Part shown: in pieces, positions 1 through 64,000 of the stretch
How positions within the stretch are numbered: the stretch's first letter is position 1
Layout of the letters: each line of letters begins with the position of its first letter
Virus record (IMG/VR): IMGVR_UViG_3300035208_007487
Reading direction: 5' to 3' (one strand)
From: a virus
Lineage: Duplodnaviria > Caudoviricetes
Length of the DNA: 64,000 bases
Notes under the pieces: generated by a model
What the model saw: the letters and a program-made list of their open reading frames with translations, nothing else
Told to the model about the DNA's origin: nothing
Database searches by the model: none
Program-made: the position numbers and the translations under genes

Positions 1-530
1 CCACAGGTAGCACTTGGACAGCAATCGGATACGGTACTGGACGGAATAACACCACAGGCAGCTCTTGGACAGCAATCGGATACAGTGCTGGACTGTACCA
101 GTTAGGATCTAACTGGTTTGCAATTGACGGGTATGGTGATCGTGTCTCTGCTGCAAATGAGCTAGCTAATACTCCCATCATCGGTACATTAGCTTCAACC
201 GCTGCTGCACAGACGTTATCACTCAATGCAGTGACTACAGTCTATTCCGTAAATGAGCAAAACACTACATTAAGCACCAGTCAAACCCTGGCAGCCAACT
301 GTACTGGCAATCAGGTTATTGGTGCGAGCAGTCTGTCAATCGCGCTGCCGACCGCTCCGTTTGCGGGTGAAGAGATCACTTTCCTTCAGCATGGATACGC
401 ATTCACGTTGACCGCTGCGTCTGCCATCATCTACTATGGATCAGCTACTGCTGTTGCATCCGCAAGCATCCCCGCAGCAAACGCAATCACCAGAGCGATC
501 TATGATGGATCCGCCTGGAATGTGAGGTAA
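1..530 (+). CDS. Tail fibre/adhesin protein, C-terminal part (5' end lies before the window)
   Basis: Frame is open from position 3 to the TAA at 528-530. Starts with tandem TGSxWTAIGYxxG repeats resembling YadA-like head repeats of phage fibres. The ORF-track start at 231 is internal. Confidence 0.7.
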   Translation, partial: TGSTWTAIGYGTGRNNTTGSSWTAIGYSAGLYQLGSNWFAIDGYGDRVSAANELANTPIIGTLASTAAAQTLSLNAVTTVYSVNEQNTTLSTSQTLAANCTGNQVIGASSLSIALPTAPFAGEEITFLQHGYAFTLTAASAIIYYGSATAVASASIPAANAITRAIYDGSAWNVR

Positions 531-533
531 CAA

Positions 534-761
534 ATGAACTTAGAACTTTACACAGCATATGACCGGATTGCCATGGTGGGTGAATTTGGAGACGCCATTG
601 CTCAATTGGATGCGATCACGCCTGTCTCTGGGGCTACTGAGGGTAGTCGAGAATTTCGGGCGTCTCTGATATCAGGCAGTTACACGTTGGTGGCTCTTTA
701 CTATGGTACTGATCAACCAACCGCAGGATCTCCGGACCACTACGTGCTGGAGCCGGTATAA
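534..761 (+). CDS. Hypothetical protein (tail-fibre associated)
   Basis: 75-aa ORF directly after the fibre gene, same GC-richer composition. Confidence 0.55.
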   Translation: MNLELYTAYDRIAMVGEFGDAIAQLDAITPVSGATEGSREFRASLISGSYTLVALYYGTDQPTAGSPDHYVLEPV

Positions 762-781
762 TTGTTATAATATAATTAGCT

Positions 782-961
782 ATGATTCAAAACATATATA
801 ATAAATTATTGCCGAATGGTATATTTTATGATCAACCTGACCATACAAAAAGTAGAAATATTGCATTAGGTGAAATGCCACTAGATTACAAAGACTACCA
901 AAAAATATTAGAAAATAGCTATCCAAAATACACATTAACAAAGGAGCATTCAAATGAATAA
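782..961 (+). CDS. Small hypothetical protein (59 aa, MIQNIYNKLLPNG...)
   Basis: ORF read by hand, not in the track; preceded by TATAAT and overlapping the next start. Confidence 0.5.
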   Translation: MIQNIYNKLLPNGIFYDQPDHTKSRNIALGEMPLDYKDYQKILENSYPKYTLTKEHSNE

Positions 962-1337
962 TTTAGAAATAATTACTATATTCGATGTGCTGAACAATTC
1001 GGAGCCAGAATTAGTCAATATAAAAAGCGCATATTGGATAAGTATGAATATTAAATTAATAACTCCGTACATACTAGCCTTCAATAAATTAAGAGATTCC
1101 TTATTATCTACCTTAGAGTATAAAGAATATGAAAACGAAATAAAATCTTCTGTGGATGAATGCTCCAAAAAAGAAATTAACGAAAAATATTCAAACATGC
1201 TGAATAATCATGATACCATAATGAATAAATACCTATCCAAAAAGGTTAATCCACCAGCATGGTATAAAATTTCAATTAATGATATTGCGGGCATAAAGCC
1301 CGGAGATATTCCGAAATTATTGGAATTAATTATTTAA
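954..1337 (+). CDS. Hypothetical protein
   Basis: 127-aa ORF with AAGGAG upstream. Confidence 0.6.
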   Translation: MNNLEIITIFDVLNNSEPELVNIKSAYWISMNIKLITPYILAFNKLRDSLLSTLEYKEYENEIKSSVDECSKKEINEKYSNMLNNHDTIMNKYLSKKVNPPAWYKISINDIAGIKPGDIPKLLELII

Positions 1338-1596
1338 TAATATTCACAATACGCAAACAGTACAGTGTCATTGATCTCATATGCCAGATTTATTAAAACC
1401 TCATAATATTTTTTGTAATATCAAATACTACATATTTTCCAATTTAATTATATAATAGTATATTATAATAGATTTCATTTTAATCCTTACTAACTTTAAC
1501 CAATCATCCTAATTGAAATTATCGTTCTAATATCAAATATACAATACTAATGAAACCTAGATGAATAGCTAGTAAAAATGATTTAGGCAAAAAATA

Positions 1597-1604
1597 TATA
1601 AATA
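1597..1604 (+). promoter_or_regulatory. T4-type late promoter TATAAATA
   Basis: Exact T4 late consensus 6 nt before ATG 1611; a gp55 homologue is encoded in the window. Confidence 0.7.
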
Positions 1605-1610
1605 AATATC

Positions 1611-3134
1611 ATGAGTAGTATTATAGCAACATACGCAACAGGCCAAGCCCTTTTAGAAGGTTTACATTCTTTCTTAATGCTAGGCCATACACTTGCGCCA
1701 GTTTACACCTCAGCTAACTCGCTGACTACATTTACCCCTGGAACTGGATGGACAGGCAACAACACCACAGGCTATGTTCATGCAACTGGAAATACTGCTG
1801 CACTCACTGAGTCAACGGCTTTACTAGTTGGAAGAACATACACACTCACTATCAATGTGACTGCTTATACATCAGGATCTATTGGCTACTCAGCGGGTGG
1901 CTTCTCTTCGAGCACAATAACTTCAACATATACTCGAACATTTGTAGCTACCACTACAACAGCTTTGGCTATTACTCCGACATCTGATTTCGTAGGTACG
2001 ATCACAACCAGCTTGATCGTAACACCTGTAAGTGACTGCTACATTGACGATGCGGTAGGGACTGCCTCTAGTGTATATGAGCTATTCACAATTACTTTTA
2101 CAAGTGCTACAGCATTTACAGTAGTTGGATCTGTTAATGGCTCGCTGGGAACTGGAGCGGTTGGAACCACGTTCACTTCAACCTACGTGAATTTTACAAT
2201 TGTAGCTGGAAGCACAGCAAATGTTGTAGGTGATGTTATTCAACTACAAATGACTGCACCTTGGACTGCTTTGGTACACTCACAAGCTGCTCAATATACT
2301 TGGCAAACTCCTGGTAATGACAATAATGGGGGTGCCACTGTTGGGCTGTTATGTTCTTCAAATATCACAACGAACTACTTTGATGCTCAAGTTGTTATGT
2401 ATCCAGTATGGCAACCAGCGCTTGCTGAAGCATCACAATGGAAACGATATGCTGGAGCTTACTGGACATTAGGACCAGCGACAGGTCAAGCATGTACGCT
2501 GTATGCTGTAGCTGACGGTAGATTCTGTTACGCTTGTTGTTTGGTTGGTTCTACGTATTCATCTGCTTGCTTTGGATGGATGGATGCGACCAATACAATT
2601 GACCAACATCCGCAACCTCTATTGATTGGTGGAAACGCACTTACTGCTGTACCCTGGTCAGATTCTTCTAGTAGATCTCCAATTGCGCTAAACTTTGGTG
2701 CTGGTTGGCGTGAAACTAACTACCGTGATTCAGGTGTAATCAATTCAAACTTAATAACATATATGCCAAACGGCAGGATAGCTGGATTACAGCTAGCAAG
2801 TGGATACAGTTATGAAACTCAATGTGACAGCATATCCATAACGGATGGAAGACTGGGTGCTCGTCTTCAAACAAACTTGGATGACACTATACCTTTATTT
2901 ACTATCAAAATACAAACCGCAACTAGTTATGCAAATCCAAATAATCAACCTGTTTCGGCGGGGGTACTGGGAATAATCCCGTTTGTTAAAGTAATGCCAT
3001 GTAATAAGGCAGATGGGTCTCTAATAGGAGGTGGTGTTATATTTAGAAACATTATGAACAGACGAAAGTATATAACCCTTCAAAATGGATATATTACTGA
3101 TGTTTCAAATACCTATGCTCTGGAGCTTGCATAA
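1611..3134 (+). CDS. Virion structural/tail protein
   Basis: 507 aa, Thr/Ser/Gly-rich and beta-rich; late promoter; shares a module with 5304..8441. Confidence 0.65.
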   Translation: MSSIIATYATGQALLEGLHSFLMLGHTLAPVYTSANSLTTFTPGTGWTGNNTTGYVHATGNTAALTESTALLVGRTYTLTINVTAYTSGSIGYSAGGFSSSTITSTYTRTFVATTTTALAITPTSDFVGTITTSLIVTPVSDCYIDDAVGTASSVYELFTITFTSATAFTVVGSVNGSLGTGAVGTTFTSTYVNFTIVAGSTANVVGDVIQLQMTAPWTALVHSQAAQYTWQTPGNDNNGGATVGLLCSSNITTNYFDAQVVMYPVWQPALAEASQWKRYAGAYWTLGPATGQACTLYAVADGRFCYACCLVGSTYSSACFGWMDATNTIDQHPQPLLIGGNALTAVPWSDSSSRSPIALNFGAGWRETNYRDSGVINSNLITYMPNGRIAGLQLASGYSYETQCDSISITDGRLGARLQTNLDDTIPLFTIKIQTATSYANPNNQPVSAGVLGIIPFVKVMPCNKADGSLIGGGVIFRNIMNRRKYITLQNGYITDVSNTYALELA

Positions 3135-4180
3135 TGCCTACACCTAAATACCTATTCACCACATATACATCAGCACAGGATGCACTAAACAGTATAGATA
3201 CATGGCTAGTGAATACTATGGGGTACACTAGAAACCTAGCACCAACTGCTGATACTGTTACATACACTGGGTACAAGGCGCACTATCAGTTTACATTTAT
3301 TACAGGTGAAGTAATTTACCTCAACTTCCATACTGATACAGTAAACTCTAAATTGTATTTAACTACATCAAGAGCATATTCATCTTCATTAGAGTGGAAT
3401 GTGCAATCCGGAACTCCTAAAGTACAATCAGGGGCTGTTATTTATGGAACCATAGTCATACCAACTACAACAACAAATAATAGTTTGTATTTATTTGGGG
3501 ACGCATCTGGTAATTGTCAAGTATTTGTTCAACGTGGAAATAATATAAGTGCTTCTGATTTGATGCAATGGGGTGTGCTTAATAAGTCAGGATTTGGGGT
3601 ATGGACCGGTGGGTGCTATTTTGATTCCTGGTTACTCCCATCTACAATATTGAGTTCAAGTAATTCAGGGCCGTGTATTATTAATGCAACTAATCAGCAC
3701 AGTCCTTATGGAGCAGTGGATGTTTCGGTTGATGGGCTAACAGATTGGGGTGCTATTTATATACTAGGTGGCCGTGGTCAACAGGAATATGAACCAGATA
3801 ATCCATTAAGAACTACGTCTACTTATTACAGTAGTATTGTAGTTGGGCTCAATTTGACTACAAATACTAATCTACTAGTCTCCGATATGACTGATGGAAG
3901 TACTTATTATTGTCCCAATCAATTATGTAATGTGGTTGAAGACTTTGCATCTGGATATGTTAATAATATGACAGGGAGAATTGTCTTTGGACAAAATACA
4001 ACGATATACGTTAGACATGAAGCAACTCAACGAATATCCCCAATTGGTTGTATACCATTCGGTTATCATTGCCCAATAGCAGGTGCTTATCAGTACGTAG
4101 CCCCTGGAACCCAGCTAGTGCAAGATGACCGCACATTTATCATGATTGGAAATATCGCTGCGGAGATGGTAAGTGTCTAA
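3134..4180 (+). CDS. Virion structural/tail protein
   Basis: 348 aa, coupled to the previous gene by a TAATG overlap; beta-rich. Confidence 0.6.
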   Translation: MPTPKYLFTTYTSAQDALNSIDTWLVNTMGYTRNLAPTADTVTYTGYKAHYQFTFITGEVIYLNFHTDTVNSKLYLTTSRAYSSSLEWNVQSGTPKVQSGAVIYGTIVIPTTTTNNSLYLFGDASGNCQVFVQRGNNISASDLMQWGVLNKSGFGVWTGGCYFDSWLLPSTILSSSNSGPCIINATNQHSPYGAVDVSVDGLTDWGAIYILGGRGQQEYEPDNPLRTTSTYYSSIVVGLNLTTNTNLLVSDMTDGSTYYCPNQLCNVVEDFASGYVNNMTGRIVFGQNTTIYVRHEATQRISPIGCIPFGYHCPIAGAYQYVAPGTQLVQDDRTFIMIGNIAAEMVSV

Positions 4181-5285
4181 TCCCTTAGCGGTAATTGCTC
4201 CTAAGTTTGGCCCACTTAGTTTACAGCTATCTAAGCGTTACTTAGCAGCTTCAGTAACTAATGCCGCCTTTGTTGGATATCTACCGGATGGCCAAAAAGT
4301 AAGTGTATCCGGTGGCGGAGGTGTAATGCCTCTTGGACCGTCTTTTGGAATGAGAGTTTCAGATGGTTCGATACTTCAATTAACACCTCAAAAAGACTTT
4401 GGATCTGGATTACCAAACAATAAATCCATAACTCTTACATATGGGCAACCATCTGAACCAACTCACTACAGATCTGATCCACTTTCTTTAGTAAAATTCA
4501 ATACATTAGGATCTCTGAACTTTACACAAGTCAAACATTCAGATGGTCCATTATCTCTAAGAAATCAAAATCCAAAATATACATACAAAGTATCCGTTCC
4601 GCCTAAAGTACATGATTTTGACATAACAGCTAAAGCATTATTTTCTGATAAATATTCCTCTACTGAAGCATCTTATAGAATATTTGGTGGCAGAAATAGT
4701 GCTCCAACTTGTACCTGGATATTACCGGCAACTAGTGAATGTAGAATAGATGAAACATTAACTCCAACAGTATTATTAATTGATCCAGATGGCGATGATG
4801 TGGCTTGGACAATATATGCCAATGGAGTTTCGATTGCATCTAGTACGGATACTGTATCTGGAAATGAAGTATCTGGAACATATATAGCTTCATCACTAGG
4901 AACTATTGCATTTTCAATTACAATGACCGATACTTTAGGATCTTCTGCAATTGTAGCTGGTCCAACTGTTACTGTTATTAATGATCAATATCCAATTGGA
5001 ATATTTATTACTAAATCTACTCAAGTACACACAGGAAGCAAAGTTCAAATAACATTTAGAATTAGTGATCCGGATGAAGACACTATTAATTATTCGCTTA
5101 GTAATAACGATTCTGTGATTGTTACTGGAACTGCGACTGAAGAAGTAACAATTCAATCAAAATGGACTGCTTCTAGTGGATCTAATCAATTTAAATTAAT
5201 AGTTGGCGATAAATATGGTAATGCGCCTGAAATAGTAGGGCCATTAATAAAAGTTGTTCCTAGAAGAACAATCTCAAATAATTAA
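4173..5285 (+). CDS. Ig-like/PKD-domain virion protein
   Basis: Two Ig-like repeats with DPDGD/DPDED motifs (NSAPT..DPDGDDVAW; DQYP..DPDEDTINY). Confidence 0.65.
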   Translation: MSNPLAVIAPKFGPLSLQLSKRYLAASVTNAAFVGYLPDGQKVSVSGGGGVMPLGPSFGMRVSDGSILQLTPQKDFGSGLPNNKSITLTYGQPSEPTHYRSDPLSLVKFNTLGSLNFTQVKHSDGPLSLRNQNPKYTYKVSVPPKVHDFDITAKALFSDKYSSTEASYRIFGGRNSAPTCTWILPATSECRIDETLTPTVLLIDPDGDDVAWTIYANGVSIASSTDTVSGNEVSGTYIASSLGTIAFSITMTDTLGSSAIVAGPTVTVINDQYPIGIFITKSTQVHTGSKVQITFRISDPDEDTINYSLSNNDSVIVTGTATEEVTIQSKWTASSGSNQFKLIVGDKYGNAPEIVGPLIKVVPRRTISNN

Positions 5286-5289
5286 TACA

Positions 5290-5297
5290 TATAAATA
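5290..5297 (+). promoter_or_regulatory. T4-type late promoter TATAAATA
   Basis: Exact consensus 6 nt before ATG 5304. Confidence 0.7.
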
Positions 5298-5303
5298 TTA
5301 ATC

Positions 5304-8300
5304 ATGAGCTTACCTAAATTGAATCCAGACACTTATTATGGAATTAAAACTGGTCCTATTAAAAATTTACCATACACTTTAGAAAATTTAGATAATAGGT
5401 ATGTATATGATGGAGCGGATTGTAATGGAATTGATATTACTGGAAAGTATCCACATGAATTAATTGTAAAACAATTAACAGGTGTGCAAGCTGGATTAGA
5501 AATAATTGATACTGATTTTGAGTTTAATCCAACTAACAATGAAACAGATTTAATTCCTAGTAATGGTGGTACTGGAATTACACATGGAAGAATATTCATA
5601 AATGGAATTGAAAAAAAATGCTGGGTTGCTCAATCAACATTAGGTGTTATGAATTTTACCATTGATTATTGGAACAATTCTATAGTAGATACTTCATTAA
5701 AACAATCATCCAATTCTCTTTCAATGTGGAAATGGAATTCTATTAAATTTGCATATATTTCTTCATTAAATTCATATGCTTGGATTGCAGGTGCAGGTAG
5801 AAATTCAGCAGGAAATACAAGTGGAGCACACGGAATAGCTGCACCTGAAAAAATAGCATATGCTCTACATAATATTAACACATATAATGAAGATGGAAGT
5901 ATTAAAGTATCTGCTTGGTCTTCTATTTCAACCATTGTAACCGGAGAAGATGGAACACTAATTAGTGGAGTATACACAGGAGGAATGAGTAAATGTGCTA
6001 TAGATGGATCAACAATATGCTATATTGGGGATAGTTCTAATGTTGCTAGAACGACTGATATATTAACTCCTAGTAGTTACACAGGTGTAACTTTTAGTGA
6101 ATTAGGTGATAATAATCATCTAAGCGGTATTGCAAATGATACATATGGAACTTGGGCCTTAATAAGTAGGGATGGTTTTTTATATAAATCAACCAATGAT
6201 GGGGTAACTTGGATACGAATATCTAATTTATCAATTATAGATAAAGATGGTAATAGTCATATTGCCGAAATAACATTAGATCCTAATTTAGGAAGTAGTG
6301 AACGTTCTGGGATATGGGGATCATTAAATTATGCATATGGTATATGGATAGCCACAATAGGGTCAGATCCAGGTAAATCAAGCGGATCTTCTTCAATTAC
6401 TTCTTATGCATATTCAAAAGATTTAATAAATTGGACATACTACTATGATTCATCATTAGCCATATTTACTGCAATTGATTATGATGGAATTAGGTGGTAT
6501 GGCACTGATCCAAGAAGTGGTGACAAATATGTTATAACAGAAAGTACTCAAAAATACAATATAGCTAGTGATGCTCAATCTTTCACTAAATCAGATACAG
6601 GAGCCTATAATTTAAGAATAATTCAAGATAATGCATTTGGAACTTGGATTAAGACTGATATTGGTTTTTCATATAGTTCAGATAATACCTCAAGTTCGGC
6701 TGTTGCTAATAGATATCATATTAATGCTTATACATCTAATTCAAATAACGACAATTCAAACTATGAAAGATTTACATTAAGTGGAGCTTATTATAAAACA
6801 ACTGATGCATCTGGATATACAAATTATGAAGCATATTCTTCAAATAATGTACCAGCTAATGCTAGTGATATATTAACAATAGAGTGTACTCACGCTTATT
6901 ATAAAACAGTACCAGATAATATTACCATATATACTGAAACTAGACCATTACGTGGAGATTATACAAAATATCTGCTAAATCTCACTAGAGACGATACGAA
7001 TGGTACATTTTATATCACTAGAGATGGATATACAACTGATTCTTCAGATTCTTCAATTTATCCATGTTTTGCTACACAAAAATACACAATATCAGAAACC
7101 CAAACAACCTCAACACTATTCTATCAAAAGTCAATTTCCAATTTCTCAACAGAGAATAATCCAACAATATACCAGATATTATTGAAATCTATTCCAGCAC
7201 ATGAACAGTTAAATTGTGAAAATGGGTTTGCAGTATCAGGTGATACTTTTTTCAGCGATTTACCAGATTCTAGATTAATAACTGATGCAAATGGAAAATT
7301 AACAAAAACTACTGAAAATCTAATTGGATATAAAAAAAGAACCTTATATAATTTCACCCCATTATCATTAACCGCAGGTACTGCAACAGATATTTTTAAT
7401 GTTGCAGCAAAATATTTAATAAAAGAAAATTCAACATATGCATATACATTAGGTTCTGAATTACTCACTGTCAATTGGACAGCTAATACAGGGTGGAGTG
7501 GATCATTTGCAACTGGATTTACTCATACATCTGGAACAGGTATATTGTCAGAAGGAACCTCATATACATCTGGATATATATATCAAATATCTTATACTAT
7601 TTCATATAGCGCAACAGCAGCAGGTAGTATTACAATCTATATTGGAGGCCAGACAATTTCTTCAATTTCAGCTACAGGTTCTTCAGTATTACAATTAAGC
7701 GCTTCTTCAAATATTTCAGTACTACCAACAACTGATTTTAATGGTACCTTAACATTATCGGTCAAAAAAATAGCAAAATTAGTATCTGGAAGTGGAACTA
7801 CTTACATTACTGCAACTAAATCAGCATCTGGGTTGTATTATAAAATTCCAAATGGATTCACAATAGATTCAACTGATTCTACAATAGTTGATACTAGTAT
7901 TAAATATTCAATAGTTCCAACTGGAATTTATAAAACAATAACTGGAATTAATACTACATATTCAACATCAGGTACAACTCAATGTTCAATAATTGTAGAA
8001 AATAATTCAGATATTGGTATTTTTTACGCAACTTCAACTGGATATACTACTAATTCAGCACTATCTACAATTGTTGGAATACCTACATTAAATGGAACTA
8101 ATATTATTCCTGCTAACTATATGACATCTCCCCATAAATTCACAATTGAATATGCTGGATATTGCCCAACTGGTTCAATTACCTGGACTTTTAATATGTA
8201 TGTCGGAGATATTTTGTTAAATACTACTCCAATAACTATCACAGGTAATTATTTTAAAAGATTTATAACAATAATACCTGATTACACTAATAGTGCTATA

Positions 8301-8441
8301 TATAGTATTAGAGATTCTTCTTCAGCAATTGCAGTTGATAATGTTAGTTTTGGTGATTTTAATACGGCTAATACAGTAAAATTGGTTATAACACCAACTT
8401 CAACTGCAAAATTATTATATATTGCAGTTGAAATAGATTAA
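5304..8441 (+). CDS. Large tail fibre/receptor-binding protein with BNR/Asp-box motifs
   Basis: 1045 aa, S/T-rich; Asp-boxes STNDGVTW and SKDLINW; late promoter. Confidence 0.7.
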   Translation: MSLPKLNPDTYYGIKTGPIKNLPYTLENLDNRYVYDGADCNGIDITGKYPHELIVKQLTGVQAGLEIIDTDFEFNPTNNETDLIPSNGGTGITHGRIFINGIEKKCWVAQSTLGVMNFTIDYWNNSIVDTSLKQSSNSLSMWKWNSIKFAYISSLNSYAWIAGAGRNSAGNTSGAHGIAAPEKIAYALHNINTYNEDGSIKVSAWSSISTIVTGEDGTLISGVYTGGMSKCAIDGSTICYIGDSSNVARTTDILTPSSYTGVTFSELGDNNHLSGIANDTYGTWALISRDGFLYKSTNDGVTWIRISNLSIIDKDGNSHIAEITLDPNLGSSERSGIWGSLNYAYGIWIATIGSDPGKSSGSSSITSYAYSKDLINWTYYYDSSLAIFTAIDYDGIRWYGTDPRSGDKYVITESTQKYNIASDAQSFTKSDTGAYNLRIIQDNAFGTWIKTDIGFSYSSDNTSSSAVANRYHINAYTSNSNNDNSNYERFTLSGAYYKTTDASGYTNYEAYSSNNVPANASDILTIECTHAYYKTVPDNITIYTETRPLRGDYTKYLLNLTRDDTNGTFYITRDGYTTDSSDSSIYPCFATQKYTISETQTTSTLFYQKSISNFSTENNPTIYQILLKSIPAHEQLNCENGFAVSGDTFFSDLPDSRLITDANGKLTKTTENLIGYKKRTLYNFTPLSLTAGTATDIFNVAAKYLIKENSTYAYTLGSELLTVNWTANTGWSGSFATGFTHTSGTGILSEGTSYTSGYIYQISYTISYSATAAGSITIYIGGQTISSISATGSSVLQLSASSNISVLPTTDFNGTLTLSVKKIAKLVSGSGTTYITATKSASGLYYKIPNGFTIDSTDSTIVDTSIKYSIVPTGIYKTITGINTTYSTSGTTQCSIIVENNSDIGIFYATSTGYTTNSALSTIVGIPTLNGTNIIPANYMTSPHKFTIEYAGYCPTGSITWTFNMYVGDILLNTTPITITGNYFKRFITIIPDYTNSAIYSIRDSSSAIAVDNVSFGDFNTANTVKLVITPTSTAKLLYIAVEID

Positions 8442-8445
8442 TACA

Positions 8446-9081
8446 TTACCTATTTCCTAATATATTATGTGCTTGGTATTTAATAATAATGTGATTTCCT
8501 TCAAGCGCAATCACCTTATAGGTTGATCTATGAATTTTATTATTTTTTAATATACTTGATGCTTCATTTTTATTATGGAAATAAAGATTTAAATTTGAAA
8601 TACTAAAATTAATATTAGTATTTATATTAGTATTAGAAATAAAATCACTACATTTAAGCATGTAAATGTTAATTTGTCCACTCAATACTTCAATATTAAA
8701 TCTAAATGAATTATTTCCTTTTTTAATATTATGAAGAGTTTTATTATTAAAATTCCCAGCACTAACTTGCAATGGAATGCTATCATATGAAGTATCACTA
8801 TTAAAATTAATAATAATGCTATCATATTCATTCAGCTCTATTGCCATCAAACTGTGATACGCACTATACATTGTAGCTATCCATATACCATTATTATCAT
8901 AATAGCCTGAAGATGATAAAGAGTATTCTTCAGTAGAACTAACGGTATCCTTATGAGCTAAATAGGTATGAATCCACCCATTAGCTCCAACTAGATCATC
9001 AGCGTTGGTGAGCGCCTTAGCAGTGGTGGGCAATCCAAATACGATCATAAGAATTGCCATGAATTTGAGTAGCTTTTTCAT
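8446..9081 (-). CDS. Secreted protein with N-terminal signal peptide
   Basis: Start moved to ATG 9081 (AAGGAG SD upstream). MKKLLKFMAILMIVFGLPTTAKA is a Sec signal ending in AxA. Confidence 0.7.
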   Translation of the reverse strand: MKKLLKFMAILMIVFGLPTTAKALTNADDLVGANGWIHTYLAHKDTVSSTEEYSLSSSGYYDNNGIWIATMYSAYHSLMAIELNEYDSIIINFNSDTSYDSIPLQVSAGNFNNKTLHNIKKGNNSFRFNIEVLSGQINIYMLKCSDFISNTNINTNINFSISNLNLYFHNKNEASSILKNNKIHRSTYKVIALEGNHIIIKYQAHNILGNR

Positions 9082-9116
9082 GATTTTCTCCTTAGTTGAG
9101 TGATCCATCTACCTGT

Positions 9117-9144
9117 AATATAAAAAAATTCAACCAATTGTCAA
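9117..9144 (-). promoter_or_regulatory. Sigma70-type (early) promoter TTGACA-N16-TATATT
   Basis: Minus strand reads TTGACA attggttgaatttttt TATATT upstream of 9081. Confidence 0.65.
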
Positions 9145-9262
9145 GTTAATTCATAAAAAGTTAAAAATAATTGTTTAGAGGGGGTAAAAATGCAAGCTAA
9201 CAGACTTACTCCATATTGACATTTGCCAGCCCCTAAACAGTTATAAACCACTCTAGCTTTGA

Positions 9263-9847
9263 TTATTTAAACCAACCATCGAATGATTCTTTAATTGCCC
9301 TTCTAACTTGATTTCTATCATCGGCTGCTTTTATAGCCGCTCCATTTAATCCCAATAATTTATCACCAATCGCTATAATATTTTTATTAGGTGAAATATT
9401 TGGTCTTATTGAATATATTTCATTAATTGCACTTTGAGGATCAGTATAATGACATAATACTAAAAATGCAATAGCTGGAGATCTAGAAAATCCCATCTGG
9501 CAATGAATTATTAAATGTTTTCCTTCATTTATTTTCTTAATAGCAAATGAAATAGCCTCACCTACATTATCTGCATCTGGCGCATCTGGAGTATCAATAG
9601 CTTCTCTATTATCTTCCATAGTAACTATTTTCCAATCGCCATTTTTTACATATTTTTCTATACCATAAAAATTATTTCCAGGTTTATATTCGTAGTCAAA
9701 TACTTCCTGTAAATTTTCTCCAGTTGTATTGTAAAATTTATCTACTTCAGCTTTAGTTAATAATGATAATACTGCATTGGCTCTACCTGATTGGAGGATT
9801 TCCATTACCTTATTGATTGGGCATATTATTAATTTTGGGATTATCAT
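9263..9847 (-). CDS. Protein tyrosine/dual-specificity phosphatase-like protein
   Basis: CX5R motif HCQMGFSRS, followed by an IRP..SPN motif. Confidence 0.8.
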   Translation of the reverse strand: MIIPKLIICPINKVMEILQSGRANAVLSLLTKAEVDKFYNTTGENLQEVFDYEYKPGNNFYGIEKYVKNGDWKIVTMEDNREAIDTPDAPDADNVGEAISFAIKKINEGKHLIIHCQMGFSRSPAIAFLVLCHYTDPQSAINEIYSIRPNISPNKNIIAIGDKLLGLNGAAIKAADDRNQVRRAIKESFDGWFK

Positions 9848-10233
9848 AATTTATTTACTAATTTATTTAGAACTGGCCTTAATTTTGCACAAACTTCTTG
9901 TAAATTTTTATCACTAGTCCAATAAGCAACATTTTTTGAATCCATTAATTCGATGGCTTCCATGAAAGCTTGTTTAGCTTTTCCTTTAGCTACATCTTCA
10001 GCGGTTAAATAACCACCTGCGGTAGTATTTACTGTTTCAAAAAAAGCTTCATATTTTTCAGATGGCTCTTGTGCTTTTATTTGTTCTAGTTCATCTGTGA
10101 TAGTTTTAGGGGTTGTTTTTTCAGAAAAAGAACTAGGTACCGGGGGTATAGTTAAATTACCATTCTCATCTGCAACTCTATTAGTTGCAGAAATTTTATC
10201 TACTGATTCAAAAAAATTATCAAATTGTCCCAT
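9844..10233 (-). CDS. Hypothetical protein, possible prohead-core/internal head protein
   Basis: Repeated FFE/FME motifs resembling T4 prohead protease/capsid-targeting signals; TAAATA upstream. Confidence 0.45.
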   Translation of the reverse strand: MGQFDNFFESVDKISATNRVADENGNLTIPPVPSSFSEKTTPKTITDELEQIKAQEPSEKYEAFFETVNTTAGGYLTAEDVAKGKAKQAFMEAIELMDSKNVAYWTSDKNLQEVCAKLRPVLNKLVNKL

Positions 10234-10242
10234 GCAATATAT

Positions 10243-10506
10243 TTAGCTAATTTTCCTAACATCTAATAACAAATATCCACCATATTTTGCTTTTTTTCCT
10301 GAAAATAAATAAAGCTCATCTTCTTTAGTTAATTTGTTTTCAGTTTTAACTTTTATAGCAAAAGAAAAGAATTCTTTCATCCTAACATCTATTTTAACAC
10401 TACCCATAAATTTACGAACAATTATATTATTAGCTTTTGCATACATCAAAATAACATTATTGATTCGCCCTGATGCAGCTAAAACTGATTCACTATTATT
10501 TACCAT
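10243..10506 (-). CDS. Hypothetical protein
   Basis: 87-aa ORF in the minus-strand gene chain. Confidence 0.55.
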   Translation of the reverse strand: MVNNSESVLAASGRINNVILMYAKANNIIVRKFMGSVKIDVRMKEFFSFAIKVKTENKLTKEDELYLFSGKKAKYGGYLLLDVRKIS

Positions 10507-10736
10507 TTATGTTTTGGGCATTTTGCCTTATCAAAAGTAGTTTTCTTTCTTAATTCGCTATCCGGCCATATTCTTAATTTAGGGCATGAACACTCTCTGC
10601 AATAGTATCTATCTCCACTAATAACTCTATATTCGCAGCCCATACAAGTTTCTAATCTTTTCATAGCTTCTTCGGGTAGAGCTTCTCCTCCAAATTTAGC
10701 TGTTAAATATTCTTTTGCCATTTCTAAATAGTTCAT
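10500..10736 (-). CDS. Small Cys-rich phage protein
   Basis: CxxC..CxxCxC..CPxxKW pattern. Confidence 0.65.
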   Translation of the reverse strand: MNYLEMAKEYLTAKFGGEALPEEAMKRLETCMGCEYRVISGDRYYCRECSCPKLRIWPDSELRKKTTFDKAKCPKHKW

Positions 10737-10745
10737 ATAACATAT

Positions 10746-11123
10746 TTAGTTCACTAATTCCTTCATTTTTTTAATATCTTTATCGCTAATATATTTACGC
10801 TCATAATATAATTTAGCTTCTCTTAATGAGCATTTTAATGTTTTGCATATTATTACTAATTTCTCATCTGAAGCATCTTTTATTTTTTTAGCTTGTTTAG
10901 GATATGAAAAATACACTTTATTATATTTTCTAATTATTTCATTAGTTACTATAGCTTTTGTATCATCTGGTAATCTACTAAAACTAAGCTTATTCATTTT
11001 AGCGCAAATTGGTAGATATTTAGGAGAAGATGATATAAAAGTCAAAACAGGGAAATAAACATATCCTTCTAAGCTATTACCTCCATTTTTTGAATCATTA
11101 ACAAACTCAAATGGATTTTTCAT
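10746..11123 (-). CDS. Clamp loader small subunit (T4 gp62-like)
   Basis: MKNPFEFVN start and C-terminal CSLREAKLY-type helix typical of gp62. Confidence 0.6.
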   Translation of the reverse strand: MKNPFEFVNDSKNGGNSLEGYVYFPVLTFISSSPKYLPICAKMNKLSFSRLPDDTKAIVTNEIIRKYNKVYFSYPKQAKKIKDASDEKLVIICKTLKCSLREAKLYYERKYISDKDIKKMKELVN

Positions 11124-11418
11124 TTTTTTCCAATAGTGACGTTATTATTGTTTCTATTTTCTTTTTTACATCTTTTCGTTTTGGATAAGTTGGAGATAAT
11201 TCAAATTCTTTACCATATAATTTACAATTATCAGTATTCAATTCTCTATGCCCTTCAATTCTACCAATCCAAAATCCCCACTGAATACGACCATCTTTAG
11301 TTTCTTTTGGAAAGATCTCAGCTAATTCAGTTCCATTAAGTGTATACGAATGGATTAATTCATTAAATCTGCCCCGACTCCACTTAAATTCCTTTTTATC
11401 AGTATTAACTCTTCTCAT
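11107..11418 (-). CDS. Hypothetical protein
   Basis: 103-aa ORF overlapping its neighbour. Confidence 0.55.
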   Translation of the reverse strand: MRRVNTDKKEFKWSRGRFNELIHSYTLNGTELAEIFPKETKDGRIQWGFWIGRIEGHRELNTDNCKLYGKEFELSPTYPKRKDVKKKIETIITSLLEKNEKSI

Positions 11419-11438
11419 ATTAAAATGATAACAAATAA

Positions 11439-12014
11439 TTAATTTACTGTAAATATTTGAGAAATACTTTCAAATTTCTTTTTAAGTTCATCGTATTTTT
11501 TAGCCAATATTGTATATTCTTTCATTTCAATCTTTACACGTCTGCGTACTTCTCGTTCAATTAATTCATATATCTTGCCCAAATAAGTTGGTATATTTTC
11601 TGGGTCTATCTCAATTGATTCTTGAGGAATATTTTGAGGCTGAGGTTGAAATAATCCAGTAATAGGTGAATTAGCTAATTCTTTATTTAATCCTCTGCCT
11701 AATACCACATTTTGAATAAACAATAGCGGCTTAGGTAGCTCTTCTCCAGCATTTTCAGTTTGCCAATCAATGATGAAATCATCTATTTTACCAATATCTT
11801 TACTATTAGTAGATCCATCTAAAACAATACTTGTTAAATATGGAGATATTGAACTAAGAACATCCATTTTAGCTAATCCACTTAATATTTGACTCTCTTG
11901 AGCATTTAATGCTAAGGGAATTTTACTAGGTATTATATTGACTGGAGCGCTATTAGGCGAAGTAACTAATTCATTGGTAGCTTCTTCTATTGGTGCAATT
12001 ATATTATCTTCCAT
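11439..12014 (-). CDS. Hypothetical protein with C-terminal coiled coil
   Basis: 191-aa ORF. Confidence 0.6.
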   Translation of the reverse strand: MEDNIIAPIEEATNELVTSPNSAPVNIIPSKIPLALNAQESQILSGLAKMDVLSSISPYLTSIVLDGSTNSKDIGKIDDFIIDWQTENAGEELPKPLLFIQNVVLGRGLNKELANSPITGLFQPQPQNIPQESIEIDPENIPTYLGKIYELIEREVRRRVKIEMKEYTILAKKYDELKKKFESISQIFTVN

Positions 12015-12624
12015 TTGTATTCCTATTCTTTAAAAAATATGAAAAATCTTCATTTACTTTATTAAGTATCATATCATTTAATTTCGGGTTTAATTTATAA
12101 CAATTACTTAGCATGTGTTTCTTAATAAAATCTTGTGTTAATCCAACACTGCAATCTTCATTAAAGAATTCAACTTTCTTATTAGTAACCCAATAATCAA
12201 TTTCTTCTTGAGCGGTGTTTATATAAGGTCTAATGATATTTTTATATCTATATTGGATTATTTTAGGATTACAATTTATTGAATTCATGACATAATTAAC
12301 AACAACATCTTCTAAAACATTAGCTGTTATTACAAAATTCGGAGAATATTTTGTAAAGTAATCATTTAATATAATAAATTTAGATTCATTATATCTTTTA
12401 TTTTGTTTAGAAGCATCTTCAACTATTAATGGAATATTAAATGTTTTACTAACTCTTTTTAAGAAAGATATTCGTTCTTTTGAATTATCATCCTTAAAAT
12501 CAACATGCAGCATTGTGCATTTCCGGTCAGATCTTGATAAAAAATCAATAACTGCCATTGAATTTTTTCTAGCTGACGTTGCAACTAATATATTGTTTGG
12601 TATTTTCCCTAAAAAATTAAACAC
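12004..12624 (-). CDS. TilS/PP-loop-like protein with degenerate active site
   Basis: ILVATSARKNS (vs SGGxDS), HVDF, TANVLED (vs TAHHLDD), IIRPY follow the TilS N-domain layout. Confidence 0.65.
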   Translation of the reverse strand: MFNFLGKIPNNILVATSARKNSMAVIDFLSRSDRKCTMLHVDFKDDNSKERISFLKRVSKTFNIPLIVEDASKQNKRYNESKFIILNDYFTKYSPNFVITANVLEDVVVNYVMNSINCNPKIIQYRYKNIIRPYINTAQEEIDYWVTNKKVEFFNEDCSVGLTQDFIKKHMLSNCYKLNPKLNDMILNKVNEDFSYFLKNRNTNGR

Positions 12625-12639
12625 TACGAATTCCTTAAA

Positions 12640-12666
12640 ATAAAAAAGCGAGATTAATCTCGCTTT
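12640..12666 (-). terminator. Rho-independent terminator
   Basis: aaagcgagat-ta-atctcgcttt hairpin followed by a U-run on the minus strand. Confidence 0.65.
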
Positions 12667-12938
12667 AATTATATCAAATTTTCATAGACTAATACTATTT
12701 TCTTTTTAATTACTTTAGCAAAGCCAGGATTCACTACTAATAATTTATTAATGTCTAATATAATTTCTCATATGTATACTATCTGCATTATGGCTTATTA
12801 CAAAACTGTAAAAGTAATGCGCTATATGACTAATAATTTTAAAACGTCTTTGAATCTTTGCAATCAGATACAATCAAGTAAATGTATTCCTTAATAATTA
12901 ATCTTAACATTACTTGTATCAAAGAGCCACTCCTTTTG

Positions 12939-13232
12939 TTAACGCTGGTAAATTAGAATCTCTTTCTCATCCAAAACATCATATATATTTCTACCATCAA
13001 TAACTTCAGCTACATTATACTTATTATACCAAACAGTATCCCCAACTTCTATCTGGGAGTTAACCCATTCTCCTGTCATTGCATAGAACCCTTTAGAGGT
13101 AACTAGCACTGTTCCTTTAACAAATTTCTTATTAGGATCTTTATCACTTACTGGAAGAATTAATCCCCCAACGGTAACTTCAGATTTATCTTCTTTAACA
13201 ACGTGTCTTCCGAATGTAGGTAATATGCTCAT
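12939..13232 (-). CDS. groES: Co-chaperonin GroES (gp31-like)
   Basis: ILPTFGRHVVK..TVGGLILP..GTVL..G..VGDTVWYNKY..EKEIL. Confidence 0.85.
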   Translation of the reverse strand: MSILPTFGRHVVKEDKSEVTVGGLILPVSDKDPNKKFVKGTVLVTSKGFYAMTGEWVNSQIEVGDTVWYNKYNVAEVIDGRNIYDVLDEKEILIYQR

Positions 13233-13266
13233 AGTAATCTAATTATAACAATTCTAATATAAGAAA

Positions 13267-13797
13267 TCACACATTACTTGTACTAAATTTCTCTGGATTT
13301 AGGTACATGACCCAATCTTTATTGTTGCGATAATTTGCACAGTCATGTAATATTGCACTAGTTGGTACAAATGGCTTAAATCTCATGTACATCTTAGTTT
13401 CTTCAATAGTAAAATCTGCTTTATATGCATTGCATTTCCTGCAAGCAGTGATGCAATTCATCCAGCTAGTAATTCCACCCTTGCTTCTTGGAACAATATG
13501 ATCAACTGTTAAATCTTTTTCTTTAAATCTCTTACCGCAATAAGCGCAAGTATAATTATCTCTAGCATGTAGGCCTTTTTTACTATATTTTGCCTGAAAA
13601 CTTTTAGTAAAAATAGGGCCACTTAATCTAATCACCGAAGGTAGTTGCCAAGCATCTTTACCAGAATATATACAAACATTGCTATAATGTAAAGTTTCAA
13701 TCTTACCTTTAATTTCTAATTTAATATACTTCTTTAAACCAATTGCAGATAGCGGTTGGTAAGATTGATTTAACAAAAGTATTTTATGATTGGTCAT
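13267..13797 (-). CDS. HNH endonuclease (McrA-like)
   Basis: RDNYTCAYCG..TVDHIVPRSKGG..W.NCITACRKCNAYK. Confidence 0.9.
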   Translation of the reverse strand: MTNHKILLLNQSYQPLSAIGLKKYIKLEIKGKIETLHYSNVCIYSGKDAWQLPSVIRLSGPIFTKSFQAKYSKKGLHARDNYTCAYCGKRFKEKDLTVDHIVPRSKGGITSWMNCITACRKCNAYKADFTIEETKMYMRFKPFVPTSAILHDCANYRNNKDWVMYLNPEKFSTSNV

Positions 13798-14029
13798 CCA
13801 AAGGTTCCCTGATTAATGCCTTAATTTCCCTCTGTTTTAATAAAGCCATTTGGTATAATTCTGAAAAAATATATTTAGTATCCCTCATGTCCCTAAGTAA
13901 ATCTTTAGCATCTTTGTATGAATTAGTTTCATCTACTGATTCATATCTATTTTTAAAATCTTTTAATTTGGATATAGCTAAATCACTGAAAAAATCATAA
14001 CTAATTATTTTGGATTTATCTACACCCAT
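13784..14029 (-). CDS. Hypothetical protein
   Basis: 81-aa ORF, TATAAT 6 nt upstream. Confidence 0.55.
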   Translation of the reverse strand: MGVDKSKIISYDFFSDLAISKLKDFKNRYESVDETNSYKDAKDLLRDMRDTKYIFSELYQMALLKQREIKALIREPLDDQS

Positions 14030-14036
14030 TCATGAA

Positions 14037-15569
14037 TTATATCATAAAATCATTAATAGTTTGTTCTAAAGGTTTAATAATTTTCTTAGTCTTTCTTTCA
14101 TTATCTAAGAAATACTTAACATCTAATACAAAAACTTTAGTATCTGCAATAGTAACTACATATGGATCTGAGGTTTTTGAATCATTTTCTTCATTTGAAA
14201 TTATTGATAAATCTGCATTTACTAAATCATCTTTACTATATACAATATACTTAAAATCTACAAATTCTTTGATTTGATTTATTATATCATCTTTTTTAAA
14301 TTCAGAATTGGTAATTATCTTTACGTTAGGATATTTTGTCAATAATTCTCCAGAAGAGGGATTTTCTAACAATTTCTCGTTCACGTCTGATGTAAAAAAA
14401 TCTTTCCACATCCTCTCAAAACAATAATCTTCTTTAGGATGATCTTTCTTTTCCATAGTGTCTAATATATTCTGATAAAATTCTTTAGAATATTTTAATA
14501 TCTCTTCTCTAGTTGCTCCAAAAACAGATCCAGCTATAAAATTAAAAGAATCTGGGCATTTATCTACAAAATATCTATTCCAACATTCTTCAATATCTAA
14601 ACCTGGATGGTTAGGTAATCCTTTATTTGTATCAGTTGTTTTATATGTACCAAAACTATTAAAACTAATATAATTATTTTTTAATAGCACTAATAAATTT
14701 GGTATTTTTGCAATTGAATCCCCTTTAATAAAGTAAGTATATTCAGGTAAATTGGTATAATTTTCAATTATATATGTTAAATAACATTCAACGCTACTAT
14801 TATTAGATATCCCATTTCCTTTACTATATACACTATAATCTTGGCTTAAATTACTTAACCATCTAGTATCAAAATTATTTTCATTAAATACACATATGTT
14901 TTTTTCTATTAATTCTTTATACTTACTTTCAGGAATAACTAAAGTGTATCCAAAATTATTTCGTTTAGGGTCCATATCATATAAATCATTTATTCCAAGT
15001 CTACTTATCCAAAATTCAGCGCCGTGTCTATTAGTAATACCTTGTATTTGTTTGTTTGGATTTAATAATAGTCGTAAATAGCTACTATTAATCCACCAAA
15101 AATTACCAGAATAATGTGTAGTAGGTGTTTTTTCTACTCTAATACCAAGTGATTTCTTGCCTAAATTCAATAAATTAATACATTTTTTCCATCTAGTTAC
15201 ATTGAAATAAGTCATCCCATCTACCCAGCATTTAATAGGTTCATAATTTTTATCATCTAAAAGAAATCTAGCCCCTTTACAATGCAAATATAATATAGGG
15301 GTATTATGAATATTTACATATTTATCATATAATAGATCTAAAGTAGGCCATTCAGAGTTAGTGTCAGGTATTCTAATAAATTCTACTTTATTTTCAGGAA
15401 TTCCATATAAATTAATCTCTTTTAAATCAATATCAGTGTTGACACAAATATACATCTTATCAATTTTATTACCTAATCCGCTATTAGCAATTTCTGTAAA
15501 GATTCCTTTATTTACTCTATCCCACTCTCCAACTGTCCAAAGATGGTAAAATATTACTGGATTATTCAT
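14037..15569 (-). CDS. Multidomain glycosyltransferase-like protein
   Basis: N-domain YLHCKG/HYSGNFWW/AEFW and a second domain (YLTYIIENY..F..GD..FERMW) resembling putative GT modules of large viruses. Confidence 0.55.
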   Translation of the reverse strand: MNNPVIFYHLWTVGEWDRVNKGIFTEIANSGLGNKIDKMYICVNTDIDLKEINLYGIPENKVEFIRIPDTNSEWPTLDLLYDKYVNIHNTPILYLHCKGARFLLDDKNYEPIKCWVDGMTYFNVTRWKKCINLLNLGKKSLGIRVEKTPTTHYSGNFWWINSSYLRLLLNPNKQIQGITNRHGAEFWISRLGINDLYDMDPKRNNFGYTLVIPESKYKELIEKNICVFNENNFDTRWLSNLSQDYSVYSKGNGISNNSSVECYLTYIIENYTNLPEYTYFIKGDSIAKIPNLLVLLKNNYISFNSFGTYKTTDTNKGLPNHPGLDIEECWNRYFVDKCPDSFNFIAGSVFGATREEILKYSKEFYQNILDTMEKKDHPKEDYCFERMWKDFFTSDVNEKLLENPSSGELLTKYPNVKIITNSEFKKDDIINQIKEFVDFKYIVYSKDDLVNADLSIISNEENDSKTSDPYVVTIADTKVFVLDVKYFLDNERKTKKIIKPLEQTINDFMI

Positions 15570-15604
15570 TGTATAATTTATTTAGATATTATTTAATGCC
15601 AAAA

Positions 15605-15826
15605 TTAGCGACTTCTTTTAGGTATCCAATATATTCCGTTAACTCCAAAATCACGCTTCATTTTATCATCTTTATTAAGCTTATTTGAAAGTAAGCTCAA
15701 ATATTCATCAATTCTTTGAGGTGGCATATGACCAACTGGCACTGAAACAATTAATGCTTTATTTATAATAATAAAATCAAAATCATCTTCAGTGTTTAAT
15801 TGATTAAAAAGTTTCTTAGCTAGCAT
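15605..15826 (-). CDS. Hypothetical protein adjacent to, or interrupted by, the TnpB element
   Basis: The track start at 15880 lies inside the IS end; ATG 15826 is the first start outside it. Contains VPVGHMPPQRIDEYL. Confidence 0.5.
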   Translation of the reverse strand: MLAKKLFNQLNTEDDFDFIIINKALIVSVPVGHMPPQRIDEYLSLLSNKLNKDDKMKRDFGVNGIYWIPKRSR

Positions 15827-16020
15827 TTCCGTTCTAACAAATCTATGCAAAACTATGTTCACCTTGCGGCTCGCACTCAAGATGCAAGGTCTGATTTTGT
15901 GATTTGAATTCTTGTTTCATAGACGAACACTGTTCCAAAAGGAACTGTAACCTTTCATCTCCACAAGCGTAACTTTGCGTGGAACTCACGCTAGATTCAC
16001 CCGAAGGTGAATGTTTGTCA
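15809..16020 (-). ncRNA. Predicted TnpB omegaRNA scaffold plus guide
   Basis: Overlaps the 3' end of tnpB; C-UUCG-G hairpin near 15995-16012 and GCAA tetraloop near 15862-15869; the guide would be the flank from 15828 leftwards. Confidence 0.55.
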
Positions 16021-17236
16021 ACCATCCAAAGACCTAGATATTGTAGATTTTTAGCGGCATTGACATCTCGATCAAGATGCGTTCCACATGAACTACAAGT
16101 CCATTCTCTGTCAGACAGTTTTAAGTCATTATGTTTATGTCCACATATTGAGCAATACTTTGAAGATGCATAAAAGGTTGGAGCCATGATTAAATGGATT
16201 CCATTCCATGCACACTTATATTTCAAAGTATCCTTTATCTTACCAAAGCTAGAATCCAAAACAGCACTTGCTAGTTTGTGATTCTTGGACATATTCTTTG
16301 GTTTTAGTGTTTCAATAACTATGACCTTTGGCTTGGTTCTCACCAAAGATGTTGTTAGTTTATGCACAGTATCATTGCGGATGTCCGCAACTCTTTTGTG
16401 AACTCGCGACAACTTAGTTATTGCTTTCTGCTTGTTCTTGCTCCCTTTAGCTCTACGAGAAACCATTCTTTGATACCTTTTGAGTTTCGCCAAATGTTTC
16501 TTGTATGCTTTAGGATTCTCAAATGTCTCACCTTCTGAGGTGATCGCTAACTCTTTGATACCTAAGTCTACACCTAGAATATCACATTCTTCGATTGATT
16601 CAATTGAAGCCATCACTGGATCTTCAACTGTTTCAGGTAACAAGAAAGATACATACCACCCATCACACTGTCTCGAAACTGTAGCTTGCGACAGCAAGCA
16701 CTTACCTTCAAGAATAGGATAGTTCTTTTCCTTGAGTCTGATCTTTCCAATTCCTGCAATTTGGACATAATTATTTAAAACATACACGTTACTTGAAATT
16801 CTAAATGAATCTCTTTGTCCACGCTTCTTGAATTTTGGATAACCTGACTTCTTAGAAAAGAATCGCTGAAATGCTAGTTGAAGGTCTCTTAATGCCTCCT
16901 GTCCACAGCACTTAGAGGTTTCACGAATCCAAGGAAGCTCTTGTTTTAATAAAACCCAATCTTTGTGCCAATCAATAGCCGATCCAAAAGTAGAAGGGAT
17001 TTTATTTAAACCATACATAGTAGCTAAGGCTTTATTAGCTTCATATTCACCTATAAGTTTATCTAGCTTCCAATTATAGGCAAAGCGAGACGTTCCTGCG
17101 CTTTTAGAGCAGAGAACTCTTTGGCCTTGATTGAGCTTTAGCTCAAGCCTATAACTACGCATCTTCATCTATTATTATTTATTCCTCTTTTTTTATATGA
17201 AATGTTAAGTAGTTTTGCGTAGATTTATTGGAGCAG
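15829..17236 (-). mobile_element. Non-autonomous IS607/IS200-605-like element carrying only tnpB
   Basis: 27-bp imperfect inverted ends (15829-15855 / 17210-17236, 22/27 identical), right end ..AACGG, GC-richer than flanks, no tnpA. Confidence 0.75.
15843..17168 (-). CDS. tnpB: RNA-guided endonuclease TnpB
   Basis: HTH N-terminus (RFAYNW), YPKFKKR, RuvC GVDLG / VIETL / DRDVNAAKN, zinc ribbon CSICG..CSSCG. Confidence 0.93.
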   Translation of the reverse strand: MKMRSYRLELKLNQGQRVLCSKSAGTSRFAYNWKLDKLIGEYEANKALATMYGLNKIPSTFGSAIDWHKDWVLLKQELPWIRETSKCCGQEALRDLQLAFQRFFSKKSGYPKFKKRGQRDSFRISSNVYVLNNYVQIAGIGKIRLKEKNYPILEGKCLLSQATVSRQCDGWYVSFLLPETVEDPVMASIESIEECDILGVDLGIKELAITSEGETFENPKAYKKHLAKLKRYQRMVSRRAKGSKNKQKAITKLSRVHKRVADIRNDTVHKLTTSLVRTKPKVIVIETLKPKNMSKNHKLASAVLDSSFGKIKDTLKYKCAWNGIHLIMAPTFYASSKYCSICGHKHNDLKLSDREWTCSSCGTHLDRDVNAAKNLQYLGLWMVDKHSPSGESSVSSTQSYACGDERLQFLLEQCSSMKQEFKSQNQTLHLECEPQGEHSFA

Positions 17237-17286
17237 CTACTTACCCTTGCATTTATTATATAGAGTTATTATTTTTCTCATTAAAA

Positions 17287-17598
17287 CTATTTAGAAGATT
17301 TTTTATATTCTTTTAATCGTTTTTCTAATATTTTTTCCATTTTAGCTAATTCAGTATAGTATCCTTCACCATCTGGAAGAGGAAATTCAGTCAAATGATC
17401 TCTAGCAATATCTTCAGCTACTTTATGTTTTTGTTTTTGACTTAATGTTTTATTATTTTTTACATGCTCTTGCTCAACTTTAATACCCATAGCTAATTCT
17501 TTTTTAGATATTGGATGAGTATTATCCCCTATTCCGCCATGTATTGGATTTTTATTATCAAACGATTCATAAATAAACCCATTATATAATAATTTCAT
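17287..17598 (-). CDS. Conserved phage protein (GIKVEQEH..DHL.E..YY motif)
   Basis: Motif pattern of a small conserved phage family; TAAATA upstream. Confidence 0.6.
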   Translation of the reverse strand: MKLLYNGFIYESFDNKNPIHGGIGDNTHPISKKELAMGIKVEQEHVKNNKTLSQKQKHKVAEDIARDHLTEFPLPDGEGYYTELAKMEKILEKRLKEYKKSSK

Positions 17599-17603
17599 AT
17601 AAT

Positions 17604-18500
17604 TTATTTATTAAATAGCTTTATTTTATTTATAAACTGTTTGCTGGGGATATTAGATATAATATTATATGCAGAATTAATTACTTCATTTAAACTAACA
17701 TTTAACACACACTCTGGAGTGATTTTATTATCACATCTATATATTCCATCGCAATTATTCATGCAAAATCTACAGCCATTACTATTTGATACAATTGGTT
17801 TACAATATGAAGCATAAGGCATCCTAAATTCAGGTGAAACTAAATTATATAACACAATAGCTGGAATATTCATAGCAAAAGCCACATGTGACATTCCAGA
17901 ATCGCCTCCAATAAATAAATCAGATAAAGATATTACGGCTGCGCTATCTAAAAAATCAGTGCATCCAACTAAATTGACAATATTTTCATTCTCTTCAAAT
18001 GAATAATCAGCATTAGCTCCAACAAGTATTATTCCTATATTTAATTCATTAAGAGTATTTATTAGAACATTCCAACGATCTCTAGGCCATATTCTGAATA
18101 TACTAGTGGCAGAGCAATGTATTGTAATTAATTTATCTTTACTAAATAATCTACTTATTTTATCTAGCACTCTATTATAATTATTAAATGTTGGATATAA
18201 GGTAGGTCTAAAAAAGCTAGGATTATTAATTTTAGCAGTAAAATAATAACTAGCTAATATATGTTTATTTCTTTGAGATTCATATGAATTATCTAAATCT
18301 ATTATTTCTTCATCATTTGGCATATATTCATAATCATAGATTTCATTTATAAATGGGTTATTTTCTAAGGGATCTTTACGTGAAGTCATTACACTAACTT
18401 CGCATTTCTCAATAACTGCAAAATGCTCAATTAATGGAGTTACCCATATTACATCTCCTATTGCCATTTCTCGTTTTATTAAAATATGACGCTTACCCAT
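17604..18500 (-). CDS. GT9 (heptosyltransferase RfaF-like) glycosyltransferase
   Basis: AIGDVIWVTP, R.WP, NLVG, FIGGDSGMSHVAFAMNIP. Confidence 0.85.
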   Translation of the reverse strand: MGKRHILIKREMAIGDVIWVTPLIEHFAVIEKCEVSVMTSRKDPLENNPFINEIYDYEYMPNDEEIIDLDNSYESQRNKHILASYYFTAKINNPSFFRPTLYPTFNNYNRVLDKISRLFSKDKLITIHCSATSIFRIWPRDRWNVLINTLNELNIGIILVGANADYSFEENENIVNLVGCTDFLDSAAVISLSDLFIGGDSGMSHVAFAMNIPAIVLYNLVSPEFRMPYASYCKPIVSNSNGCRFCMNNCDGIYRCDNKITPECVLNVSLNEVINSAYNIISNIPSKQFINKIKLFNK

Positions 18501-19209
18501 TAATATACCAATCCTTTATTGATAAATTAGCAATATTTGCAGTGTCTTTGGTATAATTACTAATAGTATTGCTATTGCTTTGCCAAGACATAGCTAAATA
18601 ATGTGATAAATAACGAGGATTCATTTTTATATTAAATATTTTTAAATTACAACTACTAATATCTTCATAAAAAGTAGCTCCAACATCGTACCTTCTAACT
18701 TTACCTTTTGGTACGTCTGATTTCATAGTATAAAATCCTTGGGATTCTGTTGATATTACTTTATTAATATTAGTATACATAATTTTATTGTTTTTTATAT
18801 TTTCGACATTTATGAATGAAAAATAAGGATGAATTCTTGGGTGCATTAGCCATCCACATGAATCCCCTATTTCTTCCCCAGCTAATGTAATATCATTATC
18901 AATAAAATATTGAATCTCCTTAGTTATATTATTTTTAAATATAACATCAGTGTCAACTAAAATGGCATACTTTGTTCTACATAATTTCAAACCTAACTCA
19001 ACTCCTTGATAATGAAGTGAATTTGGATTTCTATAAAAAGGAATATTACTTTCATGCAATAATTCCGCAGTATCTTCATTAGTAGAATTATCAATGAGTA
19101 ATAGTTTATTTGTAATATTATAATTAATATGCTTCCATGATTTAAGCATAGTTAATGTTACTTTAGGAGTGTCATAGCTACAGGTAATAAGAGTAATATC
19201 AAAGCTCAT
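18493..19209 (-). CDS. GT2/GT-A glycosyltransferase
   Basis: ITCSYD, LLIDNS, DxD motif LVDTD. Confidence 0.8.
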   Translation of the reverse strand: MSFDITLITCSYDTPKVTLTMLKSWKHINYNITNKLLLIDNSTNEDTAELLHESNIPFYRNPNSLHYQGVELGLKLCRTKYAILVDTDVIFKNNITKEIQYFIDNDITLAGEEIGDSCGWLMHPRIHPYFSFINVENIKNNKIMYTNINKVISTESQGFYTMKSDVPKGKVRRYDVGATFYEDISSCNLKIFNIKMNPRYLSHYLAMSWQSNSNTISNYTKDTANIANLSIKDWYING

Positions 19210-19225
19210 AATTAAAAATATTTAT

Positions 19226-19810
19226 CTAAAAAATATGCCCAATTAAATACCCACTCAAAAATAATATAACTCCTCCTAGTATGGTATTCTTCTTGCTTAT
19301 GATGGCTCCATTTGAGTATCCACTATCATAGGCGCTCTTTACTACAATCTTGGATGCGTCTAGTGCCGAATCACTTAATTTAACCATATTTGACACTGTA
19401 GTTGTGCATATTCCAAGTTGAACATTGGTTATGCTTAATTTACTAGAATCTCTTACGAATTTATTATTCAATTCTATTGTTTTTGTTATTTGAGAATATC
19501 CTACATTAGTTGAAGTGCCATCTAATTTATTAATAGGAAAAATACTATCAAATACTTTCTTTTCTTTACTAGTATCTGTAGCTAATTTAGTTAAATAAAT
19601 ACTATCTAATACATAAGCAGTGTCTATTCTTAGCTTATTTTGACCTAATTTATATAACGTATCAGTATTATGAACATATAATGTTTCTATTTTAGATTTA
19701 GAGCTATCAATAGAACCTAAATCAACATGTTTAGTTGATCTATTTGTAAAAAATAGAATACCAAAAACTACAGCTAATATTGCAAATATACCTAACATCC
19801 AATTTTTCAT
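19226..19810 (-). CDS. Membrane protein (possible spanin-like)
   Basis: Hydrophobic helices at both termini. Confidence 0.5.
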   Translation of the reverse strand: MKNWMLGIFAILAVVFGILFFTNRSTKHVDLGSIDSSKSKIETLYVHNTDTLYKLGQNKLRIDTAYVLDSIYLTKLATDTSKEKKVFDSIFPINKLDGTSTNVGYSQITKTIELNNKFVRDSSKLSITNVQLGICTTTVSNMVKLSDSALDASKIVVKSAYDSGYSNGAIISKKNTILGGVILFLSGYLIGHIF

Positions 19811-19837
19811 AGCAACCTCGTATATTACTATTTATTG

Positions 19838-20851
19838 TTAAAAAATTATTCGTATGTTATTCATAGAGGCAGTAAGCTCAATATATTGATTAATCTTTTT
19901 ATAATTACTTTGAGTTGGGATTGGTAAGCAATAATCAAATGTATTAGAATGTATTAAATATTTTGAAGTGCTTACTGAGAAAATAGAAGAATCTATTTGA
20001 TAATACATGCCGTATTTTTTATCATAAGGAGTTTGAGTAATTGTTATTACATCTGTATTAAATAACGTAGTTTTAATTAATTTTGGATAATACTTAATGT
20101 ATTCAATACCTCCAAATATAAAATCAAAATAATAGTCAAAATAATCAAAAACATAATTATCATCCTTATTTGAAGATAATATATTCTTGATTGTTTTTCT
20201 ATCTTTAACTATTAACTTAATATTATCTTTATCTAAAATAGATAAACATAAATCTTCAAATCCGCCAACTGGAGTGTAATAAATATAATAATCATCTAGT
20301 GCTAATGATTCTAAATTGAATAATGTTTTATATAGGAATCTTGGGTCAATTTGGCTTTGGATAGTGTTATAAATATTTGTGCCTATTTTTTTGCTAACAT
20401 CCATATAAAAAGATTCACTAAATATTTCTTTCATCAATTTAACTAAATTTTTAATATCACCATATCTAGTTATAAATTCATCATATGTAGGAGTAGATAA
20501 TATATTATCATTATAATCATATTCAAATTCAAATGTTTTTTTAGTAAATGGAAATCTCAAATTTCCGTCTGTAGTATTTTTGAATTTTAATTTAGGATAT
20601 GGAACTTTAATATAAGATTCTGTTATTGGGATAAATCGTAGATCTGGTTCATATTTTAATAATAAATTAACTTGCTTCTCATTTAGCAAGCCAAGCATAT
20701 TGCTTTTATTTGAATATATCCCACCTAAATATTCAGAATTATAATGTATAATTTGCTTATTTGGGTATTTTTCAGATAAAATTCTAGTATATATACATGA
20801 ATCTAATGAATCACCGTATACATTTATTATATTTCCTCTATTAGATAGCAT
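19838..20851 (-). CDS. UDP-galactopyranose mutase (Glf)-like protein, degenerate FAD motif
   Basis: Collinear Glf-like segments (YLGG, FPF, PVGGF, FDYYFDF.FG, PIP..N) but VYGDSLDS in place of GxGxxG. Confidence 0.55.
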   Translation of the reverse strand: MLSNRGNIINVYGDSLDSCIYTRILSEKYPNKQIIHYNSEYLGGIYSNKSNMLGLLNEKQVNLLLKYEPDLRFIPITESYIKVPYPKLKFKNTTDGNLRFPFTKKTFEFEYDYNDNILSTPTYDEFITRYGDIKNLVKLMKEIFSESFYMDVSKKIGTNIYNTIQSQIDPRFLYKTLFNLESLALDDYYIYYTPVGGFEDLCLSILDKDNIKLIVKDRKTIKNILSSNKDDNYVFDYFDYYFDFIFGGIEYIKYYPKLIKTTLFNTDVITITQTPYDKKYGMYYQIDSSIFSVSTSKYLIHSNTFDYCLPIPTQSNYKKINQYIELTASMNNIRIIF

Positions 20852-20869
20852 GTAAAAATATTTATAATA

Positions 20870-21073
20870 TTATTTTGCCGGAAAATACTTGATTCCATTG
20901 TATTCTATGACATAATTTTTAGAATATCGAGTTTTTTTAATATGTTCCATCAAAGCTTCGTTATTTAATACAAACTTGGTACGGCGTTCATCTCTACAAA
21001 CTAAATTACAAAAATCTATAAAATTAACTTTAAATATTGGCTTTCCGTTGAATTCATCTTCAAGTAATATCAT
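20870..21073 (-). CDS. Hypothetical protein
   Basis: 67-aa ORF with TATAAATA upstream. Confidence 0.55.
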   Translation of the reverse strand: MILLEDEFNGKPIFKVNFIDFCNLVCRDERRTKFVLNNEALMEHIKKTRYSKNYVIEYNGIKYFPAK

Positions 21074-21088
21074 TTAAAAATATTTATA

Positions 21089-21117
21089 TAAAAAAAGCTA
21101 GACTGATCTAGCTTTTT
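21089..21117. terminator. Bidirectional rho-independent terminator
   Basis: aaaagctaga-ctga-tctagctttt with A and T runs. Confidence 0.7.
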
Positions 21118-21152
21118 ATTGTTAATTATTAAAATACTTACTCACTTTTATC

Positions 21153-21356
21153 TCATAGGAATGTTTTAGTTAATGTATTAATATCTGCATCAGATAAATA
21201 AGTTGGGCAATATCCTTCAATTCCGCATTCATGTGTTATATTACCCAAGCCAAATAGCTTGCATCTTGCACAATCAGTTGAAAACTTATCATAATCCATA
21301 TTAATCTTATCCAAAATATCCAAAGCCTTAAATACTACTTCTTTACTTTTATTCAT
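21153..21356 (-). CDS. Hypothetical Cys-containing protein
   Basis: 67 aa, CxxC..C..C. Confidence 0.5.
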   Translation of the reverse strand: MNKSKEVVFKALDILDKINMDYDKFSTDCARCKLFGLGNITHECGIEGYCPTYLSDADINTLTKTFL

Positions 21357-21811
21357 TTTAGTAACTTTCCGTAAAATGTCTCAATGTAACTACCTGTCAT
21401 TACTCCATCAACTACGTCATACAATGCGAAATTTTTATCAAATATGTAATGTCTAGGGGATTGGTCAAAAGAAGCATTAAGTTTGTACCAAATTTTCTTA
21501 TTATCAAATTCAGGAACAAGTAATACCCTAGCTTTCCCATCACCAACATATCCGCTATCTTTTCCCCATTGTATTAGTTGATTATAAGCTTCCATGCATA
21601 CTCCACATGGATTATCTTTTTCCAAGCTTACTACACTAATTATAACAAGATTTGGCGACTTATTGTACTCATTATTTAAGTCTGCTTCAACTAATAACTT
21701 ACGGACATCATCTGAAATTGATGTAAATATTGACTTAAATTCATAATTATCTAGCTGAGTGTTATTCAAAGCATCAACTCGTTTTTCAAATTCTTTATCT
21801 AAATCAATCAT
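21353..21811 (-). CDS. Thioredoxin-fold protein
   Basis: PCGVC motif and cis-Pro-like SPRHYIF. Confidence 0.6.
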   Translation of the reverse strand: MIDLDKEFEKRVDALNNTQLDNYEFKSIFTSISDDVRKLLVEADLNNEYNKSPNLVIISVVSLEKDNPCGVCMEAYNQLIQWGKDSGYVGDGKARVLLVPEFDNKKIWYKLNASFDQSPRHYIFDKNFALYDVVDGVMTGSYIETFYGKLLK

Positions 21812-22816
21812 TTATTTCTCCAATATTACTTTACAAATTTCAGCAAACATATAAGCAATATTAACTTCTTTGCTCACGCATTCATTATGAAAATTATTGG
21901 CATTACCAATAATGGTAACAATTTCTAATTTCTTTAATGGATGAATTGATAATTTTTCAAAATATCTCAACAAAACCAAATATATATTACTATTTAATTG
22001 TAATTTAAGATGCGCCGCTCTAGCATTAGCATAATCGCCTTTTTCTAAGGCAGTGATAACTTCTTCATAGGTGAACTTTGAAGATCCATTAGGATTTGTT
22101 GTTAATTTACCACATAAATTAGATATCATCTGTGCATTATCTAATGCGGTTCTAAAATCTGGATAATTCGATTCAACTAATGTTTTTATAAATTCTAAAT
22201 CATATTCAACATTTTCTAATTTACAAATATTTTCAAGTCTATTAACCATTTTAGACTTTATTTCATTAAGATATTTTAAATTAGAATGATTAAAATCTAC
22301 CTTAATGCATCTAGACTGTAAAGCTGGGATAACTTTATCAATATAATTGCAAGTCATTCCAACTCTGCTAGTCCCTGCAATACTATTAATGGTTGAACGA
22401 AGTGGATCTTGGAATGCAATGGCATTAGCTCCATCTATTTCATCCAATATTATTAACTTAGGAACATTGTTATTTTTAAATGTATTATAATTAGAAAATG
22501 AAATGATCTCATTTTTAATAGTTTTTTCATCATCACATAATGATGCATTAATATACTTATATCTAGTTTTTATTAAATTAGCGATCATCTTAAATGTAGA
22601 AGTTTTGCCAGTTCCAGTCATTTCTGAAAAGAATAGCATATGCTGCAATTTACTAGGCTCACTAATTATTTGTGAAATAATTCGTTTATCTGCTAAAAAT
22701 ATTTTTTCTTCTAGCTCATTTACTTCATCATTTTCACTACAATGCTCAGGTAGGCAGAGATCATCTACGCTTTTGGGTGTATACTTCTCTACCCATATTT
22801 TATCGGCAAAATCCAT
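21812..22816 (-). CDS. Clamp loader large subunit (T4 gp44/RFC)
   Basis: WVEKYTP, GTGKTS, ILDEID, LQSRC, YPDFR. Confidence 0.93.
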   Translation of the reverse strand: MDFADKIWVEKYTPKSVDDLCLPEHCSENDEVNELEEKIFLADKRIISQIISEPSKLQHMLFFSEMTGTGKTSTFKMIANLIKTRYKYINASLCDDEKTIKNEIISFSNYNTFKNNNVPKLIILDEIDGANAIAFQDPLRSTINSIAGTSRVGMTCNYIDKVIPALQSRCIKVDFNHSNLKYLNEIKSKMVNRLENICKLENVEYDLEFIKTLVESNYPDFRTALDNAQMISNLCGKLTTNPNGSSKFTYEEVITALEKGDYANARAAHLKLQLNSNIYLVLLRYFEKLSIHPLKKLEIVTIIGNANNFHNECVSKEVNIAYMFAEICKVILEK

Positions 22817-22824
22817 TGTGTATC

Positions 22825-23640
22825 CTAATCGTTTGAAATTCTTGAAGGTGATACTAGTGACGACTCAATTATTTGATTTTCATATTTTATAGTAGCACTA
22901 CATAATACATTAAAATTATCATCTAAATTTAGTACTGATATTTTATAATCAACTCCTAATTGGCTCATCATATCGAAACATCCAAAATTAAATTTAAGCT
23001 CTTCCCCAATATTAATGTTATCAAAACCGTTTATTTTGTCTGATTCAATTTTGATCTTGTATTCTAAATCTTTTGCACTGTTAAAGCTTAAAACTATGCA
23101 ATTTTTCTTCAAAGCAAAATTAAAAGTTTCACATTTAAAATTCTTACCAGTGCAGATATCTACAATATCTTCTATTTCTTGATTAGTTAATTCAAAAGAA
23201 AACATTTCAGGATCTAATCTACTTCTATCGAATTTTTCTAAAAATCCCATTTCATCAGGATAAGAATCTGGATTATATAATTTATAAGACATTGAAGATT
23301 TATTGTTATGTATTTCTACAATATCAAATCCATTTTTGTCAATAATTCTACGCATTTTAAACGTAGGATCATTCCCATACCCCTGACGTTTACATGCATC
23401 TAAAAATACAGAAAAATCATTAAAAGTAATTGTATCTTCTGGAAATTTAAAAGAATATTCATCCATTGTTAAGGAAAAAAATACATTTTTGGTTGTTTCA
23501 TCAAATCTAGTGCAGCTAATTATGTCGTCAACTTTACGAAATACTAGATTTTTACCTAATACACATTTACTAAAAGTTAATGATTTAAAAATATTGTAAA
23601 ATTCTCTAGAAAATTCTAAACTTTTACTTTGCTCTACCAT
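22825..23640 (-). CDS. Sliding clamp (T4 gp45-like)
   Basis: Size and position directly upstream of gp44; FPE..I.FNDFS.FL pattern. Confidence 0.65.
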   Translation of the reverse strand: MVEQSKSLEFSREFYNIFKSLTFSKCVLGKNLVFRKVDDIISCTRFDETTKNVFFSLTMDEYSFKFPEDTITFNDFSVFLDACKRQGYGNDPTFKMRRIIDKNGFDIVEIHNNKSSMSYKLYNPDSYPDEMGFLEKFDRSRLDPEMFSFELTNQEIEDIVDICTGKNFKCETFNFALKKNCIVLSFNSAKDLEYKIKIESDKINGFDNINIGEELKFNFGCFDMMSQLGVDYKISVLNLDDNFNVLCSATIKYENQIIESSLVSPSRISND

Positions 23641-23909
23641 TAAGTTCCTGCTTTTACACTAGGATCGTTATTAATTACACATTTTGCATCGTGACTAGTA
23701 TACCAAACACCTGGATAAGAAGGATATTCCCAATGATTTTTTATTGGATCTTGCACTGGAGATTGTGGAAATTTAGTCCAATCTATTATTGTTGGAGTTT
23801 TATCTACAATAGTTTTTAATTGATTATATAAATCGCTGGCTTCTTCAAAAGTTAGAATATATTCATCATCTCCCAGCTTTATTTTAATTTCTTGGCTTAT
23901 TTTAATCAT
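23640..23909 (-). CDS. Hypothetical protein
   Basis: 89-aa ORF coupled to both neighbours. Confidence 0.55.
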   Translation of the reverse strand: MIKISQEIKIKLGDDEYILTFEEASDLYNQLKTIVDKTPTIIDWTKFPQSPVQDPIKNHWEYPSYPGVWYTSHDAKCVINNDPSVKAGT

Positions 23910-24220
23910 TATACTTTTCCTGTAGTTGAACCTAATCCACCTTCTCTAACATCTCCATTATCCAAACTATCGCCATCAATTAATAAAAATTTAGCAAAAA
24001 TACCTTGAGCAAATGATTCACCTCTAAGTATTTTTAATGTTTTGGTTCCTTGATTATGCAATCTAATAAATATTTCACCTTCATTTTTAGGATTATTGTA
24101 ATAATCACAATTATGCAAGCATATATGATTTCCAAAAAAATTGTGATTATTATCAACATTTAAATAATATATTTTCATGTCAGATATTTTTGTTAATGAC
24201 TTTACTTTTACAAACTGCAT
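23909..24220 (-). CDS. dut: Split-intein C-half (37 aa) fused to dUTPase C-terminal extein
   Basis: VKVKS..IYYLNVDNNHNFF..CLHN|CDYYNN..EGEI..FAQGIF..REGGLGST. Confidence 0.9.
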   Translation of the reverse strand: MQFVKVKSLTKISDMKIYYLNVDNNHNFFGNHICLHNCDYYNNPKNEGEIFIRLHNQGTKTLKILRGESFAQGIFAKFLLIDGDSLDNGDVREGGLGSTTGKV

Positions 24221-25157
24221 TTAATATCTCCAGTGTTTTACCATCTCGGTATTTTTTATTCTTAAACCACTCAGTTTCCCAAATAATTATAACACAATAC
24301 CCCTTACTTATTATATAAATTTCTCTATTCTTATCATATTCCCAAATTTCACTAGCTGTTTTTCCTACTTTACTGTTATAATATTTCTCATCATATACTT
24401 TTGGATTGCAATGCCAATAATCTCCGTAACATTCTATTGCTACATTTCCAATACAAAAATCTAAGCTATACCTTTTATTATCATCATTCAAATATTTTTC
24501 ACATTCAACATCTATGAAATTATTAATTAAAAAACTATTAACATTCTTAGCAAATTTAGACTTTCGTTTACCAACTCCTTTATTAGCACATTCAATCGAA
24601 CAATATATTTTATTTCTATGTTTAGGTGATTTAAAAATCTTCCCGCATGTTCTACATTTAATGAATTCATTATTATAATTATAATGGCATTCTGTTGAGC
24701 AAAATTGAACATTTTTTCTGTATCTATCGTATGCAAAAGATTTCCCACAATATATACAATTAGTAGTTATTTTTGTTGATACTTTTTTATTATTAAGTGG
24801 TCCATTTTTCTTAACAAATTCTATGTAGCATTTAGTTGAGCAAAATCTTGATTTATTTTTTACATATTTAAAGGGTTGATATTCATGCCCACAATTAATG
24901 CACTTTGAAAATTCACAAAATTTATATTTTAAATGAACTTTCCCACATTTTTTACAAATTAATGGATTTTTAATTTTTATTGGTTTTATAATAACTTTTT
25001 TATTTTTCAGCAATTCATCATGCTTAATAGTATTCCGATATACTACTGAACATTTTAAGCTACAGCAAATGTTGGGTCTATCTTTTCTAGCTTTAAATTC
25101 ATTTCCGCAAATTAAACACTTAACCAATGGACGCGCATTAATGTATTTCTTACTCAT
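24180..25157 (-). CDS. Free-standing Vsr/DUF559-like homing endonuclease with zinc-finger repeats
   Basis: Several CxxCG..FCS..C repeats; C-terminal IECYGDYWH..IWETEW. Confidence 0.8.
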   Translation of the reverse strand: MSKKYINARPLVKCLICGNEFKARKDRPNICCSLKCSVVYRNTIKHDELLKNKKVIIKPIKIKNPLICKKCGKVHLKYKFCEFSKCINCGHEYQPFKYVKNKSRFCSTKCYIEFVKKNGPLNNKKVSTKITTNCIYCGKSFAYDRYRKNVQFCSTECHYNYNNEFIKCRTCGKIFKSPKHRNKIYCSIECANKGVGKRKSKFAKNVNSFLINNFIDVECEKYLNDDNKRYSLDFCIGNVAIECYGDYWHCNPKVYDEKYYNSKVGKTASEIWEYDKNREIYIISKGYCVIIIWETEWFKNKKYRDGKTLEILNAVCKSKVINKNI

Positions 25158-25177
25158 ATTATAATATTTATACTAAT

Positions 25178-25738
25178 TCATATTATTGTCAATATTTCAT
25201 CATCTAAGGTTAAATCTTTAACAATCACCCAGCCTCTTTTAGTATAGACTTTTTTAGTAGCAGGAATTTTCACTGAATCTCCATTAGTTAATTCTAAATT
25301 AACCATATTGATGCCATCCACTTCAATAATTTCATTTAATAAATCTTCTTCTATTATATTTTTTTCTTCATTATATGAATAGACATTTTTTATATTTTTT
25401 TTAAGAACATCTAGCACTGAATATTCCCCACTTGGAGTAGATATTAATGTTTCGCCTGGAACACAATCTATTATTCCAACTGTGTTTGCTAATCTAACTG
25501 AATACTTAAATCCAAGCCCACTTCTAGGGTAAATAAATAAAGCTTCATCTGGTAACATAAAAGCTTTATATTTTGTGGTTAATATATCGCTCAATTCCCC
25601 TGGTTCAATAATTATATCAAATCCAGTATTGTTGAATATGTCATAACCAGCCGCATGCTTTGTAGCTCGGATTGGCTTTTTTAGAGTTTCATTTGAATAT
25701 TTTGAAACTACTTCAAAATCTCTATTTTTATCTGACAT
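25178..25738 (-). CDS. dut: dUTPase N-terminal extein fused to split-intein N-half (95 aa, from Cys at 25465)
   Basis: AAGYD, PRSG, NTVGIID|CVPGETLI..VYTKRGW..DL..DDEI. Confidence 0.9.
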   Translation of the reverse strand: MSDKNRDFEVVSKYSNETLKKPIRATKHAAGYDIFNNTGFDIIIEPGELSDILTTKYKAFMLPDEALFIYPRSGLGFKYSVRLANTVGIIDCVPGETLISTPSGEYSVLDVLKKNIKNVYSYNEEKNIIEEDLLNEIIEVDGINMVNLELTNGDSVKIPATKKVYTKRGWVIVKDLTLDDEILTII

Positions 25739-25825
25739 GAAAAATCCTTTGTAAATTAAAACTATCTTAAGCTAATTATAACAGTTAGTGAATTTATATA
25801 TCATAAATACTATTAAATCGAACAA

Positions 25826-26125
25826 TTGAGGGATAATATGTTTAAATGGATTTCTGAATTTTTTAGTGCAGCTAATGGAAACGCTTCTAGTAAAAGATTA
25901 GTTAAAATAGCTTCTACTATATCTGCAATAGGTATTGGATGGTATAGTATTATATCAGGGCATCCTCTTGATACTAATGTATTAATACTAGTAACTTCAA
26001 TAGCTGGATTATCAACTGGATCATATATATTAACTAACAAAAATGAAACAGCTAAATCAGCAATAATTAATACCATTAATACCGTAGTTGCGTCTGAAAA
26101 AGTTCCTGATAAGGATGATGAATAA
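25826..26125 (+). CDS. Putative holin
   Basis: Two TM segments, SSKR motif, coupled to the endolysin; CATAAATA upstream. Confidence 0.65.
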   Translation: MRDNMFKWISEFFSAANGNASSKRLVKIASTISAIGIGWYSIISGHPLDTNVLILVTSIAGLSTGSYILTNKNETAKSAIINTINTVVASEKVPDKDDE

Positions 26126-26583
26126 TGAATTCGTTATCTAGTGCATTAGTCTTTACTCTAAAATGGGAAGGTGGCTATGTAAATAATCCTAACGATCCAG
26201 GTGGAGAAACAAATAAAGGAATTACAAAATCAGTATATGATGCATATAGAAAAGATAGAAAATCACCGATCCAATCAGTAAAATTAATAAGTGATGATGA
26301 AGTTTTTGCCATATATTCACAACAATATTGGTGCTGCGCAGGATGTGATAAAATATCTGATGTTAAATTAGCAATAAGTGTATTTGATTTCGCAGTAAAT
26401 GGCGGAGTAAGCCGAGCAATCAGATATTTAGCTCTATGTAATAATGACTATAAAAAATATATAGAGTTAAGGATCGCGTACTATAATAAAATAGTAGCTG
26501 TTAACCCTAAATTAAAAGTGTTTCTAAAAGGCTGGCTTAATAGAACAACCAGCCTTTTAACGTATCTAAAATCTATTCATTAA
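26125..26583 (+). CDS. Endolysin, glycoside hydrolase family 108
   Basis: EGGYVNNPNDPGGETNKGIT and C-terminal F.KGWLNR. Confidence 0.92.
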   Translation: MNSLSSALVFTLKWEGGYVNNPNDPGGETNKGITKSVYDAYRKDRKSPIQSVKLISDDEVFAIYSQQYWCCAGCDKISDVKLAISVFDFAVNGGVSRAIRYLALCNNDYKKYIELRIAYYNKIVAVNPKLKVFLKGWLNRTTSLLTYLKSIH

Positions 26584-28291
26584 ATCCAGTATAATTATTT
26601 AAAATAGTATCTCGCATTGAAAATCCAAATGATCTATTTGACAAAATCAGCACAGGTGAACCCTGTGCTCTCTTATATGCAGTTGTCTTGATTTTTTTCC
26701 AAGCCAAATATACATTCTTAGTAATATCTTCCAAGGTATATCCCCATAAATCACCTGAATAATTGGATTCTGCTCGTATTGCATTAATAACTTCTTTAGG
26801 GGTCATGCCTTCTCGAATGAACAATTCACAAACTCTGCTCATAATTACATAATCAAAAGGATCTTCGTTACTATCTTCTAATTCTGCTGCTGGTTTTAAT
26901 GATCCATCATACAAGCATTTTGGAATTACTTCAACCATCTCTACTTTATTAATATATTCAGCTAATTTAAAGATCTCAGTTTTACTTAGATCCCCAATTG
27001 GCTGCAAAATTCCACAATAGTTTCCAATATCGCCAAATGAATTCCACCCTAATGCATTTTCAGTATGGTTTCCACAGGATAATAAACCGCTATTATAATT
27101 ATGAGTAGCAGAAATACCCAAAGCCTTTCGCAAAGTGGCTTCAAACGAAGCTATTTGTCCTGGCTTGGCATCTGGGTTGTTTTTCTTGTATACATCTATA
27201 TATTCAATAATAGGTTCATACTTTAATTCTACTCCTAAGTTAGTGGCTAATACTTGAGCATTATTTAAAGTAATTTTCCCATTATTTTTTGAAGGCTGAG
27301 TTATGAATATTACATGATCCTTATCCATAGCTTTAACGGCGAAATATCCAACTAAAGCTGAATCAATTCCTCCGCTAATATGAACTTGAGCATTTTCAAT
27401 GTGGCATTGTTCGTATATATGCTTAATTGAATAAATGATTGCATTTGCAATCATACCATATTTTGATTTATTTTCTAAAATATTGCTAGTATAATCCTCA
27501 CTAGTTAATTCTAAATCAGAATCATTCAAAATAACTGTAGCTAAATGCTCCTTAAATCTAGGAGCAACTTGAGTTACATAGTGTTCATTATTTTTATTGT
27601 GTGAAATTAATGATCCACCATCATAGCACATAAAATTCTTACTAATATCACCAATTCCTACACTATTAACATATAAAATAGGAATAATATTATGAATATT
27701 ATGTAAAATATTAGCTCGCTGCTGCTTCTTGTCAAAAGTAAAATAACTAAAATTTAGAGAAAAAATTACTTCAGCACCTTCTTCTGCATTTTCTCTAATT
27801 AAATCCTTAGAATAAGAATTCCAAAGATCTTCGCAAATTAAAACTCCAAATTTAATACCATTATAGTATAATACCTTATTACTCTTTCCTGCGGTAAAGT
27901 ATTTACGATCTTCATGATGATAATCATTAGCTAATTTTTGTTTATCATAAATTCCAATAATCTTTCCATCAGCCAAAACGAATGCACTATTGTATAATTT
28001 ATGATTATCGTCTAATCTAGGTGATCCAATGATTACAACAGTTTTATTATTCTCGGTTAATTTAGCAATACTATTAACCCTATCTTCACAATCATGAATG
28101 AAAGGCTTTTTTTCAAATAAATCACCACAATTATAACCGCTTAATGTCATCTCAGGGAATACGATAAAATCATATTGTAAATTATCCTTTACAATATTGA
28201 AAGCTTTATTGTAATTGTCTTCAACGGCACCCGTTTTGATCTCAATTTGAGCCGCTAAAATCTTTTTTGCTTCAGGCATCAAATACTCCAT
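26573..28291 (-). CDS. nadE: Glutamine-dependent NAD+ synthetase
   Basis: Nitrilase triad (FPEM, YDK, ICEDLW) plus synthetase domain ISGGIDS, GN.TE, PIGDL.KT, P.AEL. Confidence 0.93.
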   Translation of the reverse strand: MEYLMPEAKKILAAQIEIKTGAVEDNYNKAFNIVKDNLQYDFIVFPEMTLSGYNCGDLFEKKPFIHDCEDRVNSIAKLTENNKTVVIIGSPRLDDNHKLYNSAFVLADGKIIGIYDKQKLANDYHHEDRKYFTAGKSNKVLYYNGIKFGVLICEDLWNSYSKDLIRENAEEGAEVIFSLNFSYFTFDKKQQRANILHNIHNIIPILYVNSVGIGDISKNFMCYDGGSLISHNKNNEHYVTQVAPRFKEHLATVILNDSDLELTSEDYTSNILENKSKYGMIANAIIYSIKHIYEQCHIENAQVHISGGIDSALVGYFAVKAMDKDHVIFITQPSKNNGKITLNNAQVLATNLGVELKYEPIIEYIDVYKKNNPDAKPGQIASFEATLRKALGISATHNYNSGLLSCGNHTENALGWNSFGDIGNYCGILQPIGDLSKTEIFKLAEYINKVEMVEVIPKCLYDGSLKPAAELEDSNEDPFDYVIMSRVCELFIREGMTPKEVINAIRAESNYSGDLWGYTLEDITKNVYLAWKKIKTTAYKRAQGSPVLILSNRSFGFSMRDTILNNYTGFNE

Positions 28292-29240
28292 TCTTTTTGT
28301 ATATGTTAAAAAGTGCTTTATGTTCAGGCATGAAATGATCTTCTGTTAAGTCAGATTTACTAAATAACCTCAACTCCCCACCTTTCATATCATCTAAAGG
28401 AATAAAATTTGATCCGACTTCAGCTTCTAATACAAATAAAGCAGTTTTAATGCAATGTTTAGATTTCTTATAACGAGGATCATTGACTCTAGGTCCAAAG
28501 ATGTATCGTAAGTTATCAATAGATCCAGTATATCCCGTTTCTTCCTGAACTTCCCGCAAAGCATCTTCCTCTAAAGATTCAGAATCTGGATCAGAAAATC
28601 CCCCAATAAATCTAAATTTATCTTGATTTGGCTTTCTACCTAATAATACCCCATCCCCAACTAAAATGCAAGCATCTACAGTTTGATAAGCTGTTGGATA
28701 TTGATTATTTGCCAAATAAAATGCTCCTTTAATGAACATAGGATCTGGTAAAAATACAGTAGAGCATTGCTGACGCATATTGGTTGCACTTATGCCGTCA
28801 TTAAAATATTGAAATCTAACTTTATTGTTAAATTCTCCAAAATAATGATCAATAAAAGAATCTCTTCCACCCATTAATCCAACTTCATCAGGAGTAGTAT
28901 AATATTTGCAATTTTTGATTTTCTCATCTAGCATTTTGGACCACTTAGGCACATCATGCACATCTACTAATTCAGTAAATTCAATGCGGCTAATAGTGCG
29001 AATAACGTCCCCCATCGTTGATTTTGGAGTATTGAATACATTATATAATGCTCTAATTAATAGTTCTACCCTTACTTCATAAGGAATTAAATCAATTTCT
29101 GTTTTGATACTATTTGAACCAATTACTACTAGTACACTATTTGCACTATTTAAAGCGCTTGTGATCAATGCAATATGAGATTCAGTTGGCTCTGGTGCTT
29201 GGAATTTTCCAACAACAACTCCTAATTTATAGTTAGACAT
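28272..29240 (-). CDS. nadM: Bifunctional NMN/NaMN adenylyltransferase - Nudix hydrolase (NadM-Nudix)
   Basis: GKFQ..TESH, GRDSF, ISATNMR; Nudix box GGFSD..SLEEDALREVQEETG. Confidence 0.88.
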   Translation of the reverse strand: MSNYKLGVVVGKFQAPEPTESHIALITSALNSANSVLVVIGSNSIKTEIDLIPYEVRVELLIRALYNVFNTPKSTMGDVIRTISRIEFTELVDVHDVPKWSKMLDEKIKNCKYYTTPDEVGLMGGRDSFIDHYFGEFNNKVRFQYFNDGISATNMRQQCSTVFLPDPMFIKGAFYLANNQYPTAYQTVDACILVGDGVLLGRKPNQDKFRFIGGFSDPDSESLEEDALREVQEETGYTGSIDNLRYIFGPRVNDPRYKKSKHCIKTALFVLEAEVGSNFIPLDDMKGGELRLFSKSDLTEDHFMPEHKALFNIYKKNGVFDA

Positions 29241-30408
29241 TTTTTACATCCTCCTCTAATGCATTCAATAAATATTCTTGATATTTTTTATTTTCGCACA
29301 TACTCTTTCCAATATCATTACTAATTTTAGAAACTGGACGACCATTAACTGAAGTGATCTTCATTACAATATTAAGTATTGTGTGATTTAATCCAACGTC
29401 ATTTGTTAAATTAGTACCGACTCCAAAAGAAACATTAATTTTGTTTCCAAATTCTTCATATAGTTTAATACAATCAGGAATACTTAAACTATTACTAAAA
29501 ACCATACTTTTTGTTTTAGGATCAATTCCATATTTTTTATAATGATTTAATATTTCATAACCCCATTTAATAGGATCACCACTATCATGTCTAACTCCAT
29601 TATAAGTCTTAGTTAAGTATTCATCAAAATCTTTTAAAAACTTATTGTTAGGAAAAATATCACTCAAAGCTATTAAGAAATTATTTCCCCATAATCTATT
29701 CCAATCATATAAACATTTAATTTGAGAATCAAGTGGATGATTGATTCCTTGATAAAATTGCAAAATAGAATGTCCCATTGTACCTAAAACATTAATATTA
29801 AATATTTTACCTAATTCTACATTTGAAGTACCTAATATATTATCAGTTTCACTTATTAATCTACTTAAAACATGTAAATGCCATTCTTTACTAAATCTGC
29901 GTCTAGTTCCAAATTCCATTAGTTTAATATTAGGATTATTGTTCAATAGCTCTATCTTGCTAGTTAATAATTCATCCCCTTTTACTTCAAAATCCTCTAA
30001 TTCTTTACGCGAATATAATTGCTCATTAAATGTCTCATTTACTATTGATAATACTGGAATATCCAATAATAATGTAGTCCAATACTCTCCTTTAACTTTA
30101 ATGTTTAAATTATTATTAATAATACTAACAATTATTCCATTTTCATCAAATGGTACATTATTATTAATATATTCATATAAGAAAGATAATTTATCATAAC
30201 ATATTTTATTTAAATATTTAACTTCATTGTTAGTAAATCTTAATTTAATATATTCAGATAATTGATATCTAACACTATCTGCAATATTGGATAGATTAAT
30301 ATCATTGCGGCACTTAAAAGAATATTCTACCCAATTTCCACTATGCTGTTTAGCTAGCGCAAGCATAGTAAACTGGTAAACATCAGTATCTAGAAAACTA
30401 GTTAACAT
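29233..30408 (-). CDS. pncB: Nicotinate phosphoribosyltransferase
   Basis: SFLDTDVYQFTM, EFGTRRR, GTSNV, GTMGH, GVRHDSGDP, FGVGTNLTND, NIVMK. Confidence 0.92.
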   Translation of the reverse strand: MLTSFLDTDVYQFTMLALAKQHSGNWVEYSFKCRNDINLSNIADSVRYQLSEYIKLRFTNNEVKYLNKICYDKLSFLYEYINNNVPFDENGIIVSIINNNLNIKVKGEYWTTLLLDIPVLSIVNETFNEQLYSRKELEDFEVKGDELLTSKIELLNNNPNIKLMEFGTRRRFSKEWHLHVLSRLISETDNILGTSNVELGKIFNINVLGTMGHSILQFYQGINHPLDSQIKCLYDWNRLWGNNFLIALSDIFPNNKFLKDFDEYLTKTYNGVRHDSGDPIKWGYEILNHYKKYGIDPKTKSMVFSNSLSIPDCIKLYEEFGNKINVSFGVGTNLTNDVGLNHTILNIVMKITSVNGRPVSKISNDIGKSMCENKKYQEYLLNALEEDVKNV

Positions 30409-30426
30409 TTTATTTTCTCCTGTTGA

Positions 30427-31302
30427 TTAAGATTTGTTTCTAACTGCCAAAATCACACTCTTGTTTCTTTTTAATATTTTACTAATATCTTCATCTGAAT
30501 AATTTAATTCAATCAAATATTCAATATTAACTCTATCTATTATTTCACTATTTTCGTCACAATTAATATTATTCATCTTTAATGTTTCACATACAATTGA
30601 TTCACTGCACCCAACTACTTTAGCTATTTTTGATTGGCCCACTCCATCAATATGCAAAGAAATAATTAAATCTCTATCTACTCTTTTATTATAATTATTT
30701 TTTAATGAAGCTATTTTCTTATATATTTCATCTTTATATTTTTTAAACATTTCAATGTTTGCATGTTCATCTCTATGACAATTTGAGCATAATACTTTAC
30801 ATTTATCTAATTCGCTATATATTAAATCAATGTTTTCATTTATTTTATTTTTAGTAAATACTACTAAATCACTTATTCCATATTCCTTATTAATAATATG
30901 ATGGAATTCTAATGATTGTATCGTTTTATTATACCCACATTTTTCACAACTATTAATATTTTTATATTTTAGAAACAATTCTTTATTTAAAAATGTTTCA
31001 TATTTACTATCATCTACATGATGTAATTCTCTATGACAATTTCCGCACAAACATATACATTTTAAGCTTTCTTTATATAACTTCTCATAAGAAAAATCGC
31101 CTTTAGTACCAATTTCAAATAATTTAGTATTTGGATCTAAATGATGAAATTGATATATCCAGGGTCTATCTAGATCAGATATTCCGCATTTTTGGCATCT
31201 GCCTCCGTGAGCTTGGATTAATTTTATCTTCTTAGCCATTTTTATAATATAGCGGCTTATTTTTGTTTTATTTAAATCTCTATTTCCTTTATAATAACTC
31301 AT
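30427..31302 (-). CDS. Homing endonuclease with two HNH domains and C-terminal HTH
   Basis: Two copies of CxKCG..FHH..KC..LC.NCHR..H. Confidence 0.85.
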   Translation of the reverse strand: MSYYKGNRDLNKTKISRYIIKMAKKIKLIQAHGGRCQKCGISDLDRPWIYQFHHLDPNTKLFEIGTKGDFSYEKLYKESLKCICLCGNCHRELHHVDDSKYETFLNKELFLKYKNINSCEKCGYNKTIQSLEFHHIINKEYGISDLVVFTKNKINENIDLIYSELDKCKVLCSNCHRDEHANIEMFKKYKDEIYKKIASLKNNYNKRVDRDLIISLHIDGVGQSKIAKVVGCSESIVCETLKMNNINCDENSEIIDRVNIEYLIELNYSDEDISKILKRNKSVILAVRNKS

Positions 31303-31346
31303 ATTTCATGTGCCTCACTATTATTTAGCAAATGCACATGAAGTAT
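31301..31346 (-). promoter_or_regulatory. RBS-sequestering hairpin with late promoter in the loop
   Basis: ttcatgtgc/gcacatgaa stem around CTAAATA and GAGG, ending 3 nt before the ATG. Confidence 0.7.
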
Positions 31347-31368
31347 TTTATTTTATAAATTAATATAA

Positions 31369-31405
31369 CAAAAAATGGGCCAGCTTTAAATATAAAACCG
31401 GCCCA
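31369..31405 (-). terminator. Probable terminator after thyX
   Basis: tgggcc..ggccca stem followed by a U-run on the minus strand. Confidence 0.5.
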
Positions 31406-31427
31406 ACACCTAAATAACTAATATTTT

Positions 31428-32996
31428 TTAATTATTACTATTAGCTTCAATTTTGCTTTGAATAACTTCTTCTTGTTTTCTTCTATCAGAATATTCATTA
31501 AGATTTACTCTAATGTGCTTTGATAAAGATTTAAAATTATTGTCAAATAATTTATACATAGCCTGAGCTAATCTTCTGTATGAGTAATGTCCAGCTTCAC
31601 CACTTCTTAATTCAATTATATAGGCTAATTCTTTAAAATTACATTCTAATATAAATCTAACATTATGGCCTAATAATAATGCATATTCTGAATTATTATT
31701 TTTATCTTTTATTAATTTAGAATTTAATTTTGAATACTCTTCAAATAAGCTTATATATTTTTCTTTAATATCTAATAATTTATAATCATTTAAAGATTCT
31801 GGAATAGAATATCCTCTTAATGAACTCCATTTTTCAACAATTTGAGTGCAATTACGATGTCTTTGCAAATCTCTAAATGCTCCAATATCACAAATTACTT
31901 CAAATTGAATCATTCCAACTGCACATTCATCTGGAAAATCATCATGAATGCCTCTTTCTTCAAATGCTAAATTAAATACCTCATCCAATCCTAATGAAGT
32001 ATCTACTAATACATTACTATCAAATAATCCAGTTGCATTTATTAAAGAATATGCTACTTCAAGCTCAATATTGCTAGCTGAATTTAAGTACACTCCAGGT
32101 TTTGATTCATTTAGGGGTAATTCTTTTATTTCAGTTGAACATATTTTCTTAGCTAAAGCGCCTAATCTTCTATTTAAAAATGTATTTTTTTCAACATGAT
32201 TAATTAAAGCAGCGGTAATTTTGCCACATTCTATTTTTAATTTTTCTCCAATTTCTACCACTTCTGGAAACTCAGACGTTAATAATTTAGATATCCATCG
32301 TTCTGTTTCTCTAGTGCTCATAGTTGCACCTAAAGATGTTTTAATTGTGGTTGGAAGTAAATATCTAGCATCATCAAAAGCTTTAGCCGAACAAGTTCTA
32401 ATCCAAGCATTTTGATTCTTAAAATCACTTTCAGGAATTATTTCCTTATAATACTCAATTAATCTAGATTTAGCTTCTGAATATACTTGCATTGCTTTTG
32501 CAGATAATTCATCTATAGCTTTATCAATTAAAATATAAGAATCTCCAGAAAAATCCATATATCTAGTTGATTTTTCTTGAAAAGCGGCTAATTTAGATTC
32601 TTCTATAAACTTAGAAGCTCTAATACTAACACCTTCAATAGCCATCATATTAAATGCACTATCTTTTAAGCTATTATGCCCATATTCAATAGACCACTTA
32701 GCCATAAATTTATTAGCTTTTTCCATTATTTTTGCTATATAATTATTAGTAGCTGGTAAATCATTAGTAAAAGATGATAATAATTGATAATATTCAATTG
32801 ATTCTTCTTTAGCTAAATCCTTTAATACCTTTAAAAATCTATCTCTTAAAGATAATCCTGATCTAGAATAGCCTCCTAATAATAATCCCCAAATTGATAT
32901 TGGCATATTATCAGTTGCACAATAAACATTTGAATCATTGTTGGTAAAATAATAAGACAATATAGCCGTTTCAAGCTCTTCAATTGTATTTGGCAT
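31428..32996 (-). CDS. thyX: FAD-dependent thymidylate synthase, tandem two-domain type
   Basis: YGHNSL, QEKSTRY, DARYLLP, RDLQRHR, IELRS..GH.SYR. Confidence 0.88.
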   Translation of the reverse strand: MPNTIEELETAILSYYFTNNDSNVYCATDNMPISIWGLLLGGYSRSGLSLRDRFLKVLKDLAKEESIEYYQLLSSFTNDLPATNNYIAKIMEKANKFMAKWSIEYGHNSLKDSAFNMMAIEGVSIRASKFIEESKLAAFQEKSTRYMDFSGDSYILIDKAIDELSAKAMQVYSEAKSRLIEYYKEIIPESDFKNQNAWIRTCSAKAFDDARYLLPTTIKTSLGATMSTRETERWISKLLTSEFPEVVEIGEKLKIECGKITAALINHVEKNTFLNRRLGALAKKICSTEIKELPLNESKPGVYLNSASNIELEVAYSLINATGLFDSNVLVDTSLGLDEVFNLAFEERGIHDDFPDECAVGMIQFEVICDIGAFRDLQRHRNCTQIVEKWSSLRGYSIPESLNDYKLLDIKEKYISLFEEYSKLNSKLIKDKNNNSEYALLLGHNVRFILECNFKELAYIIELRSGEAGHYSYRRLAQAMYKLFDNNFKSLSKHIRVNLNEYSDRRKQEEVIQSKIEANSNN

Positions 32997-33286
32997 TACT
33001 TGCCCACCTTGGGTAAAGAATCGCCGGTAGCTCGTCTATGTGCCCGAATAAGCACTCTTGAGTCAATTGGATCAGTCTGAATATTATTAGATATTGATAA
33101 TACTAGCCATTCAATCCAAATTCCTTCATCATTTTTTATTTCTAAAATTTTTCCTATTTTAGCTAATTTTAATGGGATTAATACTACTGTTTGAACCACT
33201 TCATAATTAATTTTACGAACTAATGTGCATTGCTTAAAATCACCTTTAACTACTCCACTATCATTTTGAGAAGTATTTACATTCAT
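32996..33286 (-). CDS. Hypothetical protein
   Basis: 96-aa coupled ORF. Confidence 0.55.
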   Translation of the reverse strand: MNVNTSQNDSGVVKGDFKQCTLVRKINYEVVQTVVLIPLKLAKIGKILEIKNDEGIWIEWLVLSISNNIQTDPIDSRVLIRAHRRATGDSLPKVGK

Positions 33287-33744
33287 TTCTTTTTTCCTTT
33301 TTTACTATCTATTGCTTCAAATTCCTTAGAATTTCCATACCAATTTATTAAATTAACATTATCATCACAGGTAGTTTTAACTAATATAAATGGATCATAC
33401 CCATATATATCACCCATAACTAAAAATTCTTCACTTTCAGAAACTGATGATAATTTACTATCATCTTTTAACATTAATCCGCCTTCAATAGCTTTATATA
33501 TATTCGCAACTGAAGTTAATTCATTAGAAAATCCTAATAAAATTCTACCTTCTTCATCAAATTCTTTTAATATAATATCTCTAGGATTCTTAGTACTTAC
33601 ATAAACTCCAGATGGTATATCTGGATTTATACTAATTTCATGCAAATCAGTTAAAGTGTCAAATGTATAATAATCATCAAATTCATATAGATTTAGATTA
33701 TTATGTTCATTTATCATATCTTTAATGAAATTACTTAGCGACAT
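33283..33744 (-). CDS. Hypothetical protein
   Basis: 153-aa coupled ORF. Confidence 0.6.
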   Translation of the reverse strand: MSLSNFIKDMINEHNNLNLYEFDDYYTFDTLTDLHEISINPDIPSGVYVSTKNPRDIILKEFDEEGRILLGFSNELTSVANIYKAIEGGLMLKDDSKLSSVSESEEFLVMGDIYGYDPFILVKTTCDDNVNLINWYGNSKEFEAIDSKKGKKK

Positions 33745-34006
33745 ATTGCTGTAAACTTTCTACTTCATTTATTAATTCAGGATCAATATCTATTTCTAGC
33801 AATTTTGCAAAATCCACATTATATGTGAATTTTTTTTCTTTAACATTGTATTGTAATTTTAAATTAGGATCGCTTGCTTCGCTTTTACTCAAAGATAATG
33901 CATTCAATAAATCATTAAATTTAGGCAAAGTTTCTTTTCTCGAATAAAGCTCACCTATTTCATCAATCGCTTGCAATCTCTGATTCAATGTCAGGCTTAG
34001 TTTCAT
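33731..34006 (-). CDS. Hypothetical protein
   Basis: Likely start MKLSLT at 34006. Confidence 0.55.
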   Translation of the reverse strand: MKLSLTLNQRLQAIDEIGELYSRKETLPKFNDLLNALSLSKSEASDPNLKLQYNVKEKKFTYNVDFAKLLEIDIDPELINEVESLQQYVAK

Positions 34007-34310
34007 TGCGTTTCTTTCTAGTTTTTTTAGGAGGTAATGGTAATAATTCATTATTATCTTCAATAATTTTATCAATTTTAATAGTAATCATTTTATCAAA
34101 TTTAAATATACTAGCTTCTACGTCTTTTAATTTCCAATTATTAACATAGCTATTGTATACATCTTTGACTATTTTTTTGTCTTCGGGAGTATGATATTGA
34201 AATAAACCTGGGCAGTCATCAGAATATAGCCACCCACCATCTATCCAATATCTATATTTATCTGTAACATGACTGAAAGCAATAAATTCCTTACATTTAG
34301 TATAATCCAT
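33963..34310 (-). CDS. Hypothetical protein
   Basis: 115 aa; TATAAT 6 nt upstream. Confidence 0.55.
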   Translation of the reverse strand: MDYTKCKEFIAFSHVTDKYRYWIDGGWLYSDDCPGLFQYHTPEDKKIVKDVYNSYVNNWKLKDVEASIFKFDKMITIKIDKIIEDNNELLPLPPKKTRKKRNETKPDIESEIASD

Positions 34311-34322
34311 ACATTAATTATA

Positions 34323-34589
34323 TCATTTATTTGAAACAGCTACTTCAACATAGTCTCCTGAATTTCCTAATAAAATAGTCGAGCCATTTTTGTTTAATAA
34401 ACGTGTCCTATCTATCGTATATTCCCCAATTCTAAATAATATTTCAGGATTAGTTCCTGGAACTTTTTCATTTATTATGCTATCTATTACTGCAATTGAT
34501 ATTGTAGGAGTACTCGTTCCACTATAATCTCTAAAAATCACAGCATCCCCTTTAGCTACGTTACACATTTCTTTAATTTCAATTATCAT
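34323..34589 (-). CDS. Hypothetical protein
   Basis: 88-aa coupled ORF. Confidence 0.55.
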   Translation of the reverse strand: MIIEIKEMCNVAKGDAVIFRDYSGTSTPTISIAVIDSIINEKVPGTNPEILFRIGEYTIDRTRLLNKNGSTILLGNSGDYVEVAVSNK

Positions 34590-35053
34590 TACTTATCTCC
34601 ACTTCTTCTGCATACGATTACTTCAGGATATACTGAGAATATGATTGATTCTACTGTTTTCCAATCACCTCCGCCTAATCCACATCCAATCTTAAATGGA
34701 ATGTAAACTGGTTTATGTTTAATATTCACTAATTTGAGAAAAGTGAAGCATGATTTAATGGCTTCGTAGCTAGTATATAATTTTCCATCATAACCATAAT
34801 CATATTGCATGAATGCATTAACTATTTTTAAGTTATCATTGATGGTTACAATATTGTTTGTTCCTAATATTGCATCTGCTTCTCCATTATTATAATAATC
34901 TTTTATTACTTTTGAATAGCCATTAAAAATTATTGGGTATTTTTTTCTAAGTTGACCCGCAACTCCACTACCCATTCTACCCCTGCAATTAACTTGATGA
35001 ACAATAAATCCCTCATCAATTAATGTAATATCTTTTTCAATCTCTTCTAGCAT
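34589..35053 (-). CDS. Macrodomain (ADP-ribose binding/hydrolase) protein
   Basis: DIT..IVHQVNC.G.MGSGVA..L.KKYP; PFKIGCGLGGGDW. Confidence 0.9.
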   Translation of the reverse strand: MLEEIEKDITLIDEGFIVHQVNCRGRMGSGVAGQLRKKYPIIFNGYSKVIKDYYNNGEADAILGTNNIVTINDNLKIVNAFMQYDYGYDGKLYTSYEAIKSCFTFLKLVNIKHKPVYIPFKIGCGLGGGDWKTVESIIFSVYPEVIVCRRSGDK

Positions 35054-35065
35054 TAATTATTCCTC

Positions 35066-35518
35066 TTAATTACAATGCATTTGAATGTCGTCTTCAGTAA
35101 ATACATAAAACAACATTCCATTTGCAGTAGCATATGCGTTAGCTGCTTTAAATTTAGCATTATTCACTACATATTGCTTAGTTTCAGTCATTACAGTTTT
35201 TTTAGATCTATGCTCAGTTTTAGGCGGATTTAATTGCTTTTTTGGTTTAACTTCAATTAATATACGTTTACGTTCACCATTTTGTCCAGCTATCTCAACA
35301 TAAAAGTCTACAAAATATCTATGGATTTTCCCATCTAATGGAGACATATAGGGCACTGTAACTAATTCACTACCCCATTTAACGATATTATCATTATTAT
35401 CTAAAAACCACATCACTCTACGCTCCCAAGATGATCTAAAATTAGGAGTATGATCTCCTAAATATTTTTCTTTATTTATTGGGTGATATAATCCAATTGG
35501 TGGTAACTTAGAATTCAC
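35066..35518 (-). CDS. Head completion nuclease (T4 gp4-like)
   Basis: RSSWE, WGSE, PY.SP.DG..HRYFVDF, IEVKP. Confidence 0.9.
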   Translation of the reverse strand: MNSKLPPIGLYHPINKEKYLGDHTPNFRSSWERRVMWFLDNNDNIVKWGSELVTVPYMSPLDGKIHRYFVDFYVEIAGQNGERKRILIEVKPKKQLNPPKTEHRSKKTVMTETKQYVVNNAKFKAANAYATANGMLFYVFTEDDIQMHCN

Positions 35519-35523
35519 ATATA

Positions 35524-35664
35524 TTATTTAGAATATAATTTTTTTAAATATTCTCTCATCTTAATATAATCCAATTCAGCTTTCTTAGCTCTAATTTTAG
35601 TATCTTCTGATATTTCATCAATACTCTTCTCTGATTGAGAAGATTTTGACTTCTTTGTTTCCAT
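35524..35664 (-). CDS. Small hypothetical protein (46 aa, METKKSKSS...)
   Basis: ORF read by hand that fills the gap between two genes. Confidence 0.5.
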   Translation of the reverse strand: METKKSKSSQSEKSIDEISEDTKIRAKKAELDYIKMREYLKKLYSK

Positions 35665-35665
35665 T

Positions 35666-35977
35666 TTAAATTCGATTTAAATTAGAATTAATATCTTTAA
35701 CAATATCTAAAATAACATTTAAACTTTTATTACTTAATTTTTCTTTATTTTTAGTAGTATATTTATCAATATTAAAAATCGTATACTTAACTGAACTAGT
35801 ATATCCTAATAAAAATTGTTTTAATAATGCAACTCTAGTATATTCAACAAATTCTTCATCATCTTGTTTATTAGCAAATTGGCATAATGCTTTAAGAGAG
35901 CTTTCAAATTCATCGTAAATACCTAATTCTATTAATAAAGAATCTGTATTGTTTACTATTTCAGCTTCGTCGTTCAT
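35666..35977 (-). CDS. Hypothetical protein
   Basis: 103-aa ORF. Confidence 0.55.
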   Translation of the reverse strand: MNDEAEIVNNTDSLLIELGIYDEFESSLKALCQFANKQDDEEFVEYTRVALLKQFLLGYTSSVKYTIFNIDKYTTKNKEKLSNKSLNVILDIVKDINSNLNRI

Positions 35978-36393
35978 CTTGCTAAGATTATCCCAGATGG
36001 AGTGGTTGGATTACTAAGTAAATATTTTTTCTCTAATTCATCATATTCTTTTGATAATTTACCATATTCATTTATTAACCCAGATATTGTAACATTTTGG
36101 CTCTGAATTAATGATAATAAATTTTCAGTAGTAGTTGCATCAAAAACTTCAACATATAATGTAGCAGTTTTTTGATAATACTTTCTAAAATACATTATAT
36201 CTTCTTCATCATCAACATTAATAGTTGGAGTCCATAGTAAATAATATTTGCTTCCTTTTGCTGTAGTAGACGATTCAATTGATTCAACAAATCTATGTTC
36301 AACTGAACTACTGCAAACATAAGCCTTTTTCTTACTTCCCTCAACGAGTTCTAACTTACTACCACAAAATGGGCAAATGTAATTCTTAGTCAT
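35974..36393 (-). CDS. Zinc-ribbon protein
   Basis: CPFCG..C....H at the N-terminus. Confidence 0.6.
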   Translation of the reverse strand: MTKNYICPFCGSKLELVEGSKKKAYVCSSSVEHRFVESIESSTTAKGSKYYLLWTPTINVDDEEDIMYFRKYYQKTATLYVEVFDATTTENLLSLIQSQNVTISGLINEYGKLSKEYDELEKKYLLSNPTTPSGIILAR

Positions 36394-36417
36394 ATCAATC
36401 CTTTAATTAATTATAAC

Positions 36418-36444
36418 AAAAAGACCTCAATCGAGGTCTTTTTT
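36418..36444. terminator. Bidirectional terminator after nrdJ
   Basis: aaaaagacctc-aatc-gaggtcttttt. Confidence 0.75.
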
Positions 36445-36447
36445 GAA

Positions 36448-38922
36448 TTATCCACATTTAGCATAGCCGCAATGAGTACACATTAAACAGCCTTCAATAT
36501 ATGAAATATCTCCTCCGCAATTTGGGCATTTTTGCTTAGATGAAGTGCCATCTTTAATATATTTCTTCAAAACTCTAGCAATTATCCTAGAAAATGAATA
36601 CATATCAGATGCTTTATCCTTTTGAATTTGCTCAACTATAATATGAATCGGTGTCCCTATTCTCAATAATAAAGAAATCATTCTGGTAAATGCACCCTGA
36701 GTAGGATTCTCAAACATATTAACTACATCTTTTATTTTCCCAGTTTCATCTCCATCTGAATATACTAATTCATATATAGATAATCCATCATCATTTTTAC
36801 CGCATCTATCTAAGAAACCATGCTTAATTTTTTTAGGTAATTCAACTTTAGAAGATAGCCCTCCAAATAATTCATAAGGCTTTCCATCTAATTTACCAAT
36901 AAAAATTGTCCATGCTTGCGAATTTATTATAGCTTGATGAATATCACACTCTAATCTCTTAGGTCTAGTTATTGAATGAACTTCTCCGCATGTGCATTCT
37001 TCATTTTTAGTTTCTTTTTTAGTAATTAATACTCCATCTCGACATCCATCTCTATATACAGTGAATCCTTTGCATCCAGATTCCCAAGCTTTCATATAAA
37101 TATCTGCAACTAATTCTTTAGTTGCAGAATTAGGAAGATTACATGTTTTAGAAATACTATGACATATCCATTTCTGAGCCACAGCTTGTATTTTTACTGA
37201 AGCTAACCAATCTACATCATTGGCAGTAGCTTTATAATACGGAGATTTATCAAAATCTTCATAAGTATATCCAGTTACATCCATCCATTGCTTAAATCCT
37301 TCATGATATACTTCAAATACTTGCCATTTATCCCCCAATGAATCAATGTAATCAACTTTTTCATTTGAATTACTTAAATTTATTTTTTTACGTCTTGAAT
37401 ATTTTATTGCAAATACTGGCTCAATACCTGATGTAGTTTGAGTCATCATTGAAACTGATCCAGTTGGAGCAGTGGTAGTTAATGCAATATTTCTTCTACC
37501 AAATTTTTTATATTTTTCTTGAACTTCAATTGGTAAATTACTAATTACTCTAGATACAAACACATGGTCTTTTTCTAATTCATAATTAAATATTGGAAAT
37601 GAACCACGTTCTTCGGCTAATTCAATAGAAGATTCATATGCACTGACTTCTAAAGTCTTGTATATTTTTTCAGTCACTTCTATTGATTCATCAGAACCGT
37701 ATCTAATATTTAATGCAGCTAATGCATCACCTAAAGCAGTTATACCTAGTCCAGTTCTTCTACCTTTTAAGCAAGTTTCTTTAATTTTATTCCATAATTC
37801 TAATTCAACTCTTTTTATTTCATAAGGCTCTGGATCTGATTCAACTTTGGCTAATATTTTATCAATCTGTTCAAGCTCAATATCAATCATATCATCCATT
37901 AATCTTTGAGCAATCTTAGTTATCTTAATAAAATTCACATAATCAAAATATGCCTTTTTTGTAAATGGATTTATTACAAAAGATTTTAAGTTTTCACAAA
38001 TTAATCTGCAAGAATCATAAGCAGGTAATACAATTTCTCCACAAGGATTTGTTGCAATACTTCTGAATCCAAAATCTCCATATATATCACTTGGCGTATA
38101 TTTTAATGCGTTATCCCAAAATAATAATCCAGGTTCAGCCGATTCCCAAGCTGCAAAAATTATTTGATTCCATATTGATCTAGCGTCAACCATCTTACTT
38201 ATTGATGGATTATCAGAATCAACCGGCCATCTTTGCTCATAATCGGTGCCATTTTTTACAGCATTCATGAATTCATCAGTTAATTTGACTGATATATTAG
38301 CACCTGTAATTCTAGTCTTATCTCTTTTTATGTTAATGAATGTTTCTATTTCAGGATGATGCACCGAACATGCTTCTAATAAAGCACCTCTTCGGCCAGA
38401 TTGTGCAACTTCTCTAGTAGTATTGGAAAATCTATCCATATAGACGCCAATTCCATCAGTGGTTTTAGCAGCATTTGCTACTGGAAGACCAGATGGACGA
38501 ATATTTGAAATATCATGTCCAACTCCACCTCTTCTTTTCATTAATTGAGCTTGCTCTTCGTCTGTTCTATGTATTCCACCCATAGAATCATAAGCTGAAT
38601 CAATAACAAAGCAATTACTAGCAGACTGAGTATTATAAGGATTTCCAATTGCGCTCATTGGAGAACCCTGGGGAATTATATATCTAAAATTTTCAAATAA
38701 TCCATATATAGTATCTTTATCTAAAGAATTTGGATACTTTTTTTCAATCCTTGCAAATTCTCCAGCTAATCTTTTATGCATTTCATTAGGAGTTAATTCA
38801 TAATAAATATCACCATCTTTCAACGCATATTTGTCTGCAAAAACTTTTGCAGCCATTTCATCACCATTAAAATATTTAATAGATTCTTTAATTACTTCTT
38901 TGTAAGTAGCCATGATTTCCAT
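36448..38922 (-). CDS. nrdJ: Class II (B12-dependent) ribonucleotide reductase
   Basis: SNCFV, GGVG, RRGA, TNPCGE, APTGS, SISKTCN, C-terminal Zn ribbon; no beta subunit nearby. Confidence 0.9.
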   Translation of the reverse strand: MEIMATYKEVIKESIKYFNGDEMAAKVFADKYALKDGDIYYELTPNEMHKRLAGEFARIEKKYPNSLDKDTIYGLFENFRYIIPQGSPMSAIGNPYNTQSASNCFVIDSAYDSMGGIHRTDEEQAQLMKRRGGVGHDISNIRPSGLPVANAAKTTDGIGVYMDRFSNTTREVAQSGRRGALLEACSVHHPEIETFINIKRDKTRITGANISVKLTDEFMNAVKNGTDYEQRWPVDSDNPSISKMVDARSIWNQIIFAAWESAEPGLLFWDNALKYTPSDIYGDFGFRSIATNPCGEIVLPAYDSCRLICENLKSFVINPFTKKAYFDYVNFIKITKIAQRLMDDMIDIELEQIDKILAKVESDPEPYEIKRVELELWNKIKETCLKGRRTGLGITALGDALAALNIRYGSDESIEVTEKIYKTLEVSAYESSIELAEERGSFPIFNYELEKDHVFVSRVISNLPIEVQEKYKKFGRRNIALTTTAPTGSVSMMTQTTSGIEPVFAIKYSRRKKINLSNSNEKVDYIDSLGDKWQVFEVYHEGFKQWMDVTGYTYEDFDKSPYYKATANDVDWLASVKIQAVAQKWICHSISKTCNLPNSATKELVADIYMKAWESGCKGFTVYRDGCRDGVLITKKETKNEECTCGEVHSITRPKRLECDIHQAIINSQAWTIFIGKLDGKPYELFGGLSSKVELPKKIKHGFLDRCGKNDDGLSIYELVYSDGDETGKIKDVVNMFENPTQGAFTRMISLLLRIGTPIHIIVEQIQKDKASDMYSFSRIIARVLKKYIKDGTSSKQKCPNCGGDISYIEGCLMCTHCGYAKCG

Positions 38923-38950
38923 ATCCTTGTGAGATTATTTAGTGAAAAAA

Positions 38951-39835
38951 TTAAGCATTTTTAAAGAGCTTTCTGTTAAATAAATTTAGTATTTCACTAT
39001 ATTCTAAGTTGCTCTTCATAGCCATTTCACTACTATCTGGTACTATAATTTTAACATTATTGTATTGCTCAAGTATCATTTCTTCTAATTTCTTGGGAAT
39101 AAACTCAAAATTAACTAGCCTTTGATTTAGTAAATATTGCTTATCCAATTTAATTTTAGTGAAATATGGTAATAGATTACCTTCACTTTCTGTAATTACC
39201 CCTCTAGCTTTAACTGGACCAAATCCCCTAGCTACTGGTTTAATGTTATCTCCTCGATCTCCACTAATAACCTTAAGATTAATCAACTCTCGCCAATCAA
39301 TATTATCGACTTCTTTTCTATCTTTTGCATTATAGCATCTAAAATTAGAAAATCTAAAAAGTTGATGAATATCAGCATCACCTGTTACTGCTATTATTTC
39401 TTCTTCTTCATGCAAGTGCTTAGTTAATACAGCTATAATATCGTCCGCTTCTGCGTATTTGTTATATAAAGTCTTAAATGGATATATTTTAGATAAATTC
39501 ATTAAAAATTCATCTCTAACTATAGAAAATTTACCCCAATCAACTGGAAATGCGGCTCTAGCTTTAGCTCTAGTTCCTTTATATTCTGGATAAAAATGCC
39601 TTCTCCATAATTTATTTCCATCACAAGCTATTGTTAATTTATCGGGATTAAAAAGATCAATTAAATTTACTATTTCTAATTCCATTTCCTTACATAAATT
39701 GATAAATCCGCTATCTGATTCTTGCATTAAAAATAGGTTTTTAGTATTTTTATCAAAACCTTTAGATCCTGATACTAAGGAAAAAAGTTTCCAATAACTA
39801 ATTGAGCCAGCATCTACTATTAACTCTGTAAGCAT
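38951..39835 (-). CDS. rnh: RNase H / 5'-3' exonuclease (T4 Rnh-like)
   Basis: WRR..YPEYKGTR, EADDIIA, GDAD..QL, GDRGDNI. Confidence 0.9.
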   Translation of the reverse strand: MLTELIVDAGSISYWKLFSLVSGSKGFDKNTKNLFLMQESDSGFINLCKEMELEIVNLIDLFNPDKLTIACDGNKLWRRHFYPEYKGTRAKARAAFPVDWGKFSIVRDEFLMNLSKIYPFKTLYNKYAEADDIIAVLTKHLHEEEEIIAVTGDADIHQLFRFSNFRCYNAKDRKEVDNIDWRELINLKVISGDRGDNIKPVARGFGPVKARGVITESEGNLLPYFTKIKLDKQYLLNQRLVNFEFIPKKLEEMILEQYNNVKIIVPDSSEMAMKSNLEYSEILNLFNRKLFKNA

Positions 39836-39861
39836 TTTGTAATTGTAACTAAATATTAAAT

Positions 39862-40590
39862 ATGAAGGTTACTGATTTTACTATCCTGGCAGAAGATGTT
39901 GATCCAGATGATATTGATATATCTTCGCTTATTTTACGCAAAGAATTAAATCCAAAAATATGGAATAATTTTAATTTAGTGCCTGATGTAGCCGATACTG
40001 CTAAAAAAATAGCTAAAGATTATTCAGATTTTATGCTGAAAAATCTAAAAGATGCTGAAGTATCTGAAATATATTTTACTGGAAGTTTAGCAAACTACAA
40101 TTGGTCTAATTATTCAGATTTTGATATTCACGTTATAATAGATTATTCAGATATTAATAAAGATATTGATTTAGTTGGAGATTATTTTTGGGATAGAACT
40201 CTATTATATAGATTAGATAATAAATTTGAAATAAGTGGATTTGAAGTTGAATTAAATATTAATAATATTACTCCTCTTAGAAAAAATGCAGGAGTTTATT
40301 CATTATTATATGATGAATGGGTTCAAAAACCAGACACTAATAAAATAATAATTGACTTCAAATTAGTTAAAGAAAAAGCCGCAGCTATTATGAATATGAT
40401 TGATGATTCCAGATGCGATTTAAATAATTTGATCAATATTAAAGAAAAAATAAGAAAAATGAGAGATTCTGGTATTGATAAATATGGAGAATTCTCTATA
40501 GAAAATTTAGCATTTAAAATATTAAGAAGAACTGGATATATAGATAAGCTTAAAAAAGAAATATCTGAATATTCTAAACTTACCGTATAA
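39862..40590 (+). CDS. Pol-beta-superfamily nucleotidyltransferase
   Basis: TGSLANYNW..SDFDIH, VEL, GVYSL, GEFS.ENL.FK.LRR; late promoter. Confidence 0.8.
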   Translation: MKVTDFTILAEDVDPDDIDISSLILRKELNPKIWNNFNLVPDVADTAKKIAKDYSDFMLKNLKDAEVSEIYFTGSLANYNWSNYSDFDIHVIIDYSDINKDIDLVGDYFWDRTLLYRLDNKFEISGFEVELNINNITPLRKNAGVYSLLYDEWVQKPDTNKIIIDFKLVKEKAAAIMNMIDDSRCDLNNLINIKEKIRKMRDSGIDKYGEFSIENLAFKILRRTGYIDKLKKEISEYSKLTV

Positions 40591-42142
40591 CAACTGTTCC
40601 ACTAAATGAAATACTAAATGTTAGAATAATTGTGTTACTATCAACAACCGTAATACTAGGAATAATTGTTGAACCCGATGAATTAGTACAATTTACAGTA
40701 ACTGTTTTATTTAAATTATGAATAATTGTTGCAGTAGTTACATTGTATAAAGTAGTTGAATAAGTTGAAGTAATTGTTTTTTCTATTGAATTTACAATAT
40801 TATTATCAGATATCTCAGCAAAATGATCATATGCTAAGTCAACTACTGAACTTACATTAGTAACTCTTAAATTGTCATATACTGAATTAGTACTATCAGA
40901 AGTTTTTTTAGTATCTTTTTTTGAATTAGAAATATTAGTTTCAGCTAATGTTATTTCAGCTTTTTTTTCAACTAATTTTGCACTTAAATTAGTTGTTAAT
41001 TCTTTAACACGTAATGCTGCACTATCATCATCTGATATTGGCAAAAATGAACTTAATTTAGATTTAATTACATTACTTTGAGAAGATTTGATTGCTTCTG
41101 ATTCAATGGCATCTCTAGCTAAAATAGAAGCTCTTCCTCCAGTTAATGTATCTAATTCCTCACATATTACCTTAATTGCCCCTAGAGAAGCATTTGCAAG
41201 GCATGTAGAGTATTCTAATTGTGTTTGGACATACTTGCTAAGTAGACCATCTGGACCGCTTAAACAGTCTTCTAGCATCTCTTTTATTGCTTTAGCTAAA
41301 GATGAATTATTTTTTTTAGCGGAAGCTGGTAATTTTGATAGCATAGATGAAGGCAATTTGCTATCTCCTAAATCACTGTGCCCATTTTGCTTTAATATTT
41401 CGTAAAATTTACTTTCTTTATTTTTTAGAAAATCACTTATTGTAGAACTAGATTCATTGAATAATAATGCAGTATGTCCTGGTTCACTTTCATTTATTAA
41501 TGAGCTATCATTAAATTCAATATGTAACTCAGTATTTGATTGTTTTATAAAAATTCCACTTAAATTGAAATAATCACTATTATTAATATAAAACCAATTT
41601 ACTATATTATAAACATAGTCGAAATATTCAGATTTAGTTCTAATATCTATAGCTAATCCTCTTTGATGAACTGAGGTATTAGGCTTGGCCCAAGTATATC
41701 CTAATGAATTTAGTGCGGATTGAATTGAATTGTAATCAAATTCAAATAAATAATTACCATTATATTTTCCTATCAATTCAGGATTTGTTTGTTTTGATTT
41801 GTACTTTGAAAAATTAATATTTGGATTATTATCATATAATAATTTCAATCCTATTTTTGCTTGTAATTCAGGAGGAATATATGCATTTGAAATGTATGTG
41901 CTTTCTGGCATATATCTCCCAACTATACTCCAAAAATCATAATGAAAACTTTTAAGATAAGCTCCATCTAAAATTAAAGGTTGCAATAAAGGATATCTTA
42001 ATGTTTTAATACTATTATTTACACCAGATACTTCATACACTTTAGCATCGCTAATCAGTGAACTATTTCCATTTTGGAAATAACTTAAAGCGCTTGCATT
42101 AAAATATGATAGTGAAAGATCACTGCCCTTTGGATAATTCAT
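40580..42142 (-). CDS. Virion-associated protein with M15-type Zn peptidase domain
   Basis: SVHQRGLAIDI..LHIEF; C-terminal HNL..beta module. Confidence 0.65.
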   Translation of the reverse strand: MNYPKGSDLSLSYFNASALSYFQNGNSSLISDAKVYEVSGVNNSIKTLRYPLLQPLILDGAYLKSFHYDFWSIVGRYMPESTYISNAYIPPELQAKIGLKLLYDNNPNINFSKYKSKQTNPELIGKYNGNYLFEFDYNSIQSALNSLGYTWAKPNTSVHQRGLAIDIRTKSEYFDYVYNIVNWFYINNSDYFNLSGIFIKQSNTELHIEFNDSSLINESEPGHTALLFNESSSTISDFLKNKESKFYEILKQNGHSDLGDSKLPSSMLSKLPASAKKNNSSLAKAIKEMLEDCLSGPDGLLSKYVQTQLEYSTCLANASLGAIKVICEELDTLTGGRASILARDAIESEAIKSSQSNVIKSKLSSFLPISDDDSAALRVKELTTNLSAKLVEKKAEITLAETNISNSKKDTKKTSDSTNSVYDNLRVTNVSSVVDLAYDHFAEISDNNIVNSIEKTITSTYSTTLYNVTTATIIHNLNKTVTVNCTNSSGSTIIPSITVVDSNTIILTFSISFSGTVVIR

Positions 42143-43748
42143 TTAAAGTATTTATTATAGAAAATGTATGGTTTAAAGTAAGAGTTTCTATATTGAATTT
42201 TTTCTTTAAGTAATAACCATGCCTAGCTATATATTGTAGATTAACTCTACTTCTCCACATATTTCCTGTTCTTTTTAAAATTGATAAATCATCTACTAAA
42301 TCATAGATAGTGGCAAAATCCTTAGTTTCATGTAATCTTAATATTCTACCTATTGATTGTACAATTGTTTCATATGAGCGCAAAGATGATGCAAAAATAC
42401 AATTATGTAATTTCTTGATGTTAATACCTGTTGACATTGTTGTATAAGTAGCAACTAATATAACACCTTCTCTATCATTCATTGAAGTAATAATGGCATC
42501 TCTTTTTGTTTTCTTTATGCCACCGTATATTATTTCTGTAGTAAATTGAGGATGATATTTGTTTATATGTTTAACAATATCATCCAATTCACCATTTTCT
42601 ATTTTACTACAAAGAATTAATGTATTTTGTTTAGGTGTTATTTTACCAGAATTTATTAAATTAGATATGGTCCATAATTTTGATTTATTTAATCTTAATA
42701 ATTCAACTTCCTCATCAAATTTTATATCATTTTGCTTCATAAATTTAATGGATTTTAAATCATAAGGTAACATTACTTCAACAATATTTGCTTTAGCCAA
42801 TATTCCTCTATCTTGAAGATCTTTAGTTTCAGCTAATATTATTTTTTTACCAAACGCACCTTCTAAAGTTTTCACATACAAAGGCTCTTCAGGAATCGTC
42901 CCGGTGAATCCTAGTCTGTATTCAGCATTTATGCATGAATTCAATACTCCTAATAATGTTTTACCATCTTTTTTTGCTCTATGCGCTTCATCTAACATAA
43001 CCATATTGAATCTATTACAGAATTCTTTATCTTTTGATAGTAATCCATCAATTGAATTATATACAGCTATCATTACTGGCTTAGTTAATGCATCTGCTTT
43101 TTCAGAGGCAGTAAATTCAGAATCATATAATCCAACATATTTGTCAATATTATTCCATTTATATGATTTAAAATCTCTATACATTTGAGTAACTAATGCT
43201 ACATTTGGAACTAACAATAATACTTTAAAATCTTTATCTTTATTTAAATGCATTAAATATCTTATTAATAGATAAATTAATACACTTTTACCAGATCCAG
43301 TAGGTGATTCAAATAATAGTCTTTTCTTTTTAATAGCTAATTTAAATCCATTAATTTGAAAATCATATGGATTGAATCCATTTAATTTAGCAAAATTATC
43401 AATAAATGAATCTATTTCATCGTAATTAATATTATCTTCTAAAAATGATGTTTTAATATCATCACTAACTTCTACTTCAAATGAAGATGCTTTTAGTAAT
43501 TTAACGGCTTCAGGCACTAAGCCTAATGGCAAAGCTCCATATATTTTTTTAAATACATGTAATTTACCATCATATCTAGTTATTTTTCTATTTTTGTACC
43601 TTTTATCAAATTTATAATTTGGAGTATATATTGCAAAATTACCATCTAAATATGATAATGGATTTGCATAAGTAGATTCTGTTTCTGATCTACCTAACCA
43701 AACAAATTTAGCCCATATATTGTTTAATTTATCTACTCTAACTGGCAC
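42120..43748 (-). CDS. uvsW: SF2 DNA helicase UvsW
   Basis: SPTGSGKS, DEAH, GFTGT, STGINIK.LHN, QSIGR.LR. Confidence 0.93.
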   Translation of the reverse strand: MPVRVDKLNNIWAKFVWLGRSETESTYANPLSYLDGNFAIYTPNYKFDKRYKNRKITRYDGKLHVFKKIYGALPLGLVPEAVKLLKASSFEVEVSDDIKTSFLEDNINYDEIDSFIDNFAKLNGFNPYDFQINGFKLAIKKKRLLFESPTGSGKSVLIYLLIRYLMHLNKDKDFKVLLLVPNVALVTQMYRDFKSYKWNNIDKYVGLYDSEFTASEKADALTKPVMIAVYNSIDGLLSKDKEFCNRFNMVMLDEAHRAKKDGKTLLGVLNSCINAEYRLGFTGTIPEEPLYVKTLEGAFGKKIILAETKDLQDRGILAKANIVEVMLPYDLKSIKFMKQNDIKFDEEVELLRLNKSKLWTISNLINSGKITPKQNTLILCSKIENGELDDIVKHINKYHPQFTTEIIYGGIKKTKRDAIITSMNDREGVILVATYTTMSTGINIKKLHNCIFASSLRSYETIVQSIGRILRLHETKDFATIYDLVDDLSILKRTGNMWRSRVNLQYIARHGYYLKKKFNIETLTLNHTFSIINTLNELSKGQ

Positions 43749-43778
43749 ATATAGTATTTATGCCATTATTAAAGCCAT

Positions 43779-44234
43779 TTAGTATGCCATTAATGAAGTC
43801 TTAATCAATTCAACTTGATTTGATACTTTAGCATTAATGTATTTAAAATACTCTACATAATCCTTAAGTAAATTGTATATTACTTCTAATTTTGAGATAC
43901 TTTCTCGTATTGAAATATATTCACTATCAAGGGCTATTTTTTCAAGCATTTCAGTCTTGTCAATAACTCTATGTTCATTGAAAGTTTCATCATATCTACA
44001 TTTTTGTTTTATTTTATTTTCTATAATATTTAATTTATTTTTTAATTGATTTAATTTTATAGAAGTTCTACCTAATTTTGATAACCATTTATTAAATAGC
44101 AATCCAGTACCTAGATTGTATCTCATTAAATCTTCAATTTTCTCTGGAAGTACACTATCTTTTTCAAATATATTAATGAGATTTTCAAGTTTATATTCTT
44201 CATCAAACATTATCTCAAAATCAGTCTTTTCCAT
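43779..44234 (-). CDS. uvsY: Recombination mediator UvsY-like
   Basis: About 150-aa helical protein next to uvsW as in T4; weak motif support. Confidence 0.55.
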   Translation of the reverse strand: MEKTDFEIMFDEEYKLENLINIFEKDSVLPEKIEDLMRYNLGTGLLFNKWLSKLGRTSIKLNQLKNKLNIIENKIKQKCRYDETFNEHRVIDKTEMLEKIALDSEYISIRESISKLEVIYNLLKDYVEYFKYINAKVSNQVELIKTSLMAY

Positions 44235-44297
44235 TATGTAAATTATAACTATTGTTTAATAGCTATATATAAATTATATATAATTATTTAATAATTC

Positions 44298-44525
44298 AAT
44301 ATGTTCTTTAATAATTATATATACTATAAATTATTCAATATATTGTACGAAGTACTAATAAATTAATCAATAATATATCAATACTTTTAAGATATTTAAC
44401 AATATATATTTAATTCTTTAATATGTTCTTTAATAATTATATATACTATAAATTATTCAATATATTGTACGAAGTACTAATAAATTAATCAATAATATAT
44501 CAATACTTTTAAGATATTTAACAAT
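44298..44525. repeat. Exact 106-bp direct repeat (44298-44403 and 44420-44525), extremely AT-rich
   Basis: The two copies read identical; period 122 bp. Confidence 0.9.
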
Positions 44526-44539
44526 TGGATATAATTTCT

Positions 44540-44848
44540 CTAATTCCCCCTTCCAGCCCCATTGAGATTTGACGAATCTCAGCTAGAAGAAGTACTTCTC
44601 TACATTACAAAACTTATGTCATTAAGAATTATATGTAACGCCCCCCTTTAGATACTCAGTTGTGATTTCGATGAAATCTAGGAATTTCTCTTCCTAATCA
44701 ACTACCTCTGCCATGCTCCAGTTGTTAAGATATACTTAACAACCTCCCGTAGGCGTATCTACAATGTCTATGAGCCAGCTTCATCAGCTTTGATTTCTCG
44801 TGACTCTCATAAACCTTCCTCCGATTTCTGTTAGCTCGGAAACTCTAA
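44540..44848 (-). ncRNA. Putative structured non-coding RNA / origin primer RNA
   Basis: Several nested stems, G-tracts, no ORF, TATACT -10 at 44853-44858 on the minus strand. Confidence 0.55.
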
Positions 44849-44907
44849 GCAAAGTATAACAAAAAATTTTGGTTTGATATAATTACTTAGTAGAACTAAA
44901 TAAGTAG

Positions 44908-46251
44908 GTGAGCATGAAACATTTTTTAAAATATAGCACCGAATTAATTGATTTAATTTTAGGTGAATTATCCAATGGAGCTTCAGTTAAAGATTTATCT
45001 AAAAAATATGCAATAGATACTAGACGCATATATGAATGGAAAAACAAGCATAGAAAAAAAGTAGATGTTTCAATTAAACAAGATTTAGAGATTAAAGAAG
45101 AAAACGAAAAAGTAATTACTTCAAATTCTAAAGAATTTTTAACAATTGAAGAAGTATTAAGAAAAAATGGAATATCTCAAGATGAATGGGAAGTTACCAA
45201 TGTAAAGATAAACAATTGGGAAGATTCATCAGGTGAAGTGCATTATCAAAATAAAATAAATTTAATTAAGAAAAATATTAATTTAACTTATGAAGTACCG
45301 GCTCCAATTATAATTAATAATAATTCGCATCAATCATATCGTGCAACTTTAAATACAAATTTAAAATGTGCAATAATTTTACCAGACATTCAAACTGGTT
45401 TTAGACGAGATGTTAATACTGGTAAACTAACTGCTATTCATGATAGAGTTGCAATAGATTTAGCTCTTCAATTAATTAAATATTTAAATCCTCATAGAGT
45501 TGTTTTATTAGGAGATAATTTAGATTTAGCAGAATTTTCAACTAAATATCAAATTTCAAATGATTTTTATTTTACAACTCAAGCATCTCTAGTAGAACTA
45601 GCTTGGTGGCTTGGGCAAATAAGATCAATAAATCCTAACATGCAAATTGATTACACACAAGGTAATCATGAAAAAAGACTTGAAAAATATATAAATGAAA
45701 AAGCAATTGCATTAAGCGGCTTAAAAGCTGCAAATAACCTAAATGGATTTCCTTCAATTAGTGTCGAATCGTTATTAGGTTTAGATTCTTTAAATATTAA
45801 ATGTCATTCATATCCAGAAGGTAAAGTAGCTCTTAATAGTAATTTAATTTGTATACATGGAGAAACAGCAAAAGGCCAATCTGGTGCAACTGTTTCTGAA
45901 TTAGTTAAATCAGCCAGAGTATCAGTAATTCAAGGGCATATACATAGACATGAAGTAGCTGTTAGAACTACTTGGGATGCTTATGATGATTATTATCAAT
46001 ACACTGCTGCATCATTTGGATGTTTATGTAAAATAGCTCCAGGGGTTGTACCTGGAATGAAGATACGCCAAAATTGGCAAAACGGCATTGGTATTGTTTG
46101 GTATGAAGAATCTGGATTAGAACAATTTAGATTAGAATATGTACCAATTATTAATGGTAGAAGCTTATATGATGGAGTAATATTTAATGGTAGTAATGAA
46201 TCAGATATTGTAAAAAACATAGAAAGCGACACTAATTATAAAGTATCATGA
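44908..46251 (+). CDS. HTH-fused calcineurin-like metallophosphoesterase
   Basis: N-terminal HTH; PDIQ, GDNLD, GNHE, HGE, GHIHR. Confidence 0.85.
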   Translation: MSMKHFLKYSTELIDLILGELSNGASVKDLSKKYAIDTRRIYEWKNKHRKKVDVSIKQDLEIKEENEKVITSNSKEFLTIEEVLRKNGISQDEWEVTNVKINNWEDSSGEVHYQNKINLIKKNINLTYEVPAPIIINNNSHQSYRATLNTNLKCAIILPDIQTGFRRDVNTGKLTAIHDRVAIDLALQLIKYLNPHRVVLLGDNLDLAEFSTKYQISNDFYFTTQASLVELAWWLGQIRSINPNMQIDYTQGNHEKRLEKYINEKAIALSGLKAANNLNGFPSISVESLLGLDSLNIKCHSYPEGKVALNSNLICIHGETAKGQSGATVSELVKSARVSVIQGHIHRHEVAVRTTWDAYDDYYQYTAASFGCLCKIAPGVVPGMKIRQNWQNGIGIVWYEESGLEQFRLEYVPIINGRSLYDGVIFNGSNESDIVKNIESDTNYKVS

Positions 46252-46547
46252 GCTATTTTAATAAAGAATCTCAAGATAATAAAATAAAAGAATCAGATTT
46301 AACTAAAATATTTGCTAAATTTCTAGATATTAATGATACTGAAGATAGATTTAAAATACATGACAATATTATTAAAGCTATCAGATTAGTATTAGGGGAA
46401 TTTAAACCAGAATACGCTCATTTTATTCAAGAAATAATTGATTTATATTTTGGGGAAATTGAAGTTCCAAATAATATCATTAATGAACCTATTGCAAAAA
46501 TAAACAAATTCGATACTTCTGAAAAATTCAAGAAATTAAAGATATAA
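46248..46547 (+). CDS. Hypothetical protein
   Basis: 99-aa coupled ORF. Confidence 0.55.
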   Translation: MSYFNKESQDNKIKESDLTKIFAKFLDINDTEDRFKIHDNIIKAIRLVLGEFKPEYAHFIQEIIDLYFGEIEVPNNIINEPIAKINKFDTSEKFKKLKI

Positions 46548-46554
46548 TTACTAC

Positions 46555-48423
46555 ATGTCGAGGTATATTGAATTCGTAGAATGTGGTTTTAAAAATATTT
46601 TTAGATATGGGGCTAATTGGACAGTATTTAAGTTCAATAGTGGATTAACGAATGTATTTGGAAAAAATGGAATAGGTAAATCCACTATATTAGAAGCTCT
46701 TCATTATTGTTTGTTTGGTGAATCATATCGGGGGCTTACTTTAGCCAAATTAATCAATAGATCTAATAAGAAAAATTTTGAAATATATTTAATAATTAAA
46801 ATAGTTTCAAATGGCAAAGAAGTTACTTATAAAATATTAAGAGGGCTTGATCCTAAAATTGAACAATTATATATACTAGGAGATCCGAAACCAATAGATA
46901 TTAACGGTAGATTTAACAAATATATTATTGATAATTTATTAGGATTTGATGCTAATATTAATAAAAAAGTAATATCAGTTAATCCAAAAAACAATTCATT
47001 CACTACAATGTCTTTAGATGAAAGACGAAAAGTTATTGATTCAATAGTTAATCTAAGTAAAACTAAAGAATATTTGAAAAATATAAAAGATAAATTAAAT
47101 GAAGAAGCTACTAAAAAAACAATATTAATATCTGATATTGATTTTAATAAGCGTTCGGCTGAACCTTATGAAATAATGATTGCTAAAAATGACATTGATA
47201 AAGATAGCAAGATCAACGCTATTGATTTATCAATATCAAAATGCAAGAAAGAGCAAGAAGATAATAATGTAAAATTAGTAGAATTAAATAATGGATTAAG
47301 TGATTTGGATGAAAATATCAATAAATTACTTAAAGAAGAGGCTGATTTAAAATCAGTTTATTTATTAAAAAACCCAAAAGAATTAAATAATAAATTAATT
47401 AAACTTAAATCAAGTTTATTATATCTGAAAAATAAAGCAAAGGATAAGAAAAATGAAATATCTAAAATCATTCCTAATACCATATGTTCTCACTGTGGAA
47501 ATAGTTATACAGTGGATCAAGCTAATGATAAAAGACGAGAAGAAACAATAGAATATAATAAAATACTTGAAGATGGTCGTAAAGTTAATGATGAATTAAA
47601 ATCTCTTAATGATGAAATCAATGCGTTAACTAAGGAATATGACAACATTTCTAAATTAACTAATGAAATCATGGCTCTTAAAGATATAAAAAGTCAAAAG
47701 GTATATGAGATTAAAATAATTGAACAACAAAATCTATTAAGTAGTCGATCTATAGATGAATTAAGTGAAAATAGATTAGAATTATTAAAAGATAACACTA
47801 ATATTGATTCTATAAAAAATAAATTAGCTGAAATTAATAAAAATAAAATTAAATTAGATGTACAATTAGTTGAAATAAACAAGAGCATAGATAATTTGTC
47901 ATATTCGGCTAAGATGTTTTCGGACACTGGGCTTAAATCATTAATCTTACGCAAATTTTTGCCCATTTTAAATAAATTAATAAATTTCTATTTAAAAAAG
48001 TTTGAACTTAATATTACTTTCAATATTACCGAAGATTATAAGTATAATATTATTGCAGGAAATGAATATTCAGATGATTTTGATGGGTTATCAGGTGGCC
48101 AGCAGCAACGCATTAATTTGGCTATATTATTTGCACAAACTGATTTAATAAAATTAATAGGTAATTTTAAAACTAATTTATTATTTTTAGATGAATATAT
48201 TGATGGTGGAGTAGACGATGAAGGCTTAAATGCTACTATTAAAATATTAAAACAAATATGTTTAAAAGATAATAAATCAATTGTATTGATTTCTCATAAA
48301 TTAAATGCAAATATTATAAAAGAATTAGATTATTTTTATCACGCTAAGAAAATTAATGATAATTTTTCAGAATTAGTAGAAGTTGATTCGAGTTATACAT
48401 CTGAAATATTACTAGAAAATTAA
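46555..48423 (+). CDS. Recombination ATPase gp46 (Rad50/SbcC-like)
   Basis: GKNGIGKS, coiled coil with CSHC hook, LSGGQ, LFLDE, ISH. Confidence 0.93.
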   Translation: MSRYIEFVECGFKNIFRYGANWTVFKFNSGLTNVFGKNGIGKSTILEALHYCLFGESYRGLTLAKLINRSNKKNFEIYLIIKIVSNGKEVTYKILRGLDPKIEQLYILGDPKPIDINGRFNKYIIDNLLGFDANINKKVISVNPKNNSFTTMSLDERRKVIDSIVNLSKTKEYLKNIKDKLNEEATKKTILISDIDFNKRSAEPYEIMIAKNDIDKDSKINAIDLSISKCKKEQEDNNVKLVELNNGLSDLDENINKLLKEEADLKSVYLLKNPKELNNKLIKLKSSLLYLKNKAKDKKNEISKIIPNTICSHCGNSYTVDQANDKRREETIEYNKILEDGRKVNDELKSLNDEINALTKEYDNISKLTNEIMALKDIKSQKVYEIKIIEQQNLLSSRSIDELSENRLELLKDNTNIDSIKNKLAEINKNKIKLDVQLVEINKSIDNLSYSAKMFSDTGLKSLILRKFLPILNKLINFYLKKFELNITFNITEDYKYNIIAGNEYSDDFDGLSGGQQQRINLAILFAQTDLIKLIGNFKTNLLFLDEYIDGGVDDEGLNATIKILKQICLKDNKSIVLISHKLNANIIKELDYFYHAKKINDNFSELVEVDSSYTSEILLEN

Positions 48424-48448
48424 CTCTAAATAATACTGAGGTGTTATA

Positions 48449-49366
48449 TTGCGAAATGCTGAAGAAATAATCAAGGATTTAGGCGAACTCTCTCCGATTG
48501 AATGGAATTCGGCTTTAGCTAAAGAATATGATTTAAGTGAAGAAGAATTTATAAAAATAGTATCTGCATATAATTATACAGTATTGTCTGAGGATAATAT
48601 TCATCATAAAATGAAACCTGTCTATGCTATTATTTCTGAAAAATTAACAAATAAACCTATTGAAGATAATAAATCAATTAAAGATATTATTAAAATTTCA
48701 TTTGTAGTTAGAGATATTGGCGGTATTTTATTTGAATTAGGGGATGTATTAGATCAAATGATTTTCTGCGGATTTGTTATGCGTGAAAGTCAAATGAGTG
48801 CATTAATTATTAAAAATTGTATTTTCAATAATTGCACAATGGTTGGTACTAATTTTCAATCAACTAGATTCATTCAATGTAAATTTATTGATTGTGATTT
48901 TTCTGGAGCCGATTTTAGCTCAAGTTTATTTATAAAATGCCAATTTTTTGAAAATAATTTTAGAAACGCCACCTGCAATGATTTGAAAATATACGATGGT
49001 GCATTTTATAATTGTGAATTATTTGAGAGTGATTTTGATGGCTCGTCTGTTGTTAATACCTTAATACATGGCACTAGTTTTGTCAATGGATCATTTAAAA
49101 ATATTGATTTTTTGAGTACTGTTATTACTTATTGCGATTTTAAAAATTCATCATTAAAAAATTCATCATTTCTAGATTGTAATTTAATTTCAATTGATTT
49201 ACGTGATTCTACTTTGAATGGATTAGCATTAGTTGGAACATATAAAAGTGCATTATTAGTAGATGCAATGTATTCTGATTTATTTGAGGGATCTAGTGAT
49301 GATTCTGAAAACTCGGATAGTTCATTTGATGATGGAGATGAGGATAGTAGTTATGCAGATGATTGA
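48449..49366 (+). CDS. Pentapeptide-repeat protein
   Basis: Long run of xxFxx pentapeptides (NCIFN NCTMV GTNFQ STRFI QCKFI DCDFS GADFS) and an acidic tail. Confidence 0.88.
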   Translation: MRNAEEIIKDLGELSPIEWNSALAKEYDLSEEEFIKIVSAYNYTVLSEDNIHHKMKPVYAIISEKLTNKPIEDNKSIKDIIKISFVVRDIGGILFELGDVLDQMIFCGFVMRESQMSALIIKNCIFNNCTMVGTNFQSTRFIQCKFIDCDFSGADFSSSLFIKCQFFENNFRNATCNDLKIYDGAFYNCELFESDFDGSSVVNTLIHGTSFVNGSFKNIDFLSTVITYCDFKNSSLKNSSFLDCNLISIDLRDSTLNGLALVGTYKSALLVDAMYSDLFEGSSDDSENSDSSFDDGDEDSSYADD

Positions 49367-49853
49367 TCATAATGAAGCAATGTCATTTGAATATGACCCT
49401 GATAGAATATTATTAGATTCTGGAGAAATGTATTCAGATTATATTAATAAAATAAAGAATACTTATAATTTCAGGTATTACATGCCATCAGTTATTGCTG
49501 TTAAAGGTATAAATTATGATATTGATAGATTTATCATTATATCAAATATTGTTAGATTAAAATATGCAGCATTACTGGAACTATTCATTGAAGATGAAAC
49601 TCCTGAAATTTTTTGTATAATTTTTGAAAAATATTTAGACGCATTAGCTTGCAATAAAACTGATGTAATTTTTAGAGATGGATTGGGCAATTCAATTTTT
49701 CATTATGATGCGGCTCAAGCTACTCATAGAAAAAATGCATATGAAGTAATAGAATCAGCTTTTAATAGTAACCATATTACTAAAATATCTATATTAAACG
49801 ACATTAACACTAAAGGCATTACTGTATTAGATGTAATTAATTCAAATATTTGA
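49359..49853 (+). CDS. Hypothetical protein
   Basis: Likely start MIDHNE overlapping the previous stop. Confidence 0.55.
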   Translation: MIDHNEAMSFEYDPDRILLDSGEMYSDYINKIKNTYNFRYYMPSVIAVKGINYDIDRFIIISNIVRLKYAALLELFIEDETPEIFCIIFEKYLDALACNKTDVIFRDGLGNSIFHYDAAQATHRKNAYEVIESAFNSNHITKISILNDINTKGITVLDVINSNI

Positions 49854-49866
49854 TATAATTAATTTA

Positions 49867-50748
49867 ATGAACGACGAATTAGACATTAATGAAAGTTTAA
49901 ATGAAGAAGATAATGTAATTGAGGATATCTTATCAGAGATAGATTTAATATGCCCTAAGCGAAAAGCCCCCAAAATAGCTAAAAAAGTTAAACGTGAATA
50001 TGTAAATCCAGTTGAATTACGTGAAGAAATATTGAAGCATATCTTTAATAAAAAGATAAATGAAGATTATGTTATGGATAAGAAATTAGCTGTAATGTGC
50101 ATGAAAATTATTGATGAATTATTTGAAAAAGGGAATTTTAGAGGGTATCATAGTGGTTGGAAATATGAAATGAAATCCAAGGCATATGAGAACTTAATTA
50201 GATACATACATCAATATGATAGTGAATTCGTAGAAAAACCTGACTTTTTTATTAATTGGATTTATAGAGTACACACTCAATTTATTATTGATTTTTTTGT
50301 ATCTAAAGATTTAAGTTTTGATGCATTTAAGGATACATTAATTGATGTTAAAAAAAGATTCATAAAAAAAGCTAAAGATCCTAACAAAATAATCAAAGAT
50401 ACCTATAAAAAAGTTACTGCATCTGATTTTTCAGCATTTTTATCATCTAAAGGATTGGATTATGATGTAGATAAATTTAAATCATATCTATTTGAAATGC
50501 ATCCAGATTTACAAGAACAGTTTGAAGAATATAAATTAAGAAACGCTTTTAATTATGTTACTATGATGGTTTATAGATCAGCTCAACATGTAATTAAAAA
50601 TGAAAAAAAGAATAAAGAAGATAATCAAAGACTAGATGAAGCTATATTATATAGAACAGATGATTTTGATGAAGATGCAATTGAACAAGATAATAGATAT
50701 ATAACTTTTGATGAGAATAAATTAGATTATGGTGGATTTGAAATCTAA
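49867..50748 (+). CDS. Late-transcription sigma factor (T4 gp55-like) with internal insertion
   Basis: YVN..EL, NFRGY..WKYEM, NAFNYVT..IKNEKK. Confidence 0.8.
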   Translation: MNDELDINESLNEEDNVIEDILSEIDLICPKRKAPKIAKKVKREYVNPVELREEILKHIFNKKINEDYVMDKKLAVMCMKIIDELFEKGNFRGYHSGWKYEMKSKAYENLIRYIHQYDSEFVEKPDFFINWIYRVHTQFIIDFFVSKDLSFDAFKDTLIDVKKRFIKKAKDPNKIIKDTYKKVTASDFSAFLSSKGLDYDVDKFKSYLFEMHPDLQEQFEEYKLRNAFNYVTMMVYRSAQHVIKNEKKNKEDNQRLDEAILYRTDDFDEDAIEQDNRYITFDENKLDYGGFEI

Positions 50749-51400
50749 TAGTATTGTATATATTAATTTAGATAATGTTATGCTAAATTTTTATAAGTCA
50801 TTTAGAGTAAAGCATTATTTTCAAATACTCATAATGAAAAAGCATCCATTAGATTTTAACATATATACATACTACAATAAGCCTAACATTAAAAAAATAG
50901 TAGATGAACTTGTTTTAGATAATGGTATTGATTTTTGGATTAATTTACCAAAGACTTCAGTGTGTAAATTTTATTGGCATAGATTATCTGAATATACTAA
51001 TAGAATTTATTTCTTAACTAATTATAGAACAGAATCCGAGCAAAAAGGTAAAATAATTTGGGTTAATACTAATCTTAAAATGTATGATAACAATAAGATT
51101 ATATTTACCAATAATATTCCAAAATATGCTAAATCAAAATTATTTAATAATATTTTAATTGATAGTAATAGTAAAATGATTGATAGTTGGAATAATGCAG
51201 GTGGTATTGGGTTATTAGATTTAAATAAAAGAGCGGTTGCTAGTTATTATATAGATAAATCAATAGTTCCTCATTTAGAATTATACAAGGGAGTTAGTTT
51301 ATTGGCGGATATCCCTCAATCAGCTAGAAGATTGCATAGAATTAGTAAATATAACGAAGATATTAGGTCAGTGTCTCTAGATGATTGTAATATGATTTAA
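50729..51400 (+). CDS. HAD-like 5'(3')-deoxyribonucleotidase homologue, degenerate
   Basis: YINLDNV..F, FW.NLP, K..WV, ILIDS..W..AGG.G. Confidence 0.65.
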   Translation: MVDLKSNSIVYINLDNVMLNFYKSFRVKHYFQILIMKKHPLDFNIYTYYNKPNIKKIVDELVLDNGIDFWINLPKTSVCKFYWHRLSEYTNRIYFLTNYRTESEQKGKIIWVNTNLKMYDNNKIIFTNNIPKYAKSKLFNNILIDSNSKMIDSWNNAGGIGLLDLNKRAVASYYIDKSIVPHLELYKGVSLLADIPQSARRLHRISKYNEDIRSVSLDDCNMI

Positions 51401-51416
51401 TTGTTAAAATTAAACT

Positions 51417-52496
51417 ATGGGAAATAAAATAGCCATAGTTGGCGATCCTCATATTGGGAAAAAATCAATTGAACAAGTTAAAAAAGATAAATTATTATTT
51501 TCTCAAGAAATCTTTTTTAATAATTTTTATAATTTCTGCATTGAAAATGATATAAATGAAATAATTTGGACAGGCGACATTTTTGACACTAATCAAGCAA
51601 TTGATTCATTTATATTACAATATGTAGTTGAATTATTTAAAATAAAATTTGGTGAGATGAGACATTATGTTATATTAGGAAATCATTGCCTTTATAACAA
51701 AGACAGCTTAAAAGTATCAGCATTATCTTGTATAGAGCATTTGCCAAATGTTAATGTATATAGAAAACCTACTAAAGTTAATCTATTAGGACATAATTTC
51801 TTATTTGTACCATATTTAGTTAGTTCAATTTATTCAAAGTTTGCAGATAATATTAAAAAACTTGGTTCACTTAATGAAATAATAGTAGGTCATTTTAATA
51901 TTATAGGGGCAAAAATGGAAAACGGCTTTCCTAGTCAATTTGGACTTAATATGAATGACCTATTAAATAATGTTAAATTAGTTATTAGCGGGCATTATCA
52001 TAATGTATCTCAATATATTAGAGGGCCGAATAAAATACAATATGTAGGTAGTCCATATCAATTAACTTTTGGGGATAGTAGACAAAATAGAGGTCATTGG
52101 ACTTTAGATGATAATCTTAATTTAGAATTTTTTGAAAATAAATCTAGTTATACTTTTTTAAAGATACAATCTGAGGAAATAGATAATTATAGTAATCTAA
52201 GTGATTCTTTTGTAATATGTGAATATCCTGCTTCTATATCAGAAGAGGATTTATTTACTTTGAATAAAAAAATAGAAAAACTTAATCCTATCTCGTACAA
52301 AGCTGAACCTAGAAATTTAGAGAATATTGAAGAATTAGCTTCTGAAAATGATGATAAAACAATTAGTGAAATGAGCGATGCCATAAACGTAGGTGATATT
52401 GTAAAAGTTTGCGAAGTATATATGAATGTTGAGCCTCCACCTGATAAAGCGGCGGTTATTAAAATAATTAATGATATAAAAGATAAAATAAAATAA
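51417..52496 (+). CDS. Recombination nuclease gp47 (Mre11/SbcD-like)
   Basis: GDPHIG, GDIFD, GNH, SGHYH, YVGSPYQLTFGD. Confidence 0.92.
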   Translation: MGNKIAIVGDPHIGKKSIEQVKKDKLLFSQEIFFNNFYNFCIENDINEIIWTGDIFDTNQAIDSFILQYVVELFKIKFGEMRHYVILGNHCLYNKDSLKVSALSCIEHLPNVNVYRKPTKVNLLGHNFLFVPYLVSSIYSKFADNIKKLGSLNEIIVGHFNIIGAKMENGFPSQFGLNMNDLLNNVKLVISGHYHNVSQYIRGPNKIQYVGSPYQLTFGDSRQNRGHWTLDDNLNLEFFENKSSYTFLKIQSEEIDNYSNLSDSFVICEYPASISEEDLFTLNKKIEKLNPISYKAEPRNLENIEELASENDDKTISEMSDAINVGDIVKVCEVYMNVEPPPDKAAVIKIINDIKDKIK

Positions 52497-52513
52497 TGTT
52501 ATAATTTCTTTAT

Positions 52514-53929
52514 ATGGCTAAGAATAAAAATAAAAAAAGAAAATTCAATGGTGGATATGGGCGAGGTCAGAATCCAATGGCTGAAGTTCTGCGATTGAAT
52601 AATATGTTAGCAAAAATTGATGTAAATAAAAATGTAGATGAGGCTATTAAAAAAGTTAATCAAGTTAATAATAAAATAGTTGAAAACAATACAGTTCAAG
52701 TTGCTAATCAATTATTAGAAAATAGAACTATAATTAAAGATTTTACTGAGGGAGATTATTCTATATCTAGATATGTAGAAAAAGATAAGGTGCAAGTGGT
52801 TGATAAGCCGTTAGTAGTCGGATATTTAAGGGATTATTCGGGGTGCGGTCATTTTAGAATGGTATATCCTATGAATATGATCAATACTAAATTTGCATAT
52901 TCTGGTAAAATTAATTGCACATTATTTCCAGTTACTCTAACTCAAGAAGATATATTGCCGCATGTTAGATCTTTTGTTTTTCAAAGACCTATTGGAGATG
53001 ATCAAACTTTTAAAATAAGAGCTTATAAAAAATTTCAAGAACAATATCAATATAAATTAATAGGCGAATTAGATGATTATGTCTTTGATTTACCTGAGTA
53101 TCATCCAGGTTATGAAAACAATATAATACGAAATGTTAGAAGTTTACTAGTTAATTTAAGATTAATGGATGAAATAATTGTTTCAACTAATAATCTTAAA
53201 AAAGAATTAATTGAGCTAGGTATTGATACAAAAATAACAGTTATTGAAAATACATTACCAAAGTATCTATATCAAACTGATGTTAAAAGATTTAAATTCA
53301 GTGATATTATTAAACCAAAAATAGCTTTTACAGGATCGAATTTCCACTATAACAATAGTAAGCAATTAGATGGTGATTTTAGTGGAGCTATTAAAGAGTT
53401 CATAATTAAAAATGTTGATAATTTTGAATTTGTATTTTTTGGAGATGCCCCTTATTTCCTCAAAAAAGAAGTAAATGAAGGTAAAATAATAATTGTTCCT
53501 TATACTAACACTGTCGAATATTCTACTAATCTTAAGAAATATAGAATAGATTTTGTAATAGCCCCTTTAGTTGAAAATTTATTTAATTCTTGTAAATCTG
53601 ATTTAAGATACTTAGAAGCAAGTGCAATGGGATCAGTGTTTATTGGATATAAATTCTTAAATGGATTAACTAGTCCTTATCAAAACAATAGATTAACTTT
53701 GGATGAAAATTCTACAGTTGAAGATGTTGAAAATATAATTAAGAAATATTCTACTAAAGATTCATTTAATGATGAAATTTCATCACAATATAATGAGTTA
53801 GATGATAGATGGCTAGAAAATACTGCAAACTTGCTAAAGTATATTGAAGTATATTCATCAGGAATAAAAGGTTTAATAATAGAGCAAGATCATCCTCAAT
53901 ATGAGGAATTTAAACCCTTTATACGATAG
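52514..53929 (+). CDS. GT-B glycosyltransferase
   Basis: DYSGCGHFRM..P, ELDD, VST..L, APL..N.FN.CKSDLRYLEA. Confidence 0.75.
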   Translation: MAKNKNKKRKFNGGYGRGQNPMAEVLRLNNMLAKIDVNKNVDEAIKKVNQVNNKIVENNTVQVANQLLENRTIIKDFTEGDYSISRYVEKDKVQVVDKPLVVGYLRDYSGCGHFRMVYPMNMINTKFAYSGKINCTLFPVTLTQEDILPHVRSFVFQRPIGDDQTFKIRAYKKFQEQYQYKLIGELDDYVFDLPEYHPGYENNIIRNVRSLLVNLRLMDEIIVSTNNLKKELIELGIDTKITVIENTLPKYLYQTDVKRFKFSDIIKPKIAFTGSNFHYNNSKQLDGDFSGAIKEFIIKNVDNFEFVFFGDAPYFLKKEVNEGKIIIVPYTNTVEYSTNLKKYRIDFVIAPLVENLFNSCKSDLRYLEASAMGSVFIGYKFLNGLTSPYQNNRLTLDENSTVEDVENIIKKYSTKDSFNDEISSQYNELDDRWLENTANLLKYIEVYSSGIKGLIIEQDHPQYEEFKPFIR

Positions 53930-53943
53930 AATTGTTAAAATTT

Positions 53944-53978
53944 CTTAACAGCCCATAGGATAAATATAGGCTGTTAAG
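53944..53978 (+). promoter_or_regulatory. Hairpin abutting the SD of the DNA polymerase gene
   Basis: cttaacagcc..ggctgttaag 10-bp stem with GATAAATA in the loop, followed by GGGG and ATG. Confidence 0.6.
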
Positions 53979-53985
53979 GGGGATT

Positions 53986-56900
53986 ATGTTTAAGAATATC
54001 TATGTAGATAAGTATAAAAATACTTTTAAAATTTGGAATACTGAAGATAAAGTTATTGAAAGTAAATTTCAATGCCGTTCTTGGGTAGAAAATCCTGGCA
54101 TAGATAGTCCATATAAAACGATATATGGTGTTCCGGTTATGCCGGTATTTAAGAACTATAAAGATGAATATCTAGATAGAACAGACGGCAATCTTAGGCA
54201 TGAAATAGATATTCAGCCTGAAATTAGAATATTAAGTGAATATTATGAGAAAGAAAAAGATTTAGATTTCGATATTAGTGATTTTAATATAATGTCATTT
54301 GATATTGAAACTGAAATTGGTTGCGGATTCCCTGAGCCATCTGAAGCCAAAATGAAAGTGAATCTTATTAGCTGCTATTGCACAAAGCAGCAAAAATATA
54401 TGATTTTTGGATTGCATCCAATAGATGATCAAAGATTTCATAGTTTAATTATTGAAAAAAATAAAATATATCAAGAGCAATTTCCTGATATTAATATTAC
54501 TGATAATTATACATATGTTTGCGCATATGAGGATGAAACTAGACTTTTAAATGATTTTTTTAAGTATGTAGAAAAAGCTCATCCTGACATCTATACAGGT
54601 TGGAACTGTATTGCCAAAAACTCAAGTCTATGGCTGCAAGATAGAATAATTGAAATTAAAGATTCATCATCTGGAGATAATACTTTCATTGATGGCAATA
54701 TTATCAAAACAGCTAATACTGGTTTTAAAAAAGCTTATAAAATAGAAACAGTAAATGGCTATTCAATCACTTCATCAGGTGAACATATATTTCCAATCAA
54801 ATATATTAAGGAAGGAAAATATTGCAATAATGTATCTAAATCTTTATTAAATAAGGACTGTAAAGTATCTGAATTAATTGATTTATCTAAAGAAAATAGA
54901 TTATTTTTAAAAGTAGATATTAGAAATAATACTAATAAAAAATATACATATAGGGATTTGTTAATATATGCACTAATATCTGGTCGAAATAGTAAATTAG
55001 ATATATTAATACCTGAACCTATATATACTAAGAATAGGAAAAAATTAAATGCTAATTATTCGTATAATAAAGCTAAACAATATCCTTTTAAATTTTCAGT
55101 AAATAATTGCAGAAAATTAGTAAATATTAGCGACTCTGAATTAATAGATTCTATTAATTCAATTGATGAAGCTGTGGTATTAATAGATAAAAGTAATGCT
55201 ACTATTAATTTAAATGAAATAATTCCTGATGATATTTTTAAGTTAATGGGATTAATATATACTGATGGTAGCTATTGCAGCAAGCATAAAGAATTTAGTT
55301 TTTATAATACTGATGAGCAGATATTAGATTGGGTGCTCAATTGTTTGCATTCAAATAAATTATCAAACACTAATTCATTAAGTAATGGTCATTTTTGCAA
55401 AAGAATACGTTGCACTAATTCTGCTAAAAATAATTTAATAAAAACATTAATATATAATGAAGACAAAAAAGATATTGATTTAAGTAATTTATCTAGAATA
55501 GCCTATTCTCAATTTTGCGCAATGTTTTCTGGATTAATTGACGGAGATGGATGGATTTCTAAAAAGAATTCAGCTATCGGATTTTGTAATTATAATAATA
55601 ATGACATTAATAAAATAGCTGAATTGCTACAATGGAATGGTGTATTATGCGGAGTTCATAAAAATAAAATACATATATCAAATAAATCTGTTAATACAAA
55701 GTTTATAAATTCTTTATCGTTAGTTGGTAAAAAAAGAGATTTAATAAGTAATATTAATCTAGTTGACAATAAGAATACTAAATCAAAATTATTAGATTAT
55801 ATTTTTTACGAAAATTATTACTATGTTAAGATTGATTCAATAACAGCAGTTGATTCAGTTGAAATGGTTGATATAGAAACTGAATCGCATTATTTTAATA
55901 CCAATTATGGAATTAAAACTCATAATTGTAACGCTTTTGACTTGCCATATTTGGTAAATAGAGCTAAAAATCTAGGAATGTATGAATATTTACTATTATC
56001 TCCAGTAAAAAAAGTATATTTAAGAAAATCCCGTAATGAAGAATATAATACTGAGGAATTGATTCCAGTAATTAGTGGAGTTTCTTGTATTGACTATTTA
56101 ACATTATATAAGCATTTCAATAAAGGTAGCCAAAAAGAAAGTTGGAAACTTGATTTTATTGCTAATGAAGAATTAGATGGATTAGGTAAAGTTAAATTAG
56201 GTGATACTGGATTAAATCTTGCTAAAAAAGATTGGACTGCTTTTTCTTTATATAACTTAGTAGATACGGTATTAATTACACTATTAGAACCTAGACTTCA
56301 AATGATCGAAACTCTTATAGGGACATGTTCAGAGGCTAGAATTCCCCTTGAATTCTTCTTCACTCCTAAAAAAGTGACGTTAGGATTTATGCTAACATAT
56401 ATGCACAGAAAAGGGTTGGTAATTCCATTTACTAAACCTGCGGTAAAAGAAAAATATGAGGGTGCCTATATTAAGATGAATCCAGGACCCTATAGGAATG
56501 TGTCATCATTAGATGCGAAATCAATGTATCCATCTATAATGATATCTTGTAATATTTCACCTGAAACTAAAGTAATATCTGATAAACCAATACCTGGATA
56601 TAGTAGATCAATTATTCCAAATATTTATTACAATAATGAAAAAAGAGGCATTATTCCTGAAATTGTTGCTTATATGGTTGATACTAGAGATGAATATAAA
56701 AAGCAACAAAAAATATATTCAAATCCAGAAAGACCTGAATATAATAAAACAAAGGCATCTTATTTTAAACGTAAACAGAATGCTTATAAAATATTTGCTA
56801 ACTCAATATATGGACTATTGGGTAATAATAACTTCCAATTCTATGATTTGGATAATGCGGCAACCATTACTGGAATAGGTAATAGGTTAATTCAATATGT

Positions 56901-58029
56901 AATTACTTATTTGAACGTATGGATTGACAATAAACTCGGAACCAATAAAGATTACTTTAATGAATTTGGCGAATTTGCAAATGTAAAAATAAAAGGTGAA
57001 TTAAGTGATACCTATATTAATTCAATACAAGATAATGAGCAAAAAGCTGGGCTGGGTAAATACACTAGATTGGCATTAGCGCATACTGATTCATTCTTCT
57101 TTGATTATAGTGATTTATATGAACCTTTTGAAAATAAAACTAGATCATATGAAGAATATGCAGCAATAAAAGAAAGGTTTAGTAATAAAAATAGCCCGTC
57201 ATTCAACATTCCATTAAAAAAATATTTTGAAGATATGCATGATGAACAATTGGAAAAGATGACTTTTACTGAATTCATGCTTAGATTTAATTATTGTATT
57301 TTTCAAAAAATAATAAACAAGATTACTCAAAGATGGTGCGAAACTTACTCTTATAGAGAAGATCGTATGTATTTCAAATTAGAAAAATGTTGTTCAAATG
57401 TTGTGGCATTAAGCAAAGCTCACTATATATGCTATCTGCAATATGATGAAGGTGATTTATTAATCAGACAGCCTTTTAAAAAGAGATTAAAAGCAGTTGG
57501 AGTTGAGATGATTAAGGCTGATACTCCCTCTTGGTCAAAAGCTAAAATTCTAGAAACTCTAGAGTTTACATTTACTAAAAACAATAAGCAAGAAGTTTCC
57601 AAATTTATAGGAATGCTAAAGAAAGAATATAAAGATCCCGCTAATATATCTAAAATATCTAGGCCGGTTTCGATAAATAGTTTAGGTCCAACCAAAGCCA
57701 ATAGTTTTCCAGCTCCTAGATTAGGGGCAATAAAGTGGAATGCAATTTTATCAGAAGATACTAATTTTTCAAATTATGAGCAAATAAGTGAGGGGACAAA
57801 GGTAAAATGGATTGCAGTAAAGTTGCCAAATAAATTCAATATTCAAGCTATTAGCTACAATAGCGATACTTGGCCTGTTGAATTAAATAGATACTTTAGA
57901 ATTGATTATGAAACACAATTTTACAAAACATTTAGACGCCCATTAGAGAAAATTATGGAATGTTATGGATGGGGCAATGTTTTTGATGGAAACGTAGATT
58001 CAATAAGAAGGTTCTTCGCACCAAAATAA
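53986..58029 (+). CDS. Family B DNA polymerase (T4 gp43-like), intein-containing
   Basis: ExoI FDIET, ExoII TGWN/FD, DAKSMYPS, K..ANS.YG, HTDS. Confidence 0.95.
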   Translation: MFKNIYVDKYKNTFKIWNTEDKVIESKFQCRSWVENPGIDSPYKTIYGVPVMPVFKNYKDEYLDRTDGNLRHEIDIQPEIRILSEYYEKEKDLDFDISDFNIMSFDIETEIGCGFPEPSEAKMKVNLISCYCTKQQKYMIFGLHPIDDQRFHSLIIEKNKIYQEQFPDINITDNYTYVCAYEDETRLLNDFFKYVEKAHPDIYTGWNCIAKNSSLWLQDRIIEIKDSSSGDNTFIDGNIIKTANTGFKKAYKIETVNGYSITSSGEHIFPIKYIKEGKYCNNVSKSLLNKDCKVSELIDLSKENRLFLKVDIRNNTNKKYTYRDLLIYALISGRNSKLDILIPEPIYTKNRKKLNANYSYNKAKQYPFKFSVNNCRKLVNISDSELIDSINSIDEAVVLIDKSNATINLNEIIPDDIFKLMGLIYTDGSYCSKHKEFSFYNTDEQILDWVLNCLHSNKLSNTNSLSNGHFCKRIRCTNSAKNNLIKTLIYNEDKKDIDLSNLSRIAYSQFCAMFSGLIDGDGWISKKNSAIGFCNYNNNDINKIAELLQWNGVLCGVHKNKIHISNKSVNTKFINSLSLVGKKRDLISNINLVDNKNTKSKLLDYIFYENYYYVKIDSITAVDSVEMVDIETESHYFNTNYGIKTHNCNAFDLPYLVNRAKNLGMYEYLLLSPVKKVYLRKSRNEEYNTEELIPVISGVSCIDYLTLYKHFNKGSQKESWKLDFIANEELDGLGKVKLGDTGLNLAKKDWTAFSLYNLVDTVLITLLEPRLQMIETLIGTCSEARIPLEFFFTPKKVTLGFMLTYMHRKGLVIPFTKPAVKEKYEGAYIKMNPGPYRNVSSLDAKSMYPSIMISCNISPETKVISDKPIPGYSRSIIPNIYYNNEKRGIIPEIVAYMVDTRDEYKKQQKIYSNPERPEYNKTKASYFKRKQNAYKIFANSIYGLLGNNNFQFYDLDNAATITGIGNRLIQYVITYLNVWIDNKLGTNKDYFNEFGEFANVKIKGELSDTYINSIQDNEQKAGLGKYTRLALAHTDSFFFDYSDLYEPFENKTRSYEEYAAIKERFSNKNSPSFNIPLKKYFEDMHDEQLEKMTFTEFMLRFNYCIFQKIINKITQRWCETYSYREDRMYFKLEKCCSNVVALSKAHYICYLQYDEGDLLIRQPFKKRLKAVGVEMIKADTPSWSKAKILETLEFTFTKNNKQEVSKFIGMLKKEYKDPANISKISRPVSINSLGPTKANSFPAPRLGAIKWNAILSEDTNFSNYEQISEGTKVKWIAVKLPNKFNIQAISYNSDTWPVELNRYFRIDYETQFYKTFRRPLEKIMECYGWGNVFDGNVDSIRRFFAPK
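54607..55926 (+). mobile_element. Intein (440 aa) with LAGLIDADG homing endonuclease in the polymerase ExoII motif
   Basis: GWN|CIAKNS..SGEH..GLIYTDG..GLIDGDG..VDIET..THN|CNAFD. Confidence 0.93.
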
Positions 58030-58068
58030 TAAATCATTACTTTGCTCATATTTTGATATAATTAAGAT

Positions 58069-59208
58069 ATGAGTAAACGCTTTGATATGGGAAAAATGAT
58101 AGCTGCTACTGGTAATGAATATGTTACCGCAGCAGGAGATCCAAAAGGTATAACTGATGAATATATTTCAACTGGATCATATGCTTTAAATGCTTTGATC
58201 TGTGGATCAATATTTGGAGGAATACCTAACAACAAATCTGTAATGTTTGCAGGTATTGAATCAGTAGGTAAATCTTTATTTACTGGATTTATTTGTAATT
58301 CTGCAATGAATATGGGTTATAAAGCTTTTTATTTTGAAACTGAAGGTGCAACTGATGAAAATACATTCAAGGGATTCAAAAAAACAAAAGGTGTAGATTA
58401 CGCAATATTACCAATTAAGACTATTGATGACTTGAGATTACAAGCATATCAAATTATTGATATGTATAAAGCATATTACAATAGCTTAAGTGCCGAAGAA
58501 TACCTAAAACGCCAAAAGATATTAATGGTAGTTGATTCAATAGGTATGTTAGGTTCTACTGCAAATATTAAAAATTTAGCTAAAGGCGAGATCAAAAGAG
58601 ATTTAACCAAACAGCAAGCATTAAGGGAATTATTCAGAGATATTACAGTTGATTTAAATATTTTAAAAATACCATTGATACCAGTAAATCATGTATACGA
58701 AACTATAGATCCTTATGGAGAGAAGTTTAAAGTATCAGGTGGTGGAGGTGGAAGATATGGAGCTTCTTCAATTATCACATTAAGTAAGACTAAAGTAAAA
58801 GACTCTACTAAGAAATTTCAGTTAGGTGTTATCATTAAAGCAAAGGCACCGAAGTCCAGATTCATCCAAGAGAATAAAGAAGTTGAAGTTTATTTAGATT
58901 TTAAAAAAGGATTAGATCCTTTCTACGGATTAAATAAATTTTTAGCTGATGAAACTATTCTAGCAAAAACCAAGAATAAAGAAGTTAGTGAATATTATTT
59001 AATCTATAGAGGAAAAAATGAATCTGGCGAATATGATACTGTTAAAGGAAATCCATTCAAAGATAAGCAAATTAGAGATGAAATTTTACCGTTAATTGAT
59101 GAAAAGGTAAAAGAAGATTTCTGTTTTGGTTCATCTGGATTAGGTAATGAAGATGATGAAGATTATTTAGATGACGTTGAAGTGGAAACTACAGAAGAGG
59201 TTGAATAG
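58069..59208 (+). CDS. uvsX: RecA-like recombinase UvsX
   Basis: STGSYALN, GIESVGKS, VVDSIG, NHVY, SGGGG. Confidence 0.92.
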   Translation: MSKRFDMGKMIAATGNEYVTAAGDPKGITDEYISTGSYALNALICGSIFGGIPNNKSVMFAGIESVGKSLFTGFICNSAMNMGYKAFYFETEGATDENTFKGFKKTKGVDYAILPIKTIDDLRLQAYQIIDMYKAYYNSLSAEEYLKRQKILMVVDSIGMLGSTANIKNLAKGEIKRDLTKQQALRELFRDITVDLNILKIPLIPVNHVYETIDPYGEKFKVSGGGGGRYGASSIITLSKTKVKDSTKKFQLGVIIKAKAPKSRFIQENKEVEVYLDFKKGLDPFYGLNKFLADETILAKTKNKEVSEYYLIYRGKNESGEYDTVKGNPFKDKQIRDEILPLIDEKVKEDFCFGSSGLGNEDDEDYLDDVEVETTEEVE

Positions 59209-59234
59209 ACAATCTCTTTGTTTAAAGGAGATTC

Positions 59235-60602
59235 ATGAATAGCTTAGATGATTTTAGTAATTTAACACCGACTGAAATAGAAGATATTGTTTTAAGATAC
59301 TGTTTTAAAAATCATGAAGCGGGAGATAAAATATTCCCGCTATTAACCCCTGATCTTTTTCAAGATGAAGTGACTCAAAGGATAATAGTAGCCATACAAG
59401 GTTATTTCAATGAATTCAGTAGATACCCTAGACCTAGAGAATTATATGATTTTAAATTACAAACTAAAGATGAAAAATCTAGATTTGATGAAATAGGTAA
59501 AATCAATTTAAGCTATTATACTGATGATTTAATTAAATTAGAGATAGAAAAATTCATTAGAGGTAAATTAACATACTTAGCAATCAAAAAGACTGCTGAG
59601 GAATGGAAAGCTAATAACTACAACACTATGACACCTGTTGTAGAGGAAATCAAAAAAGCAGTTAATTTCACCATTAATACAAAGGTTGGAATATCTGTTA
59701 AAAAAGATTTTGATTCTCTAATGGATTATTTACAAAAAAAGATAAAAATGGTGCCTAGTGCTTTTACTGCATTAAATGGATTAATAGATGGTGGGCATCC
59801 TGCAAAAGCAGTTACCATGTATTTTGGAGAAGCAAATATAGGTAAAACTACCTTCTTATGTAACGATGCCGCATTTGCAATAGCACATGGTTATAGTGCA
59901 TTATACGTGACATTAGAAATGCCAGATTTTGAGATATTCAAAAAAATTGCAGCTAATCTATTAGAAGTACCTGTAAATAAACTTAAAGATGCTAATACTA
60001 GTGAATTAAAAAAGAAAATGGAAGGATTATGCAAGGCTGATTTAAAGATAATCGAGTATCCTTCTTTTGAAATGACTGCATATGATTTGAGAAATATATT
60101 AAGCGAATTAGCATATAAAGAGCATTTTAAGCCTGACATTATTTTCATTGATTATGTGAACTGTATGCTTTCCAGTAAACAAAGTGGAGGGCAGCGCCAT
60201 GAAGATCTTGGATATATAATGAAAGAGCTTGAGAACATCGCTAAAGAATTTGATTTACCAATAGTAAGCTGTTCTCAATTGAATAGAGATGGGTATGGTA
60301 CATTAGAAGTATCTGCAAAAAATATTGGAGAATCAATTGATATAATTAAGTATTGCGCACAAGGTTATGCAATTATGAGAGATCCTACTATGAAATCAAA
60401 GGGATTATTTTTAGTTAAAATATTAAAAAATAGATATGGACCTAATGAATTGCAATTTTATTTAAAAGGAAGAATGGAAATAATGAAAATAACAGATGCA
60501 ACTAGGAATGAAGTTGAATCTATACAAACTTCTATACAAACACAAAATGTAGTTGATGCTGATGGAGCCACAGTGGAGAGTGTATTTGATGATCAAAAAT
60601 AA
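59235..60602 (+). CDS. Replicative helicase (T4 gp41/DnaB-like)
   Basis: GEANIGKT, TLEM, IDY, SQLNR, KNRYG. Confidence 0.93.
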   Translation: MNSLDDFSNLTPTEIEDIVLRYCFKNHEAGDKIFPLLTPDLFQDEVTQRIIVAIQGYFNEFSRYPRPRELYDFKLQTKDEKSRFDEIGKINLSYYTDDLIKLEIEKFIRGKLTYLAIKKTAEEWKANNYNTMTPVVEEIKKAVNFTINTKVGISVKKDFDSLMDYLQKKIKMVPSAFTALNGLIDGGHPAKAVTMYFGEANIGKTTFLCNDAAFAIAHGYSALYVTLEMPDFEIFKKIAANLLEVPVNKLKDANTSELKKKMEGLCKADLKIIEYPSFEMTAYDLRNILSELAYKEHFKPDIIFIDYVNCMLSSKQSGGQRHEDLGYIMKELENIAKEFDLPIVSCSQLNRDGYGTLEVSAKNIGESIDIIKYCAQGYAIMRDPTMKSKGLFLVKILKNRYGPNELQFYLKGRMEIMKITDATRNEVESIQTSIQTQNVVDADGATVESVFDDQK

Positions 60603-60924
60603 AGAAAAAGATAGTTCAATTGTAAATTGGATAGATGTAATTAATGAAAAATTACTAATAATAGGGGTGTCATTAAAAACAGACATTTCTATATTAGGTA
60701 AGCATAAAATTGAGTTTAATGAAATAATTAGAGATTTATTAGATGATCATCCAAATAGTTTATTAAACAATATCATAATGTCAATGAAAGAATATTATGA
60801 AGTTGAAGAATTATATTCAATATTAGATGAGCAAAATAAATCAATATTATTGAGACATGCTAGTGAGTATTATAATATTCCATTAGTAAAGAAATCAAAC
60901 AAACGATCATCTAAAAAAAGATAA
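60589..60924 (+). CDS. Possible late-transcription coactivator (gp33-like)
   Basis: Size, helical pattern and position before gp32; weak. Confidence 0.4.
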   Translation: MIKNKEKDSSIVNWIDVINEKLLIIGVSLKTDISILGKHKIEFNEIIRDLLDDHPNSLLNNIIMSMKEYYEVEELYSILDEQNKSILLRHASEYYNIPLVKKSNKRSSKKR

Positions 60925-60930
60925 AATTAG

Positions 60931-60999
60931 TATAAATACTTATTACCCAGCAATAAATGTTGGCTAATAAGAAAATAAAAAATGAAAAAGGAAATAAAA
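60931..60999 (+). promoter_or_regulatory. Late promoter TATAAATA, hairpin and A-rich leader of gp32
   Basis: cttatta-c-ccagca/tgttgg-c-taataag stem, then an unstructured A-rich tract. Confidence 0.6.
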
Positions 61000-61938
61000 A
61001 TGAAAACAAGTAGTTTAATAGCAGACATGGAATCAATTGATGAAACATTAAATGCAATAAATGGAAATAAAAAAACATTTGAAAAAGACCCTCGCCAATT
61101 TAGACCTAATTTAAAAAATGAAAAGAAAGAATATAGAGCTACAGTTAGATTCTTGAGTCAAGGGATTCAGCAAGTAGCAAAGAAAGCATATTTCATCGAA
61201 AGATGGGATCATGCATTTATTGAGAATGGACAATGGTATATCGAGCGTTGCCCATCATTAATAAACAAGCAATTAGGCGTTAAGGATCATAAGTGCCCTG
61301 CTTGCATTAGCAATCGTAGAGATTATAATTCTAAGCAAGAAGTTTTAGTTCAACGAGCACATGATCGTAAGATTAAAAAAACTTATGTGACCAATATTTT
61401 AGTAATTGATGATCCGCAGTTTCCAGAGAATAATGGAAAAATAATGTATTGGAATATGCCTTATGAAATTGTTAAATTAATTGAAATTAAATGGCATCCT
61501 GAATCTAAAAAGAGATCACCATCTAATCCTTATTGCCCAATCAAAGGCTATGCATTAGATTTAGTATTAAAGATAAATCCATCCACTGGATATGCTACAT
61601 ATGCTGGATCTGAATGGTTAGAGCCTGAGCCAATTTATGAGAATGAAGAAGAAATTGTTAAATTATTAAATTCAACAATTGATTTGGATGAATTTTTATC
61701 TGAACCTGATAAATTTAAGTCTTTTGATGAATTAAACAATCGTTTCCTTAAAGTTACATCAGGTGGAGTTATAATAGATTCTCCAATGAATACGATAATT
61801 GTTGACGATAAGCCTACTACTGCTTTAGATAAAGTTACTTCAAGTATTACTACATCAGCATTAGCAGCAGACGTTCCAGATAAGCCGGTTGAAGGTGGCG
61901 AAGTTTCAACTGAAGATGATAGTTGGCTAGAAGATTAA
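61000..61938 (+). CDS. Single-stranded DNA-binding protein (T4 gp32-like)
   Basis: DPR..P, VRFL, H.F..G.WYIE.CP..CP.C, NILVI.DP..PENNGK, acidic tail; alternative start 60982. Confidence 0.92.
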   Translation: MKTSSLIADMESIDETLNAINGNKKTFEKDPRQFRPNLKNEKKEYRATVRFLSQGIQQVAKKAYFIERWDHAFIENGQWYIERCPSLINKQLGVKDHKCPACISNRRDYNSKQEVLVQRAHDRKIKKTYVTNILVIDDPQFPENNGKIMYWNMPYEIVKLIEIKWHPESKKRSPSNPYCPIKGYALDLVLKINPSTGYATYAGSEWLEPEPIYENEEEIVKLLNSTIDLDEFLSEPDKFKSFDELNNRFLKVTSGGVIIDSPMNTIIVDDKPTTALDKVTSSITTSALAADVPDKPVEGGEVSTEDDSWLED

Positions 61939-61961
61939 TAGTAAAAAATAGTCTAAATATT

Positions 61962-61988
61962 AAGAGTGCTGAAAGGCGCTCTTTTTTT
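61962..61988 (+). terminator. Rho-independent terminator after gp32
   Basis: agagtgct-gaaa-ggcgctct followed by a T-run. Confidence 0.7.
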
Positions 61989-62534
61989 ATGTCTAAAAAT
62001 CCAGAAGAATTTAATAAAATAAATGAGTTATTTAATAACGGATATTTAAACCTAATAAAAAATATTCCAAATAGAGATGATATTGATTATAAACAAAATA
62101 TGAAAAAATTCATCAAACATAACTTAGATTATGATGTTAAACTAAAAAGGAAAGAACTCAGAAAGTTAACATCACACATAAGTATCAAAATTAACTATTT
62201 TGTATCAAAAATTAATTCAGAGCAATTAGATTATATTGATATTAAAAAAGAATACATTAAAATTGAAAATACTTTATATAAGTACACTGAGCATAGGATG
62301 TTTAATAATATTAAAATATGCAAAGATACCAATTTATCATTGATGATGATACAAGATGAATATAGTGATCCAACTTCTTATAGATTTAATTTTATATTTT
62401 TTTATAGAATGGCTGAAAATGGAATAAAACAAAATTATATTCAATGCAGAAATACTATTAAAAAATATGAAACTACTTTAAAGATATTAAAAAAGATGAA
62501 GAGGGAAGTTGTATACCTGAATTCGCTCTATTAG
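61989..62534 (+). CDS. Hypothetical basic protein
   Basis: Likely start MSKNPEE after the terminator. Confidence 0.5.
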   Translation: MSKNPEEFNKINELFNNGYLNLIKNIPNRDDIDYKQNMKKFIKHNLDYDVKLKRKELRKLTSHISIKINYFVSKINSEQLDYIDIKKEYIKIENTLYKYTEHRMFNNIKICKDTNLSLMMIQDEYSDPTSYRFNFIFFYRMAENGIKQNYIQCRNTIKKYETTLKILKKMKREVVYLNSLY

Positions 62535-62544
62535 TTATCATTAT

Positions 62545-63663
62545 ATGATGGTGACGAAATACATTCCACTTGAAGCCTATCAAGAATATCTGGAAAAGAT
62601 TGTTGAAGATGGTGCAGTAGAAGTAGCTAGTGAAAGTAAGCTACTGTTTAGATGTCCAATATGTGGAGATTCAAAGAAAAGTAAATCAAAACGAAGGGGT
62701 TTCTTATTAAGTGATGGCGAGCATGCCACAATGGGATGTTTAAAATGTGGAGTTAGAATACCATTTTATTATTATCTAAAGACTGAACATTCAGCATTAT
62801 ATAGTGACTGGATTATGAATGTTTATGTTTTTGATAAAGAATATGAAAAAAAAGAAGAAGAATTTGCAAAAGAAACATGCTATGTAGATTATTCGGAATT
62901 TTATCCATTAACCGATAAAACAGCACCAACGATACGAAATAGCGCCTTGCATTTAATAAACAGCAGAAAAATACCTAAATTAATTGCAAAAAAATTATTG
63001 TATTCTTATTCTGGAAAATTTGCAAATAGATTAATATTTCCATATTATATGAGAGATGGATCTTTTAAATATTTTGAAGCTAGAGATTTAGGAAATAATG
63101 ATATTCAAAAATATAAGTTTCCGACTGCATTACCTCAAGAATATTATAATTTAAATTTTGTTGATAAAAATAGATTATTTTTTATTTTTGAAGGATTAAT
63201 AGACTCATTTTTTATAGAAAATTCTATTACATCAGGTGGAGCTACTAAAATTGGTACATTATTAAGTGAAATAGATAAAAAATATCATAAAAATGCTGTT
63301 TTAATTTTTGATGGAGATATTGTAGGAATACGCCAAGCCTATAGATATTTTAAAAAAGGTTATAAAGTGTTTGTGTGGAATGAATCAATGTTAAAATTAT
63401 CAAAAGATGGTAAAATTGACATGAATGAATTAGTTATTAAAGGGTTCTTTGATTCTGTTTTAGATAAAAGTGGTAGAATACCTGAATCAAAAATAATGAA
63501 ATACGTTATGGTGCCTAGCATTTATAATTTGTTAGAATTTGAAATGTATTACTCAAGAATGGGTTTTGAGTTAGAGGAAAAGCTAGATGCTAAATTTATT
63601 CACAAAAGAGCAATTGAACCAGTTAAAAATAATAGGAATAAACGGAAAAGCGGGGTCCGGTAA
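62545..63663 (+). CDS. DNA primase (T4 gp61-like)
   Basis: FRCPICGDS..KRRG..C..CG; TOPRIM FEGLIDS, FDGD. Confidence 0.92.
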   Translation: MMVTKYIPLEAYQEYLEKIVEDGAVEVASESKLLFRCPICGDSKKSKSKRRGFLLSDGEHATMGCLKCGVRIPFYYYLKTEHSALYSDWIMNVYVFDKEYEKKEEEFAKETCYVDYSEFYPLTDKTAPTIRNSALHLINSRKIPKLIAKKLLYSYSGKFANRLIFPYYMRDGSFKYFEARDLGNNDIQKYKFPTALPQEYYNLNFVDKNRLFFIFEGLIDSFFIENSITSGGATKIGTLLSEIDKKYHKNAVLIFDGDIVGIRQAYRYFKKGYKVFVWNESMLKLSKDGKIDMNELVIKGFFDSVLDKSGRIPESKIMKYVMVPSIYNLLEFEMYYSRMGFELEEKLDAKFIHKRAIEPVKNNRNKRKSGVR

Positions 63664-64000
63664 GGATTTCATAGCTAAAAACTGTTATCCTAGATATTTT
63701 CAAATCGCTTTTGCTGATCATTTTAAATATGATTTAGTTGGTAAAAAAATACGCACATATGAAGATGTATATGTAACTAAGACACCTGAGACTAGACATA
63801 TCATGCAAGAATACGGAACAGAAAAAGGCCGTAATGTGTATGGCGAGGATGTTTGGATTAATTGTACTGAATCTATGATATATAATATTTTTAATAGAAA
63901 TCATATACAGGATTTTATATTTCCAGATGTTAGATATGATAATGAAGCTCAATTTATTAGAAATTTAGGTGGAATTGTTATTTCAATTGAATCAAATAGA
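63587..64000 (+). CDS. Deoxynucleoside monophosphate kinase (T4 gp1-like), runs off the window
   Basis: Hand translation: IIGINGKAGSGKD..FAD..R..MQ.YGTE.GR..W..PDVRYDNE..GG. Confidence 0.88.
   Translation, partial: MLNLFTKEQLNQLKIIGINGKAGSGKDFIAKNCYPRYFQIAFADHFKYDLVGKKIRTYEDVYVTKTPETRHIMQEYGTEKGRNVYGEDVWINCTESMIYNIFNRNHIQDFIFPDVRYDNEAQFIRNLGGIVISIESNR

Follow-up and report, generated by a model that had tools for sequence, protein, structure and literature searches.

Split inteins from fractured genes, among them gp41-1, NrdJ-1 and IMPDH-1, are some of the fastest protein-ligation tools. The fractured-gene layout goes back to a description of 2009 (Dassa, London, Stoddard, Schueler-Furman and Pietrokovski; PMC2677866), with gp41, IMPDH, DnaE, NrdA, NrdJ, DNA ligase, terminase and one unknown protein as hosts. 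In these genes the N-terminal part of an enzyme is joined to an intein N-half and is followed on the same strand by a short spacer, a free-standing endonuclease gene (GIY-YIG or Vsr-like), and an intein C-half joined to the remainder of the enzyme. The locus described here has the same elements in the same strand order, namely a broken enzyme gene, in-frame intein halves and an endonuclease ORF between them, and here as there the host is a phage nucleotide-metabolism enzyme. The likeness to described fractured genes that an earlier note on this DNA had drawn holds. The host, however, is dUTPase (dut), which is absent from the 2009 list. The stretch analysed (the window; 64,000 nt) comes from an uncultured T4-like phage. 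The locus is probably a fractured dut gene in which a split class-1-like intein and a free-standing Vsr-like homing endonuclease form a composite selfish element, inserted directly after the catalytic Asp of motif III.

Anatomy and distribution of the split dut locus

The locus consists of three ORFs, all on the minus strand. The first (N-gene; 25178–25738, 186 aa) is preceded by an AAGGA Shine-Dalgarno sequence (25745–25749). Its residues 1–91 (25466–25738) are the dUTPase N-extein, which carries motif I (AGYD), motif II (PRSG) and the first half of motif III (GIID) and ends in NTVGIID. Residues 92–186 (25181–25465, with the stop codon at 25178–25180) are a 95-aa intein N-half beginning with Cys1 (CVPGETLIS). 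The nuclease ORF (24180–25157, 325 aa) starts after a spacer of 20 nt, shorter than the 27–51 nt of the 2009 systems. The spacer contains TATAAATA (25165–25172), a match to the T4-type late-promoter consensus and thus a putative promoter, which ends 7 nt before the nuclease ATG. This motif occurs 13 times in the window compared to 32 expected from shuffled sequence, suggesting that it is avoided elsewhere in the window. Inspection of the sequence upstream of the nuclease ATG revealed no visible Shine-Dalgarno sequence, which, with the motif so close to the ATG, tells against the proposed reading of the locus. The last ORF (C-gene; 23909–24220, 103 aa) overlaps the nuclease gene by 41 nt (24180–24220), a further difference from the 2009 systems, and its GGAG Shine-Dalgarno sequence (24228–24231) sits within the nuclease gene. 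It begins with a 37-aa intein C-half (24110–24220) containing block F (NHNFF) and ending in block G (CLHN). The dUTPase C-extein follows from the +1 Cys (CDYYNN; 23909–24109, stop included) with the rest of motif III and motifs IV and V. Both half-ORFs are intact, each with a ribosome-binding site, and the two intein halves with the nuclease gene make up a cassette of 1356 nt (24110–25465; 25.3% GC). The earlier note had described this anatomy (NTVGIID|C plus 95 aa, 37 aa ending in HN|CDYYNN, and the 41-nt overlap), and each of its coordinates is confirmed. The half lengths fall within the 88–105 and 33–54 aa reported by Dassa et al. The 64,000-nt window holds no further copies of the intein or of the nuclease.

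The identity of the broken enzyme is well supported. The PHROG 135 dUTPase profile matches the N-gene at positions 147–226 (E = 7e-17) and the C-gene at positions 228–289 (E = 2.6e-6), and these adjacent profile positions indicate a single enzyme gene broken into two ORFs on the same strand. The five motifs of trimeric dUTPases (PF00692) can be read from the sequence in order (AGYD, PRSG, GIID|CDYY, AQGIF and GGLGSTTG), and a profile of the N-gene alignment (A1) matches dUTPase structures with E-values down to 1e-16. Against this, the two halves individually score below the Pfam cut-off (15.9 and 13.9 bits versus 22). An uninterrupted allele (P0016) is colinear with both halves and 97–98% identical to the N-extein; the C-extein is the sequence of the intact allele apart from a Ser to Cys change at +1. 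Across the junction the intein-free allele reads GIIDSDYYNN, in agreement with the earlier prediction that splicing would restore GIIDCDYY.

The alignments from the protein collection include 26 relatives of the N-gene and 27 of the C-gene. A scan of viral contigs with the N-gene alone as query gave only one distant locus, in an unrelated host, and the IMG/VR scan was therefore made with a C-gene profile. In it 171 stretches encode a relative, and 59 of the best 80 of these loci are split dut genes. The dozens of relatives, together with the intein-free allele across the junction, show that the arrangement is not due to chance, and it is widespread in metagenomic phages. None of 50,697 GenBank phage records covers the intein part, all 50 matches ending at residues 91–100, and thus no phage deposited there has the split dut layout. 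Among longer proteins no contiguous (unsplit) dUTPase intein was found, only unrelated fusions, which is weak evidence of absence. A literature search likewise returned no paper naming dUTPase as an intein host, only unrelated mentions, so that, as far as the literature searched goes, dUTPase is a new host enzyme for a fractured gene. The earlier description of dUTPase as an unusual host is thus apt for the literature, but not for metagenomic phages. A group I intron and an assembly chimera were both considered and rejected, as intein blocks are encoded in the ORFs themselves and the same layout recurs in dozens of independent contigs.

Splice residues and the missing block-B histidine

In textbook accounts the block-B His is the core of the first splicing step; together with the block-B Thr it activates the scissile bond at the N-terminal end of the intein. 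The dut intein carries the other residues by which class 1 inteins are recognized (Cys or Ser at position 1, a C-terminal His-Asn, and Cys, Ser or Thr at +1) as C92, H36-N37 and C38, but in place of the block-B TxxH the aligned positions hold P159-A-T-K162 (25253–25264). In an alignment with the Ssp DnaB intein (1mi8), P159 falls at the Thr and K162 at the His of block B. The His is absent from every dut split intein; one subfamily has PxxK and a second TxxT/S. In contrast, split inteins of other hosts that match the same profile retain it, mostly as TPDH, and the inteins of Dassa et al. retain the full set of five catalytic residues, among them the Thr and His of block B. At a block-F position the dut intein has Tyr where related inteins have Asp. 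These substitutions count against splicing, and the dut intein is a predicted non-canonical catalytic variant.

The remaining intein features are strongly conserved. The Pfam Intein_splicing profile matches C-gene residues 2–37 at its very end (positions 119–155 of 155; E = 1e-4). C92, K162, T166 and R168-G169-W170 are invariant in the 26 N-gene sequences (A1), as are N25-H26-N27-F28-F29 and L35-H36-N37 in the 27 C-gene sequences. Cys1, the terminal His-Asn and the +1 Cys show no variation in any of these relatives, which are 33–97% identical, or in any IMG/VR dut locus. The +1 residue is Cys in every interrupted allele and Ser, Ala or Gln in intein-free alleles. The only sensible reading of this confinement is that the splicing chemistry is under selection. 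Estimates of dN/dS are 0.06–0.30 for the intein N-half and 0.03–0.16 for the C-half, with two pairs showing no non-synonymous change at all in the latter. These values are as low as those of the exteins, also in loci lacking the nuclease gene, and point to purifying selection on the intein halves in all relatives, whatever the state of the nuclease.

By sequence, the closest solved relative is the NrdJ-1 split intein (PDB 8ubs/9omb), with an E-value of 6.5e-8 for the A1 profile against 8ubs. The two inteins closely resemble each other in blocks F and G (NHNFF...HN) and in a YTK..G motif after block B, although the host and the insertion site differ. In NrdJ-1 block B reads TPDH and the +1 residue is Ser, in contrast to PATK and Cys in the dut intein. 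As the dut intein is a relative of NrdJ-1 lacking the block-B His, the orthogonal trans-splicing tool of the earlier note is a candidate only, in speed as in orthogonality. In Tko CDC21-1 a Lys compensates for the absent block-B His. The Tko CDC21-1 orthologs, likewise a natural clade, are said to make up the very small set of inteins without this His, which is held essential in many inteins; His-less inteins that still splice are known (PMC6333167). Those orthologs, however, are contiguous and archaeal with the compensating Lys outside the conserved blocks, whereas the dut inteins are split and phage-borne, with Lys at the His position itself and Thr/Ser in the sister subfamily.

The absence of the block-B His from both subfamilies could also mean that the intein halves no longer splice, and only dock to each other, tightly but non-covalently, to keep the dUTPase pieces together. 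There is a precedent in phage Aeh1, whose fragmented NrdA is put together by interaction domains and does not splice; a phage enzyme that a mobile element has broken can function unligated (PMC3045599). Docking, however, would require none of the invariant Cys1, His-Asn and +1 Cys, nor the restriction of that Cys to interrupted alleles. In addition, with the break immediately behind the Asp of motif III, unspliced halves would leave ~130 extra residues in the active site, and inteins that splice without the His are known. We regard docking alone as unlikely, and infer that trans-splicing would occur despite the change of the block-B His to Lys. We tentatively propose, as something that may well be so but is far from assured, that the dut split inteins form a large natural clade in which trans-splicing needs no block-B His (Lys or Thr/Ser stands there), perhaps through the invariant Asp at −1, the catalytic Asp of motif III, activating or restraining the N-terminal thioester.

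The nuclease and movement of the cassette

The earlier note had placed a zinc-finger/Vsr-like endonuclease between the halves, and both parts of this description are borne out. The N-terminal region (aa 14–190; 24588–25118), presumably DNA-binding, contains four to five tandem CxxC...(F/Y)CSxxC zinc-ribbon units, whose cysteines are invariant or nearly so among relatives and which the AF2 model renders as repeated units of a beta-hairpin and a helix. A sequence search of the PDB gave a single weak match, to the FCS zinc finger 2l8e. The C-terminal catalytic domain (aa 198–325; 24183–24566) is modelled with a pLDDT of 86. VIA-align superimposes the model on Vsr (1cw0; Z 11.4, rmsd 2.9, 116 aa) and on the catalytic domain of I-Bth0305I (3r3p; Z 10.9, rmsd 2.4, 96 of 97 aa), with Foldseek probabilities of 1.00 and 0.99, respectively, and the predicted fold is of the Vsr type. 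D233, G245, H249 and E294 are invariant in 62 nuclease sequences, and E242, W248 and D275 are conserved in at least 90% of them, so that the residues of the EDxHD composite catalytic motif (Glu, Asp, x-His, Asp) are present. The spacing of 7 between E242 and H249 equals that between Vsr position 62 and H69. The positions equivalent to Vsr D51, 62, H69 and D97 are conserved as in the I-Bth0305I/EDxHD family (PMC3239194), with which the protein also shares a two-part build of DNA-binding N-terminus and nuclease C-terminus. I-Bth0305I, however, is intron-encoded and has NUMOD helices in place of zinc ribbons. The middle ORF is likely a free-standing Vsr-like (EDxHD-type) homing endonuclease, with a putative activity and target.

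Comparison of alleles shows how the cassette has moved. An intein-free allele, GIID-S-DYY, is present on a contig of 1 kb (L133) that shares about 98% identity with the window; exactly the 1356-nt cassette is missing from it, and the flanks are 97.4% and 98.7% identical. Of the eight extein differences between the two alleles, five fall no more than 20 nt from the junction (binomial P = 7e-6 for a 20-nt interval and 2e-4 for 40 nt). These include four silent substitutions in the last 19 nt of the N-extein (25469–25484); the +1 codon changes from AGT in the intein-free allele to TGT in the occupied one (24107–24109). The silent cluster and the +1 change presumably mark the nuclease target or a co-conversion tract. 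I-Bth0305I cleaves immediately upstream of its own insertion site (PMC3239194), and the silent changes occupy the same relative position. In a pair of related phages (L023 and L026) the cassettes differ at only 7 of 1275 nt (99.5% identity) while the adjoining exteins are about 74–78% identical, with break points 13 nt before Cys1 and 6 nt past the intein end. Such near-identity within diverged exteins indicates recent transfer between alleles. Similarly, the intein N-half of the window is 84% identical to that of P0002, and the N-extein only 69%. In a quick tree of the exteins, interrupted and intact alleles are interleaved, and well-supported branches force at least three changes of state. 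By these sequence comparisons the cassette is demonstrably mobile. Among relatives the nuclease gene is intact, frameshifted (L009), reduced to a remnant (L033), absent (L031 and L037) or replaced by a TnsA/DUF1064-like nuclease; together these states show the whole homing cycle. The nuclease-less variants have a counterpart in the endonuclease-free gp41-7 of Dassa et al.

The middle ORF could instead be a domesticated zinc-finger DNA-binding or repair protein at the split site, within a cassette that is now vertically inherited. It belongs to a very large family (4878 representatives at E ≤ 0.001), and its zinc-ribbon array is unlike the NUMOD modules of characterized members. This seems improbable, however, given the near-identical cassettes in diverged exteins, the presence/absence polymorphism at about 98% flank identity, the decay or replacement of the gene in relatives, and the conserved Vsr/EDxHD catalytic residues. 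Least probable of all is that selfish insertion has killed dut and the phage relies on a host dUTPase or another copy: dUTPase is not universal in phages and a dUTPase-like gene, 36% identical, lies on another contig (C154) of the same bin, but the half-ORFs are intact with ribosome-binding sites, extein dN/dS is 0.04–0.32 across many interrupted alleles, the C-extein matches the intact allele save for the +1 residue, and the arrangement persists in dozens of diverged phages.

Proposed mechanism and significance

Under the preferred reading of a fractured dut gene with a split intein and a homing endonuclease, each half-protein would be translated on its own, from a separate ribosome-binding site. 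The two would associate through an acidic intein N-half (10 basic and 17 acidic residues) and a basic C-half (4 basic and 2 acidic), and protein trans-splicing would yield a dUTPase of 157 aa whose sole departure from the uninterrupted allele is Cys for Ser at the x of GIID-x-DYY. The nuclease, probably expressed from its own late promoter, would cut intein-free dut alleles beside the insertion site during co-infection, and repair of the cut allele would copy the whole 1356-nt cassette. An occupied allele, a naturally empty one and candidate polymorphisms at the target site are all available for a clean homing test.

A whole clade here lacks the block-B His, and yet every other splice residue is under strong purifying selection. 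If the tentative proposal of His-independent splicing is true, the clade would provide the first example of a His-independent N-S acyl shift that is both naturally split and widely distributed, as well as split inteins that differ in their dependence on extein and pH. If the dut clade splices, it would constitute a natural experiment on alternative catalysis of the first splicing step.

An interrupted dUTPase gene and its intact allele

The locus consists of three ORFs arranged head to tail on the minus strand. The first (N-gene, 25178–25738, 186 aa) has a dUTPase-like start (AGYD, PRSG) and reads NTVGIID up to residue 91, after which CVPGETLIS opens a stretch of 95 further residues. The second (24180–25157, 325 aa) contains four to five CxxC...(F/Y)CSxxC units, and its C-terminal domain carries the motif IECYGDYWHCNP. 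The third (C-gene, 23909–24220, 103 aa) begins with 37 residues that end in NHNFFGNHICLHN, and continues from CDYYNN through GGLGSTTGKV; the final 37 positions of the Pfam Intein_splicing profile match in this C-gene. It overlaps the nuclease ORF by 41 nt (24180–24220). ORF coordinates and profile matches bear out everything that the earlier note had described of these ORFs, the intein halves and the overlap. Both outer ORFs match the PHROG dUTPase profile, at the adjacent positions 147–226 and 228–289. The downstream neighbours, which share the strand, are a clamp loader (PHROG 168, E 4.5e-53) and two ORFs that are small or unassigned; the upstream neighbour is an endolysin-like gene on the opposite strand. 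The window, as contig C18, belongs to a 2.36-Mb bin, indicating a phage contig binned with a bacterium.

A protein search identified an uninterrupted 157-aa dUTPase (P0016) that is 97–98% identical to the N-extein and differs from the C-extein only in reading GIID-S-DYYNN, compared with GIID-C-DYYNN in the predicted spliced product. As established for trimeric dUTPases (GLID-S-DYQG in E. coli Dut), the Asp before the break is the catalytic Asp of motif III, which places the intein in the active site. Inteins are usually located in active sites. The 1029-nt metagenome contig L133 is an exact coding match to P0016 and aligns with the window at 97.4% over 26070–25462 and 98.7% over 24111–23723. 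It lacks a 1356-nt stretch that opens with the Cys1 codon (25465) and closes with the final intein codon (24110). This exact absence at ~98% flank identity shows that occupied and empty alleles coexist in ~98% identical phages.

Of the 471 extein positions, only 8 differ from L133, and five of these are no more than 20 nt away from the junction, a clustering with a binomial P of 7e-6 (20-nt window) or 2e-4 (40-nt window). Four of the five are silent and occupy the final 19 nt of the N-extein (AAT to AAC, ACG to ACA, ATT to ATA twice), and the fifth is AGT to TGT at the +1 position. A nuclease target site or a co-conversion tract would be expected to show polymorphism of this kind. The homing endonuclease I-Bth0305I has its cleavage site directly upstream of the point of insertion, and the silent changes here are in the matching place.

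The intein halves and the nuclease

Every dut member has Cys1, the penultimate His, the terminal Asn and the +1 Cys. The +1 residue is Cys only in interrupted alleles, and is Ser, Ala or Gln in uninterrupted ones. Among solved structures the nearest relative is the NrdJ-1 split intein (E 6.5e-8), which likewise derives from a fractured gene. Block B is non-canonical: HMMER aligns P159 with the Thr and K162 with the His of this block in the Ssp DnaB intein, whereas in the same profile alignment related split inteins of other hosts keep the His, mostly as TPDH. The dut inteins form two subfamilies, and neither has the block-B His: the 'CVP' type, which includes the window, has PxxK and is paired with Vsr-like nucleases, while the 'CFS' type has TxxT or TxxS and is paired with the other nuclease type or none. 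The CVP type has His or Tyr (Tyr in the window) at a block-F position occupied by Asp in relatives. Only very few inteins, the Tko CDC21-1 orthologs, are reported to lack the block-B His (PMC6333167). Lys162 may take over its role, and the invariant Asp at -1 may also play a part.

Sequence profiles give only weak matches to the nuclease (MTES_1575, E 2.6e-4; PHROG families labelled 'HNH endonuclease'), and an exhaustive search for its family yielded 4878 cluster representatives at E <= 0.001. In an AlphaFold2 model (62 sequences, mean pLDDT 86), residues 198–325 superimpose on Vsr (1cw0; Z 11.4, rmsd 2.9 Å, 116 residues) and on the catalytic domain of I-Bth0305I (3r3p; Z 10.9, rmsd 2.4 Å, 96/97 residues), with Foldseek probabilities of 1.00 and 0.99, respectively. 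Conservation is complete at D233 and H249, and E242, W248 and D275 occur in at least 90% of sequences; D233, E242, W248-H249 and D275 correspond to Vsr D51, position 62, W68-H69 and D97, the composite EDxHD motif (PMC2677866; PMC3239194). The N-terminus is a zinc-ribbon array, whereas NUMOD modules are described for the I-Bth0305I family.

The N-gene is preceded by AAGGA and the C-gene by GGAG, each 7 nt ahead of the ATG and the latter within the nuclease gene. The 20-nt spacer ahead of the nuclease ATG contains the T4 late-promoter consensus TATAAATA (25165–25172), which is found in the same spacer of two relatives (L005 and L006). It is under-represented in the window, with 13 copies (e.g. 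at 1597, 15760, 20859 and 25165) against 32 expected from dinucleotide shuffles, an avoidance consistent with late-promoter use in this phage. The second dut-intein subfamily has a conserved inverted repeat in the spacer. It is plausible that nuclease expression is late and limited.

Relatives and mobility of the cassette

Relatives of the same design in the protein collection comprise at least 26 N-genes and at least 27 C-genes (33–97% identity). The C-gene profile finds 171 relatives in IMG/VR; among the best 80 loci, 59 have a split dut gene whose dUTPase part carries an intein half. An intact homolog of the nuclease lies between the halves in L005-L008, L011, L012, L014, L015, L022-L024, L026, L049 and L050, a frameshifted one in L009, L010 and L036, and a 71-aa remnant in L033 and L035. 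An unrelated 294–311-aa ORF, predicted from weak TnsA-like, DUF1064 or RE_endonuc matches to be another PD-(D/E)xK-type nuclease, takes this place in L013, L016-L021, L028, L029, L040, L043-L048, L054-L063 and L066; L041 has pieces of a broken ORF of this type, and L030-L032 and L037-L039 have only a 65-nt spacer with no ORF. A homing cycle of invasion, nuclease decay and re-invasion by a different nuclease would be expected to produce such a series. No contiguous dUTPase intein was seen among longer proteins, and matches in GenBank phage records never extend over the intein part.

Some loci have additional features. In L007 and L008 the cassette is larger, with 1352 nt separating the halves, owing to an extra 87-aa ORF (2649–2912) that follows the dUTPase N-gene and precedes the nuclease gene. 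In L043-L048 and L054-L063, where the other (TnsA/DUF1064-like) nuclease occupies the split site, the Vsr-like nuclease domain has free-standing homologs at ~3.5 kb upstream of dut (first 500 nt of the locus).

The cassettes of L023 and L026, which come from different metagenomes, have 7 mismatches in 1275 nt (99.5% identity), whereas the exteins are 78% (N-extein just upstream) and ~74% (C-extein) identical. The last upstream mismatch is 13 nt before the Cys1 codon, and the first downstream one is 6 nt past the intein end. A near-identical cassette in diverged exteins indicates a recent transfer, from one dut gene to a diverged one, of the intein halves together with the nuclease gene. The lineage of the window itself shows the same pattern: compared with the related protein P0002, identity is 84% over the intein N-half and 69% over the N-extein, and the alleles closest to the window's N-extein are intein-free (98%, 86%, 72%), the nearest other interrupted allele being at 70%. 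Interrupted and intact alleles interleave in a quick extein tree (~100 columns, poorly resolved outside its well-supported branches), with 15 state changes versus 25 in shuffles; the well-supported branches force at least three.

Maintenance and wider occurrence

Nei-Gojobori dN/dS for eleven informative locus pairs is 0.06–0.30 for the intein N-half, 0.03–0.16 for the C-half (zero non-synonymous change in two pairs) and 0.04–0.32 for the exteins. In loci without a nuclease gene (L031, L037, L041) the values for the intein halves are 0.06 and 0.00–0.03, indicating that the halves are maintained as proteins after the selfish driver is gone. Such persistence is expected if the phage needs the halves to rebuild dUTPase.

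Other fractured or intein-containing genes were also encountered. A second fractured gene in the same bin (L214, G000:C172:45144-48449; minus strand 2512–2970, 1468–2511 and 846–1487) has an N-gene ending KMDGEN|C (a ligase-like nucleotidyltransferase motif), a 347-aa Vsr-like nuclease with a catalytic domain 31% identical to that of the window's nuclease, and a C-gene whose opening intein C-half ends in VHN|CS; the intein keeps a canonical block B (TGNH). On another bin contig, a 1115-aa open frame (G000:C3:49854-51665; L215, L219, L222) has two Intein_splicing matches, apparently contiguous inteins. A 265-aa ORF (3986–4780) in L082 and L083, with an intein C-half at its start and an N-half at its end, looks like the middle of a gene fractured twice, its three pieces joined by two split inteins.

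The finding is real: the dut locus is a member of the fractured-gene class, as the earlier note proposed in reading it as a dut gene with a split intein and an intervening endonuclease. The description of dUTPase as an unusual host holds in part, in that no paper with dUTPase as an intein host was found in the literature searched, but the arrangement is frequent in IMG/VR, not rare. Beyond a catalogue entry, the locus offers direct evidence from sequence comparison that the cassette is mobile, an empty allele found in nature, and loss of the block-B His across the whole clade.

Follow-up and report, generated by a model that had tools for sequence, protein, structure and literature searches.

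A predicted nicotinate-to-NAD+ gene cluster with a NAMPT-linked-family adenylyltransferase in a T4-like jumbo phage

Three consecutive NAD+ synthesis genes in a virus raise the question of whether they encode a working pathway, from which precursor it would start, and whether it would serve phage replication in general or the defeat of NAD+-depleting defences. In the 64,000-nt stretch of IMG/VR record IMGVR_UViG_3300035208_007487 that we analysed (the window), an earlier note made from the sequence had described three overlapping, co-oriented genes, pncB, nadM/Nudix and nadE, and the ORFs lie exactly where it placed them, at positions 26573–30408 on the minus strand (Table 1). The overlaps measure 8 nt between pncB and nadM/Nudix and 20 nt between nadM/Nudix and nadE, and the gap to the HNH gene upstream of pncB is 18 nt, too short for a separate pncB promoter. 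These overlaps, together with a single start led by a ribosome-binding site, suggest that the NAD genes form an operon. An alternative nadE start at 28279 would give a 568-aa protein, as in the 99%-identical database homolog P0243.

Table 1. Features of the NAD gene cluster in the window.
Feature	Product or description	Position	Strand	Evidence
pncB	nicotinate phosphoribosyltransferase, 391 aa	29233..30408	-	TIGR01514, Pfam, PDB 1yir, motifs
nadM/Nudix	NadM-type (Na)MN adenylyltransferase + Nudix fusion, 322 aa	28272..29240	-	PDB profile, AF2, Foldseek, motifs
nadE	two-domain glutamine-dependent NAD+ synthetase, 572 aa	26573..28291	-	Pfam, PDB 5kha/4f4h, motifs
Ribosome-binding site	AGGAG, 8 nt ahead of the pncB ATG	30417..30421	-	direct sequence reading

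The cluster is carried by a 212,780-bp contig (at least 213 kb in round figures) with 29% GC, on which PHROGs matches around the NAD genes comprise RNR, ThyX, dUTPase, a clamp loader, a DNA polymerase, a helicase and HNH nucleases. The carrier is a giant (jumbo) T4-like phage of an uncultured lineage, and its NAD genes sit within a nucleotide-metabolism module, with thyX on one side and dUTPase on the other. The same block is collinear in a second metagenome contig, L060 (RNR, TnsA-like, Macro, thyX, the NAD genes, dUTPase, clamp loader), where the pncB-nadM-nadE order is retained at protein identities of 50, 35 and 55%, respectively; the Macro-domain gene, 4 kb upstream of the NAD genes, is conserved in both. 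By matching contigs of equal size in bp, we placed clade homologs of all three NAD genes on contigs of 54,552 and 6,240 bp and of two of them on contigs of 16,624, 64,566, 170,284, 25,110 and 10,351 bp, which points to approximately seven further contigs on which two or all three of the genes occur. Even between clades no more than 45–55% identical, the catalytic residues do not vary.

The earlier note took the phosphoribosyltransferase to be PncB rather than NadV/Nampt, and profile comparisons agree. The protein scores 319.5 bits against the NCBIfam equivalog TIGR01514, above its cut-off of 269.6 (269.55 unrounded), and 379 bits against NF003704, whose cut-off is 379; Pfam assigns NAPRTase and NAPRTase_N domains (E 2e-55), and the closest solved structures are the bacterial PncBs 1yir and 3os4 (E about 1e-65; 2e-65 for 1yir). 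Both the GTMGH motif, containing the phospho-histidine, and the RHDSG motif are present and align to 1yir, and H213 and R273–S276 are unchanged in 12 phage-clade sequences. Against the PHROG NAMPT model the protein scores 45.7 bits, and a preference for nicotinate is predicted here from family placement; across the whole assembly, a NAMPT query returned no NAMPT-type match and PF04095 found just two PncB-type genes.

NadE combines Pfam CN_hydrolase and NAD_synthase domains and aligns to two glutamine-dependent enzymes of solved structure, 5kha and 4f4h, the former, from Acinetobacter baumannii, being its top structural match. The glutaminase triad (E47, K117, C153) and the ATP pyrophosphatase loop SGGIDS (S306-G-G-x-D-S311) that the earlier note had pointed out are in place and invariant in 13 clade sequences, and the glutaminase looks catalytic. 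Its match to NF010588 spans positions 5–543 of 546 with a score of 285.8 bits, below the equivalog cut-off of 479, and this NadE reads as a divergent member of its family. NadE also accompanies PncB in phages LR756500.1 and Atu_ph07, whereas the NAMPT phage Tunturi_5 is without it.

The middle protein consists of an adenylyltransferase domain (approximately residues 1–165) and an ADP-ribose-pyrophosphatase-type Nudix domain (approximately residues 180–322), and here too the proposed NadM fold and Nudix box were borne out. Its family profile matches the NadM structures of Francisella (2qjt, E 4e-26) and Synechocystis (2qjo, 6e-22), and a Foldseek search with the AlphaFold model (pLDDT 93.4) returned NadM chains of the 2qjt and 2qjo structures at ranks 1 to 6. 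The ISxTxxR motif reads ISATNMR. In the Nudix domain (Pfam NUDIX, 36.8 bits), the REVQEE core (REx2EE) is present, with E230, E233 and E234 invariant among 29 family members, and the domain looks catalytic. Ahead of the first Glu, the box has one residue more than its textbook spacing. The window protein belongs to a clade with SH-aLRT support of 99. Outside this clade the gene has a different partner: NAMPT directly follows the NadM/Nudix homolog in Tunturi_5 and in all 33 IMG/VR loci, and among GTDB and JGI loci that extend far enough to include the next gene, it is the neighbour in most. Judged by gene neighbourhoods, the family elsewhere partners NAMPT, in the NARP2 layout, at nearly every locus of sufficient length, and PncB and NadE stand in NAMPT's place here.

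Gene identity, motif content, fold, synteny and conservation are what we observed; on that basis we infer all enzymatic activities, the order in which substrates are used and the role of the cluster. With a probability of roughly 60%, the three genes encode a working nicotinate-to-NAD+ pathway, expressed as one translationally coupled unit within the nucleotide-metabolism module of a T4-like jumbo phage; the phage-borne enzyme set appears complete, as had been proposed, with three genes and their motifs in place. PncB would convert nicotinate and PRPP to NaMN, coupled to ATP through His213; the NadM domain would adenylylate NaMN to NaAD; NadE would draw ammonia from glutamine at E47-K117-C153 and amidate NaAD to NAD+; and the fused Nudix domain would cleave free ADP-ribose to AMP and ribose-5-phosphate. 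As with NARP2, the infected cell would gain capacity for NAD+ synthesis irrespective of any defence, and the module would therefore support phage replication. It would also blunt NAD+-depleting defences, but only if nicotinate is available from the host, by way of host PncA or from the medium. In evolutionary terms the cluster may be a hybrid, in which a NadM/Nudix from a NAMPT-partnering, NARP2-type family was kept and NAMPT was exchanged for a proteobacterial-type PncB plus NadE. In favour of a working pathway we count the pairing, in Acinetobacter, of a bifunctional NadM and a NAD synthetase of the fused glutamine type (PMC3376133), and against it the frequent preference of NadM-family enzymes for NMN (PMC3376133), as well as the fast evolution of NadM with loss of its NP(L/F) motif, the NadE score below cut-off and the missing precursor genes. 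Nicotinamidase (PncA, PF00857) has no match anywhere in the assembly and Prs-like matches occur solely on its 43%-GC bacterial contigs, which extends beyond the window the earlier report that it contains neither a nicotinamidase nor a PRPP synthase; a niacin transporter was likewise not found. Precursor supply is therefore unexplained, and recycling of NADase-released nicotinamide would depend on the host.

The cluster had been proposed as a distinct third route of phage NAD+ reconstitution, which as a claim of novelty is not supported. The name NARP3 now belongs to PnuC + NadR, a phage NAD+ rebuilding system (Sci Adv 2026, PMC13464706); complete Preiss-Handler clusters (pncB-nadD-nadE) were described in jumbo phages in 2024 (PMC11662467); and a paper on a cultured Xanthomonas phage lists pncB, nadM, nadD and nadE and suggests a role against NAD depletion (PMC13384950). 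In our survey of 80 IMG/VR phage loci with pncB, nadE is nearby in 54 and pncA within 7 kb in 53, and the commonest gene set is NadE+NadD+PncA (31/80). The combination of NadM with NadE and without PncA was found in none of the 80.

Several other readings have to be weighed against a working nicotinate pathway. That the genes are bacterial and came to lie on this contig through mis-assembly or mis-binning is hardly credible: the assembly combines, in one chimeric bin, bacterial contigs of 43% GC with 1.24 Mb of approximately 28%-GC contigs, and proteobacterial PncBs come next after the phage clade, but the NAD genes match the GC content and strand of a contig rich in phage replication genes, L060 is an independent contig with the same block, and the bin's bacterial NadE copies lie on other contigs of 42–43% GC. 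It is very unlikely that the adenylyltransferase domain is dead, leaving the Nudix half to work alone and host NadD to carry out step 2. Such a loss would fit motif 1, which reads (P)TESH against a family consensus of HxA/GH, and the loss of the NP(L/F) motif after strand 2, which Francisella NadM and the NAMPT-linked phage proteins keep but in whose place the window protein and its nearest relatives have (I/V)DL(I/V)P and the remaining clade has looser variants; moreover, NadM is the fastest-evolving and least conserved gene of the block (35% identity between the window and L060, vs 50–62% for its neighbours), and the Pfam CTP_transf_like model stays below threshold. Yet TESH, previously described as a variant of HxGH, turns out to be a conserved clade signature with a fixed first-position Thr, a residue found there in 46 of 142 aligned family sequences, about a third (the 141 best-scoring family representatives plus the window protein), and NAMPT-linked members can likewise have Ser at the third position. 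The signature accepted for the superfamily is (T/H)xGH, with TxGH being the form in PPAT. Furthermore, T19, H22, S151, R156 and the GGRDSF segment do not vary in the clade, H22, R156 and G124/R126–F129 (GGRDSF) are invariant and S151 nearly so across 29 family members, and the AlphaFold model has pLDDT above 90 for the N-terminal domain.

In the working pathway, steps 2 and 3 are placed in an assumed order, and NadM types can also follow an NMN synthetase, as in Francisella (PMC3376133). PncB would then make NaMN, NadE would act as NMN synthetase (NaMN to NMN) and an NMN-specific NadM would complete NAD+, with NaAD never made. In Francisella tularensis, where NadM has taken over from NadD, the NadE homolog is adapted to act as NMN synthetase (PMC3376133), the nearest relatives of the window NadM all act after NAMPT, on NMN, and a second phage contig of the same assembly, C3, carries pncB and a single-domain NadE with no recognisable adenylyltransferase. 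We nevertheless consider this order unlikely, as the NadE known to be an NMN synthetase has a single domain while the window has the fused glutaminase form, which in Acinetobacter acts on NaAD alongside a bifunctional NadM (PMC3376133), and the changed motif 1 context of the clade, with NP(L/F) lost in the mononucleotide-side region, is what a change of substrate would lead one to expect. A bolder proposal, which we hold to be improbable, is that this clade (PT-x-A/S-H, NP(L/F) lost, approximately ten representatives at 50% identity) has exchanged NMN for NaMN as its substrate, and that the lineage replaced NAMPT by PncB and NadE to rebuild NAD+ through deamidated intermediates. If so, NADase effectors and NMN-directed host functions would spare NaMN and NaAD, and the cluster would be more than another salvage cluster: an escape route that descends from NARP2 but differs from it in function. 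A counter-defence role is plausible, but a dedicated NARP-like module, selected to rebuild NAD+ after TIR, SIR2 or SEFIR cleavage, with the Nudix domain clearing or recycling ADP-ribose and host PncA feeding in nicotinamide-derived nicotinate, is a possibility we regard as doubtful. It is favoured by the NadM/Nudix family being that of NAMPT + Nmnat pairs, a layout with which NARP2 defeats Thoeris and DSR2 (bioRxiv 10.1101/2024.02.11.579819), by the conserved Macro-domain gene, and by the frequency of pncA in phage pncB loci, which fits nicotinamide recycling as a common theme. Against it, the phage alone could not start from the NADase product, the genes lie between thyX and dUTPase in a conserved metabolic block rather than in a variable anti-defence island, and PRPP-dependent synthesis would proceed irrespective of defence; lacking the PncA of 53 of the 80 loci, the cluster makes the counter-defence reading weaker here than in typical phage clusters. 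The earlier idea of NaAD as an NADase-proof pool is speculation.

Among known systems, NARP3 also rebuilds phage NAD+ outside NARP1 and NARP2, but it does so from imported nicotinamide riboside with different enzymes and has been experimentally shown (PMC13464706). NARP1 pairs a Prs-like Adps with Namat, and the only Prs-like matches in the assembly are bacterial. NARP2 (Nampt + Nmnat; Vibrio phage KVP40; Osterman et al., bioRxiv 10.1101/2024.02.11.579819) likewise consists of phage-carried, PRPP-dependent salvage enzymes, and the window has an Nmnat homolog in its NadM/Nudix, whose family adjoins NAMPT in related phages; it differs in having no Nampt, in a predicted start from nicotinate rather than nicotinamide, and in the extra NadE amidation, and the KVP40 Nmnat is absent from the phage matches to NadM/Nudix at E 1e-5, making the kinship to the characterised enzyme distant. 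Outside phages, Acinetobacter has the same enzyme types for steps 2 and 3, a bifunctional NadM and a fused type F glutamine-dependent NAD synthetase (summarised in PMC3376133), in a cellular, dispersed pathway, with low sequence identity and a NadM of a different subfamily. Francisella tularensis likewise has NadM/Nudix in place of NadD, following a NadE-type NMN synthetase (PMC3376133), and its NadM is the best structural match; its NadE homolog is single-domain, whereas the phage NadE has a conserved glutaminase domain. The NAD-jumbo phage clusters (pncB-nadD-nadE; e.g. Kuafu_71, Kuafu_19; Microbiome 2024, PMC11662467) share a jumbo genome above 200 kb and the clustering of genes that lead from nicotinate through NaMN and NaAD to NAD+; their defining combination of pncB, a NaMN adenylyltransferase gene and nadE in a genome of that size is found here as adjacent genes on the 212,780-bp contig. 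Both they and the window cluster are in silico predictions for which NAD+ supply during infection is proposed. They use NadD where the window has the NadM/Nudix fusion, and the window cluster, which differs also in having no PncA, is fixed within a T4-like nucleotide-metabolism block. Phage Preiss-Handler clusters are thus already known, and what is distinctive here is the lack of a nicotinamidase together with an adenylyltransferase of the NAMPT-linked family.

Within the window, ORF calling places three co-oriented and mutually overlapping genes on the minus strand between 26573 and 30408, the same arrangement that the earlier note had described. The PncB product scores above the NCBIfam equivalog cut-off for nicotinate phosphoribosyltransferase (319.5 vs 269.6 bits), can be aligned from end to end with bacterial PncB structures (1yir, E 2e-65), and carries both GTMGH, which holds the phosphorylated His, and RHDSG. 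Together with the lack of any NAMPT in bin G000, the assembly that holds the window contig, this upholds the previous reading of the enzyme as PncB rather than NadV/Nampt. For the NadM/Nudix protein the Pfam match is confined to the Nudix half; a profile of its family matches the Francisella and Synechocystis NadM structures over both domains, and its AlphaFold model (pLDDT 93.4) returned the same chains at the top ranks in Foldseek. In NadE, E47, K117 and C153 lie in a nitrilase-type domain and SGGIDS in a synthetase domain, so that all of the PncB and NadE motifs claimed earlier were found; its score lies under the strict NCBIfam cut-off (286 vs 479 bits), although the match is full-length.

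Coordinates of the NAD cluster, its neighbours and the loci compared with it
Feature	Sequence	Position	Strand	Basis or remark
nadE, two-domain	window	26573-28291	-	nitrilase-type and synthetase domains
NadM/Nudix fusion	window	28272-29240	-	Pfam (Nudix half), family profile vs PDB, AlphaFold, Foldseek
pncB	window	29233-30408	-	ORF, NCBIfam, PDB alignment
dUTPase halves	window	23909-24220 and 25178-25738	-	64% identity each to L060
GH108 endolysin	window	26125-26583	+	
double-HNH endonuclease	window	30427-31302	-	
terminator-like hairpin	window	31376-31405	-	13 pairs and T run
Macro-domain protein	window	34589-35053	-	Pfam 29.8 bits (cut-off 22)
TnsA-like endonuclease, N-terminal domain	window	35066-35518	-	Pfam E 3e-21
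pncB then NadE	C3 (L016)	5929-7946	-	
NadD-like domain fused to Nudix	L091 (IMG/VR)	834-1895		DPITKAH
NadD-like domain fused to Nudix	L093 (IMG/VR)	5784-6887		DPLTKGH
pncB and NadM/Nudix region	LR756500.1 (L017)	40000-53000		

The window contig (212,780 bp, 29% GC) is that of a large T4-like phage, and the genes around the NAD cluster encode RNR, ThyX, a split dUTPase, a clamp loader, a helicase, an SbcC-like nuclease, a DNA polymerase, HNH nucleases and an endolysin. Its bin is chimeric, comprising 26 contigs (1.24 Mb) of 24–34% GC (~28%) and about 1.1 Mb of a ~43%-GC bacterium, and the low-GC fraction comes from at least two large phages, as contig C60 has another DNA polymerase and another clamp loader. 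Because of this mixture we rejected inferring the host from the bin, and that no PncA, PncB or NadA matches were obtained for its bacterium says little about the real host. The window contains no nicotinamidase or PRPP synthase, as had been noted; in the bin as a whole there is no isochorismatase-family nicotinamidase, and Prs-like genes occur only on the bacterial contigs. A second low-GC phage-like contig of the bin, C3, has a pncB whose 398-aa product is divergent (27% identity to the window PncB), with a single-domain NadE of 272 aa directly 3′ of it. No recognisable adenylyltransferase was found, and a 149-aa ORF upstream of the C3 pncB, considered as a small NMNAT, was discarded as it is not an adenylyltransferase.

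The same gene order, pncB-nadM-nadE, is found on the JGI metagenome contig L060 (50, 35 and 55% identity), and the two sequences are collinear through RNR, TnsA-like, Macro, thyX, the three NAD genes, dUTPase, clamp loader and a Glf-like gene. The double-HNH gene that separates thyX from pncB in the window is missing from L060, where pncB comes directly after thyX, and looks like a mobile insertion. Likewise, nadE and dUTPase are only ~100 nt apart in L060, so the window's endolysin gene, which lies on the opposite strand with its end overlapping the nadE stop region by 11 nt, is not at that place there. Both window dUTPase halves correspond to one contiguous 170-aa gene in L060, from which we conclude that the window dUTPase (23909-25738) is split by an insert carrying an HNH-type nuclease. 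The Macro-domain gene, 4 kb upstream of the NAD genes, holds the same position in L060 (57.5% identity) and may encode an ADP-ribose-related partner of the NAD module; other Macro-domain matches in the bin are on C3 (Pfam) and C172 (a 34%-identical homolog). The TnsA-like gene adjoins the Macro gene in both contigs (60% identity). A strong terminator-like hairpin lies between thyX and the HNH gene, so a transcript that reaches pncB has to pass through it or be initiated within the ~70 nt after it; a promoter scan gave a site count not above that of shuffled sequence.

Database homologs of the three proteins form tight clades (43–53% identity for PncB, 38–50% for NadM and 51–55% for NadE), with no variation of catalytic residues inside any of them. 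Identical ‘longest contig’ sizes, which link the homologs indirectly, put all three genes together on contigs of 54,552 and 6,240 bp and two of the three on contigs of 16,624, 64,566, 170,284, 25,110 and 10,351 bp. Scanning IMG/VR with the single NadM protein gave no matches, and clade-profile scans of IMG/VR, GTDB and JGI returned relatives only 26–42% identical, except for L060.

In an alignment of 29 NadM/Nudix sequences the HxGH-type motif reads HxA/GH across the family and PT-x-A/S-H in the window clade, and the motif's final His, the arginine of ISxTxxR and the GGRDSF segment are invariant. An exhaustive search covered 1.84 billion proteins; in an alignment of its 141 best-scoring representatives and the window protein, 46 of the 142 sequences had Thr at the first motif position. 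One NAMPT-linked protein (TAGH, locus L024) has Thr-1 as well, as does the 462-kb phage LR756500.1 in its PncB-linked protein, and Ser at the third position is seen in NAMPT-linked members. Since both residues are thus shared with other members, including NAMPT-linked ones, TESH, which the earlier note had listed as a variant of HxGH, appears from these alignments to be a natural, clade-conserved variant and not a mark of decay. A rule by which Thr-1 would mark PncB partnership was rejected: it fits the window clade and LR756500.1, but L024, a PncB-linked canonical NadM with HNIH (L088) and the frequency of Thr in the wider family are counter-cases. More specific to the window clade (about ten representatives at 50% identity) is its loss of an NP(L/F) motif that is retained from Francisella NadM through the NAMPT-linked phage proteins. 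The clade shows a few further fixed differences: I170 replaces Arg, P255 Trp and S260 Glu. Any effect of these changes on the preference between NMN and NaMN is conjectural.

A clade-profile search showed NAMPT directly after NadM/Nudix in 33/33 IMG/VR loci, and this arrangement, which is the NARP2 layout, is shared by the cultured phage Tunturi_5 and by the majority of those GTDB and JGI loci that extend far enough to show it. Quick maximum-likelihood inference grouped the window protein with L060 and six database relatives in a single clade (SH-aLRT 99), separate from every NAMPT-linked sequence; the LR756500.1 protein lies in another part of the tree, on a long branch. In LR756500.1, pncB lies 1.5 kb from NadM/Nudix, with a single-domain NadE 30 kb off; among the phages checked, NadE accompanies PncB and is missing from the NAMPT phage. 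In the simplest story suggested by these sequences, PncB and NadE took the place of NAMPT in a NARP2-type pair. The LR756500.1 pncB and NadM/Nudix genes are interleaved with genes for an ADP-ribosylglycohydrolase, a ClpP-like protease, a nucleoside 2-deoxyribosyltransferase-like protein and a PIN-domain protein. On other phage contigs, the NadD-like fusions of L091 and L093 have Thr as the first motif residue; each is no more than 7 kb from pncB, and the L093 fusion is immediately upstream of that gene. Phage NAD clusters thereby show a third type of adenylyltransferase-Nudix fusion.

In the classical order, PncB would convert nicotinate and PRPP to NaMN, the NadM domain would convert NaMN to NaAD, and NadE would use glutamine to produce NAD+, with the Nudix domain hydrolysing ADP-ribose. 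The alternative is that NaMN passes through NMN to NAD+, a sequence documented in Francisella, which has NadM instead of NadD and a NadE homolog acting as NMN synthetase (PMC3376133). In Acinetobacter a conventional fused NAD synthetase acts with a bifunctional NadM (PMC3376133). The phage NadE has the fused form, and among solved structures the A. baumannii enzyme matches it best. We favour the classical PncB, NadM, NadE order over the Francisella one at odds of about 4:1.

Much of the conflict between bacteria and phages turns on NAD+, and three phage routes for rebuilding it have been shown experimentally. The proposal that the cluster is a distinct third route is not supported as a claim of novelty, as NARP3 is PnuC and NadR (PMC13464706) and in 2024 jumbo phages were reported to have complete Preiss-Handler clusters (PMC11662467); a phage paper of 2026 names pncB, nadM, nadD and nadE and raises the possibility that they counter NAD+ depletion (PMC13384950). 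We found no bench test of phage Preiss-Handler clusters in the published literature searched. The new elements are modest: a partner swap inside a NARP2-type NadM/Nudix family, the conserved signature of the window clade, a cluster without PncA, and its fixed place in a T4-like replication module. As a natural swap, in which one adenylyltransferase family partners NAMPT in most phages and PncB and NadE here, it could show how NadM enzymes set NMN versus NaMN specificity. The locus is also a compact, easily cloned three-gene nicotinate route, and its lack of a nicotinamidase cleanly separates whether extra NAD+ synthesis alone is helpful to the phage from whether nicotinamide recycling is required.

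The nicotinate route is widespread in phage metagenomes. Around pncB in 80 IMG/VR phage loci, we counted pncA within 7 kb in 53, nadE in 54 and nadD in 32, the commonest gene set being NadE+NadD+PncA (31/80). NADases release nicotinamide, and because this phage has no nicotinamidase, whereas 53 of the surveyed loci carry pncA, we favour a general NAD+-supply function; the location of the cluster, directly after thyX in a conserved nucleotide-metabolism block and not in a variable island, argues for the same. Relief from NAD+ depletion would be a second effect, arising only where the host supplies nicotinate. NARP2 produces excess NAD+ with or without defence and defeats Thoeris and DSR2 (bioRxiv 10.1101/2024.02.11.579819), and by this likeness the window cluster, too, should raise NAD+ synthesis capacity.

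Follow-up and report, generated by a model that had tools for sequence, protein, structure and literature searches.

Phage T4 offers some of the closest described systems. Its origins oriE, oriF and oriG sit where transcription diverges, oriF at uvsY; oriF and oriG consist of a promoter and an AT-rich unwinding element, with no requirement for a particular sequence; in oriE, an early promoter is joined to 12-nt iterons, and UvsW removes R-loops at the origins (PMC3016281). The locus we describe here, from an uncultivated T4-like jumbo phage, resembles oriF and oriG in having a promoter directed toward an AT-rich zone at a divergence point, in the neighborhood of uvsY and UvsW genes. It differs in that the AT-rich zone lies ~320 nt past the predicted start, behind a predicted structured RNA, whereas the T4 element directly follows its promoter (within ~100 bp). 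The T4 origins are also only ~100 bp long, require no specific transcript sequence or fold, and show no sequence similarity to our locus, whose promoter is of the early or host type, with an extended -10, and is not classed as MotA-type. An early-mode promoter coupled with direct repeats (at 10 of 12 loci) recalls oriE, as an analogy of layout only and without sequence homology.

Structured RNAs longer than 300 nt with multi-domain folds are rare and have repeatedly been the source of new biochemistry. GOLLD and ROOL are large, ornate phage or prophage RNAs supported by covariation and lacking coding capacity, and our element appears to share these properties; it differs from them in its smaller size (~320 nt), in the lack of an Rfam match up to E 10, and in its location within a replication and recombination module rather than near tRNAs. 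ColE1 RNA II, a transcript of several hundred nucleotides, folds in a manner that decides whether a persistent hybrid forms and primes synthesis, with the involvement of G-runs. The likeness of our element to RNA II is one of principle only, consisting of a large fold and G-runs: neither sequence nor structure matches, the 3' G-run is paired in a helix (P7, below), and no RNase H site is known here.

The element beside uvsY and its homologues

The window, the whole 64,000-nt stretch of DNA that we analyzed, corresponds to bases 1–64000 of contig C18 (212,780 bp). Since C18 has a GC content of 29% and the remainder of the MAG ~43%, we regard it as a jumbo-phage contig binned with a bacterium. 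The locus is flanked on one side by two minus-strand genes, encoding a UvsW-like helicase (42120–43748; Pfam ResIII, DEAD and Helicase_C, with PF21241 UvsW_N in homologues) and a uvsY-like recombination mediator (43779–44234; PHROG 231, E 5e-4, with PF11056 UvsY in homologues). On the other side is a divergent, plus-strand gp47/gp46-like (Mre11/Rad50) pair. This consists of a gp47/Mre11-like metallophosphoesterase (44873–46251 including its promoter, ATG at 44914; PHROG 20266, E 8.5e-47), which bears an N-terminal HTH with a weak match to PF01527 HTH_Tnp_1 below the gathering score, and a gp46/Rad50-like ATPase (46555–48423), with a 99-aa ORF on the same strand between them. The UvsW-like protein is ~32% identical to a cyanophage "RNA-DNA + DNA-DNA helicase" and likewise to its counterparts in other T4-like phages; this low identity places the phage on a distant, uncultivated branch.

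Between these gene blocks, positions 44527–44861 of the minus strand very probably hold the gene for a ~320-nt structured RNA of a family absent from Rfam, its newness being judged against Rfam 15; a separate catalogue lists ~10,000 candidate viral structured RNAs (PMC10690425). A sequence-only reading of the window had singled out this region as free of ORFs and richer in GC than its flanks, with a TATACT -10, a series of stems and two G-tracts on the minus strand and an AT-rich duplicated block beyond, and we found every one of these features in its place. No ORF of at least 30 aa occurs in 44242–44882 on either strand, and GC content is 34–38% in the element versus 12–25% in its flanks. The RNA is single-copy in its genome. 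Searching the 64-kb window with Rfam 15 at gathering thresholds gave no matches, a permissive search of 44100–45000 (up to E 10) gave only chance-level ones (E ≥2), and a search of ten homologous loci (E up to 1) found nothing within the element; a tRNA/tmRNA scan found none, and blastn of the region against GenBank phages returned no match. The single-sequence minimum free energy is -89.6 kcal/mol for the minus strand and -64 kcal/mol for the plus strand, with a z-score of -2.9 on both. Taken alone, this is weak support that does not tell the strands apart, and it is comparison that makes the case.

A protein search with the gp47-like gene identified 68 relatives. Together with scans of IMG/VR and metagenomes, it provided 15 distinct versions of the RNA from metagenomic phage contigs, which form four groups: A (the window, L004, L002 and L051), B (L006, L007 and L008, with L009), C (L010, L011, L012, L016, L049 and L052) and D (L053). 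Gp47-like proteins beside the homologues are 43–66% identical to that of the window, the relatives keep the same gene order (helicase, uvsY, gap, gp47-like, small ORF, gp46-like), and the position and orientation of the RNA are identical in all homologues. Every gap contains 300–370 nt of raised GC adjoining the gp47-like gene and is lower in GC on the uvsY side. Likeness to the window is greatest in L004 (75% over 245 nt) and declines elsewhere to short conserved blocks, and a multi-domain fold is common to 12 of the 15 versions (groups A, C and D). The three group B sequences differ in their 5' half and were detected neither by covariance models nor by nhmmer; on the basis of the position, promoter and 3' tail (GGGGGG..GAGUGCGYC) that they have in common with the others, we count this group as a probable divergent member of the family.

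Broader scans returned no additional members. A single-protein scan of IMG/VR yielded nothing, a 16-nt motif scan of the same database produced at least 117 chance matches with none confirmed by nhmmer, and a gapped pattern with 21 specified bases recovered only the phages already collected and one chance match in a coding region. Covariance model R3 detected the RNA neither in 150 relatives of the MAG nor in gp47-like loci of 24–39% identity; the distant gp47-like genes examined have co-oriented neighbors and no large upstream intergenic region.

Promoter, strand and predicted fold

The TATACT hexamer (44858–44853, minus strand) is preceded by TGT, forming an extended -10 promoter (44853–44861, with TG at 44861–44860) from which, judging by spacing, transcription would start near 44846. 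All homologues examined carry the pattern TGnTAnnnT in the corresponding position (14 sequences scanned by regular expression), at a fixed distance before the first hairpin; it reads TGCTAAGAT or TGTTACGAT in the GC-richer phages. This promoter is back to back with that of the gp47-like gene (TGATATAAT, 44875–44883, plus strand), which lies ~20 bp off on the opposite strand in groups A and B and keeps the sequence TGnTAnAnT in both (alignment A1). Because the gp47-like gene has this promoter of its own, the element is not its leader. At the far end of the element (44525–44539), a -10-like sequence occurs on the plus strand in group A only; no plus-strand promoter is conserved inside the element, and in this the locus differs from ColE1, where the antisense regulator RNA I overlaps the 5' region of the primer.

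Two comparisons bear on the strand. Group-wise RNAalifold energies are -50, -79 and -95 kcal/mol for the minus strand versus -33, -50 and -54 kcal/mol for the plus strand, and G.U pairs account for 14% of the paired cells of domain 1, 10% of those of domain 2 and 26% of those of lower P7. Pairs of this type, which would be A.C mismatches on the plus strand, are frequent enough to mark the minus strand as the folding one.

The RNA is in all likelihood composed of a 5' hairpin (P1), three domains (P1–P2, a P3/P4/P5 three-way junction, and P6–P7) and a purine-rich tail; all coordinates of the fold given below are on the minus strand. Domain 1 (44765–44846) contains P1, P2, P2a and P2b. The P1 hairpin (UCCGA/UCGGA, 44840–44820) carries GNRA loops in group C (GAAA, GAGA and GCAA), and a UUCG loop also occurs, arguing for RNA rather than DNA. 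P2 is a 9-bp helix, (G)UUUAUGAG/CUCAUAGA(C), formed by 44814–44806 with 44774–44766, and is followed by a conserved GACA (44768–44765). It encloses the motif AGUCA, the 2-bp hairpin P2a with a GNNR loop, and P2b (GCU-GAUGA-AGC, 44788–44778), a 3-bp stem that covaries (U-A, C-G, U-G) beneath a loop of GAUGA, GAAGA or GACGA, with variation confined to the third base (U, A or C). The CUGAUGA sequence here is that of the P2b hairpin; we rejected a hammerhead ribozyme, as there is neither a stem I/II arrangement nor an Rfam hammerhead match. In alignment A11, which like that of domain 2 was fitted to the model and is therefore biased toward structure, pairing holds in 100% of cells and 9 of the 18 pairs have changed on both sides; none of 500 shuffles reached these values, and slid partners paired at 33–38%. 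Model R2, built from group C only, matches the window at 44765–44830 with E 4e-7 and also finds the other group A members in the syntenic places (E ~1e-7), and model R3 gives the window's domain 1 a score of 71 bits.

Domain 2 (44641–44764) is predicted to form a three-way junction closed by P3 (UAGAUAC/GUAUCUA, 44761–44755 with 44655–44649). Within it lie the P4 hairpin (GUUGUUAAG/CUUAACAAC, 44743–44721) and P5 (AGUUG/CAACU, 44704–44699 with 44662–44657), the latter enclosing P5a (UAGGAA/UUCCUA, 44696–44679), with the invariant loop AGAGA.A, and P5b (GAUUUC/GAAAUC, 44678–44664), which is present in groups A and D only. The first G-tract, GGGGGG (44646–44641), follows P3. Across P3, P3a, the base of P4, P5 and P5a (alignment A8, again fitted to the model), 96.2% of cells are paired and two-sided changes affect 16 of the 24 pairs, compared with no shuffle in 500 reaching these values and 34–46% pairing for slid partners. 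Model R1, from group C only, aligns full length with the window at 44642–44768 in the syntenic place (16.8 bits, E ~0.03–0.06) and finds other group A members full length at E 0.03–0.3, missing L004; a model from groups A and C also finds group D.

Domain 3 (44527–44640) begins with the variable hairpin P6 (CGUUACA/UGUAAUG, 44640–44603). The conserved sequence AAGUACUU (44597–44590) leads into P7, a long hairpin (44592–44547) whose 5' strand is rich in pyrimidines (CUUCUUCUAGCU), whose 3' strand is rich in G (GGCUGGAAGGGG) and whose upper part is formed by GAGAUU/AAUCUC, and the element closes with the purine-rich 3' tail GGGGGAAUUAGAGAAAUUAUAUCC (44550–44527). For lower P7, we used an alignment-free count from two anchors (AGUAC and the end of the G-run), which is free of the bias noted above: 95.5% of cells pair, versus 55–76% in the slid control, with compensatory changes at positions 6–11. 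Over the whole element, compensatory changes keep helices P1–P5a and P7 in 10–11 homologues of groups A, C and D, while P4 and P6 are hairpins at fixed positions with variable sequence. The invariant unpaired motifs are AGUCA, GACR, AGAGA.A in the P5a loop, RGGGGG after P3, AAGUACUY and the purine-rich tail, and conservation ends sharply after this tail, at 44527 in the window (alignment A10). Domain-wise models were needed for these results, as MAFFT/RNAalifold over the whole element in all groups recovered only P2. Taken together, the conserved minus-strand promoter, the strong covariation among homologues near uvsY/UvsW (domains 1 and 2 and P7) and the lack of an Rfam 15 match in the window and ten homologous loci lend good support to one of the two alternatives that the sequence-only reading had offered, a new class of phage ncRNA.

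The second G-tract (GGGGCUGGAAGGGGG, 44560–44546) forms the 3' strand of P7, where it pairs with the CUUC directly after AAGUA, and is not a free run. In no prediction is the first tract paired, and group B lacks it. The CUUC strand could in principle pair with either tract; both it and the first tract are invariant, and for this reason covariation cannot test the alternative pairing. Pairs of G-runs also occur in other groups (G6-UAA-G6 in group B, G5-AA..GGG in group C), and two such runs near the end of a promoter-driven transcript, adjoining a presumed origin, resemble the arrangement of the primer-forming G-runs at mitochondrial CSB II. The differences are that the runs here lie in a covarying hairpin, that the G-quadruplex pattern is not kept in group A, and that the polymerase is another one. 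We rejected a conserved intramolecular G-quadruplex, since four runs are not present in group A. A pairing between the GACGCU junction and the 3' tail was set aside because it fits L010 only, as was a CsrA-type GGA sponge, the window RNA having ~7 GGA by an eye count against ~8 expected from composition.

The AT-rich spacer and possible roles of the RNA

Past the tail, the window contains a spacer of ~12% GC made up of two tandem 122-bp copies that are 96% identical (44280–44523), the duplicated block mentioned above. Each copy has a sigma-70-like minus-strand promoter (TTGATT, 17 nt, TACAAT) facing uvsY, the gene downstream of the RNA on this strand. This block is a candidate DNA-unwinding or iteron zone or, alternatively, a duplicated uvsY promoter. 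Between the RNA and uvsY, the spacers of the family span 111–512 bp, are A-rich on the RNA-sense strand and fall to 8–14% GC in the AT-rich phages. Lineage-specific direct repeats occur at 10 of 12 loci (eleven loci and the window), L011 and L051 having none by the same scan. They include 122 bp ×2, 8 bp ×4, a 9-nt-period AGACTCTAC, 24 bp ×6 and palindromes ×3, and have the look of sites bound by a DNA-binding protein that co-evolves with them. Examples are TGAGCTAA ×4, TAGAGTCT/AGACTC with a 9-nt period, GGAGAGTCT ×5–6, 12- and 24-bp TTAAGTTCTTAA units ×6 and the palindrome TTGGCCGNNACGGCCA ×3; repeat sites were located at L015:853–884, L016:721–746 and 906–922, L052:887–1103, L004:2423–2609 and L053:655–858. 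We discarded the idea that AAGTACTT is a DNA operator recurring in the spacer, since this holds for no locus but the window and L002, in both of which it belongs to the uvsY promoter.

Three independent assemblies (L005, L006 and L010) end within the spacer between the RNA and uvsY, which fits repeats of variable copy number or possibly reflects a discontinuity, whether physical or in coverage. In L002, a strong intrinsic terminator lies 6 nt past the conserved tail (L002:2534–2560 in plus coordinates, a minus-strand feature), with an 11-bp stem (AACCUUUAAAG / CUUUAAAGGUU) followed by a U-run. It is the only clear terminator among 12 loci, L051 having a weaker hairpin further on. The GC skew of the RNA is +0.20 to +0.32 in all ten loci with a measured spacer. 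Cumulative GC skew has a local minimum at ~45–46 kb, at the transcription-divergence point, and its global minimum on the contig at 194 kb; given the latter, we do not use global skew as evidence for an origin.

We tentatively read the RNA as an early transcript of a replication-origin module, an interpretation that is plausible but short of probable. Host RNA polymerase would start at the extended -10 early in infection, produce the folded RNA and proceed toward the AT-rich, repeat-bearing spacer before uvsY. There the transcript would prime leading-strand synthesis through an R-loop, or open the duplex so that the replisome can load. Whether the G-rich 3' part is free would be set by the fold, in which CUUC could in principle pair with either G-tract; a phage protein would bind the spacer repeats, and the neighboring UvsW-type helicase could later remove hybrids, as in T4. 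This matches the other alternative of the sequence-only reading, a folded primer RNA, for which the evidence is divided. In its favor are the divergence point with its local GC-skew minimum, the adjoining uvsY and UvsW genes, the lineage-specific repeats in an AT-rich spacer, the three assembly breaks there, the skew of the RNA itself and the similar siting of T4 origins. The pairing of the second G-tract in P7 weakens it, as do the global skew minimum at 194 kb and the uvsY-facing promoters within the window repeats, which could be mere promoter duplicates. The L002 terminator also counts against it, since it would halt the transcript before the repeats, and T4 R-loop origins, being independent of sequence, need no specific RNA and by themselves leave a conserved 300-nt fold unexplained. 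A more specific version is a T4-like origin that requires, in order to fire, a large primer or activator RNA with a specific fold, made early and directed toward iterons and an unwinding zone, with a G-tract/CUUC switch setting whether the 3' end engages the DNA. We consider this version rather doubtful; if true, it would join R-loop initiation as in T4 to a control through RNA folding like that of ColE1.

Several of these observations can be explained without a role in replication initiation. The L002 terminator directly past the tail, the sharp end of conservation and a 3' G-run that is structural would each be expected of a stand-alone, trans-acting stable ncRNA made early, such as an RNA-protein scaffold, a decoy or a ribozyme, found beside uvsY through synteny only. 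The multi-domain fold, GNRA-type loops and 5' hairpin are likewise typical of stable functional RNAs, and the invariant single-stranded motifs (AGUCA, GACR, AGAGA.A and AAGUACUU) agree with this account. It is possible, if somewhat unlikely: 11 of 12 loci lack a clear terminator, the constant orientation toward a repeat-rich spacer would be a coincidence, and neither a partner protein nor a target can be named. That orientation is also shared with uvsY and a ~40-kb run of mostly minus-strand genes (judged from the slope of the cumulative skew), as would suit a cis-acting 5' leader of a leftward early transcript (uvsY, UvsW and beyond) that mediates processive antitermination or attenuation like lambda nut or HK022 put, through a boxB-like P2b or the alternative CUUC/G-tract pairings. 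BoxB-type pentaloops with a GNRA fold show the GA-N-GA pattern. P2b is a promoter-proximal, GNRA-like pentaloop of this pattern with a U-A closing pair and only its third base variable, and in L012 its loop and closing pair read UGAAGAA, as in lambda nutL boxB. Terminator-like hairpins between the RNA and uvsY, in L002 and more weakly in L051, would give such a leader something to act on; most loci, however, show no terminator to read through, and in the window and L002 the spacer has uvsY promoters of its own. No boxA-like element is visible in the alignments, no N-like protein can be named, and the 300-nt element is at least four times larger than nut or put, with other domains that have no counterpart there. 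We therefore judge a leader function unlikely.

The pairing could instead act in single-stranded DNA, as a primosome-assembly signal or single-strand origin exposed during replication or recombination. Covariation alone cannot separate RNA from single-stranded DNA, G.T pairs exist in DNA, and recombination genes adjoin the region. Nevertheless, all 15 versions keep a promoter of the right orientation at a fixed distance, loops of the GNRA and UUCG types are RNA motifs, and G.U pairs, whose share is very high (26% in P7), are weak in DNA, making this by far the least credible explanation. The origin-transcript reading stands beside accounts of a different RNA function at a locus that sits exactly where T4-type phages place an origin. 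The RNA has a defined promoter and a secondary structure open to testing, and 15 natural variants of it are available. Should it belong to an origin, it would show that RNA structure can govern the R-loop origins of large phages, and the element would serve as a sequence marker by which origins could be recognized in uncultivated jumbo phages. Otherwise, it represents a new phage ncRNA class.

The genes and contigs around the locus have additional features. The uvsY gene has no evident Shine-Dalgarno sequence (44234–44260, minus strand) and a TATAAT-like element ~10 nt before its ATG, from which its leader is possibly very short; in contrast, the gp47-like gene has a clear GGTGA/AAGGAG-type ribosome-binding site. 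Low-GC contigs C3, C10, C25 and C36 (26–29%; 23–93 kb) are also present in the 43% GC bin and probably derive from the same phage as C18 or from related phages, and the bin exceeds its genus relatives in size by ~0.5–1 Mb. In several related phages the gp47-like protein is ~770–780 aa long with a faint LAGLIDADG_3 signal (P0004, P0009, P0011, P0020 and P0024), which suggests insertion of an intein.
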